DNA of 38,299 nucleotides from a virus (lineage: Duplodnaviria > Caudoviricetes): IMG/VR virus record IMGVR_UViG_3300044711_000140, positions 1 through 38,299 of that record. The stretch is one strand, 5' to 3'. The notes beneath the pieces are model-generated. The model saw only the letters and a list, made by a program, of their open reading frames with translations. It made no database searches and was not told the origin of the DNA. Numbering within the stretch: position 1 is the first letter of the stretch; each line of letters opens with the position of its first letter. Shown here piece after piece: positions 1 through 38,299 of the stretch. A program made the translations under genes and the position numbers.

Positions 1-132
1 GACACCAGCCCACCAAGACCTACCCAGACCGGTCGGCGTCGAGCCCTCCCCCAGCAGCTCCGCCGACCCAGGCGCCGGGCCCCGCACACCCCCAACGCGG
101 CCCGGCGCCACCCCGACCAGAAAGCAGGAGAG

Positions 133-456
133 ATGAGCAGCACCGCACCGCCAATCCCGCCGGAGACCGCGCGGCACGTCCTGTGGCACTACGGCCAGCA
201 GGGCGGAGTCGAACCCGGATCCTTCACCCGCAACCTCATCACCACCATCGACAGCGCCGACATGGATAACGTCGCGCGCCTCGCAGGCGCCTACCCGTCC
301 CTCGTCGCCGCCGTCATCGCGGCCAAGCTCGACCCCGACGGCATCGCCAGCCTCCAGCGCATCGCCGGAGCCATCCGGTGCGCCCGCTGCGGCGACACCG
401 ACGGGCCGTGGGCCGACGACCTGTGCGAGGACTGCAACCGGGTGGTCTCCCTGTGA
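133..456 (+). CDS. Hypothetical phage protein with C-terminal CxxC...CxxC zinc finger
   Basis: RBS GCAGGAG; CARC and CEDC motifs; stop overlaps the next GTG. Confidence 0.75.
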   Translation: MSSTAPPIPPETARHVLWHYGQQGGVEPGSFTRNLITTIDSADMDNVARLAGAYPSLVAAVIAAKLDPDGIASLQRIAGAIRCARCGDTDGPWADDLCEDCNRVVSL

Positions 457-1322
457 TCGCGACCGTCGAAGCACCCGAGAAGACCGTCGACCCGCTGTGG
501 CAGGGGTTCGGCCTGTACCCGGACTTGCCGGCCGACGACTACCACCGTGACGTGGTGCCCGGCGGCTCGCTGTCCTCAACCGGGGCCCGGAAGCTCCTCG
601 CACCCTCGTGTCCGGCGAAGTTCCGGTACGAGCAGGACCACGGCCAGCCGCCGAAGAAGACGTGGGACATCGGCACGGCCGCCCACAAGGCAGTGCTCGG
701 CGACGGCCCGGAACTGGTCGTCGTGGATGCCGTGCGATGGGACACCAACGCCATCAAGGCGGAGGTCGCCGCCATCCGTGCAGCTGGCGCCGTGCCGCTC
801 AAGCGCCCCGAGTACGAGCAGGTCCACGCCATGGCGGAGGCACTGCGCAGCCACCCCGAAGCCGGGCCGCTCCTCGCACCGGACAGCGGCATGCCCGAGC
901 AGTCCATCTTCTGGACCGACCCCGGCACCGGCATCAACTGCCGGGCACGAATCGACTGGCTCCGCTTCGACGGCGAAGCCGACGACTACAAGAGCGCCCG
1001 CAGCGCCGAACCCGAACAGCTCTCCAAGGACTTCTGGACCTACGGCTACCCGCAGCAAGAGGACTGGTACCGCACCGGCCTGCGCGTGCTCGGTCTCGCC
1101 GACGACGACACCCCGTTCCGCTGGGTGGTCCAGGAGAAGGAACCGCCCTACGTCGTCACGGTCGCCCAACTCGACCAGGAGGCCCGGCGTATCGCTCGGC
1201 TCCTCAACGAGACCTCCCGGCACCTCTACGCCCGCTGCATGGAGACCGGGCACTGGCCTGGCTACTCGGAGACCACCGAACTGATCTCCCTTCCCCCGTA
1301 CATCGAACGCCTCTTCAACTAG
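453..1322 (+). CDS. RecE/exonuclease VIII-like PD-(D/E)XK nuclease (DUF3799-like)
   Basis: LSSTG, GTAAH, EQSIFW, RARIDWL and DYKS motifs; GTG at 453 coupled to the upstream stop. Confidence 0.85.
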   Translation: MIATVEAPEKTVDPLWQGFGLYPDLPADDYHRDVVPGGSLSSTGARKLLAPSCPAKFRYEQDHGQPPKKTWDIGTAAHKAVLGDGPELVVVDAVRWDTNAIKAEVAAIRAAGAVPLKRPEYEQVHAMAEALRSHPEAGPLLAPDSGMPEQSIFWTDPGTGINCRARIDWLRFDGEADDYKSARSAEPEQLSKDFWTYGYPQQEDWYRTGLRVLGLADDDTPFRWVVQEKEPPYVVTVAQLDQEARRIARLLNETSRHLYARCMETGHWPGYSETTELISLPPYIERLFN

Positions 1323-1336
1323 GAGACCGCACCAGC

Positions 1337-2314
1337 ATGGCAACCAACCCGATTCAGCGAGCCGGCCAGCAGATGGCCCGGCCCGCCCGGCAGCCCCAAC
1401 AGCAGTCCGACGAGTACGACGACGGCCCGTTCACCTTCCGGCCCGCCACGAAGGACGGCTTCAACGCCACCGTCGCCATCCAGGGCCCCTCCGGTTCCGG
1501 GAAGACCTGGACCGGCCTGTCGATCGCCAGCGGTCTCGCCGAGGGTAAACGCTTCGCCGTCATCGACACCGAGCGCGGCGCCGCCGCCCTCTACGTCAAC
1601 GACCTCGACGTCACCTTCGACACCCTCCCCATGCACCGCTACGACCCGCGCGACCTACAGAAGGCGCTCGCCGCCGCAGCCCACGCCGGCTACCCAGTCG
1701 TCATGGTCGACTCCCTCAGCCACTTCTGGAAGGGCACAGACGGAACCCTCGACCAGGTCGAGAAGGCCAAGGCCAAGTACGGGGGCAACAAGTTCGCTGG
1801 CTGGAAGGACGGCACCCCGCTCCAGAACGAGATGATCGAATCGCTCGTGGCCTACCCGGGGCACGTCGTCGTGACGATGCGGTCCTACGTGCACTGGGTC
1901 TTGGAGAACGGGGCCCCGGTCAACAAGGGCATGCGCGCCGAGCAGCGCAAGGGCATCGAGTTCGAGTTCGGCGTGGCAGCCGAGATGGACGAGGCCAACA
2001 GGCTCCGCTTCATCAAGTCCCGGTGCCCCTCCTTTAGGGGGCTCCTCCTCAACCAGCCCGACGGGGCGCGTGACATCGCTAAGCCCTACCTGGACTGGCT
2101 GCGAGACGGCGGTAAGGAGATCGACACCTCGGTCTGGATCGATGCCGCCAGCGCCGACGAGGCCACCCCGGACAGCCTGCTCGCCCTCTACCGCAAGGTC
2201 GAGGCCGCCAGCGCCCTCGCCACCCCGCTGATGCACCCGCAGACCGGCAAGCCCACCAGCCTCGGCGACTACATCCGCGAGCGCGGCACCGCGCTGAAGA
2301 ACGCCCAGCAGTAA
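1337..2314 (+). CDS. AAA_24/Sak4-like P-loop ATPase (phage recombinase)
   Basis: RBS AGGAG; Walker A GPSGSGKT, VIDTE, VMVDSLSH; follows the RecE-like gene. Confidence 0.8.
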   Translation: MATNPIQRAGQQMARPARQPQQQSDEYDDGPFTFRPATKDGFNATVAIQGPSGSGKTWTGLSIASGLAEGKRFAVIDTERGAAALYVNDLDVTFDTLPMHRYDPRDLQKALAAAAHAGYPVVMVDSLSHFWKGTDGTLDQVEKAKAKYGGNKFAGWKDGTPLQNEMIESLVAYPGHVVVTMRSYVHWVLENGAPVNKGMRAEQRKGIEFEFGVAAEMDEANRLRFIKSRCPSFRGLLLNQPDGARDIAKPYLDWLRDGGKEIDTSVWIDAASADEATPDSLLALYRKVEAASALATPLMHPQTGKPTSLGDYIRERGTALKNAQQ

Positions 2315-2399
2315 CCCCCGGCACGCAACGGCCGCGCCCGGGGAAAGCGGGCGCGGCCACCCCGCCAGCAAACCACAGCATCGCCAGGAGGGGATCCCC

Positions 2400-3260
2400 A
2401 TGACCAAGACCCTGATCGCCACTCCCGACCCCGACGAGCCCAACGAGGTCGTGAAGCTCGACCTCACCGCCGGCTCCGTGCACACCGTCCTCGTCGACGG
2501 TCAGCCCCACATCGTCCTGAAGTCCGCCGTCGAAGACCTGGGCCTCGACTACTCGACCCAGCTCGCCAAGCTGAAGCGGCGCTCGTGGGCAGTTGTGGGG
2601 CAGAGCCCCATGACTGGCGCCGACGGCAAGACCTACGACATGGCCGTGGTCCCCGTGCGCACCTTCCTGATGCTGCTGGCCACGATCAACGAGAACCGCG
2701 TGAAGGCCGCGGCCCGCCCGACGCTCATCGCCTTCCAGAACGAGACTGCCGACGCGATCGAGGCGTACTGGATGCGGGGCGGAGCGATCAACCCGGCCGC
2801 CTCGGACGACCAGCTCGACGCGCTGCAGCAGCTCATCGAGGAGCGCCGTATCCGCCGGGCGCTCGGGCTGGTGCAGATCGTCGCGGCGATGGACGACTCG
2901 GTCGACGCGAAGTGGAAACGGTCCCGGCAGATGCACCACTACGCGGTCGCGGCCGGCGAGGAGCCCGATGTCGCCCCCGAGGACCGGGCGCTGACCGTCG
3001 AGACGTACCTGCTGGATCAAGGCCTGAGCCGGGACGAGCGGCGCTCCGTTCGCTCCAGCTTCGGCAAGCAGCTCGTCGTGGCCTACGCTATGACGCACGA
3101 CGGCGCCAAGCCGAAGGACTCGTTCGGGCTGGTCGATGGCCGCGAGCGCCGCGTGAAGTCGTACACCGAGGCGGACCGGCCGCTGTTCGACAAGGTGTGG
3201 TCGGCGCTGTATGCGGACCGGTACCCGGCTCAGCGTCCGCTCATGGACGGTGCCGCATGA
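2400..3260 (+). CDS. Phage antirepressor (P22_AR_N-like N-terminus)
   Basis: LGLDYSTQLAKLK, GADGKTYDM, FLMLLATINENRVK, FQNETADAIEAYW..GGAINP are typical of P22 Ant N-terminal domains. Confidence 0.8.
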   Translation: MTKTLIATPDPDEPNEVVKLDLTAGSVHTVLVDGQPHIVLKSAVEDLGLDYSTQLAKLKRRSWAVVGQSPMTGADGKTYDMAVVPVRTFLMLLATINENRVKAAARPTLIAFQNETADAIEAYWMRGGAINPAASDDQLDALQQLIEERRIRRALGLVQIVAAMDDSVDAKWKRSRQMHHYAVAAGEEPDVAPEDRALTVETYLLDQGLSRDERRSVRSSFGKQLVVAYAMTHDGAKPKDSFGLVDGRERRVKSYTEADRPLFDKVWSALYADRYPAQRPLMDGAA

Positions 3261-3595
3261 CCGCCATCAACCCGGCCGCCGGCCAGGCCGCCAAGGCCGT
3301 GGGCATGTCCGAGGCCGACGGCGCCACCGCCCAGGACTGGCGTGACGCCTGCGATGACGCCATAGCCACGATGGCCGCCCGCGGCGTCGAGTTCCAGGCT
3401 GCTGACCTCGTCGCCGAGGGCCTCGTCGGCGAGCCCGCGCACCCCAACCAGTGGGGGCCCCGCTTCTCCACCGCGGCCCGGCACGGCGTCATAGAGGCCG
3501 TCAACGCCGCCCCCTCGAAGCGGGCCACCGTTCACGCCTCCCTCTGCCGCACCTGGCGCGGCACGGCGGCAGCCATGCAGGGGAGGGCGGCGTGA
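3257..3595 (+). CDS. Hypothetical phage protein
   Basis: ATGA coupling, GC3-rich frame, HPNQWG motif. Confidence 0.7.
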   Translation: MTAINPAAGQAAKAVGMSEADGATAQDWRDACDDAIATMAARGVEFQAADLVAEGLVGEPAHPNQWGPRFSTAARHGVIEAVNAAPSKRATVHASLCRTWRGTAAAMQGRAA

Positions 3596-3813
3596 ACGTC
3601 GACGACTTCGACATCGCCCGCTTCAAGGCCATCTGCGCGCATCTCGGCATCGAGACCCACGTCGTCACCGACACCTTCGGCCGGCAGGACGTCCGAATCG
3701 ACCGGGACGGCCTCAACAAGCTCATCGCCGCCGGCCTGCTGCCTGAAGACCCCACGGACTTGCCCGGCTGGGCCGAGACGGTCAGACGGCACCAGGAAGG
3801 CGGCGCGGCGTGA
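3592..3813 (+). CDS. Hypothetical protein
   Basis: GTGA coupling on both sides, RBS GGGAGG. Confidence 0.7.
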   Translation: MNVDDFDIARFKAICAHLGIETHVVTDTFGRQDVRIDRDGLNKLIAAGLLPEDPTDLPGWAETVRRHQEGGAA

Positions 3814-4760
3814 TCACTCCCACCGTCTACGCCGAGACGTGCACGTGCACACCCGTGACCCGCTACGCCTGCGGCCACTGCTGGCACGACCAGTGCCTGG
3901 ACTGCGGGCACTGCACGGTCGGCGGCTGCGTGTGCCACTGCGAGTACGGTCTCGGGTTCCACCCCGGCGAGAACCCGGCCGAGGGCCCGGTGTTCTGGCT
4001 GGGCGCGCACCACCCCCGCTGGCTGGCCACGGTCGGCCTGCCGCTGATGGTGTCTCGCCGGTCGCTGGCCGGCCGCCGCAGCCTGCCGCGCGCCGCCGAA
4101 CAGTGGGTGCTCGACTCAGGCGGGTTCACGGAGCTGTCCCTGAACGGCGGCTGGACCGTGGCGTCCTACACCTACGCGCGGGACGTCGCCCGCTACCGGG
4201 ACGAGGTCGGCCGCCTGGTGTGGGCGGCGCCGCAGGACTGGATGTGCGAACCCCAGATCCTCGGCAAGACCGGCCTGACCGTCCGCGAGCACCAGGCACG
4301 CACCGTCGGCAACTACCTCGACCTCAAGACCATCGACCCCACGCTGCCGGTCATCCCCGTCCTGCAGGGGTGGACGCTCGCCGACTACGAGCGCTGCCTG
4401 ACCCTGTACGACCGAGCCGGCATCAACCTCCGCGCCGAACCCCTCGTCGGCGTCGGATCGATCTGCCGCCGCCAGTCCACCGGCGAAGCCGCCGCCATCC
4501 TCGCCACCCTCGCCGGCCACGGCCTGAGCCTGCACGGTTTCGGCTTGAAGCTGGGCGGGCTCGCGGCAGCCGCCGACCACCTGGCGTCCGCCGACTCCCT
4601 CGCCTGGTCCATGGACGCCCGACGATCCGACCCCCTCCCCGGACATGACCACGTCTCCTGCGCCAACTGCATCCACTGGGCACTGCGCTGGAGGGAGCGG
4701 GTCCTCGAGGTGCTCCGCGCGCCCCGGCAGATGGCGTTCCCGATGGGAGCCGCCGCATGA
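3810..4760 (+). CDS. Queuine tRNA-ribosyltransferase (TGT)-fold protein, DpdA-like putative DNA base-exchange enzyme, with Cys-rich N-terminus
   Basis: VLDSGGF, PQDWMCEP, IPVLQG, GVGS, LHGFG and SADS motifs match the TGT/DpdA barrel, including both catalytic Asp positions. Confidence 0.75.
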   Translation: MITPTVYAETCTCTPVTRYACGHCWHDQCLDCGHCTVGGCVCHCEYGLGFHPGENPAEGPVFWLGAHHPRWLATVGLPLMVSRRSLAGRRSLPRAAEQWVLDSGGFTELSLNGGWTVASYTYARDVARYRDEVGRLVWAAPQDWMCEPQILGKTGLTVREHQARTVGNYLDLKTIDPTLPVIPVLQGWTLADYERCLTLYDRAGINLRAEPLVGVGSICRRQSTGEAAAILATLAGHGLSLHGFGLKLGGLAAAADHLASADSLAWSMDARRSDPLPGHDHVSCANCIHWALRWRERVLEVLRAPRQMAFPMGAAA

Positions 4761-4873
4761 CCCCCGAGCAGCACCTCGCCCTGATCTCCGCGGCCCTGTG
4801 CGGCCTCGGCCTCCTCCTCATCCTCGGCGCCGTCTACGCCGCCCACCGCGAACACCACCACGACCAGCCCTGA
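4757..4873 (+). CDS. Small single-TM protein (38 aa, MTPEQHLALISAALCGLGLLLILGAVYAAH...)
   Basis: Translated by hand; ATGA coupling, hydrophobic stretch, GC3-rich; absent from the ORF track. Confidence 0.6.
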   Translation: MTPEQHLALISAALCGLGLLLILGAVYAAHREHHHDQP

Positions 4874-4913
4874 ACCAACCGCCAACCCGACTCCGGAAGG
4901 AGGACAACCGTCC

Positions 4914-5768
4914 ATGACCACCGCTGTCCGTTCAGTGCCCGGACACGGCTCGCTCGGCCGAGCCAAGTACCACAAATGCCCCTGCCAGGCCTGCCGGGAC
5001 GCCTACAACGCCTACCAGCGCCACGTGCGCCGCCAGAAGGCCTACGGCCGCTGGCAGCCCTACACCGACGCCGAACCCGTCCGCCAGCACCTGCGCGCCC
5101 TCATGGCCGCGGGAATCAGCATCGCCCGCATCGCCGCGATGATCGGCAAAGACACCGGCTACATCTCACGCACCCTCTACCCCCGCGGCGGCCAGCCGCC
5201 CAAACGGCGCATCAGCACCGCCACCGCGAACCTGATCCTCGCCATCGACCCCAACACCAAGGCCACGCCGCAGCGGGTCGACGCCACCGGTACACGCCGA
5301 CGCATCCAAGCCCTCATCGTCATGGGCTGGCCCCAGCAGCGCCTCGCCGTCCTCCTCGGACGAACCGGGGGCGGCACCCTCAACGAACTCACCAAAGCCG
5401 AACACGTCTACGCGACCACAGCCGACGCCGTTCGCCGCCTCTACGCCGCCCTGCACGCCGCGGACCCAGAAACCCACGGCGTACCCCGCATCTCAGCGGA
5501 ACGCACCCGGGCCTACAGCCGCCGCAAAGGCTGGTACAGCCCGCTCGCCTGGGACGCCGACACCATCGACGACCCCAACGCCCAGCCCGACACCGAAGGC
5601 ATCGGCGAGGACACCCCGGGACGCCGCGACAACGACCGGCCCGCCGAAATCCGGCACCTCGCCGGCTTCGGCCTGTCCGCCGAAACCATCGCCAAGCAAG
5701 TCGGACTGCCCGTCAAAGACGTCAAGACGCGCCTCGGCAAGCTCCGCACGCAGGAGGCCGCCGCGTGA
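4914..5768 (+). CDS. Multi-HTH DNA-binding phage protein with N-terminal H..CxCxxC motif
   Basis: RBS AGGAGG; HG..YHKCPCQAC; three HTH-like segments (GISIARIA, GWPQQRLA, GLSAETIA). Confidence 0.75.
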   Translation: MTTAVRSVPGHGSLGRAKYHKCPCQACRDAYNAYQRHVRRQKAYGRWQPYTDAEPVRQHLRALMAAGISIARIAAMIGKDTGYISRTLYPRGGQPPKRRISTATANLILAIDPNTKATPQRVDATGTRRRIQALIVMGWPQQRLAVLLGRTGGGTLNELTKAEHVYATTADAVRRLYAALHAADPETHGVPRISAERTRAYSRRKGWYSPLAWDADTIDDPNAQPDTEGIGEDTPGRRDNDRPAEIRHLAGFGLSAETIAKQVGLPVKDVKTRLGKLRTQEAAA

Positions 5769-6050
5769 CCAGCCAGGCCGCGGCCGAAGCGTGCCGCCAG
5801 CTCCGGGAACTCACCGCGGAGGGCTACCCGCCGTCGTGGCTCGCCCAGCAGACCCTCGTCTCACCAGGCGCCCTGTACGCCATCCGCGCAGGCCAACGCG
5901 CCTACGTGTGGCACGACACCGCCCGAAGTCATCAACGCCGCCCACCAGACCCTCCACGGCACCGACCCCGCCGCCCGCGCCATCGGCACCGCACTCCTCA
6001 CCGCCGGCCGCCGCGGCTGGACCACCACCAGGAAGGACAACGACCAGTGA
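5765..6050 (+). pseudogene. HTH protein, frameshifted near 5922-5924
   Basis: Removing one C joins ...HDTA to EVINAAHQTLHGTDP...RRGW, ending at TGA 6048-6050 coupled to the next GTG; the product resembles the middle of 4914..5768. Confidence 0.6.
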
Positions 6051-6280
6051 CCACCACCGTTCCGGACCTGCGCGCAGGCGCCACCGAGGCCCTCCGCGTC
6101 ATCGAAACCGGGCCCGACGCCGTCAACTGCACCCGCTGCCACGCCGGGCCCGGCCAGCCCTGCCACGGCGTCGACACCGGCCGGCACCACCGCGAACGGC
6201 TCTGGCAAACCCGCAACACCGCCATCACCACCCTCCGCCACGCCCTCGGACTGCCGCCCCACGGCGCGACCACCGCCTAA
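6047..6280 (+). CDS. Small zinc-finger protein (CxxC..C..H)
   Basis: CTRCHAGPGQPC...HHRER; GTGA coupling. Confidence 0.65.
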   Translation: MTTTVPDLRAGATEALRVIETGPDAVNCTRCHAGPGQPCHGVDTGRHHRERLWQTRNTAITTLRHALGLPPHGATTA

Positions 6281-6348
6281 CCCCCGCGGCCCGCAGCCAG
6301 GCGAAGTGGCTGCGGGCCGGGACCACCATCCCACGACAGGAGAACAAC

Positions 6349-6564
6349 ATGACCAAGCTCCCCGACGAGATCGCCTGGACCCTCATCAACACCGAGGACT
6401 GGGGCGGCGGCCTCGAACGGACCTACCGCGCCGAAAACGTCGAACACGCCAACTGCGGCGGCGACGTCCTCCTCACCCACCTCCACGACGAGATGGACGC
6501 CATCACCGGCACCCACTCCCGCTGCGGCAAATGCGGCGAAGACCTGACCGCCGACAGGAGGTGA
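6349..6564 (+). CDS. Hypothetical zinc-ribbon protein
   Basis: RBS AGGAG; HANCGG...RCGKCG. Confidence 0.7.
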   Translation: MTKLPDEIAWTLINTEDWGGGLERTYRAENVEHANCGGDVLLTHLHDEMDAITGTHSRCGKCGEDLTADRR

Positions 6565-6606
6565 CCCCATGACCAGCGTCTGGTGGCCCTGACCCGCACA
6601 CGACAC

Positions 6607-6631
6607 GGCCCCGCGGCAAGACCGCGGGGCC
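6607..6631. terminator. Stem-loop between convergent genes
   Basis: ggccccgcgg-caaga-ccgcggggcc, perfect 10-bp stem. Confidence 0.6.
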
Positions 6632-6656
6632 CGGAAGGAGAGAGGAGGAAGAGATG

Positions 6657-6941
6657 TCAGGACGTATCGAGAGCGCGGCGCCTCGCGATGTCGAGGGACT
6701 CGCGGAGGATACGCGCCGTCATCTTCGCGTCGGGCTTGTCGCCGACCTCCAGCTCCTCCACGTACTGCCGCAGCTCGCGGAACGTTGCGTAGTCCTCATA
6801 GCTGACGACCGCGGCGGCCTCCTTGCCGCGGTTGATCAGGACCGTGCTCTCGCCCCCGAAGCGGGCACGGGCGATCACCTCGCCAAGCACGTTCCGAGCC
6901 TCCGCGATCTTGGCGCGGTGCTCGATCGGGACATCGCTCAT
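6657..6941 (-). CDS. Phd/YefM-family antitoxin
   Basis: IAEARNVLGEVIARARFGGESTVLINRGKEAAAVVSYEDY is a typical Phd N-terminal domain; start approximate. Confidence 0.8.
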   Translation of the reverse strand: MSDVPIEHRAKIAEARNVLGEVIARARFGGESTVLINRGKEAAAVVSYEDYATFRELRQYVEELEVGDKPDAKMTARILRESLDIARRRALDTS

Positions 6942-7012
6942 AGGCACAGCGTAGCTGATGGACGCAACAGTCATCGTGATCACCTTAGCTCTCTCGGCTT
7001 TCTCGCCTTTCT

Positions 7013-7027
7013 TAGCTATGATAGCTA
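7013..7027. promoter_or_regulatory. Palindromic operator candidate upstream of the Phd gene
   Basis: TAGCTA-TGA-TAGCTA in an AT-richer divergent intergenic region; further TAGCT copies near 6952 and 6986. Confidence 0.45.
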
Positions 7028-7114
7028 CAGCGGGGAGGGGTTGACCACACCCCCTTAGACGCCCTGGTTCCACGCGCCCAAACCCCTCCTCAAGTACTCA
7101 CCGAAAGAAGACCA

Positions 7115-8413
7115 ATGGCCGTCTCCAAGCGCCTCCGCTACGAAGTCCTCAGGCGGGACAACCACGCCTGCAGGTACTGCGGCGCCAGCGCGCCTGACGT
7201 GAAGCTCAATGTCGACCACGTCATCCCCAAGGCGCTCGGCGGCGTCGACACCCCCAGCAACCTCGTCACCGCCTGCACCGACTGCAACGCCGGCAAGACC
7301 AGCAGCAACCCGGACGCAACGCTGGTGGCCGAGGTCAGCGACGACACCCTCCGTTGGGGCGCCGCCATGACCCAGGCCGCGGAGAACCTGCGCCAGCAGC
7401 AGAAGCCGAAGGAGGAGTACCGGAACGCCTTCCTTGTCGAGTGGAATCGCTGGCACCTCGGCAAGGACGACACCAACAAGGTGCCGCTCCCCGTCGACTG
7501 GAAGCAGGCCATCGAACGCTTCCGCGTCGCCGGCGTCCCCGAGTGGATGTGGGCGGACATCGTCGATGTCTCCATGGCCAACCAGAAGGTCACCCCCGAC
7601 AACACCTTCCGGTACTGCTGCGGAGTCGCATGGAACAAGGTCACCGCCATACAGACCGAGGCCCGACGAATCGTCGGAGCCCAGCCGACCGGTGCGCCGG
7701 CAGTGCCCCACCTTCCGGCTCTTGTCGTGGCGGCTATCGAGATCTGGCGGCGGGAGACCGGCGGCGAGGGAACCACAGAGCGGGAAGAGCAGTTGACCTC
7801 CAGCGCCATTGAAGCGGTGAACCAGGACGCGGAAGAGGAAGACATTCTTCGAGGCGCCAGGTACGCGGCTTGGTTCGACGCTGCCACGATCAGCGACGGC
7901 TTGAGGTACGCCCGCCACGATGACCGTGCAGCCGAGGTCATGCGCTGGGAATACGCCTGGTGTCAGTCGTGCGGGAGCTATCCCTCCGATGGGGAGAGGG
8001 CAGTCTTCGAGCGCTTCTGCGACGCCTTGCAGAGCGCTGGCGTGAGCGATCGGCTCCTGGCAACCGCAGGAGTCGTAGCTGGCTACTCCCTCTCCTGTGT
8101 GCCTCACTTCGGCATCCCCAACGAGTTCCTGACCGCTGCGGGCATCAACGGCAACAAGCAGGCCGCCGAAGACCTCTGGGCTCGGGCGTTCGCCGGGAGC
8201 GCCGCACGCTGGCCCACCGCCAACGAACGGCGCAAGTTCCAGGCGCAACTCGATCGCCTGAGCGACGACGGCGGGTTCCTCGTCTTCGACGCGAACGCTT
8301 CCGCCATCGCTGCCGGGGCGGCGCAGGAGGCAGATCTCTACTGGAACGTTCCTCGCCAGCTCTCCGCCATCTTCGCGGCCGGCAAGCCGCTAGTGATCGG
8401 CGGTGATAACTGA
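7115..8413 (+). CDS. HNH endonuclease domain fused to a long unknown C-terminal region
   Basis: RYEVLRRDNHACRYCG...VDHVIPKALGG...NLVTACTDCNAGK. Confidence 0.85.
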   Translation: MAVSKRLRYEVLRRDNHACRYCGASAPDVKLNVDHVIPKALGGVDTPSNLVTACTDCNAGKTSSNPDATLVAEVSDDTLRWGAAMTQAAENLRQQQKPKEEYRNAFLVEWNRWHLGKDDTNKVPLPVDWKQAIERFRVAGVPEWMWADIVDVSMANQKVTPDNTFRYCCGVAWNKVTAIQTEARRIVGAQPTGAPAVPHLPALVVAAIEIWRRETGGEGTTEREEQLTSSAIEAVNQDAEEEDILRGARYAAWFDAATISDGLRYARHDDRAAEVMRWEYAWCQSCGSYPSDGERAVFERFCDALQSAGVSDRLLATAGVVAGYSLSCVPHFGIPNEFLTAAGINGNKQAAEDLWARAFAGSAARWPTANERRKFQAQLDRLSDDGGFLVFDANASAIAAGAAQEADLYWNVPRQLSAIFAAGKPLVIGGDN

Positions 8414-9486
8414 TGGCCCGCATTCGTTCGATCAAGCCGGAGATGCGCACGTCGATCACCGTGTCGCAGTGGCCGCGGGAGGTCCGGTACTTGTTCGTCC
8501 TGCTGTGGGGCTACCTCGACGACTACGGCCGGGGTGTGGACGACGAACTGCTCATCGCCTCTGACTGCTTTCCCCGTGACCGCGATGTCACCCCGGAGCG
8601 GGTCGACGCCTGGCTGGAGCTGATCGCCGACTCCGGCCCGCTGTGCCGGTACGAGGTCGACGGCCGACAGTACCTGCACGCACCGAACTGGCGGGAGCAC
8701 CAGAAGCCGTCACACCCCACTCGTTCGAAGATCCCGCCGTGCCCGGACGACGAGCCGGAGGACTTCAAGCGGTGGCGTGAGGCCAACCCGCAGCGTCTCC
8801 GGAATCGCTCGCGAAAGGCTCGCGAAGGATTCGAGAGCTTCCCGGAGGGTCTCCCCGGCGCCTCTGAGACCCCTTCCGGAGGGGCCCCGCGGGCCACTTC
8901 TGAGGCGTCCGGGCGTGACGTGGACACGTCGGACGACTGGGTGGCCGACGAGGCCCCCTGGGGCGACGAACCCGCAGATCAGCACGGGTGCGACGCAACT
9001 CCGGAATCCCTCGCGAGTTCCTCCGGAAACTCCCCGGGACTTTCGTCCCTGAGCAAGGGAGCAAGGGAGCAAGGGAGCAAGGGAGCAAGGGAGCGGGGGG
9101 TGCAGGGGGGGACCGCCGTCGAATCCGCTCGCGACGCCTCGCCTGCCACACCCGCGCGGTCTGACGACCGCCCCGCCCCGATCGACATCGACGGCTTCGA
9201 GCTCAACGACAGCATGCGCCGCTGGGCGCACGACACCTTCCCCAAAGTCGACGTCGACTACGAGACCGCCCAGTTCCTCGACCACTTCCGCGGCACCCTG
9301 ACCCGCCGCCCCAACTGGTACGCGGAGTGGCAGAAGTGGATCCGCCGCGCCAACAAGTGGGCCGACGAACGCGCCGCCCGCGCAAACGTCGTCCGGCTCA
9401 AGTCCAAGCAGCGCCCTGGCGGTGCCCGTAGCGCGCTTCCCACCGCCGAAGACATCGACAACGCACGCGATGAGGACATTATTTGA
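8413..9486 (+). CDS. Phage replication initiator/replisome organizer
   Basis: MARIRSIKPE...DDYGRG...NWREHQK N-terminus, low-complexity middle, DnaT-like C-terminus (FLDHF..W..WIRRA); directly upstream of loader and helicase. Confidence 0.8.
   Translation: MARIRSIKPEMRTSITVSQWPREVRYLFVLLWGYLDDYGRGVDDELLIASDCFPRDRDVTPERVDAWLELIADSGPLCRYEVDGRQYLHAPNWREHQKPSHPTRSKIPPCPDDEPEDFKRWREANPQRLRNRSRKAREGFESFPEGLPGASETPSGGAPRATSEASGRDVDTSDDWVADEAPWGDEPADQHGCDATPESLASSSGNSPGLSSLSKGAREQGSKGARERGVQGGTAVESARDASPATPARSDDRPAPIDIDGFELNDSMRRWAHDTFPKVDVDYETAQFLDHFRGTLTRRPNWYAEWQKWIRRANKWADERAARANVVRLKSKQRPGGARSALPTAEDIDNARDEDII
9051..9094 (+). repeat. Tandem 8-mer (GAGCAAGG)x5.5 inside the initiator gene; probable origin region
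   Basis: Read directly; preceded by TCCGGA/TCGCGA palindromic repeats at ~8798-9040. Confidence 0.75.
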
Positions 9487-10076
9487 ACGCCTACGACCCT
9501 TACGACGACGAAGCGCACCGGGCCGAAGCCCGGCAGCTCGCCCTCCGTGAACGTACCGAGCACCGGCTCCGCCTGCTCCTGGACCGGCGCCCGCCCGTCT
9601 TCGCCGCTTCCGGCGGGCTGCGCCCGGAAATCCAGCAGTGGATCCGCCGCTACCTCGACGACGATGCCCCCGGTTCGCTGATCCTTATCGGCGAAGTCGG
9701 CACCGGCAAGTCCTGGACGCTGTGGAAGACCGCCGAAACCCTCGTGCGCGCCGGCTGGGCCGGTCGGTTCGAGCTCGCTGCCGCCTACGAGGTGAAGGCC
9801 GCCACCGACTGGCCCGTCGACACCGCCCAAGTCCGCAAGTGGGGCAGCGCCGACCTGTTCGCCATCGACGACCTCGGTGCCCACCGCGTCAACGACTGGG
9901 ACGCCGACGCCCTGTCCGCGCTCATCGACACCCGCTGGCAACGCCAGCGCCCCACGTTGATCGCATCCAACGAGACCAGCCTCAAAGACATCGTCGGCGC
10001 CCGTGCGGCGTCCCGCCTCGCCGGCGGCGCCACCATCGTCCGTTTCAAGGGCGCCGACCGCCGGAGGAACCCGTGA
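9483..10076 (+). CDS. DnaC/IstB-like helicase loader ATPase
   Basis: Walker A GEVGTGKS, Walker B FAIDDLG, PTLIASN, SRL. Confidence 0.85.
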   Translation: MNAYDPYDDEAHRAEARQLALRERTEHRLRLLLDRRPPVFAASGGLRPEIQQWIRRYLDDDAPGSLILIGEVGTGKSWTLWKTAETLVRAGWAGRFELAAAYEVKAATDWPVDTAQVRKWGSADLFAIDDLGAHRVNDWDADALSALIDTRWQRQRPTLIASNETSLKDIVGARAASRLAGGATIVRFKGADRRRNP

Positions 10077-11425
10077 GCGAGTACGACGAGTTCGCTGATT
10101 TCGAGCGGCAGCCCCCTCACGACGACGACGCCGAGCAGGCCGTGGCCGGCGCGATGATGCTCTCCCGCACCGCGATTGCGGACGCCATCGGTACCGTCCG
10201 GGACGGCGGGGACTTCTACCGCCCCGCCAACGAGACGATCTTCAACACGATCACCGGCATGTACGGGCGCGGTGAGCGCGTCGACTCGATCACCGTCGCT
10301 GACCGGTTGCGGGAGCAGGGCGACCTCGAGCGGATCGGCGGCCCCCAGTACCTGACGACCTGTGTGCAGGCCGTGCCGGTCGCCGCGAACGCCGAGCACT
10401 ATGCGGAGATCATCCGCGACCTTGCGATCCTGCGGCGCGTTGACGAGATCGCCGTCCGCACCCGGCAGGCCGTACACGCTGCCAAAGGCGACCCGACCGG
10501 GATTGTCGACGAAGCCCAGGCCGCGCTCGCCGCCGCCCTCGGCACCAGCAGCACCGCCGACGAAACCCTGGTCGGCGCCGACCTGGAGGACTACCTCGAC
10601 CGGCTCGAACACCTCCAGCGCGACGGCCGCTCCCTCGGCATCTCCACCGGATTCGCCGACCTCGACTCCCTCACCGGCGGTTTCCTGCCCGGCCAGCTCG
10701 TCATCGTCGCCGGACGGCCCGCCATGGGTAAAAGCACCGTGGCCCTGGACTTCCTGCGCGCCTGCTCTATCCGCCACCAGCTCCCCGCCGTGCTGTTCTC
10801 CCTGGAGATGGGCCGTGACGAGATCCGGCACCGCCTGTTCTCAGCCCAAGCCCGCATCCCGCTGCACCACCTGCGGCAGCAAGACGGCATGACCGACGAC
10901 GACTGGGCGCGGTTTGCGAAACTCATGCCCCGTATCGCCGACGCGCCCCTGCACATCGACACCGACCCGAACAAGTCTGTGGCCCGCATCCAGGCCCGCT
11001 GCCGCGCCCTCCAGCAGGCGACCGGCCTGCGTCTCGTCGTCATCGACTACCTGCAGCTGCTCCAGTCCGGCGGCTCACGCCGCCCCGAGAACCGGCAGCA
11101 GGAAGTCTCCGACATGACCCGCAATCTGAAGCTGATGGCCACCGAACTCGAGGTGCCCGTCGTGGTTCTGTCCCAGCTCAACCGCGGGCCAGAGCAGCGT
11201 GCCGACAAGAAGCCCATGATGTCCGACCTGCGGGAATCTGGGGCGATCGAGCAGGACGCCGACATCGTGATCCTTCTGCACCGCGAGGACGCCTACGACA
11301 AGGACTCCCCGCGGGCCGGCGAGGCGGACCTGATCGTCGACAAGAACCGCAATGGGCCGACAGCGGTGATCTCGGTGGCCGCGCAGCTGTACCTGAGCCG
11401 TTTCGTTGACATGGCGGACACGTGA
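10073..11425 (+). CDS. dnaB: Replicative DNA helicase
   Basis: PPHDDDAEQAV, STGFADLD, GRPAMGKS, FSLEM, IDYLQL, LSQLNR, SDLRESGAIEQDAD, KNRNGPT. Confidence 0.97.
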   Translation: MSEYDEFADFERQPPHDDDAEQAVAGAMMLSRTAIADAIGTVRDGGDFYRPANETIFNTITGMYGRGERVDSITVADRLREQGDLERIGGPQYLTTCVQAVPVAANAEHYAEIIRDLAILRRVDEIAVRTRQAVHAAKGDPTGIVDEAQAALAAALGTSSTADETLVGADLEDYLDRLEHLQRDGRSLGISTGFADLDSLTGGFLPGQLVIVAGRPAMGKSTVALDFLRACSIRHQLPAVLFSLEMGRDEIRHRLFSAQARIPLHHLRQQDGMTDDDWARFAKLMPRIADAPLHIDTDPNKSVARIQARCRALQQATGLRLVVIDYLQLLQSGGSRRPENRQQEVSDMTRNLKLMATELEVPVVVLSQLNRGPEQRADKKPMMSDLRESGAIEQDADIVILLHREDAYDKDSPRAGEADLIVDKNRNGPTAVISVAAQLYLSRFVDMADT

Positions 11426-11694
11426 TGGCGTTCGAGCCCACCCCCGAGGACATGGCCGCCGCCCGTGAGCAGGGCGACCTTGTCGAGACGCTGCTTGCCG
11501 CCGCTGGCCGCACCCGCAGGAAGGCGTCCGCGCCCGAACGGCCGGCCGCCGAGCCAGCCGTGCGCATCCCCGCCAGCCCCCTTCACCGGCCTGGCGCCTG
11601 GCCCGCAGGTACCCGGCCCGCTGGCCACAACACGTGCCACCCCAGCTGTGATTGCGCCCTCACCCGGCGCCCGCCCGGAGAGGACGGCCAGTGA
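11425..11694 (+). CDS. Hypothetical protein
   Basis: Coupled to dnaB; RPGAWP motif, C-terminal CxxxCxC. Confidence 0.6.
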   Translation: MAFEPTPEDMAAAREQGDLVETLLAAAGRTRRKASAPERPAAEPAVRIPASPLHRPGAWPAGTRPAGHNTCHPSCDCALTRRPPGEDGQ

Positions 11695-11990
11695 CAGACC
11701 CGAACCCGTGCTACGCCGACGCCTGCGAGCGCTGCTGTCGCTACGACGTGCTGCCCGAGGCCGCCGTCGCGGACGGCGCGGACGGCATCGTCGCCGGCTA
11801 CCGCTGCCCCGGCTGCCGGTGGACGTGGACGTGCGGCTGGACGGTCGTTCCCGGCCGTCCGCTGCCGCCCGAGCCCCGCAACGACACCGACCTGTTCAGC
11901 CGCCACTTGACCGGCGAGATCCACGAGCAGGCCGCGATCAACCGGGCCCGCAAGCACCTCGCCCGCCGCCGCCCCGGAGACGACCAGTGA
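11691..11990 (+). CDS. Cys-rich hypothetical protein
   Basis: DACERC...YRCPGC.W; GTGA coupling. Confidence 0.65.
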   Translation: MTDPNPCYADACERCCRYDVLPEAAVADGADGIVAGYRCPGCRWTWTCGWTVVPGRPLPPEPRNDTDLFSRHLTGEIHEQAAINRARKHLARRRPGDDQ

Positions 11991-12028
11991 CCCCCTCCCG
12001 CTACCGCCGCATGAAAGGAACCGCCGCA

Positions 12029-12277
12029 ATGCCCACAAATCACCCGTTCCCGCCTGGTACTCGGGTCCGGCACGGCGCCCAGATCTGGGCCTGCCTCGAC
12101 TCGTGCGGCACCGCCGAGGTCATCCGCGCCGAAGGGCCGGACCACCGGGGCGACTACGAGTACCTCGTCCGTACCGGCGATGACTTCTCGCGGCCGACCG
12201 GGCCGGACAACCCCGAGACCCGCGAGACCTGGTGGGCCAGCTACCGCACCCTGCCCGCCGACGGGAGGGCCGCGTGA
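12029..12277 (+). CDS. Small SH3-like hypothetical protein
   Basis: RBS AAAGGA; FPPGTRVRH...YEYLV. Confidence 0.65.
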   Translation: MPTNHPFPPGTRVRHGAQIWACLDSCGTAEVIRAEGPDHRGDYEYLVRTGDDFSRPTGPDNPETRETWWASYRTLPADGRAA

Positions 12278-12332
12278 TGGCCACCACCGCCACTGTCGCG
12301 CCCGCGACCACCACCCCGAAGGAGGCCTGCTG

Positions 12333-12680
12333 ATGGCCACCGCCACGACCACCGCCGTCCCGCTGTGGACCACGGCCCGTACCGCCGCTGACTGGCTCGC
12401 CCGGACGAACGGCACCTCGCCGCATCAGACGGCGATGCTGCTGATGAAGATCACCGAGGAGGCGGGGGAGGTCACCGCCGCGTACATCGGGATGACGGGC
12501 CAGAACCCGCGCAAGGGCCAGACGCACACCGCGGAGGATGTGGCCCGCGAGTTGTGCGACGTGATCCTGGCTGCCGCCACCGCGTTGCACCGGTTCACGG
12601 ACGACCCGGCCGGGTTCATGGACGCGCAGGCTGCGCGGGTTGGGGCCCGCATCGCCGCGATCGCCGGGGACGGTGCCTGA
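12333..12680 (+). CDS. MazG-like nucleotide pyrophosphohydrolase
   Basis: KITEEAGEV...QNPRKG...ELCDV acidic MazG motif; RBS AAGGAGG. Confidence 0.85.
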   Translation: MATATTTAVPLWTTARTAADWLARTNGTSPHQTAMLLMKITEEAGEVTAAYIGMTGQNPRKGQTHTAEDVARELCDVILAAATALHRFTDDPAGFMDAQAARVGARIAAIAGDGA

Positions 12681-12865
12681 TGCCGGCTCTGAACATGCGC
12701 GACGAGCGCCTGCTGGCCCGGGCCCTGGATGCGGCGGCGGAGGAGTTGGATCTGCCGTTGACGTCCCGGCAGGTGCAGGCGCTGGCCCGTGTGGCGGCCC
12801 GGCGGTTGGCCGAGCAGGCGCCGCAGACCCCGCCGGTGGTGCCGGAGTTCCGGGAGGCGCGGTGA
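12680..12865 (+). CDS. Hypothetical protein
   Basis: TGATG coupling to the MazG-like gene. Confidence 0.55.
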   Translation: MPALNMRDERLLARALDAAAEELDLPLTSRQVQALARVAARRLAEQAPQTPPVVPEFREAR

Positions 12866-13084
12866 GCACCGCCGACCAGTCCGGTCTCGAAGCGCTACAC
12901 GCCCGCACAGACGAGGCGGACAACGAATGACCGCACCTTCCGGCATCCCCGAACGGGCGCCGAGAAGCCGCGAGAAGCCGCCTCAGAGCCGCGAAACCCC
13001 CTCCGCCGGTACCGAGCGAAGCCCGGGGGTCTGTTCGGGGCTCAGAGAGCCGCACACGGCTTCGATACCCCCGCACCCGCCTGA

Positions 13085-13146
13085 CCGCCCGAACCCCACC
13101 CGGCCCAACACGCCCGGCCGGAACCCCAACCCGAAGGAACAGGACA
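13085..13146 (+). repeat. 62-bp direct repeat, copy 1
   Basis: Identical to 14072..14133; contains RBS AAGGA. Confidence 0.9.
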
Positions 13147-13700
13147 TGCCCGACCTCAGCCCCGCCTCACAGAAGCTGCTGCGGGAACTCGCCCACCGCG
13201 ACAAGGGAACCGGCGTCGCCGTCCGGTACGCCAGCCGCGGACGCTGGTACCTCGACGGCCCCAGCAGCAGCGATCTCTTCAACACCCGCACCTTCCCGGC
13301 GCTCTACGACGCCGGGCTGGCCGTCGGCTGGGATGAGCACGACGACGACGGTCCGATGCGGATCACGGAAGCCGGCCGGAAGCTGGCCGCCGAACTGGAC
13401 GCAAAGACCGCGGCGCAGGAAGCCGCCAAGAAGGCCCGCCCGAAGCCGTCAGCGGACGGTGCGACGGCGATGCGCCTGCTACGGGAGATCGCCAAGCACG
13501 AGGAGCCCGTCCTGGTCTACGACGACGGACGCCGCCGCGTGTGGCGGCTCGGCTCGCACGACGGCTACAGCGCCTCCATCGACACGTGGACCGCACTGGC
13601 GAAGGCCGACCGGATCCGCATCGAGCGTGCCGGATCCATCGGGGGTCAGCGTGTGTCCGTGACCGACGCCGGCCGGCGGTACGTGAAAGGCGCAGCGTGA
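13146..13700 (+). CDS. Hypothetical protein with two winged-helix-like repeats
   Basis: Halves KLLRELA...RITEAGRK and RLLREIA...SVTDAGRR. Confidence 0.7.
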   Translation: MPDLSPASQKLLRELAHRDKGTGVAVRYASRGRWYLDGPSSSDLFNTRTFPALYDAGLAVGWDEHDDDGPMRITEAGRKLAAELDAKTAAQEAAKKARPKPSADGATAMRLLREIAKHEEPVLVYDDGRRRVWRLGSHDGYSASIDTWTALAKADRIRIERAGSIGGQRVSVTDAGRRYVKGAA

Positions 13701-14065
13701 GGAACCGGTACGCCAGCCGCCGGGCCGAGACCGCTGTCATCCACGGCGACGGCACCCGCCACTGCGCTTGGTGCGGCGACCACATCGACCGCGACGAGAT
13801 GCGCGCCTGGTACACCGCCTGGTTCGACACCTGGCAAGCCTGGCTCGGTCGGGTCCGCGCCACCATCGACGCCGACCCGCACGCCGCCCTCAAGCGGTAC
13901 GCCGATTTCTCCATCCGCTGCTGCCAGTGCGGCAGGGCCTTGACCGATGACACCTCGAAGGTGCTCGGCATCGGCCCCGAGTGCAGGCGCGGCATCGACC
14001 CTGCGCTCCTGGCCGCGATCACCACCCCGCAGGTCGCCGCTGCCCACGCGGCCGCCTCCGCCTGA
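13697..14065 (+). CDS. DUF6011-like zinc-binding protein
   Basis: CCQCGRALTDDTSKVLGIGPEC. Confidence 0.7.
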   Translation: MRNRYASRRAETAVIHGDGTRHCAWCGDHIDRDEMRAWYTAWFDTWQAWLGRVRATIDADPHAALKRYADFSIRCCQCGRALTDDTSKVLGIGPECRRGIDPALLAAITTPQVAAAHAAASA

Positions 14066-14071
14066 TCCGCC

Positions 14072-14133
14072 CCGCCCGAACCCCACCCGGCCCAACACGC
14101 CCGGCCGGAACCCCAACCCGAAGGAACAGGACA
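14072..14133 (+). repeat. 62-bp direct repeat, copy 2
   Basis: Identical to 13085..13146. Confidence 0.9.
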
Positions 14134-14139
14134 CCACCC

Positions 14140-15903
14140 GTGATCACCAAGAAGAAGCCGCGCACCGCCGCGCACCGGCCGGCCACCCGGCACCGCCGCT
14201 TCCGCCACGACGAATACGTCGCGGTAGACCTGTTCAGCGGCTTCGGCGGCCTCACCGAAGGCATCAAGCGGGCCGGATTCACCACGATCATGGCCGCGAA
14301 CCACAACGCCTACAAGGTCGAGGTCCACGAGGCGAACCACCCGGAAACCGAACACTGGATCGCCGACCTCGTCGACCCCGAAGCGTCCGACTACCACTCC
14401 GCCCGGGACCTCCCTGCAGGCGACCTGCTCGCCGCTGGCGTGAGTTGCACCAGCCACTCACAGGCCAACACGGTCAAGGCCTACGAACAGGGCCTCGCCC
14501 TGTTCGAACTGGAGGACCCCGACTACGAAGCGCGGGTCACGAAGTCCGAGCGGGACCGGGCCACCGCAACCTGCGTCCTCCAGTACGCCGCCAAGCACCA
14601 CCCGCGCCTGATCCTCGTCGAGTGCACCACAGAGTTGCAGTCGTGGGGCAAGGCGGTTCCAGGCAAGAAGTACGGCGACGGCACCACCTACCGGTGGTGG
14701 CTCAAGCAGTTCGACCTCCTCGACTACGACCACAAGGTGTGCTTCTTCAACAGCCAGTTCTTCGGGGTTGGCCAGTCCCGTAACCGCGCCTACTGGGCGT
14801 TCTGGAAGAAGTCCCTACCCGCCCCCGACCTCGAACACCGGCCAGTGTCGCGCTGCCACCACTGCGACAAGGACGTCGAAGCGGTGTGGACCTGGAAGAC
14901 CGGCATCCCGCCGACCGGCAAGGTCTACTACGGCGAGCAGTACAACTACCGGTGCCCGTCGTGCCGCCGCGAGGTCGTCCCGCCGATGACGCCGTCGCTG
15001 GCCGCGCTCGACCTGACCGACCTCGGCACGCGCATCGGCGACAGGCCGGTCAAGACGTTCAAGGACGGATGGGTCGGGCCGCTTGCCCGGTCGACGATGA
15101 CCCGCGCGGAACTCTGCCGTCAGCGCTTCGCCGACTTCCCCGCGATCCTCATGCCGGCGAAGGGTGCACACGGCACGGAGCGGCTCCTGATGCAGCCGCT
15201 GGCCACGCAGACCAGCCAGCAGGAGACAGCGCTCCTCTCCACGGGCGCGGTGTTCGCGGCTCACCGGCACAACGGCGACGGGAAGAACATCGCTTTGCCC
15301 ATGGACACGGTGACCTCCACGCACGAGAAGGCAGTCCTGCTCGCCGTGGACAACTTCCAGGGCGCCCCGCGCGGCATCGGCTCCCCGCTGCCCACCCAGG
15401 TGGGTTCGGAGACCCTCGCCGTCGTCTCCGGGGTCATCCCGTTCCGGAAGAACACCCTTGCCGCAGGTCCGGGCGACGCCATGCCGACGGTCACGTCGGA
15501 CCAGATCCCCGGCTTGCTGTCGGTGGCCGGCTGGTTTAAGCAGAACGGAACCAGCCGCGACCACGGGACCGCACCGCACCCGCTCACCGACCCGCTCGGA
15601 ACCCTCACTGCCCACGACACGACCGCGCTGCTCATGGCCCAGTGGCGGGCTTCGCTCGCGGATCTGCCGCTGGAGGAGTGCTACTTCCGGATGATGAAGG
15701 CGCCTGAGGTCGGCCTCGGCTGCGGCTTCGACGCTGACCGCCCCGGCCGCCCCGGCACCTTCATCGTCTGGGGGTCCGCCCGCGACCAGGTGGACGGATA
15801 CGGCAACGCCGTCTCCCCGCAGGTCGGCACCTGGATCGGGGCCCGGCTGCGGGCCGTCCTCCACGGCGCCTCAGCGCCCGTGACCGCGGAGGCTGCCGCG
15901 TGA
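14140..15903 (+). CDS. C5 cytosine DNA methyltransferase (atypical motifs)
   Basis: Motif I DLFSGFGG, IV GVSCTSHS, VI LVECT, VIII QSRNR, X GNAV; CxxC...CxxC insert. Confidence 0.85.
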   Translation: MITKKKPRTAAHRPATRHRRFRHDEYVAVDLFSGFGGLTEGIKRAGFTTIMAANHNAYKVEVHEANHPETEHWIADLVDPEASDYHSARDLPAGDLLAAGVSCTSHSQANTVKAYEQGLALFELEDPDYEARVTKSERDRATATCVLQYAAKHHPRLILVECTTELQSWGKAVPGKKYGDGTTYRWWLKQFDLLDYDHKVCFFNSQFFGVGQSRNRAYWAFWKKSLPAPDLEHRPVSRCHHCDKDVEAVWTWKTGIPPTGKVYYGEQYNYRCPSCRREVVPPMTPSLAALDLTDLGTRIGDRPVKTFKDGWVGPLARSTMTRAELCRQRFADFPAILMPAKGAHGTERLLMQPLATQTSQQETALLSTGAVFAAHRHNGDGKNIALPMDTVTSTHEKAVLLAVDNFQGAPRGIGSPLPTQVGSETLAVVSGVIPFRKNTLAAGPGDAMPTVTSDQIPGLLSVAGWFKQNGTSRDHGTAPHPLTDPLGTLTAHDTTALLMAQWRASLADLPLEECYFRMMKAPEVGLGCGFDADRPGRPGTFIVWGSARDQVDGYGNAVSPQVGTWIGARLRAVLHGASAPVTAEAAA

Positions 15904-16274
15904 CCGCCGACGCCGGGCCCCGCACCCGCACCCGCACCCGCACCCGCACCCGCCTGCTGACGCGCCGCCAGAGCGAAGCTCTCACCCTCGCAGCCAACGG
16001 CAACACGAACGCGCAGATCGCCAACCGGATGGGTCGCGCCACGAACACGGTCAGCGGCACGCTCACCCGCGCCTACGTGGCCCTGGGTGCCGAGGACCGC
16101 GCCCAGGCTGTCGCCATAGCCCTCTGCCTCGGCCTGATCGACCCCAGAAGCGTGGTCCTCCCGGACCGCGTCACCCGCGCTGACGCCACCGCCCGAGCCC
16201 TACACGAGCACGGCATGGACCACGACTCCGCGACCACCGCCGATCTCGCCCCCGTCCCCGCCCCCGCGGCGTGA
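15900..16274 (+). CDS. LuxR-type HTH regulator
   Basis: LTRRQSEALTLAANGNTNAQIA...LGAEDRAQAVAIA..GLI. Confidence 0.8.
   Translation: MTADAGPRTRTRTRTRTRLLTRRQSEALTLAANGNTNAQIANRMGRATNTVSGTLTRAYVALGAEDRAQAVAIALCLGLIDPRSVVLPDRVTRADATARALHEHGMDHDSATTADLAPVPAPAA
15921..15953 (+). repeat. In-frame (CGCACC)x5.5 tandem repeat encoding RT repeats
   Basis: Read directly. Confidence 0.85.
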
Positions 16275-16315
16275 CCGGGCCCGCCACCCCAACCCCCAAC
16301 CACCAGGAGAACCCC

Positions 16316-17116
16316 GTGAGCACCGAGCCCGCGCCGAAGCGCCACATCGTGATGTGGTCCGGCGGCATCACTTCCTGGGCCACTGCCCGACACGTCATCG
16401 AACGCCACGGCACGGCCAGCACGGTCCTGCTGTTCGCCGACACCCTCATCGAGGACGAATCCCTGTACGCATTCAACGACGCGGCCAGCAGGCAACTCGG
16501 AGTACCGATCACCCGCGTCGCTGACGGCCGCACCCCCTGGCAGGTCTTCGAGGACAAGCGCTGGCTCGGCAACACCCGCATCGCCCAGTGCTCCCACGTC
16601 CTCAAGCAGCAGCAGTGCCGCACCTGGCTCAACACCAATGCCGGGCCGCCCGCGGACACCACGCTGTACGTCGGCATCGACTGGACCGAGACCGAGCGCC
16701 TGCCCGCGATCGTGCGCGGCTGGGCGCCCTGGACGGTGGATGCGCCGCTCACCCGGCCGCCGTATCGCGACAAGGGCCAGCTGCTCGCGGAGGCCCGCGC
16801 GGCCGGACTGCCCATACCGCGCCTGTACGACCTCGGGTTCGCCCACAACAACTGCGGCGGCGCCTGCGTCAAGGGCGGGCAGGCGCAGTGGCTGCGGCTG
16901 CTGCGGGTCTTCCCCGAGCGGTACGCCCGTGCTGAGGCCGCTGAGGAGCGGATGCGGGAGCGGCTCGGGAAGGACGTGTCGATCCTGCGGGACAGGGTCG
17001 GCGGGGCCACCAAGCCGTTGACGCTGGCCGCGCTGCGGGCCCGCGCGGAGTCCGAGCCCGACCAGCTTGACCTGTTCGACGAAGGCGGCTGCGGCTGCTT
17101 CACCGACGCCGCGTGA
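16316..17116 (+). CDS. PP-loop / PAPS-reductase-like adenine nucleotide alpha hydrolase
   Basis: VMWSGGITS, FADT, CSHVLK, VGID..E, HNNCGGACVKGG, C-terminal GCGCF; RBS AGGAG. Confidence 0.75.
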   Translation: MSTEPAPKRHIVMWSGGITSWATARHVIERHGTASTVLLFADTLIEDESLYAFNDAASRQLGVPITRVADGRTPWQVFEDKRWLGNTRIAQCSHVLKQQQCRTWLNTNAGPPADTTLYVGIDWTETERLPAIVRGWAPWTVDAPLTRPPYRDKGQLLAEARAAGLPIPRLYDLGFAHNNCGGACVKGGQAQWLRLLRVFPERYARAEAAEERMRERLGKDVSILRDRVGGATKPLTLAALRARAESEPDQLDLFDEGGCGCFTDAA

Positions 17117-17195
17117 CCCGCCTGGTGGACCGCGCCGGCGCCTATCCGGCGCGGTCCGCCCGGCAGCCTCCCACAACCCCAACCTGGAGACCCCG

Positions 17196-17498
17196 ATGAG
17201 CGAGCCCACCACACGACTCCACCAAGCCGCCGAGACTGACCCCCGCATCAACGACCTGCGATGGACCACGTACCGCGGCCTCGACCACCTGTGGCTCGGC
17301 CAGTCCACCGCGTGCGGACGCAACCTCCACAACCTCGCCCCTGCGGACGCCCGCCCGTACTGCCCGATCTGCCTGGCCTACGCCCGCGGCTGGCTCGACC
17401 GGCACGACCACGGGCCCGCCCCGGAGCTGGGAAAGCCCGACCCGCGGCGCTACCCCCTCGCGGTGGCCGACGCGCTCCTCGGCCCCGAAACGCCGTAG
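17196..17498 (+). CDS. Hypothetical zinc-binding protein
   Basis: RBS GGAG; H...TACG...YCPIC. Confidence 0.6.
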   Translation: MSEPTTRLHQAAETDPRINDLRWTTYRGLDHLWLGQSTACGRNLHNLAPADARPYCPICLAYARGWLDRHDHGPAPELGKPDPRRYPLAVADALLGPETP

Positions 17499-17612
17499 AC
17501 GCCTGCCACAGCCCCGCACACGCCCCCGAGCGACGCCAGGCCCCGCCCACGCCCCCACAAGCCGCCACACGCCCCGCACAGCCCCGAGAAGACACCAAGG
17601 AGACCCGACACC

Positions 17613-17831
17613 GTGACCACCGAACGCTTCAGCCCGACCGACAACAGCCCCGAGGCCAGCGCCGCCCGCAACGTCCCCCAGAACCCGCACCCCCTCTGCC
17701 GCGACTTCGTGGAACAGCCCGAGCCCGCCGAGTTCTGGTGCGCCACCTGCCACTGGAACCGCCCCATGCACGACGACGAGGCCGCCCGGACCGCCATCGC
17801 CAACGAACTGGCCCGGCTGACCACCGCCTGA
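17613..17831 (+). CDS. Hypothetical protein
   Basis: RBS AAGGAG; C..CATC..H. Confidence 0.65.
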   Translation: MTTERFSPTDNSPEASAARNVPQNPHPLCRDFVEQPEPAEFWCATCHWNRPMHDDEAARTAIANELARLTTA

Positions 17832-17897
17832 CCCGTTGGCCGCCCCGTCACCCCCGGGGCGGCCACCCCCAACCCCCGACCAGCAAGGAGCAGCACC

Positions 17898-18170
17898 GTG
17901 CCGATCCGCCCGCACACCTGCATCACCGTGGCCTGCGACGTCTGCGGCTACGTCTACCACCAGGACGAATACACCACCCACTTCGCCAACATCGACGAAG
18001 CCCGCACCCACATCCACCGCGAAGGCTGGCTCATCACAGCCGACCGGCGCGTCTACTGCGCATCCGAAGACGACGCTCACCAGGCAGCGCACGACGCGCT
18101 CATGCCGCCCGAGCCGACAACCGTCCCGGACGGGCAGCTCACCACCCCCGTCGCTGAGGGTGCCGCATGA
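17898..18170 (+). CDS. Hypothetical zinc-binding protein (paralog of 35460..35729)
   Basis: RBS AAGGAG; CDVCG...GW...YC..H. Confidence 0.7.
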   Translation: MPIRPHTCITVACDVCGYVYHQDEYTTHFANIDEARTHIHREGWLITADRRVYCASEDDAHQAAHDALMPPEPTTVPDGQLTTPVAEGAA

Positions 18171-18493
18171 CCACCCCGCCCCCGGACCGTCCCGTGTGCG
18201 CCGGCTGCCCCGGCTGCGGCGGACCCGACTGCGCCCAGAAGCCCGAGGCCGCACACGAGCCCATGGCGGTCACGCCCCCCTGGGCTCTCTCGCCCATCCA
18301 CGAACTCCGCGCCGCTGGGTGGCGCATCCAGGGCTGGGCCGACGCCGACCCCGACGACCAGTTCGGCCCACTGCTCTCCGCATGGATCTACCGCGTCGCC
18401 CAGGACTGGGGCCCGCCCGAGTCCAGCGGACCCTACGACGCCCCGGAAGCCCTGGCTCTCGCGCGCCTGATCAACGCTGCGGAGTCACGATGA
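18167..18493 (+). CDS. Hypothetical protein
   Basis: ATGA coupling on both sides. Confidence 0.6.
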   Translation: MTTPPPDRPVCAGCPGCGGPDCAQKPEAAHEPMAVTPPWALSPIHELRAAGWRIQGWADADPDDQFGPLLSAWIYRVAQDWGPPESSGPYDAPEALALARLINAAESR

Positions 18494-18960
18494 CCACCAC
18501 CACACCCCAGCCCGGGCCGGCGGCGACCGACCCGGCACTCCAGCAGCGCATCCGCACCGCCGTCCACGCAGCCCACCGCGAATGGATGCGACCCGGCAGC
18601 GACGCCGGGCAACACCTCCTCGCCGACGCGCTCACCAACGCCGTCCTGGCCGCCCTCGCACCCGAACTCGCCCGCCTCCGCAAAGCCGAGCAGGCCGTCA
18701 ACCTCCTCGCCGGATCCCACCGCCGCGCCGAGGAGGCCGAAGCCGCGCTCACCCGCGTGCGGGAGCTCCACCAGCCCGTCACCTGGCCCGCCGAACCGCC
18801 CCAAGGCGCTGGGCCCGACGCCGAGCACTTCGACGGCCCCGTCACTGTGTGCGCCGCTGACTCTGACGACCCCCGCGGGCGCACCTACTGGACGCCGTGG
18901 CCCTGCGCGACGATCCGCGCCCTCAACACGCCCCACCCCACAGGCGACAGCACCCCCTGA
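18490..18960 (+). CDS. Hypothetical phage protein
   Basis: ATGA coupling; RVRELH...WPCATIRAL motif common in actinophages. Confidence 0.65.
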   Translation: MTTTTPQPGPAATDPALQQRIRTAVHAAHREWMRPGSDAGQHLLADALTNAVLAALAPELARLRKAEQAVNLLAGSHRRAEEAEAALTRVRELHQPVTWPAEPPQGAGPDAEHFDGPVTVCAADSDDPRGRTYWTPWPCATIRALNTPHPTGDSTP

Positions 18961-18995
18961 ACCAACCCGTGGACACCGCCCAGGTGCCCACACCC

Positions 18996-19069
18996 GCCCG
19001 GGTCGCTCAACGGCAGAAGCAGCCGCCTTAAAAGCGGATCAAGTGCGAGTTCGAATCTCGCTCCGGGCT
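18996..19069 (+). tRNA. tRNA-like gene, anticodon TAA (Leu, reads UUA), short variable region
   Basis: Acceptor GCCCGGG/TCCGGGC, D-arm GCTC-AACGGCA-GAAGC, anticodon arm GCCGC-CTTAAAA-GCGGA, T-arm GCGAG-TTCGAAT-CTCGC; no encoded CCA. Confidence 0.8.
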
Positions 19070-19102
19070 CTGCACCACCCGACACCCACCACAGAGGACA
19101 CC

Positions 19103-19306
19103 GTGACCACGCCAGCCGACGAGATAAACGCCGCCGCCGACAAGTGGCGCCGCACCCACCCCGACGACGAACTCGCCCACGCCCTCGCCGACCTCCTCGA
19201 CGCAGAAGCCCGCCACTGGGCAGCCGTCTACGTCGGCCAGCCCATGTCTGACCACGCGCACCACGCGCTGACCGTCGCCCGCCACATCAACCAGGAGCAG
19301 CAGTGA
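19103..19306 (+). CDS. Hypothetical protein
   Basis: RBS AGAGGA; ALADLLD...HALTVAR. Confidence 0.7.
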   Translation: MTTPADEINAAADKWRRTHPDDELAHALADLLDAEARHWAAVYVGQPMSDHAHHALTVARHINQEQQ

Positions 19307-19686
19307 CCGCCGAACCGCTCTGTCCGTTCTGCGAGATCGTCGCCGGAAGAGCACCCGCTGAGTGGATCCTGCAGCCGGATTACTGGCCCGACGCCGTCGC
19401 GTTCATCCCGCTCAACCCCGTCACCGAGGGCCACTGCCTCATCGTCCCCAAGATCCACGTCCGGGACTTCGCCCACGACCCCGAGGTGTTCGCCGCGACC
19501 GCCCGGCGCGCCGCCGAACTGATGCGGTGGACACCCCGGCCCATGAACGTCATCACGTCCCGGGGCCGTGAGGCGACGCAGTCGGTTTGGCATCTCCATC
19601 TGCACCTCGTGCCCCGCGCCGAGAACGACGGGCTCGCCCTGCCCTGGTACTCCGGCCGCACCCGCAAGACACCCCACCCCGCCTGA
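19303..19686 (+). CDS. HIT-family nucleotide hydrolase
   Basis: CPFCEIV, GHCLIVPK.H, QSVWHLHLHLVPR histidine triad. Confidence 0.92.
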   Translation: MTAEPLCPFCEIVAGRAPAEWILQPDYWPDAVAFIPLNPVTEGHCLIVPKIHVRDFAHDPEVFAATARRAAELMRWTPRPMNVITSRGREATQSVWHLHLHLVPRAENDGLALPWYSGRTRKTPHPA

Positions 19687-19740
19687 CCACGCCCGACGGC
19701 CGCCCGCACACCCAGGCGGCCCCAACCCGGAAGGACACCT

Positions 19741-19959
19741 GTGACCCGATACGCCTGCCGGAACTGCCGCCGCCCCATCCACTGGCTACCCGACGTCGGC
19801 TGGCTCCACGGCGAACTACCCCAATACGCAGGCGAGCCCATCACCTGCACCAACGCCCACCCCGTCTGCGAGTACAGCACCTGCGACCACCCCGACGGGC
19901 CTGACCCCGAATGCCCCTGCCGCTGCCACAAACCCGCCGCCGAGAGGACAAGGACATGA
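19741..19959 (+). CDS. Cys/His-rich hypothetical protein
   Basis: RBS AAGGA; CRNC...CPCRCH. Confidence 0.6.
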   Translation: MTRYACRNCRRPIHWLPDVGWLHGELPQYAGEPITCTNAHPVCEYSTCDHPDGPDPECPCRCHKPAAERTRT

Positions 19960-20557
19960 CCCCCGGGCCGATCACCGCGTGTCTCCGCCACGCCGACTAC
20001 CACGTCATGGACCCCGACTGCTGGGGCGTCGTCCTCGACTTCTACGACCGCAACCAGGACCTCCCCGAGCAGCAGCGCCGCGACGCCTACCAGGCCGCCG
20101 TCGAACTCCGCATCCTCGGCCAACTCCGCACCCCCGCCAGCCCGGTGGCGCCCGAGGGGAGCGGACAGCGACCGACCCGCTCACCATCATCACCGCCGTC
20201 CTGGAGGACTACGCCGGGATGCACCCCGCCACCCAAGCCCGCCACGTCGTGGAGGCGCTGCAGGGCCTGTACGTGCCGCCCCCACCCGGCTCCGACCGCG
20301 ACGCCCTCCCCGAGCACCTGCGGGAGCTGATCGCCCCGCACATGCCGCCGTACACGTCCACGTATTGCCAGACCGCCGACGCGCTCGAGGCCGCCGCCGA
20401 GCGGCGCCCGGAGGTGGCAGCCGAGCTCCGGCAGTGGGCCGAGAGGCAGCGGGCGTCCTGCCGGCTGACCAGGAAGCAGGACATGGCGCCGTGTGATCAC
20501 CCGTGGCACGGCACCAGCCGTCCGGAGGGACCCGCCGTCAGCTACCACGGCGCGTAG
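19956..20557 (+). pseudogene. Two coupled hypothetical genes (19956..20171 and 20168..20557) whose GTGA junction reads GCGA
   Basis: Coding frame switches at ~20168; RBS GAGGGGAG precedes it; a C-to-T change at 20169 restores both stop and start. Confidence 0.55.
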
Positions 20558-20707
20558 TCGCCCGCGCGCACGACAGCGCCGTTACCGAACCGCGACCACC
20601 GCCTGCTCTACAAATCGACTCCTCGACCCCAGAACAAGAGCAGAGACGCCCGTTAGAAGTCGCCCCCCGCCTGCCTAACGGCCGCGCCACCCACAACCCC
20701 ATAAACC

Positions 20708-20737
20708 GAGGCCCCCGCCAGAACCGACGGGGGCCTC
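20708..20737. terminator. Stem-loop
   Basis: gaggcccccg-N10-cgggggcctc. Confidence 0.55.
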
Positions 20738-20762
20738 ACGCTGCCCACCCCAGGGAGACTAG

Positions 20763-20858
20763 ATGAACCAGCTCACGAACGTGCTCGCCCTCGCCACCGC
20801 GATAGCCCAGTTCGCGGCCGTGCTCGCCCGCTACGTGCGCCGCGGCAGCAAGCGGTAG
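20763..20858 (+). CDS. 31-aa hydrophobic peptide with basic tail (MNQLTNVLALATAIAQFAAVLARYVRRGSKR)
   Basis: Translated by hand; RBS GGGAG; below the ORF-track cutoff. Confidence 0.5.
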   Translation: MNQLTNVLALATAIAQFAAVLARYVRRGSKR

Positions 20859-20869
20859 ACACTGGGCCC

Positions 20870-21091
20870 ATGACCCCCGCCCCGTCCCCGCTGCCCGGCT
20901 TAGCCACAGGCTCCGAGCTGGCAGCGGGGATTCCCGTTGTCGAGTGCCGGGACTGCCACAGACCGCTGATTGGCCGCGAAGCGCGCATGTGGGGGCGAGG
21001 CCGCCGCTGCCGCGGGAAGCACGGCCTCTACGGCGGCGCGCCGGCCGTGGGCCGGTTCGAGGTGGAGCAGGAGACGCTGCCGGGGGCGTGA
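20870..21091 (+). CDS. DUF6011-like small zinc-binding protein with a TTA codon
   Basis: CRDCHRPL...G.G..C; TTA at 20900-20902. Confidence 0.6.
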   Translation: MTPAPSPLPGLATGSELAAGIPVVECRDCHRPLIGREARMWGRGRRCRGKHGLYGGAPAVGRFEVEQETLPGA

Positions 21092-21098
21092 GGGGCGC

Positions 21099-21758
21099 CT
21101 ATTCCTTCACGAGTTCCGGATGGTCCCTTATGAACGCGGCGACCACGTCCGGGCTACGGCGCATCGCCGCCCGCAACTGGTTGACACGAAACTTCTCCCG
21201 CTCCCGGTCCAAGACCGCCTTGTAGCCGTCCTTGCCCGAGGTCAGGCCCTCACGGATCAGGAACTCGATCACATCTTCGAGACTCGGCCGGAACCGTTTC
21301 CCGCCGACCGGGAAGTGCAGTTTCACCATCGGCCGGCCCGGTAGTAATCCGGCCAGCACCTCGTCCTGCCCGGCGACCTGCAAGTGCGCGTCCGGGTAAT
21401 TGTCGCGCTTGTCCCGCTCGTAGTCGTAGTGGAACAGGGCGTCCTTGCCGGTCTCGGTGGGGAACACCCCGACGAACGAGCTGCGCACCGTCAGATACTG
21501 ATCCCACTGGTCCATCTGGACGCGGAAGCTCACGTCGAGCCACAGCTTCGGTGCTTTCGCCCCGATCCGCAGCGGCAGCCGCGGGGGCAGCACGTTGGTC
21601 CTCGACACTTGGTGGCCAACGACGAAGACACGCTCCGGGCCGGAGGCCGGTAACACCGCAGCACGGATCATGGCGTGCGCGCAGACAGTCTGGTTCAGGA
21701 CGGTCTGGATGTCCTCAGCGAAGCCGGTGGCTTTGCTGCGAAGAGCGTCACTGATCAA
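21099..21758 (-). CDS. Hypothetical protein, putative toxin/defence effector
   Basis: Globular sequence with FHYDYE...PDAHLQV...LHFP motif; TTA codon; overlaps the small upstream gene. Confidence 0.7.
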   Translation of the reverse strand: MISDALRSKATGFAEDIQTVLNQTVCAHAMIRAAVLPASGPERVFVVGHQVSRTNVLPPRLPLRIGAKAPKLWLDVSFRVQMDQWDQYLTVRSSFVGVFPTETGKDALFHYDYERDKRDNYPDAHLQVAGQDEVLAGLLPGRPMVKLHFPVGGKRFRPSLEDVIEFLIREGLTSGKDGYKAVLDREREKFRVNQLRAAMRRSPDVVAAFIRDHPELVKE

Positions 21759-21957
21759 GTGGGCCGCCGATCACCGACCACACGGCCTGGGCCTGCGAGG
21801 AGTCGAAGTCGTGGCGCGCGGCCTGCTCGGCGAGCTGCTCATAGGTGAAACCGATCTGCGCCAAGGCCCGATTCTTCGCGGCCTCGTACTCCTCGGGCGT
21901 CAGCTCCACGACAATGTCGTCGTCGCTGGTCCGCGGCTCGTTGACGGTCACGGTCAT
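21748..21957 (-). CDS. Small acidic protein, putative antitoxin partner
   Basis: 69 aa, acidic, overlaps the downstream gene. Confidence 0.65.
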   Translation of the reverse strand: MTVTVNEPRTSDDDIVVELTPEEYEAAKNRALAQIGFTYEQLAEQAARHDFDSSQAQAVWSVIGGPLDQ

Positions 21958-22211
21958 CGCCTACCCCCTAGACGGTATTCAGTGACCCGAGTGTGTCTCA
22001 TGGGTCTGACACTGTGCCCTACCGGCCCACGGGAGGCGACCCGCGGGACCGCTTCTGCCGGATAGTTACCCCTTACGGGTGATCGGTAGCCGCTCGCTGC
22101 CGCTTGCGTACCCCAAGTGACGTACCGCCGGTCACGATCCCGTCACGCCCCAGACGGCCGGGCGACGCCCCTGCCACGATCGCCCCCGACACAACACCCA
22201 GGGGGGATCTC

Positions 22212-22739
22212 ATGCACGCCCGCACGCCCATCACCACCAGCCTGCTCACCGCCACACTCCTACTCACCGGCTGCGGAGGGGGCCACGCCAAGTCCAGCGG
22301 GCGCCCGACGACATCCGCGGCCATCACGGCGACCCCAGCGGCGAAAGCGACCAGCACTTACCTCGGCCCGAAGGTGAAGCCGTCCACCAAATGGGTGCCC
22401 AAGCTCCGGGCCCTCAGCGACGGAAACGGCGTGTCCGACTGCCAGACCTCCGGCAGTCCCGCGTGCCTGCGCGCTATGACCGCCGCGATCACCACCTACA
22501 CCGGCATCCTGAAAGACATCACCGCGGCGGGCGCCGGCACCGAGTACAAGAAAACCGTCGCCGACATCAACCAGTACGTGCGGGCCGCAGACGCCTACCA
22601 GGCTGCCGGGTGCGCCAACGATCCGAACGCGGACATCGAGGGCTCACCGTGCTACGGCGACGCCCTGAAGGTGGCTACAGGCCCGAGCATCCTGCAGTTC
22701 GTCCTGCCCACCGACGAGCTTGGCGTCGGCGTGAGCTGA
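22212..22739 (+). CDS. Lipoprotein
   Basis: Signal peptide with lipobox LLLTG-C, S/T-rich linker, paired Cys. Confidence 0.75.
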   Translation: MHARTPITTSLLTATLLLTGCGGGHAKSSGRPTTSAAITATPAAKATSTYLGPKVKPSTKWVPKLRALSDGNGVSDCQTSGSPACLRAMTAAITTYTGILKDITAAGAGTEYKKTVADINQYVRAADAYQAAGCANDPNADIEGSPCYGDALKVATGPSILQFVLPTDELGVGVS

Positions 22740-22772
22740 CCACCCACCCGCGGGGGCGGTTCCGGGGCTCGT

Positions 22773-23102
22773 CTACGCCTCCCACAGGTGCGTGCAGGCG
22801 AGGCAGATCTGCTGCCGGCCCCAGCGGTCCCGGGCCTGGTCGGCGAGCACGATGCGGCCGTGCGCCACCCAGGCCCCGACCGCGCCCACGGCCAAGGCGA
22901 GCAGGCCGAGCGCGACGGTGCCCGTCACCGCCAAGACGGCGCCCAGGACCGCTACCAGGGACAGGATCAGCCGGGCCCGGCCATCCGCCACCGCCGGCTG
23001 CGCGTACTTGACGCGGTTCGGCGCGTCCTTCCCCAAGCCGTCCACGTACAGCGGCAGCGACTGCACATTCGTGCTGCCACACGCCTTACTCGGACACTGC
23101 AC
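22773..23102 (-). CDS. Two-TM membrane protein with split zinc ribbon
   Basis: CPSKACGS N-terminus, two hydrophobic helices, CLAC C-terminus; RBS GGAGG. Confidence 0.7.
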   Translation of the reverse strand: MQCPSKACGSTNVQSLPLYVDGLGKDAPNRVKYAQPAVADGRARLILSLVAVLGAVLAVTGTVALGLLALAVGAVGAWVAHGRIVLADQARDRWGRQQICLACTHLWEA

Positions 23103-23182
23103 CCGAAACCCCCTCCACTCGAAGACGCCAGCCTGCCGCACGGACAGCCCGGACGGCGAGGGGGAAACCGGACACGACGAAA

Positions 23183-23208
23183 GGCCGGGCGGCGCAAACC
23201 GCCCGGCC
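23183..23208 (-). terminator. Intrinsic terminator after the BRO gene
   Basis: ggccgggcgg-cgcaaa-ccgcccggcc followed by TTTCGT on the minus strand. Confidence 0.7.
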
Positions 23209-23221
23209 CTCGCCTACCGGA

Positions 23222-24001
23222 TCAGGCACTCAGCTCCTGCTGACCACCCGACTCGAACGCGCGGATCAGGTCCACCATCCCCGCGTAGATCTGCTCCAAC
23301 AGCGGCCGGTCGTCTGCCGTGTAGACGGCGACCTTGTCGATCCGTGACCCCGCCGGGCCTGGGATCTTCTCAGGCCGACGCCCGTGCCGCTTGAAGTAGG
23401 CATTTGACACCCGGGCACCGAACCCGGACTGGAACTTCGCCACCGTCGCCGGCCGGTGCCCCTGCTCCGCCAGGAACGTCGCCGCGTACAGCGGCGTCTC
23501 CGCCGGGTCGAGCTCCGGCCGATCACCCATCGCCCGGGCAATTATGATCTTCGCCGTTGCCGTGGCGTAGTGCCCCGGAAGGAATGGCCCCAAGATCACA
23601 AGCAGTTCAGCCTGCTCCTTCGGCGGTCGGACCCCCAGCGAAGAGGAGAGCTCACGCGGCTCAGGGGCCGCGGGCGCCTCGTATCGGCCTGTCTTGCGGA
23701 TCGCGGGAATAACCTCGTGGGTGATCCAGCGCTTGAATGCCTTTGCCTGCGGCTTTCGGCTCCGGAGGATCAGGGAGTACAAGCCGGGTTCGTTGACTGT
23801 GGCCAGTTCCTGCGGACCACCAGGGGTGTCAGCAATCGTGACACCCTTCTCATCGTCATCCAGGTGACTCAGCGCCTGCCGGCTGTTGCTGTGCTGCAGG
23901 ACACCGCACACGTCGACGGCGACCCACCACGGCTCTCCGTCGACCGAGATCACCCGCACCGGCTGTCCGGTCTCCGGAAACTCGAAGGGCTTAATGCTCA
24001 C
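23222..24001 (-). CDS. BRO-N domain antirepressor-like protein
   Basis: VRVISVDGEPWWVAVDVC...DTPGGPQ...VNEPGLYSLILRSRKPQAKAFKRWITHEVIPAIRKTGRY. Confidence 0.92.
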   Translation of the reverse strand: MSIKPFEFPETGQPVRVISVDGEPWWVAVDVCGVLQHSNSRQALSHLDDDEKGVTIADTPGGPQELATVNEPGLYSLILRSRKPQAKAFKRWITHEVIPAIRKTGRYEAPAAPEPRELSSSLGVRPPKEQAELLVILGPFLPGHYATATAKIIIARAMGDRPELDPAETPLYAATFLAEQGHRPATVAKFQSGFGARVSNAYFKRHGRRPEKIPGPAGSRIDKVAVYTADDRPLLEQIYAGMVDLIRAFESGGQQELSA

Positions 24002-24456
24002 CGTGCGCCGCCCACATGCTGCGCGACGGCCGCGACGAGCTGCGCGTGGACCCGGTCGAGGCGGTTGCAGTGGGCGCGGATGCGGGCGATGACCGTGGCG
24101 AACTCGTCGGGCGTCAGGCCCTCCATGACCTCGCCCTCCCACGGCTCGAACGCCACATGAGGCACGTTCCGGGCCGGGTTCGTGCTGTACGGGTCGACAC
24201 GAACACTCGCGGCCAGGATCGGCATCGCCACCGCCACCGGCTCCCCGTCATCCCAGTGATCGAACACCGCGACGTCCATCGCCACGCCGGCGCCACTGTG
24301 GAACAGGTCGTCCAGGTCACTCCGCTGGTGCTGCACATGGGAGAGCACACAGTAGGCCGGGCACGCCTCCACGATCTGGCCGCCACCGGAGATACGGCGC
24401 AACCATGTGCGAGGAAGGCGTGAGGCGACGGCTGGGGGCTCATGCGTTACGCTCAA
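23998..24456 (-). CDS. DUF6907-like hypothetical protein
   Basis: CPAYCVLSH...H motif, LTPDE...; TTG start with GGAG RBS. Confidence 0.6.
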   Translation of the reverse strand: MSVTHEPPAVASRLPRTWLRRISGGGQIVEACPAYCVLSHVQHQRSDLDDLFHSGAGVAMDVAVFDHWDDGEPVAVAMPILAASVRVDPYSTNPARNVPHVAFEPWEGEVMEGLTPDEFATVIARIRAHCNRLDRVHAQLVAAVAQHVGGAR

Positions 24457-24557
24457 CGTGATTCTCCAATGCTTGGGTGGATCACTGATCAGCGGGTGCA
24501 ACCGCTGGTTGAACGGCCGGGGTAGGCGCCCCGGCCGTTCACGTTTCCACGCTAGCC

Positions 24558-24575
24558 GCACATTGCGCAATGTGC
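24558..24575. promoter_or_regulatory. Perfect 18-bp palindrome, operator candidate
   Basis: GCACATTGCGCAATGTGC between divergent genes; related GATGCAC-ATC-GTGCATC at 24616-24632. Confidence 0.6.
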
Positions 24576-24640
24576 AAGGAATGCGCAACGAGCGCTCCGC
24601 GTGACTGGTCAGATCGATGCACATCGTGCATCATGAGCGC

Positions 24641-25153
24641 ATGGAACAGGACTGGCGACGGCTCGGAGAGGCAATCAAGCGCGACCGCATGCGACTCGGT
24701 ATGACGCAGGATGACCTGGCAAGAGCGGCTGAGATCTCCCGCCGAAGCATCGCCTCCTTGGAAAACGGACGCGAAGCGAGCCGTACCCCTCCTTCCCTCG
24801 CCAAGGTTGCGCACGTCCTCGGCTGGCCCCCGGAGCGGGCCGCTGCGATTCTCCAGGGACAGGAAGAGCTGGAAGGCCCGCGCGAGTCAGTCCGCGGACA
24901 CGGGCTCGTGGCCCTCTATCCTTCAGATCGCAGGCTCATGGATCGGCTTCCGCTGCGCGTGGCCGAGGAATTGGACTCAGGGTCCGTGATCGACACAGAC
25001 GTCATCGAACTTGCCGAGGGCGGCATGCGCGTGGTCGTCGTCCTCAAGAGCGATGACGATGTGAACCGTGAACAGATTCGCGAAGCCATGTCCACCTGGG
25101 GCGACGTTCAACGTGCCCTTCGTGCTGTTATCGGGACTCCAACCCGGTCGTGA
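24641..25153 (+). CDS. XRE-family HTH transcriptional regulator
   Basis: RLGEAIKRDRMRLGMTQDDLARAAEISRRSIASLENG. Confidence 0.88.
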   Translation: MEQDWRRLGEAIKRDRMRLGMTQDDLARAAEISRRSIASLENGREASRTPPSLAKVAHVLGWPPERAAAILQGQEELEGPRESVRGHGLVALYPSDRRLMDRLPLRVAEELDSGSVIDTDVIELAEGGMRVVVVLKSDDDVNREQIREAMSTWGDVQRALRAVIGTPTRS

Positions 25154-25541
25154 GTGCCCCGTCCAGGTACGCCTGTACGGGCTCGAACAGTCCATAGGGC
25201 ACGTGGGCTGGGATCTCGTGGTGCTTGATCCAAGCGATTTCGGCGATCTCTTCGTCATCGAGGACAGCCGGCTCGCCTTCCAGGGCTGTGCAGGCTGTGT
25301 AGACCATGGCTCGGCCGGTCTTCGGGTGGACACGCTCCCCGAGCACCCGGTCAGCCTCGACCGTCAGCCCGACCTCTTCGGCTACTTCCCGCACTGCGGC
25401 CTGCTCCGCCGTCTCGCCCTCCTCCACTGCGCCGCCGGGGAACGCCCACAGCAGTTCGCCTTCCTTCTGCCGGCGGCGGATCATCAGGACGGCCCCGTCT
25501 CGGGTGATGATCGCCATGGAGATGACGGGCTGGTCGGTCAT
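25128..25541 (-). CDS. NUDIX hydrolase
   Basis: Canonical box GGAVEEGETAEQAAVREVAEEVG. Confidence 0.92.
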   Translation of the reverse strand: MTDQPVISMAIITRDGAVLMIRRRQKEGELLWAFPGGAVEEGETAEQAAVREVAEEVGLTVEADRVLGERVHPKTGRAMVYTACTALEGEPAVLDDEEIAEIAWIKHHEIPAHVPYGLFEPVQAYLDGALTTGLESR

Positions 25542-26176
25542 GCTGCCTCCTGTAGAGCAGTGAGCACCGGCGGGTAGATCCGCTCGGGCGGGATGAAACG
25601 GCCGAGCGCCGCAAGGGGCGCCCAGGCGACGTCCAGGTTCTCGATCGGATCGGCGTTAGTGGCGTCGCCAGCGAGGTAGTCGCAGAGCACGTAGTCGGCG
25701 AGGACGCCGGTCACGGGGTGGAGGCGGGAGCCGAGGCGTTCCCGGACGGCTACCCGGACGCCGGTCTCACCCAGCGTCTCGGCCACTGCCACGGCCTCGG
25801 CGCTTCGTCCGGGCTTGACGACGCCAGCGGGAAACTGCCAGGTGATCGCGTCGTCCCCACGGCGGCACACCAGCAGCACCTCCGTGCCGCGCACTACTAC
25901 GGCGATTGCCACCCGCAGCGCCTGGACTGTCGGCGCGGCCACGGTCGGCCGGGACAGGAGCGCGAATCGCTGCCGCACCTGCTCACCTGCCCTCTCGTAT
26001 GCCGTGTCCAACGCGGCCTGGATCTCTGCGCGCGGCACCACATCGGGCTGCGCGTGCCAGCCGGCCACCGTGCGGACCGCGACTCCGAGCCTGTCGGCGA
26101 ACCCCTCGTTCGTCAGGCGCAGGGCCTCCTGGAGAGCGCAGGCTGAGCTGCCGGTCCAGGTGCTGACGACGTCCAT
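25538..26176 (-). CDS. HTH-NUDIX fusion (degenerate NUDIX box)
   Basis: N-terminal LRLTNEGFADRLGVAVRTVAGW HTH; C-terminal WQFPAGVVKPGRSAEAVAVAETLGETG. Confidence 0.85.
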   Translation of the reverse strand: MDVVSTWTGSSACALQEALRLTNEGFADRLGVAVRTVAGWHAQPDVVPRAEIQAALDTAYERAGEQVRQRFALLSRPTVAAPTVQALRVAIAVVVRGTEVLLVCRRGDDAITWQFPAGVVKPGRSAEAVAVAETLGETGVRVAVRERLGSRLHPVTGVLADYVLCDYLAGDATNADPIENLDVAWAPLAALGRFIPPERIYPPVLTALQEAA

Positions 26177-26209
26177 GTTGGGCCCCCTCGGTACCGCTGG
26201 GCGGGGAGT

Positions 26210-26268
26210 TGCACTGCTACTGCACTACGGATGCACTCGGTGCACCGTGGATGCTCTGCCACTGCATC
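26210..26268. repeat. Six TGCACT-like hexamers at ~11-bp spacing
   Basis: Copies at 26210, 26221, 26232, 26241, 26252, 26263. Confidence 0.65.
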
Positions 26269-26322
26269 AGGCGTACATCGTGGCTCGAGGGCTGCGGCAG
26301 TTGACTCAATGGCATGACCTAT

Positions 26323-26559
26323 CTACCGGGCCGCGCGGGAGATCTGTTCCGCCCGCGAGCCGGTCACGCCGAGCAGGCCTCCGACCTCGCGCCACGACCG
26401 GTTGGGGTGCAGTTCCAGGGCGGAGCTCGCCTTGATGTGCTTGAGGTCGGCGATGAGTCTCGTCTCGATTTCCTTGGCCGCCTCGTATCGCTCGACGGGG
26501 TCGCTGATGCGTCTGAGTGCGTCGATCAGAGCGTCGGCGGCTTCGGCGATGGCGGTCAT
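26323..26559 (-). CDS. Small HTH protein (repressor candidate)
   Basis: RSWREVGGLLGVTGSRAEQI; divergent from the transfer-like operon. Confidence 0.7.
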   Translation of the reverse strand: MTAIAEAADALIDALRRISDPVERYEAAKEIETRLIADLKHIKASSALELHPNRSWREVGGLLGVTGSRAEQISRAAR

Positions 26560-26596
26560 GGAATGAGGGTAGGGGCCTTTTCCGGTCTCTACAAGC

Positions 26597-26631
26597 GGTC
26601 GCTTGACGCGGTGTCAGCGACCCTCTACCGT
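26597..26631 (+). promoter_or_regulatory. Housekeeping-type promoter overlapped by an inverted repeat
   Basis: TTGACG-N17-TACCGT; ggtcgct(t)gac/gtcagcgacc inverted repeat over the -35. Confidence 0.6.
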
Positions 26632-26794
26632 CGTTCTCAGCGAAAGCTTCAAGCGCTGCTTGAAGTGGATGCGCTGCTCACTCCTACCCAGCCTCGGCTG
26701 GCGAGCAGCCACAACACAACAGGACGGGCCGGACACCGCGACTCCTACCTCGCGGGCCGGCCCTGACCACCAGGCTTCTTGAAGGGAACCCCTG

Positions 26795-27031
26795 ATGGCT
26801 ACCGCCAACTCTACTGGCGCGCGTCCTCGCGCCGATCACTCGGGCCGTATCGCCCCCACCTTCCCGCAGTCGCCGGCCGACAAGGCGGCGTTTGCTTCCG
26901 CGTCTTATGTGCGCGGTGACTCGGACCCGAACATGGACGAGGCGTTGCGCCGGGTCCGCAGTCACGGTGCCGCGCTCCGCGAGGGCATGGCCGCCTACCG
27001 CGAGTGGGCCGCCGAGGACGTGGCGGCGTGA
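26795..27031 (+). CDS. Hypothetical protein
   Basis: RBS AAGGGA; first gene of a coupled operon. Confidence 0.6.
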   Translation: MATANSTGARPRADHSGRIAPTFPQSPADKAAFASASYVRGDSDPNMDEALRRVRSHGAALREGMAAYREWAAEDVAA

Positions 27032-27222
27032 GCGCCCTGACCCCCACCGCGCCCACCACCGTGCCGGTCGAGCAGTCGGCCCCGGCCGTGCCTTACGCGC
27101 CGGAGCGGCGTACCGAGATCGAGCGGCTTCGGTTCGCGGCGGAGATCTGCGGCGACTTCGGCATCAAGGCGTACAGCCTCGAGAACCTGCCGCAGCGGCG
27201 GCGGACCGGTGGTGCGTCGTGA
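27028..27222 (+). CDS. Hypothetical protein
   Basis: GTGA coupling. Confidence 0.55.
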   Translation: MSALTPTAPTTVPVEQSAPAVPYAPERRTEIERLRFAAEICGDFGIKAYSLENLPQRRRTGGAS

Positions 27223-27383
27223 GCTTCCTGAGCTCGCACCGCCCCGCCCCCGAGGCGCCGAAGCCGTCCACGGTCGTCGCCGAACCCGCCACCCCCGAGG
27301 CCGCCAAGGACGACTACACCCACCGCGGCGGCGTACCCGCCGGGCACACCACCGCCCAGCAGCACACCTTCGGGCGCCGCTGA
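27219..27383 (+). CDS. Hypothetical protein
   Basis: GTGA coupling, GC3-rich. Confidence 0.5.
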   Translation: MSFLSSHRPAPEAPKPSTVVAEPATPEAAKDDYTHRGGVPAGHTTAQQHTFGRR

Positions 27384-27581
27384 CCTGCCCCTGTCGTCCC
27401 CGGGCCGCCATGGCTGGGGGCGGCGTGGAGCCCGAAGCACGCCTAACCCCCCGACTGCCGGGCCGGCCAGCACCCCTCCCGCCGACCGGCCCAGCGCCCC
27501 ACCGAGACCTGCACCAGTCCGTCGTGCACCGCTGAGCAGACCCACCAGCCAGCCAATTCGCCACCAACCAAGGAGGAACAA

Positions 27582-27776
27582 ATGACCACCCACCACACGC
27601 GCCGGGACTACAGCGACTACAGCGCCGCTGAGCTGCGGCAGGCCGCGCAGCGCATCAGCGCCGACCTCGCGCGGGCACAGGAGATGGCGGGCGCAGGAGG
27701 GATCCGGCCGGAGGCCGTCGAGGAGCAGCAGGACCTGCAGAAGTGGATGCGCAACGAGGCCGGCCGCCGCATCTGA
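27582..27776 (+). CDS. Hypothetical protein
   Basis: Strong RBS AAGGAGG. Confidence 0.7.
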   Translation: MTTHHTRRDYSDYSAAELRQAAQRISADLARAQEMAGAGGIRPEAVEEQQDLQKWMRNEAGRRI

Positions 27777-27848
27777 CCGGCTGACCTATAGCCCTTGCCG
27801 GCGGTCTCGCACGGCCGGCCCGGCATCCACCGACCCGAGAGGACAACC

Positions 27849-28013
27849 ATGGCCTCCACCTGGCCGAACAAGCCGGTCCCCGAGTTCACCGACGACGAGC
27901 TGGCGACCGCGATCGAGCAGCACCAGAACAGCACCGACCCGGTCACCCGCGACATCGTGCGCGGCTGTATCCGCGAGTGGGAGCGCCGCAAGGGCCTCCC
28001 CAGCAGCGACTGA
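27849..28013 (+). CDS. Hypothetical protein
   Basis: RBS AGAGGA. Confidence 0.65.
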   Translation: MASTWPNKPVPEFTDDELATAIEQHQNSTDPVTRDIVRGCIREWERRKGLPSSD

Positions 28014-28063
28014 CCCGCAGCCAGCGACCACCTGACCACCCGCCACAAGAAAGGAACCACGCC

Positions 28064-28264
28064 ATGCAGGACTTCCTGATCGAGACCACCGATGGCCGCA
28101 CCATCCGCAAGGGCGACAAGAACTTCACGCCGCTCGGCGACAGCTCCGCCGTCCTCGAATCTCTCGACGACGAGGGCGACTTCGTCGTCCTGAGGTACAC
28201 CGGCGGCCTCACCGTGAACATCCCCGAGGCCCAGGTCGCGTACACCGCCGAACTCCGCGACTGA
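28064..28264 (+). CDS. Hypothetical protein
   Basis: RBS AAAGGA. Confidence 0.7.
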   Translation: MQDFLIETTDGRTIRKGDKNFTPLGDSSAVLESLDDEGDFVVLRYTGGLTVNIPEAQVAYTAELRD

Positions 28265-28368
28265 GCGCCCGGCACCCGCGCCTGACGGTCGCCTTTCCGG
28301 CAGGTCACGCACCTGCCGGGAGGAAATCCGCCAGACACCACCCACCACCCTGACTTGAGGAGTACCCC

Positions 28369-28932
28369 GTGTCCCGTGCCCGTCGTATCGGGCTTGACGC
28401 CTACAAGCGGCTGGTCAACGCCGCGCCGTCGATCATGACGGATGGTGTCGACAACCGCATCGCCCCGTTCAGTGCCCGCCGCGCCCGCTCGAAGGATCTG
28501 AAGGGCGCCGCCCGGTTCGCCGACCGTGTCCGCGTCCCGTCGAAGTGGTACGCCACTGACGGGTCGGGCTGCTTCTACTACTTCCGCCTGAAGCGGGTCT
28601 GCTTCGTTGTCGGCGACAACGCCTTGGGGCGGCTGCCGCACACCGTGTACGGCACGGACGCCGCTGCGGCTTTCGACCGGCATGGCGGGCAGCTCACCGA
28701 CCGGCGCCCCTCCAACTGGATCTCCGCGGCGACCATGGCCGGGGTCATGTACGGCGGCCTGGACGGCGGGCCGCGCGACTGGGGCTGGCGCGACAACGAA
28801 GACCTCGACCTGGACATCGCCATGGTCGAGCGGCTCCGCGCCGAGGACCCCGGCCCGTTCCACCGCTCCTCCCGCTCCCTTGCTTCCGTCTACGCCGACG
28901 CCTTCGGCCGCGCCATGGCAGGTGCGCGATGA
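28369..28932 (+). CDS. Hypothetical protein
   Basis: RBS GAGGAG, GC3-rich frame. Confidence 0.7.
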   Translation: MSRARRIGLDAYKRLVNAAPSIMTDGVDNRIAPFSARRARSKDLKGAARFADRVRVPSKWYATDGSGCFYYFRLKRVCFVVGDNALGRLPHTVYGTDAAAAFDRHGGQLTDRRPSNWISAATMAGVMYGGLDGGPRDWGWRDNEDLDLDIAMVERLRAEDPGPFHRSSRSLASVYADAFGRAMAGAR

Positions 28933-29243
28933 ACCTCCTCGCCCGCATCGCCCCCGCCGCAGCCGAGGCGTTCCGCGCCCACCGCGAAGCCGCCCGGTTC
29001 GCGGCGACCGTCCGGCTCGGCGACAGCTACTTCAGCGTCTCCCCGAGCCTGCGCGGCGGCCACCAGGTCGAGCGGTGGACGTTCGACCGCCGCAACCCGA
29101 TCAGCGGGCAGCCCGCGTGCGGCCACCAGACCGCCGAGGCCGTGTGGCTCGGCTACGGACCGCTATACCCCACCCGCGCCGAAGCCGAGGCAGCGCTTGC
29201 CGAGATCGGGCGTCCCGCGGCCCCGGAAGCAGGCGCCCGATGA
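28929..29243 (+). CDS. Hypothetical protein
   Basis: ATGA coupling on both sides. Confidence 0.65.
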   Translation: MNLLARIAPAAAEAFRAHREAARFAATVRLGDSYFSVSPSLRGGHQVERWTFDRRNPISGQPACGHQTAEAVWLGYGPLYPTRAEAEAALAEIGRPAAPEAGAR

Positions 29244-29812
29244 CCACCACCGTTCCCGAGGCGCTGGCCGGCCTGGACGTCGACGTCGACGTCGCCGACG
29301 CGCTGGCCGAGGAGGCCATGACCTGGCTGCACGACCCGAAGCGGACCGCGCACCGGCTCGTCAGCCTGCCGACGGCCGTCCTCGTCGCCCAGGCGGTCGG
29401 CAGCCAGGCCGCCCCGGCCGAGGCGCCCGCCCTGCCGGGCGGGCTGTGGCGGGTCCTCCCCGACCGGCTGCTGGCCCTCCGGCCCCGCCGCGGCGACACC
29501 CTGGAACGCCTGCGGATCAGGCCCGCCGAGCACCTCGCCCTGACCGCCGCCGTGTTGGAGTGGTGGGGGTGGGCCCACACCGGGGGCCGGATCCGCACCC
29601 GTGGCGGCCGGCGCTGCATCCTCGGCGCCCAAGCGGTCGTGTACCAGCTCGGCTACGGCACCCAGGTGACCGCCACCGAGGCCGGGCGGCTCATGGACGG
29701 GGTCCTCGAACGCCGCGGCATCCGCCTGCCCTACCCCGAGTGGAACGAGAGCCCCCGCGTCACCGCCGACATGGCGCTCGCGCTCGTCCGCGAAGCCGCG
29801 AAGGGAGCCTGA
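29240..29812 (+). CDS. DUF6197-like protein
   Basis: LEWWGW...RRCILGA...WNE.P motif. Confidence 0.65.
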   Translation: MTTTVPEALAGLDVDVDVADALAEEAMTWLHDPKRTAHRLVSLPTAVLVAQAVGSQAAPAEAPALPGGLWRVLPDRLLALRPRRGDTLERLRIRPAEHLALTAAVLEWWGWAHTGGRIRTRGGRRCILGAQAVVYQLGYGTQVTATEAGRLMDGVLERRGIRLPYPEWNESPRVTADMALALVREAAKGA

Positions 29813-29813
29813 C

Positions 29814-30365
29814 ATGCGCCACTGGAACAAGACCGCCTCGGTCGCCGACCTCGGCAACCTGATGGCCGACTGGCTGGAGGGCCGTATCCCGAAGCGGCCC
29901 GGCTACTACGGGCGGCGCCCCGACCCCGAGACCACCACCCGCCTCATCCGCACGTTGGCCGCCATCAACCGCGCCGGGTACGTCACCACCGACTCGCAGC
30001 CCGGCATCGACGAGATGGGTGAGGGTGCGGCGCGCGGGACCCGCTGGGTGCAGTCAGCCGCCGTGCAGGGCCTCATCGCCGACCCGGGCCTGCTCGCCAC
30101 GATCCAGGACGCTGCCCGCCGCACCGGCCTCACCGTCATCGTGGACGGCCCGCAGCGGGTCGTCACATGGGTCGACGGGCGCCCGTACACGGCGTTCGGC
30201 GGCGTCCTCGGCAAGGGCGACCTGCGGCGGGAATGGGACGGCATCGGCAGCGACGCCTGGGCCGAGATCCGCACCGCCCGCCAGGTCGCGGTCATCGACC
30301 CGCACCGGGGTCCATCCGACCGGCTATGGGACGTGCTCGACGAGATCGCGAGGCGGTACCGCTGA
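29814..30365 (+). CDS. DUF6919-like protein
   Basis: DLGNLMADWLEG..PGY..D.ET...INRAGYVTTDSQPG...Q.AAV.G...IDP..LW. Confidence 0.65.
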   Translation: MRHWNKTASVADLGNLMADWLEGRIPKRPGYYGRRPDPETTTRLIRTLAAINRAGYVTTDSQPGIDEMGEGAARGTRWVQSAAVQGLIADPGLLATIQDAARRTGLTVIVDGPQRVVTWVDGRPYTAFGGVLGKGDLRREWDGIGSDAWAEIRTARQVAVIDPHRGPSDRLWDVLDEIARRYR

Positions 30366-30553
30366 TGGCCGCTGACAGCTTCACGCACCTGCCCACAGAG
30401 CAGCTCCGGGAGCGGATCACCAGCTACTCCGGGGTGGCCCGTCTGGCTACCTCGACCGGGTACCCGCTGGCCGCCTCAACCGCCCACGAGGAGATCAACT
30501 ACATGCTCGACGAGCTGCAGCGTCGCGGGGAGGTGGCATGCCCGCCGTCGTGA
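30365..30553 (+). CDS. Hypothetical protein
   Basis: TGATG coupling. Confidence 0.55.
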   Translation: MAADSFTHLPTEQLRERITSYSGVARLATSTGYPLAASTAHEEINYMLDELQRRGEVACPPS

Positions 30554-30855
30554 TCACCATGCAGCCCGGTAGGTGGCAGCGCCGCGCCCGAGCGGCCGGC
30601 CGGGCTGTCGTCGGCTGCCTGCTGCTGGCCCTGCACCTGGCGATGGCCGTGGTCGTCCTCGCCGTCCGTATCCCCTACACCCTGCTCGGCATCTTCGCCC
30701 GCACCGCCGCGACCGCCGAACTCGCCCTCGCCGCCCGCACCGGGCGCACCCCATTCGGCCAGACCGCCGGCGTCGCCCTCGCCGCCGCGTTCGTCGCCGA
30801 GTTCGCCGGTGGCGTCCGCACCGGCTACCGCACCGCAACCACCACCACCCGCTGA
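30538..30855 (+). CDS. Small membrane protein (Spd-like candidate)
   Basis: RBS GGAGGT; hydrophobic helices; upstream of the TraB-like gene. Confidence 0.6.
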   Translation: MPAVVITMQPGRWQRRARAAGRAVVGCLLLALHLAMAVVVLAVRIPYTLLGIFARTAATAELALAARTGRTPFGQTAGVALAAAFVAEFAGGVRTGYRTATTTTR

Positions 30856-30869
30856 TTGGAGACCATCCC

Positions 30870-32240
30870 GTGAACGGCACCCGTATGAACGGCACCGCGA
30901 ACGGCACGCCGCTGCCCAGCGTGCCGCTGCTCGGCGCCGTCACCCCCATCAGCTTCATGCCGACTGCGCCGGTCGCCCCGGAGCCCGACCCCGTCCCCGC
31001 CACTGCGCCCGTCCCCGCCGAGCCCGCCGCGAGCGAACTGGTGGCCGCCGCTGAGGCCAACCGCATCCGACTCCTCGCCGAAGCCGAGGCCGAGGCGCTG
31101 CGGATCGAGGCTGAGGGCAAGGCCGAAGCCGAGAAGGTCAAGGCGACCGAGGAGGCCCGCAAGCAGAAGATCGCCAACGACAAGGCCGAGGGAAAGGCCC
31201 GCGAGGAAGAGGCCGCCCGCGAGGCGCGCATTGCCGAGTCCCGCCGTCTGCAGGCCGAGGCCGACCGCACCCGCGAAGAGGCCGCCTGGGCAGACGCCGA
31301 GGAGCGGAAGGCGAAGGCGCAGCAGCAGGCCAAGGTCGCCAAGTCGGCCAAGTCCTGGCGCCGGTACGCCCTCGGCTTCGCAATCGTGTGCGCCATCGTT
31401 GCCCTGCCCGTCCAGATGTCCGCGTTCTACAGCAAGTCGGCCCCGTGGCTTTTGGCCGCGCCGCTCGTTCTTGAAGGTGGGGCGTGGGTCGTCCTCAAGG
31501 GCGCTGCTGCCGCGGTCGACGAGCACCGCCCGCACTGGCACTACCGGCTCATCGCCTGGACCCTCGCCGCGCTCGCCGCCGGCGTCAACCTGTCGCACGG
31601 TCTCAGCCACTTCGGGCGTGCCACCGCCATCGGCACCGCCTTCGCGTCGCTCGCCGGCCCGGGCGTGTGGGACTTGCACGAGCATGGCCGTATCCGTGGC
31701 CGCGACGGCAAGCTCACCCGGCGGGAGCGCGATGCGCGCAAGGCCGCTGAGAAGAAGGCTGCGGCCGAGAGGGCCGCCGAGCGGCAGCGGATCGAGAAGG
31801 AGAAGGCGGAGGCGGCCGACGCCGCGAAGCAGGCCGCCGAGGAGCTCGCCAACACTCGTGCCGAGCGCTTCGAAGACGAGTGGGACCACGCCCTGGAACT
31901 GGCCGCCGCGCTCGGCGAAACGACGGTCACCGAGGCCGTGTGGAAGCGCGCCTGGCACGACGTGCACGGCACCGAACCGGGCGACACCGTCGACATCATC
32001 CGGGGCCGCAACAACGCCGCCCGACGCCTCGCTGCGGCCGTCTCCGAAGCCCCCGGAAACACGCCCAGCAAGGTCACAAGTGCGCAGCGTGCAAACCAAA
32101 TGCCCCGCGCCCAGCGAGGCCCCGCGCGCAAGCCTCCGCCGCGTCGCCGCGGGGACACCACGCCCTACGTTCAGGCGGCCCGCACACAAGCCGCAATCAC
32201 CGCCCGCACCGCCGCCCGACGCACCGCCCGAGAGGACTGA
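30870..32240 (+). CDS. Coiled-coil plus 4-TM membrane protein (Spd/DUF2637-like)
   Basis: EAEA/K coiled coils flank four hydrophobic segments; immediately upstream of the FtsK-like gene. Confidence 0.7.
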   Translation: MNGTRMNGTANGTPLPSVPLLGAVTPISFMPTAPVAPEPDPVPATAPVPAEPAASELVAAAEANRIRLLAEAEAEALRIEAEGKAEAEKVKATEEARKQKIANDKAEGKAREEEAAREARIAESRRLQAEADRTREEAAWADAEERKAKAQQQAKVAKSAKSWRRYALGFAIVCAIVALPVQMSAFYSKSAPWLLAAPLVLEGGAWVVLKGAAAAVDEHRPHWHYRLIAWTLAALAAGVNLSHGLSHFGRATAIGTAFASLAGPGVWDLHEHGRIRGRDGKLTRRERDARKAAEKKAAAERAAERQRIEKEKAEAADAAKQAAEELANTRAERFEDEWDHALELAAALGETTVTEAVWKRAWHDVHGTEPGDTVDIIRGRNNAARRLAAAVSEAPGNTPSKVTSAQRANQMPRAQRGPARKPPPRRRGDTTPYVQAARTQAAITARTAARRTARED

Positions 32241-32243
32241 GCC

Positions 32244-34325
32244 GTGGCCATCGACAACCTCCCCGCCCGCCCCACGCAGCCGCCCGCCACACCCCCCGTG
32301 GCGGCCCCGGTGCCGGAGTGGCTGACGCCCGGCAAGGAGATCACCAAGCCGGCCGGACAGCCCCGCGGTACGAGCGTCGTCCGGACCACCGGGCGCGCCA
32401 TCGGCACCAGCGCCGGATGGCTCCGCAGCGGTCTCAAGCTCGCCGGCCGCAAGTGGATCGAGGCGTACCACGACGACTACCCCCACATGATCAACGTGGC
32501 GAGCGCCGAGATCAAAGCGGCTGAGGACACCCGTGCTGTCGCCGACGCGAAGGCATACCGGCGCGATTGGCGAAGGGAACTCCGGCGCCACCGCTTCCTG
32601 CACCTCGGCAAGACCGGCGCCAGCACCGTCCTCGCCGGCGGCAGCCTCGCCACCGGCGGCGTCCTCCTGGGCGGCTGGATCGACATCCTCATGGCAGTCG
32701 CCGGGTTCGGCGCCACCGCCTACTACGGGCACCGCACCGACGGCCCGGCCGCGCTCGCCGCCGGCGAGCAGCCGGCCGCCATCGGCCCCGGAGCCCACGA
32801 GGACGACGGCGAACCCTTCCCGCTCGCCCAGTGCGCCACCGGCGCCGAAGTCCGCATCTGCGTCCACCGGGCCCTCAAAGCCGAAGGCATCCCCGTCGCC
32901 GAGGTGTACGACGTCACCCGCAAGGACTGGGGCTGGCAGTGCATCGTCCGCGTCTCCGAAGGCACCCCCGAGACCATCATCAAGTCTGCGGGCGGCCTGG
33001 AGACCCGCCTTGACCTGCCCACCAACGGCGTCCGCGTCCAGCCCATGGTCGAGCGGCGGGCTTGCGCGATCCTGCGCCTCGTCAGCGGCGACCCGTTCGC
33101 CACCGCCCCCGGCCTGCCCTACCGGGCCCCCAAGTCCATGTCCATCATGGACCGATTCCGCGTCGGCACGTCCATCGGCGGTGACCCGCTGGAACTGTCC
33201 CTGGCCGGCGTCATGGGCCTGTGGGTCGCCGCGTCCGGCGGCGGCAAGACCGGCATCCTGCAGGCCCTCGCCGAGGGCACGACCGCCTGCTACGACAACA
33301 TCACCATCGACCTCGACCCGTTCGGTGACGGACTCGAAGACCTCGGCGACTGTGTACGGATCACCGCCCGCACCAACGAGGAGATCGAAGCCGTCCTGTT
33401 GTTCTTCCTGGTCATGGCCAAGGCGCGGGCCCGGCTGCGGGCGAAGCTCGGCATGGGCCGCAAATGGAAGGCCAGCCCCGAGCACCCCGCCGTCACGATC
33501 TTCTTCGACGAACTGCCGAAAGCCAGCGCACTGGCGAAGCGCCTGTACAACGACCTTCTCCTCGTCGGACGCAAGGAGTTGATCGTCGTGGAGGCCGCGT
33601 CCCAGGGCGGTCAAAGCGGCTACCTCGGAGCCAACATCGCACAGATGGTCGCCCTCACTGCGGTCGGTCCTTGCAAGGTCGAGGACACCCGCTCCGTGTT
33701 CGGCGACGGCTCGGTGAAGGAGGGGTACCTGCCGCACCGGCTGTCCCCGGCCACCGCCACCGACTCCAAGGACGCCGGTCACCTCTACATCCAGGGAGTG
33801 CCGGGCGTACCCGACGAGCCGATTGAGTACGCCATCCACGAGGCACCATCCGCGGTGCTTCGGCAGCTCGCGCAGGAGCGACTGGAGGCGGGCCTGCTCG
33901 ACCCCGACCAGGACAGCCTGACCGCCATGCGGGGCGTGGACCTGCCCGAATACGTCGAGGCCGAGTACGACGTGGAGGGCAAACTGAAGAAGGAGGCCCC
34001 CGTGGAACTCCTCACCTGGGAGCAGTTGCTGCGGCTGTGCGACGCCGAGCCGCCGGCCGGCGCGACGCCGAGCCCGTCTATGACTGTGGTCGCCGACGTG
34101 GTGGCTGTGATGGACAAGTTCGGCGTGGACCGGATGCGGACCGAGACCCTCGCCGCTGCAGTTGCCGATCACGACCCGGCCGCCTACGGCGAGTTGACCC
34201 CGGAGTCACTGAAGGACTTGCTCGCTGAGGTCGTTGGTAAGCCCGTGCAGCTCGGCGCGTGGGACGGCATGGCGAACCCGCGCGGCTTCAAGCGGGACGA
34301 TCTCGCCGCCCGCCTGCGGCCCTAA
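32244..34325 (+). CDS. traB: TraB-like FtsK/SpoIIIE DNA translocase
   Basis: N-terminal TM hairpin, LETRLDLP/GDPF segment, Walker A AASGGGKT, IDLDP, Walker B IFFDE, GRK..SQ, C-terminal wHTH-like domain (NPRGF). Confidence 0.75.
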   Translation: MAIDNLPARPTQPPATPPVAAPVPEWLTPGKEITKPAGQPRGTSVVRTTGRAIGTSAGWLRSGLKLAGRKWIEAYHDDYPHMINVASAEIKAAEDTRAVADAKAYRRDWRRELRRHRFLHLGKTGASTVLAGGSLATGGVLLGGWIDILMAVAGFGATAYYGHRTDGPAALAAGEQPAAIGPGAHEDDGEPFPLAQCATGAEVRICVHRALKAEGIPVAEVYDVTRKDWGWQCIVRVSEGTPETIIKSAGGLETRLDLPTNGVRVQPMVERRACAILRLVSGDPFATAPGLPYRAPKSMSIMDRFRVGTSIGGDPLELSLAGVMGLWVAASGGGKTGILQALAEGTTACYDNITIDLDPFGDGLEDLGDCVRITARTNEEIEAVLLFFLVMAKARARLRAKLGMGRKWKASPEHPAVTIFFDELPKASALAKRLYNDLLLVGRKELIVVEAASQGGQSGYLGANIAQMVALTAVGPCKVEDTRSVFGDGSVKEGYLPHRLSPATATDSKDAGHLYIQGVPGVPDEPIEYAIHEAPSAVLRQLAQERLEAGLLDPDQDSLTAMRGVDLPEYVEAEYDVEGKLKKEAPVELLTWEQLLRLCDAEPPAGATPSPSMTVVADVVAVMDKFGVDRMRTETLAAAVADHDPAAYGELTPESLKDLLAEVVGKPVQLGAWDGMANPRGFKRDDLAARLRP

Positions 34326-34338
34326 ATGACTTGATTGT

Positions 34339-34500
34339 CGCCCTGCTAGATGCCGCTACGAATCACGTTCCCGCAGGTCACGGCCGCTGCACCATGCGCT
34401 GGGCCCTCGCTATGGCGCCGCTCACTAGCGACCCCATAGCGGACCGCCTAGCGGCTGTGACCTGCAGCGATGCCCACCGAGCAGCGCTTGAGCAGGGGCG
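34339..34500. repeat. Nested inverted repeats downstream of traB (clt-like candidate)
   Basis: gcaggtcacggccgct (34373) / agcggctgtgacctgc (34450); cgctatgg/ccatagcg; cgccctgct/agcaggggcg. Confidence 0.6.
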
Positions 34501-34582
34501 CAACCTAGGGCGAAACATCACAAACCGATCCCCGGGCCGAGACCGGCCCCGGACCACCCCAACCATGATCGAAAGGACCCCG

Positions 34583-34783
34583 ATGACCTACCGCCCCGGT
34601 GACCGCGTCACCGTCACCAACCCGCACCCCGAGAACGCCAAGTACCGCGGCAAGACCGGAACTGTCATCGACGACGGATCCAAGTCCGGCGGCCTCATCG
34701 GCGTGAAGGGACTCGACGGGCGCCTCCGAGAAGCAGTCGCCGGGTACGTCGGGTTCTACGCCGACGAACTGACGAGGGCGTGA
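34583..34783 (+). CDS. Small KOW/SH3-like protein
   Basis: RBS AAAGGA; YRPGDRVTV...YRGKTGTV...FYADEL. Confidence 0.7.
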   Translation: MTYRPGDRVTVTNPHPENAKYRGKTGTVIDDGSKSGGLIGVKGLDGRLREAVAGYVGFYADELTRA

Positions 34784-34785
34784 TC

Positions 34786-34965
34786 ATGCCCACCTACGTC
34801 ATCACCGCCACGCACCGCGACGGCCGCCCCTTCCAGACCGCCGCCGACCGCAACCTCCACTCCACGCAGCCGTCCGCGTTCGTCGCTGCCAGCACCGCCG
34901 AACGCGACGCCAAACTCCGCGAGATCCGCGCCGCCGGCCTCACCCCGCACGTCCAGGAGGCATGA
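34786..34965 (+). CDS. Hypothetical protein
   Basis: Coupled small ORF. Confidence 0.6.
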   Translation: MPTYVITATHRDGRPFQTAADRNLHSTQPSAFVAASTAERDAKLREIRAAGLTPHVQEA

Positions 34966-35234
34966 CCATGCTGCCGCTCGGCACCCGCGTCACCATCCAG
35001 TCCGTCGACCACCTCGCCAAACCGCACCGACTGAAGCACCTGATCGGCCGTACCGCCGTCGTCGGTGATCACGAAAACGGGATGAACATTCTCACCGGCA
35101 CCGGCTGGGTCATCACCGGCTACTACGCATTCCCCGACCACGCCCTCACCATCACCGGCCGCGACAGCGCGCCCGCCATGCCCCGGCGATACCGCGTCCA
35201 CGGCTACTGGACGCCCGACCCGAAGGAGAACTGA
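34962..35234 (+). CDS. Small SH3-like hypothetical protein
   Basis: RBS AGGAGG; LGTRVTI...IGRTAVV. Confidence 0.65.
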   Translation: MTMLPLGTRVTIQSVDHLAKPHRLKHLIGRTAVVGDHENGMNILTGTGWVITGYYAFPDHALTITGRDSAPAMPRRYRVHGYWTPDPKEN

Positions 35235-35236
35235 CC

Positions 35237-35449
35237 GTGGCCGACATGTGGAACGGGCAGGCCCTGCCCGACCGCAGCATCGCCCGCACGGAAATCCACT
35301 ACCGGCTGTACGACCGCCGCACTGGCCGGCTGCTCAGCTTCGGCTCCACCAACAGCATCGACGCACTCGCCACCGACATCCTCCGCACCCAAGCCGAACA
35401 CCCCACCGCCCAAATCCAAGCCGTCCAATACGACGGCCCCGCCTACTGA
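35237..35449 (+). CDS. Hypothetical protein
   Basis: RBS AAGGAG. Confidence 0.7.
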   Translation: MADMWNGQALPDRSIARTEIHYRLYDRRTGRLLSFGSTNSIDALATDILRTQAEHPTAQIQAVQYDGPAY

Positions 35450-35459
35450 AAGGCGCCTG

Positions 35460-35729
35460 ATGGCCACGCGACAGATCACCTGCTACATCGCCGTCTGCGA
35501 CCTATGCGGCACCAGCAAAACCCTCGACGACTACGCACCCCACGCGGAATCCGCGCAGGCCGTCATCGACATCGTCACCGAAAAATGGGGCGAACCGAAA
35601 AACGGATGGACGCACACACCCGACGGCAAGCTCGTATGCGACACCGTCAACGACGAGGCACACCGAACCGTCCACGAAGAAGCCGGAAAGACGATCAGCG
35701 CCTGCGCCATGACCGTCAGCTTCAACTGA
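35460..35729 (+). CDS. Hypothetical zinc-binding protein (paralog of 17898..18170)
   Basis: CDLCG...GW...VC..H. Confidence 0.7.
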   Translation: MATRQITCYIAVCDLCGTSKTLDDYAPHAESAQAVIDIVTEKWGEPKNGWTHTPDGKLVCDTVNDEAHRTVHEEAGKTISACAMTVSFN

Positions 35730-35752
35730 ACAGGCGGACACCCGCCCCACCT

Positions 35753-35782
35753 CAGTACCCCCGCCACACCGCGGGGGTACTG
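35753..35782. terminator. Stem-loop ending the operon
   Basis: cagtacccccgc-cacacc-gcgggggtactg, 12-bp stem. Confidence 0.65.
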
Positions 35783-35806
35783 GCGCGTCGGGGCCATACT
35801 GGCGGA

Positions 35807-36064
35807 ATGAGCGCCGCGATCCGCTACCTGTGCCCGGTCGTCGACTGCGACTGGCGCTACGACGAAGCCGCCCCCGGACTGGCTGATCTCACCGGACTGG
35901 CAGCGGCCCCCGACGCCGTCACCCTCAACGAGATCAGCGCCAGCAACGCCGAACAGGCCGGCCGGCGCCGCGCCGAAGAGACCGAGGTAGTTCTCCGGGG
36001 GCATCTCGCGACGCACGGCATCCACACCGCCGATGAGCTGGCGGCCCTCCTCGCAGGCGCGTGA
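35807..36064 (+). CDS. Hypothetical protein, split C2H2-like; possibly leaderless
   Basis: CPVVDC...HLATH; CATACT 6 nt upstream of the ATG. Confidence 0.6.
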   Translation: MSAAIRYLCPVVDCDWRYDEAAPGLADLTGLAAAPDAVTLNEISASNAEQAGRRRAEETEVVLRGHLATHGIHTADELAALLAGA

Positions 36065-36147
36065 CCCCCAGCGCATAACCCCCCCGGGCTTGTCGGGCGA
36101 GTGCCGCACAATACGGCCAAGACCCGCACGCACCCGGGAGGCACCCC

Positions 36148-36825
36148 ATGCCCGAAACCGACCAGACCCCCGAACACCGCTGCACCCACTGCCCCCGCCT
36201 CCTGCGCAAAGACGAACTCCACCGACAGGCCTGCCGCGTCTGCGAAACCCGCGCCACCGAGCAAGTCCAAGCACTCCCCGCCCTGTATCGCCAACTGGAA
36301 GCCGCCCTGCAGCCCGGCAGCACCGGTGGCAACGCCGGGCGTCCAGCAGCCGGTCGAACCGCACCCATACCCGTCGTCCTGCAGCCCCTCACCCTGCGCG
36401 GCCCCGGCGGAATCGTGTCCATGCTCCTCGGCATCGAGCAGCGCTGGCGCATCCAACTCGACTGGGGCTACCTGCCACTGCGAGGCGGCTACGAAACCAC
36501 CCTCGACGGAACCGCCGCAGTCATCGTCAACAACCTGCCGTGGGCCTGCGACCAATACGAGGGCGTGGCCGCCGACCTGATGCTGATAGGCAGTCTCCAC
36601 GCGCAGGCCACACAGGCAGTGACCGGCGAGCGGGACGTGCGCGTGCCCGTCGGCGCCTGCCCCGTCGTCAACGACGACACAGGGGTGGGGTGCGGGCAGC
36701 CGTTGAAGGTGTCGCCGTGGGCGTCCTCAATCCGCTGCACAGCATGCGGAACTTCGTGGCAGCGCGATGAATGGCTGCACCTCGGGGCCGTCATACGCGG
36801 CCTCGCTGCCCCCGTCGCGGCCTGA
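36148..36825 (+). CDS. Zinc-binding phage protein, possible late-gene regulator
   Basis: RBS GGGAGG; N-terminal CxxC..CxxC, C-terminal GACP..CG..L...IRCTACG..W; position before HTH/HNH. Confidence 0.7.
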   Translation: MPETDQTPEHRCTHCPRLLRKDELHRQACRVCETRATEQVQALPALYRQLEAALQPGSTGGNAGRPAAGRTAPIPVVLQPLTLRGPGGIVSMLLGIEQRWRIQLDWGYLPLRGGYETTLDGTAAVIVNNLPWACDQYEGVAADLMLIGSLHAQATQAVTGERDVRVPVGACPVVNDDTGVGCGQPLKVSPWASSIRCTACGTSWQRDEWLHLGAVIRGLAAPVAA

Positions 36826-36892
36826 CCAGGCCGGTAGTTGAAATCGGGGCTGACCGAGCGTAACGTCTGCTCCACTGGATCTTCTATCGCAT

Positions 36893-36918
36893 GGGCCGCC
36901 CACATGGGCGGCCCTTTC
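36893..36918 (+). terminator. Stem-loop with U tail
   Basis: gggccgccc-acat-gggcggccc-tttc. Confidence 0.6.
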
Positions 36919-36932
36919 GCACACCGGGGGTG

Positions 36933-37157
36933 ATGATGCCCCCCTTCCTTGTCACGGAAGAACTCGCCGCCGTCTGGACAGGCCGCCCCGCCTCCACGAT
37001 CCGCCGCTGGGCAACCGAAGGGCGCATCAGCCGCCATGGGCAGGGCCGGGGCAACGTCCGCTACGACCTGGCGGAGTTGCACCCGAAGACGGAAGACGAG
37101 GACGGCAACGTGGTGCCCGGCAAAGCCCCTGCCATGCCCACGAGGATCGCCGCCTGA
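36933..37157 (+). CDS. Small MerR/excisionase-like HTH protein
   Basis: AAVWTGRPASTIRRWATEGRI...RYDLAEL. Confidence 0.7.
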   Translation: MMPPFLVTEELAAVWTGRPASTIRRWATEGRISRHGQGRGNVRYDLAELHPKTEDEDGNVVPGKAPAMPTRIAA

Positions 37158-37300
37158 CCCCACCACTGCCCCGCCGGTTCTGCCGATGCCGATGCCGGGG
37201 CTTGCCCGCTGATGCCAGAAGGTGATGCCCGCCCCTCGCGGCCCGGCCGACGGGACCCGGGCCGCGAGCAATCCACCCAGACGGCACCACGGGAGGCACC

Positions 37301-37450
37301 GTGTTCGACATCGTCTGCTACCTGGTCGCCGTCGTCCTCTTCGGCATCGCGGCCCTGCTGCCCGTCATGCCCTACCGAGACCGCATCGCCTACGCCGGCC
37401 TCACCGCGTTCGCCCTGCCGTTCCTCATCCACGCCATACAGGCCCGGTAG
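37301..37450 (+). CDS. 49-aa two-TM membrane protein
   Basis: Translated by hand (MFDIVCYLVAVVLFGIAALLP...); RBS GGGAGG. Confidence 0.65.
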   Translation: MFDIVCYLVAVVLFGIAALLPVMPYRDRIAYAGLTAFALPFLIHAIQAR

Positions 37451-37452
37451 TC

Positions 37453-37764
37453 GTGACGCCCATCGTCCGCACCGTCCGCACCTGCGTCGCCTGCCCGTCA
37501 CAGTGGAACGCCTGGACCGCCGACGGCCAGTACCTGTACCTGCGCTACCGGTCCGGCATCGGCACCGCCGACACCTACACCAGCCCCGACTTGGACACGT
37601 GGACGCGAATCCCCGACGGCAACGTCGCGCGGTTCGACACCGACGACCGTCACCACAGCGAACTCGACCTCGACGAATTCTGCGACCTTGCCGGCCTGAC
37701 GCTCGCCGACGATGTGGACGAACAAGAGGGCCAAGCCCCGATCCGCGTCCTTCGCATCGGCTGA
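37453..37764 (+). CDS. Hypothetical phage protein
   Basis: TCVACPSQW...DGQYLYLRYRSG. Confidence 0.7.
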   Translation: MTPIVRTVRTCVACPSQWNAWTADGQYLYLRYRSGIGTADTYTSPDLDTWTRIPDGNVARFDTDDRHHSELDLDEFCDLAGLTLADDVDEQEGQAPIRVLRIG

Positions 37765-37783
37765 CCAGTCGCGAGAGGTGCTC

Positions 37784-38128
37784 ATGCCCGGACGCCGGCC
37801 GCGACCCTGCCTCGACTGCGGCACCCTAACCCGCAACCCGTCCCGCTGCGACGAGCACCAAGCCGCGTGGGAGCGCCGCAGGGAAGCCGCCCGTGGCAGT
37901 TCCACGCAGCGCGGCTACACCACCCAGTGGCGCCGCACGGCCGAGGCCGCAGTCGCCCAGCATCGCGCGACCCATGGCGATTGGTGCCCAGGCTTTCGAG
38001 TGCCGCCGCATCAGGCGAGCGACCTCACCGCCGACCACATCGTGCCCAAAGCCCGAGGCGGCACCGACGACCCATCGAACGTGCAGGTACTGTGCCGCGG
38101 CTGCAACGCCCGCAAGCACGCCGGCTGA
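37784..38128 (+). CDS. HNH endonuclease (terminase-associated type)
   Basis: RGY..QWR...DHIVPKARGGTDDPSNVQVLCRGCNARK; RBS GAGGTG. Confidence 0.9.
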   Translation: MPGRRPRPCLDCGTLTRNPSRCDEHQAAWERRREAARGSSTQRGYTTQWRRTAEAAVAQHRATHGDWCPGFRVPPHQASDLTADHIVPKARGGTDDPSNVQVLCRGCNARKHAG

Positions 38129-38299
38129 CCACCGACCCGCACCGGCAAGGCCGGGTTGTCACGACCGGTCACCACCCTCGGCGGCCACGACCACCCGACA
38201 TCAGCAAACCCACAGGTCAGAGGCTTGCCAGCCGAGGCGATCAGGCAGCGTCGCAGGTGGGGGGGCATGTTGATCTTGCTGGCTCTGTGGCGCCCCGAC

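Follow-up and report, generated by a model that had tools for sequence, protein, structure and literature searches.

In Streptomyces, the developmentally controlled bldA tRNA is taught as the only reader of UUA codons. The single tRNA gene in the window (the whole stretch of DNA analyzed here, which at 38.3 kb and 70% GC is the entire virus record) has a UAA anticodon on a body with a short variable loop, raising the question of whether a phage supplies its own UUA decoder, which amino acid such a tRNA would carry, and what purpose it would serve. The reading favored here, with a probability of about 0.6, is that the gene encodes a second, phage-borne UUA decoder that is likely leucylated by the host LeuRS, giving a supply independent of the bldA tRNA. 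A mobile second decoder would be an exception to bldA as the only UUA reader.

Gene call and anatomy of the tRNA

ARAGORN, a check named in the original prediction, calls the gene as tRNA-Leu(taa) at 18996-19070, and the segment ending one nucleotide earlier belongs to the Rfam tRNA family (RF00005; 46.5 bits versus a gathering threshold of 29, E 5.4e-7). Both results uphold the full cloverleaf with anticodon TAA that had been described from the letters alone. The other features then noticed, namely a variable region of ~6 nt, a U discriminator, a G-A mismatch atop the anticodon stem (G27·A43), and the lack of an encoded CCA (U73 is followed by CTG, placing a C directly after the discriminator), are likewise found at the assigned positions (Table 1). 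All stem pairs are intact save 27:43 and 13:22, and both exceptions are norms of the family to which the tRNA belongs. The D-stem has three pairs plus C13·A22, as in type I tRNA-Leu, and the core is of the Leu type (U8:A14, A15:U48, A20a, and an unpaired 13·22). The variable region of 6 nt agrees with the loop of at least 5 nt that characterizes type I tRNA-Leu and differs from the long arm of the bldA kind (about 17 nt). Thermodynamic folding alone is not significant for this tRNA (MFE -28.4, z -1.63, 13 of 200 shuffles equally good), and its Rfam score lies under those of all 66 tRNA matches in one Streptomyces genome (49.6-79.7 bits). This is a genuine tRNA gene, in which all of the listed features are present and none marks it as aberrant.

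Table 1. Positions of the tRNA gene, its parts, and nearby genes in the window.
Feature	Position	Strand	Basis
Upstream ORF, 156 aa, part of co-oriented early/replication run; ends 35 nt 5' of the tRNA	18490..18960	+	own gene caller
Type I (short variable loop) tRNA gene, UAA anticodon	18996..19069	+	ARAGORN, Rfam
G27·A43 mismatch	19022/19038	+	position assignment
Anticodon UAA, as in bldA	19029-19031	+	position assignment
Variable region, 6 nt	19039-19044	+	position assignment
Discriminator U (U73)	19069	+	position assignment
Downstream ORF, 67 aa, starts 33 nt 3' of the tRNA; no family match	19103..19306	+	own gene caller
HIT-family protein gene	19303..19686	+	Pfam PF01230
DUF6011 ORF, TTA at codon 11; low gene score, start uncertain	20870..21091	+	Pfam, own gene caller
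Conserved 219-aa gene, in-frame TTA codons 36 and 138	21099..21758	-	own gene caller, homologues
69-aa ORF overlapping the start of the 219-aa gene	21748..21957	-	own gene caller; pair kept in 5/5 related viral loci

Gene neighborhood and likely host

The tRNA gene lies in a co-oriented run of genes for exonuclease VIII, an antirepressor, DpdA, a replication initiator, DnaC/DnaB, a DNA methylase, and HIT proteins, with an FtsK gene and a terminal HNH gene further right in the window. A longer frame sharing the stop of the upstream ORF gives a weak match to phrog_23623. No integrase, att site, or structural genes were found in the window, which is a fragment, and relatives with the same early module are integrated prophages possessing integrase, terminase, portal, and tail genes. 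Since these relatives are prophages and the best named homologues of a neighboring protein come from Actinacidiphila and Streptomyces, we infer that the source of the window is a temperate phage of Streptomycetaceae. Within 12000-22500, no sigma-70-like promoter sites were found (a consensus that is uninformative for Streptomyces promoters), nor any plus-strand terminator. Among 50,697 annotated phages, blastn detected no close relative; the one record to span 80% of the query matched it at 77.5%. No RNA data set was listed among the sequencing runs containing it, a result that carries no weight in either direction.

Several other genes in the window merit mention. The genes for DpdA (7-deazaguanine DNA modification), a DNA methyltransferase, and a PAPS-reductase-like protein (3810-4760, 14140-15903, and 16316-17116, all plus strand) suggest layered DNA modification in this phage. 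An FtsK/SpoIIIE-like gene and its 456-aa partner (30870-34325, plus strand), also present in related prophages, resemble TraB-type transfer genes. Two adjacent Nudix genes occupy 25128-26176 on the minus strand, and one of them matches PADLOC PDC-S07.

Distribution and conservation of the tRNA family

An anticodon-arm pattern of 19-20 nt with the anticodon fixed retrieved 6 viral loci and 39 genome loci, 27 of the latter being tRNA-Leu(taa), with 16 in 15 streptomycete genomes and 11 in other actinobacteria. Among the 16 streptomycete loci, 11 adjoin phage replication or recombination genes, 2 adjoin integrase or XRE genes, and the other 3 have no such assignment. The subfamily sharing the acceptor stem of the window tRNA comprises 44 distinct short-arm sequences, mostly from streptomycete prophages, once an aberrant tandem copy (L020) is set aside. 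Its occurrence is patchy (6 of 400 sampled Streptomyces genomes, or about 1.5%; 3 of 79 related loci). All 15 named streptomycete hosts also have a long-arm, bldA-like UAA match, by patterns spanning the anticodon loop to the T-loop only. The phage gene is not a sole, chromosomal UUA decoder in the manner of bldA; it sits among phage genes, and the hosts of its relatives have a separate long-arm match. Outside the streptomycetes, Brachybacterium, Nocardioides, and a Mycobacterium MAG have the same anticodon arm on a chromosomal short-arm tRNA among housekeeping genes, and in five such genomes this is the only obvious UAA tRNA match. Short arms are also common among viral Leu(UAA) tRNAs generally (64 of 120 pattern matches in 6 of the 64 parts of the viral collection, all 64 having A73). 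In the open-licence PMC and bioRxiv literature, as far as its text is accessible, no paper was found on short-arm UAA tRNAs in Streptomyces prophages, or describing the short-arm tRNA-Leu(UAA) of actinobacteria and phages as a class; an extra Streptomyces tRNA of another isotype is reported in PMC9262613.

The variable loop across the 44 members spans 5-8 nt and is never shorter than 5, and at 15:48 there are 40 A:U and 4 G:C pairs without a mismatch. The 3:70 pair is C3-G70 in the window tRNA and in 43 of the 44 members, with U3·G70 in one. Among the first 33 sequences, 12:23 is always paired (G-C in 24, U-A in 8, C-G in 1), compensatory changes are seen in two T-stem pairs, and 27:43 is most often G27·A43 (15/33). 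Because the first patterns had a fixed anticodon, the search was repeated with the acceptor and D-arm only. This anticodon-free search found intact tRNAs in 10 of 12 viral matches (the remaining 2 are 5' halves only) and in all 8 genome matches; all 18 have UAA, including 10 whose anticodon arms are unlike the first pattern. The family sequences are related, so that these counts do not represent independent events. The compensatory and tertiary covariation together with the invariant anticodon point to purifying selection. The premises for decay, one of the fates originally considered for the gene, do not hold here, given that G27·A43 is a family norm and that a missing CCA is the rule among host genes (14 of 62 host tRNA genes encode CCA and 48 do not, and bldA also lacks it).

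Variation within and around the family takes several forms. Four relatives have an arm of 11-17 nt on the same body, indicating that arm length varies within one lineage, and a relative (L030) has U73 followed by an encoded CCA. The bldA-like C38 is found in 7 of the 44 members, and a C38 sub-lineage lies 0.3-1.1 kb downstream of intact host bldA and also at provirus ends (L550:1097-1577, L552:277-1576, L548; L537, L542, L543), where it may mark elements integrating at bldA. It sits before a conserved gene that we take to be oxidoreductase-like, from its N-terminal motif. Two elements contain two copies of the tRNA (L020:3975-4157, in which the first copy has a broken acceptor stem, and G012:C93:306499 and 316808). 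The G3·U70 pair, absent from the window tRNA, was seen only in a separate UAA tRNA family (L334, L403, L404, L407), which is near tRNA-Ile(UAU) in three of its four loci. Finally, tRNA-Leu(CAA) is long-armed in three Streptomyces genomes (L057, L058, L231) and short-armed in another (L079).

Amino acid identity

The original prediction entertained the insertion of a residue other than leucine at UUA, on the premises that typical tRNA-Leu has a long variable arm and that A73 is a main LeuRS identity element. Neither premise holds in Streptomyces: S. coelicolor LeuRS (ScoLeuRS) charges a short-arm tRNA-Leu with a 5-nt loop, 5 being the smallest number of variable nucleotides with which it works, and makes no use of A73, with A73 mutants of bldA complementing fully in vivo (Fan et al. 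2019, PMC6614811). The relative kcat/Km values given in the accessible text of that paper are 141% for A73U, 83% for A73G, and 35% for A73C, and a bldA chimera with a 5-nt loop kept 14% efficiency (PMC6614811). According to the same text, C74 of the CCA end is essential for ScoLeuRS, and the LeuRS of S. purpurogeneiscleroticus is unable to charge type I tRNA-Leu (PMC6614811). The tRNA chemistry, in terms of the short arm and the free N73, is already explained in print.

The discriminators of the 44 family members (37 A, 4 G, 3 U, and no C) fit the tolerance of ScoLeuRS, for which A73C is the least efficient variant and A73U and A73G are tolerated; non-A73 discriminators are not significantly more frequent than in the chromosomal type I set (6/33 versus 0/21, p 0.07). 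In all 16 streptomycete hosts, the LeuRS match is split by insertions, with frames of 961-1156 aa that appear consistent with the long Sco type. Across the carrier phages, the residues aligned to TTA codons in homologues are Leu in 28 of 36 cases, as compared with 585 of 893 at other Leu codons, and this alignment makes a recoding of UUA unlikely. By analogy with the characterized ScoLeuRS substrates, the tRNA is very probably a leucine tRNA.

Two other origins for the gene were considered and rejected. Derivation from tRNA-Phe by a G34U change is suggested by the inner anticodon arm, which is like that of host tRNA-Phe, but the D-arm and 15:48 are of the Leu type, and the long-arm relatives (L002, L041, L315), all Leu-type, also speak against it. 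The gene is not an attP fragment, being whole and unlike any host tRNA except a family member.

TTA codon use in phages with and without the tRNA

The use of TTA was compared with an in-house codon-based gene caller in which TTA was scored neutral. The carriers were 20 records (19 plus the window), and as controls 18 near-complete isolate proviruses were chosen out of the 79 related loci; some records were covered in part, and G436 was represented by G004:C70:1-80000. Carriers contain 29 TTA in 300,887 codons, with at least one in 16 of 20 records, versus 7 in 297,036 codons and 7 of 18 records for non-carriers (MWU p~0.001). With the score threshold set at five different levels, the rate ratio comes to about 2-4, rising at the strictest cut, where the counts are tiny, and p values for the association range from 3e-6 to 0.7 depending on threshold and subset. 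Tests of internal TTA are significant throughout for the viral records, while tests of any TTA and those with the eight named-genome prophages mostly are not. Isolate-only carriers have 0.82 versus 0.24 TTA per 10,000 codons at one threshold (p 0.003), with p 0.02-0.09 at others. When only the 20-kb early-module loci are compared (8 duplicate or tRNA-less loci dropped), TTA use does not differ between 22 carriers and 73 non-carriers (MWU p 0.5-0.95). The carriers are scattered on a one-protein marker tree (28 rows, 9 changes versus a shuffled mean of 8.4), and the genomes are mosaic. Overall, the TTA signal in carriers is small, weak, and threshold-dependent. The tRNA plausibly permits or serves TTA use; however, the average is about one TTA per phage, and the four carriers that have none, including 80 kb covering an S. 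yunnanensis prophage, indicate that the phage's own TTA demand is not the whole story.

The genes containing TTA in carriers are varied: two phages have it in head and packaging genes, and the other genes concerned code for regulators of the XRE and GntR types or are accessory. In-frame TTA occurs in terminase, portal, head protease, and capsid genes in L350:3118-13697 (G437) and L397:11183-16172 (the G003 prophage), and these two phages are the best candidates for TTA licensing; the L350 tRNA is of another acceptor type than that of the window. In the window itself, the main TTA gene is the conserved 219-aa gene, a candidate client of the tRNA, in which TTA codons 36 and 138 correspond to Leu in 79 and 106, respectively, of 119 homologues. 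Because it is on the opposite strand, it may be expressed apart from the tRNA. The 219-aa protein has many invariant His, Asp, and Arg residues but no Pfam, PHROG, or PADLOC family and no PDB sequence match, and a confident structure model (pLDDT 87) gave no clear fold match (best Z 5.8), with an Atlas search yielding weak leads only. Together with the overlapping 69-aa ORF it looks like a toxin-antitoxin or defense module (21099-21957, minus strand). TTA inside the pair is also seen in two of five related loci.

Proposed function and alternative explanations

As a second UUA decoder, the tRNA would be co-transcribed with the early genes on induction or infection, and would be trimmed and receive its CCA from host enzymes. 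Its A37 would be modified by MiaA, with the loop carrying A36-A37-A38, the MiaA motif given in the available text of PMC5372745; the bldA copies examined mostly have C38, as opposed to A38 in the window tRNA. Leucylation would follow, to judge from Sco tRNA-Leu(CAA) and the A73U mutant of that tRNA. The tRNA would then read UUA in vegetative cells, where the bldA tRNA is reported to be limiting (PMC10732093). The purpose would probably be the translation of the few TTA genes of the phage without the stalling of ribosomes at UUA.

A more far-reaching proposal is that the tRNA overrides the bldA switch, with early expression both licensing TTA-gated phage genes (terminase, portal, protease, and capsid genes in some relatives, regulators in others) and switching on host TTA genes in vegetative hyphae. 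This is doubtful, but if true, the override would be the counter-defense predicted were bldA evolved as an anti-phage checkpoint. Hesketh et al. are said to have put forward the underlying suggestion in 2007. According to that suggestion, the UUA codons of phages might have provided the selection for the bldA checkpoint, an idea that a mobile second decoder would open to testing (PMC2000904). In practice, the gene could also be a compact means of expressing antibiotic regulators that contain TTA, independently of bldA.

Four further explanations were weighed against the leucylated second decoder. The tRNA could be a nearly neutral passenger, with the window copy starting to decay, as might be suspected from its patchy occurrence, from early modules that show no TTA excess, and from an Rfam score that is the lowest against the 66 host tRNAs. 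The intact stems (27:43 and 13:22 following the family norm), the signs of purifying selection, and the recurrence of U73 with an encoded CCA in L030 make this improbable. Alternatively, it could be a nuclease-resistant replacement or, as raised in the original prediction, a decoy; should the bldA tRNA be destroyed by an anticodon nuclease or toxin of the host, it would take over UUA decoding or be cut instead. Resistance to VapC-type nucleases has been suggested for phage tRNAs with altered anticodon loops (PMC10264068), the window tRNA differs from bldA in its anticodon stem and at N38, and the tRNA is kept in phages without TTA of their own. However, there is little reason to destroy a tRNA without which the host can grow (PMC2000904), UUA is scarcely used by these phages, 7 of the 44 relatives share C38 with bldA, and no UUA-tRNA nuclease was found for Streptomyces in the accessible open-licence PMC and bioRxiv literature, leaving a rather slim chance for this explanation.

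A mistranslating tRNA, charged with Gly, Cys, Phe, or Ala and recoding UUA, is very unlikely. The bacterial identity sets in Table 1 of PMC9976931 do include U73, G1-C72, and C2-G71 for Gly, and U73 with C3-G70 for Cys, and the inner anticodon arm recalls host tRNA-Phe. As those sets are given there, however, the window tRNA lacks G3-C70, C35, and C36 for Gly, G2-C71, G34, and C35 for Cys, G34 and A73 for Phe, and G3·U70 for Ala, its U34-A35-A36 departing from C35-C36 (Gly), G34-C35-A36 (Cys), and G34-A35-A36 with A73 (Phe) (PMC9976931). It also keeps U8:A14, A15:U48, and A20a of the Leu type, while 37 of 44 relatives have A73 and the TTA positions are Leu in homologues. Just as little credence is given to compensation for a bldA gene disrupted by phage integration, although such tRNA-dependent lysogeny is known in actinophages (PMC10865867) and members of the C38 sub-lineage are located at distances of 0.3-1.1 kb from bldA or at the ends of proviruses. 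The window tRNA is situated well inside the early genes, the window (a fragment) yielded no integrase, disruption of the same-isotype host tRNA by integration was not seen in the hosts of relatives, a long-arm UAA match is present in 15 of 15 named hosts, and whole bldA genes are called in the four loci with data (L067, L221, L550, L552).

Comparison with known systems

The closest characterized counterpart is the type I tRNA-Leu(CAA) of S. coelicolor, with which the window tRNA shares a loop of at least 5 nt, U8:A14, R15:Y48, a three-pair D-stem with C13·A22, and a host enzyme that has no need of A73, as far as described in the accessible text of PMC6614811. The window tRNA differs in having UAA rather than CAA and in being phage-borne, with its charging proposed by analogy; 40 of 64 compared positions match the Streptomyces type I CAA gene (L079). 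With bldA, a type II tRNA-Leu(UAA), it shares the anticodon and a near-identical acceptor stem (differing at 7:66 and N73), whereas it lacks the long arm, has another D-arm and anticodon stem, and has A38 in place of C38. It is identical to bldA at 39-42 of 64 positions and is situated on a mobile element, additional to the host gene. The short-arm tRNA-Leu(UAA) of Brachybacterium and Nocardioides have the type I body, UAA, an identical anticodon arm, and 46-51 of 64 positions in common with it. However, the other short-arm tRNA-Leu(UAA) serve as housekeeping genes or belong to phage tRNA clusters, the 64 viral ones retaining A73, whereas the window tRNA occurs singly, in a genus whose UUA decoding forms a regulated bottleneck.

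Amongst phages, the Synechococcus WH5701 / Syn9 system involves the same isotype, with a shortage of Leu-TAA limiting phage translation, and so blocking a cyanophage as a form of resistance, and the phage having acquired tRNAs, but it is cyanobacterial and involves many TTA codons, whereas the window phage is almost without TTA (Zborowsky 2025, PMC11726456, as far as its accessible text goes). The Streptomyces phage phiHau3, with its UUA-gated terminase, also meets the host UUA bottleneck, but the strategy proposed for it in the available text is to profit from the missing tRNA through bypassing, whereas the window phage would bring its own decoder (Antonov 2023, PMC10732093).
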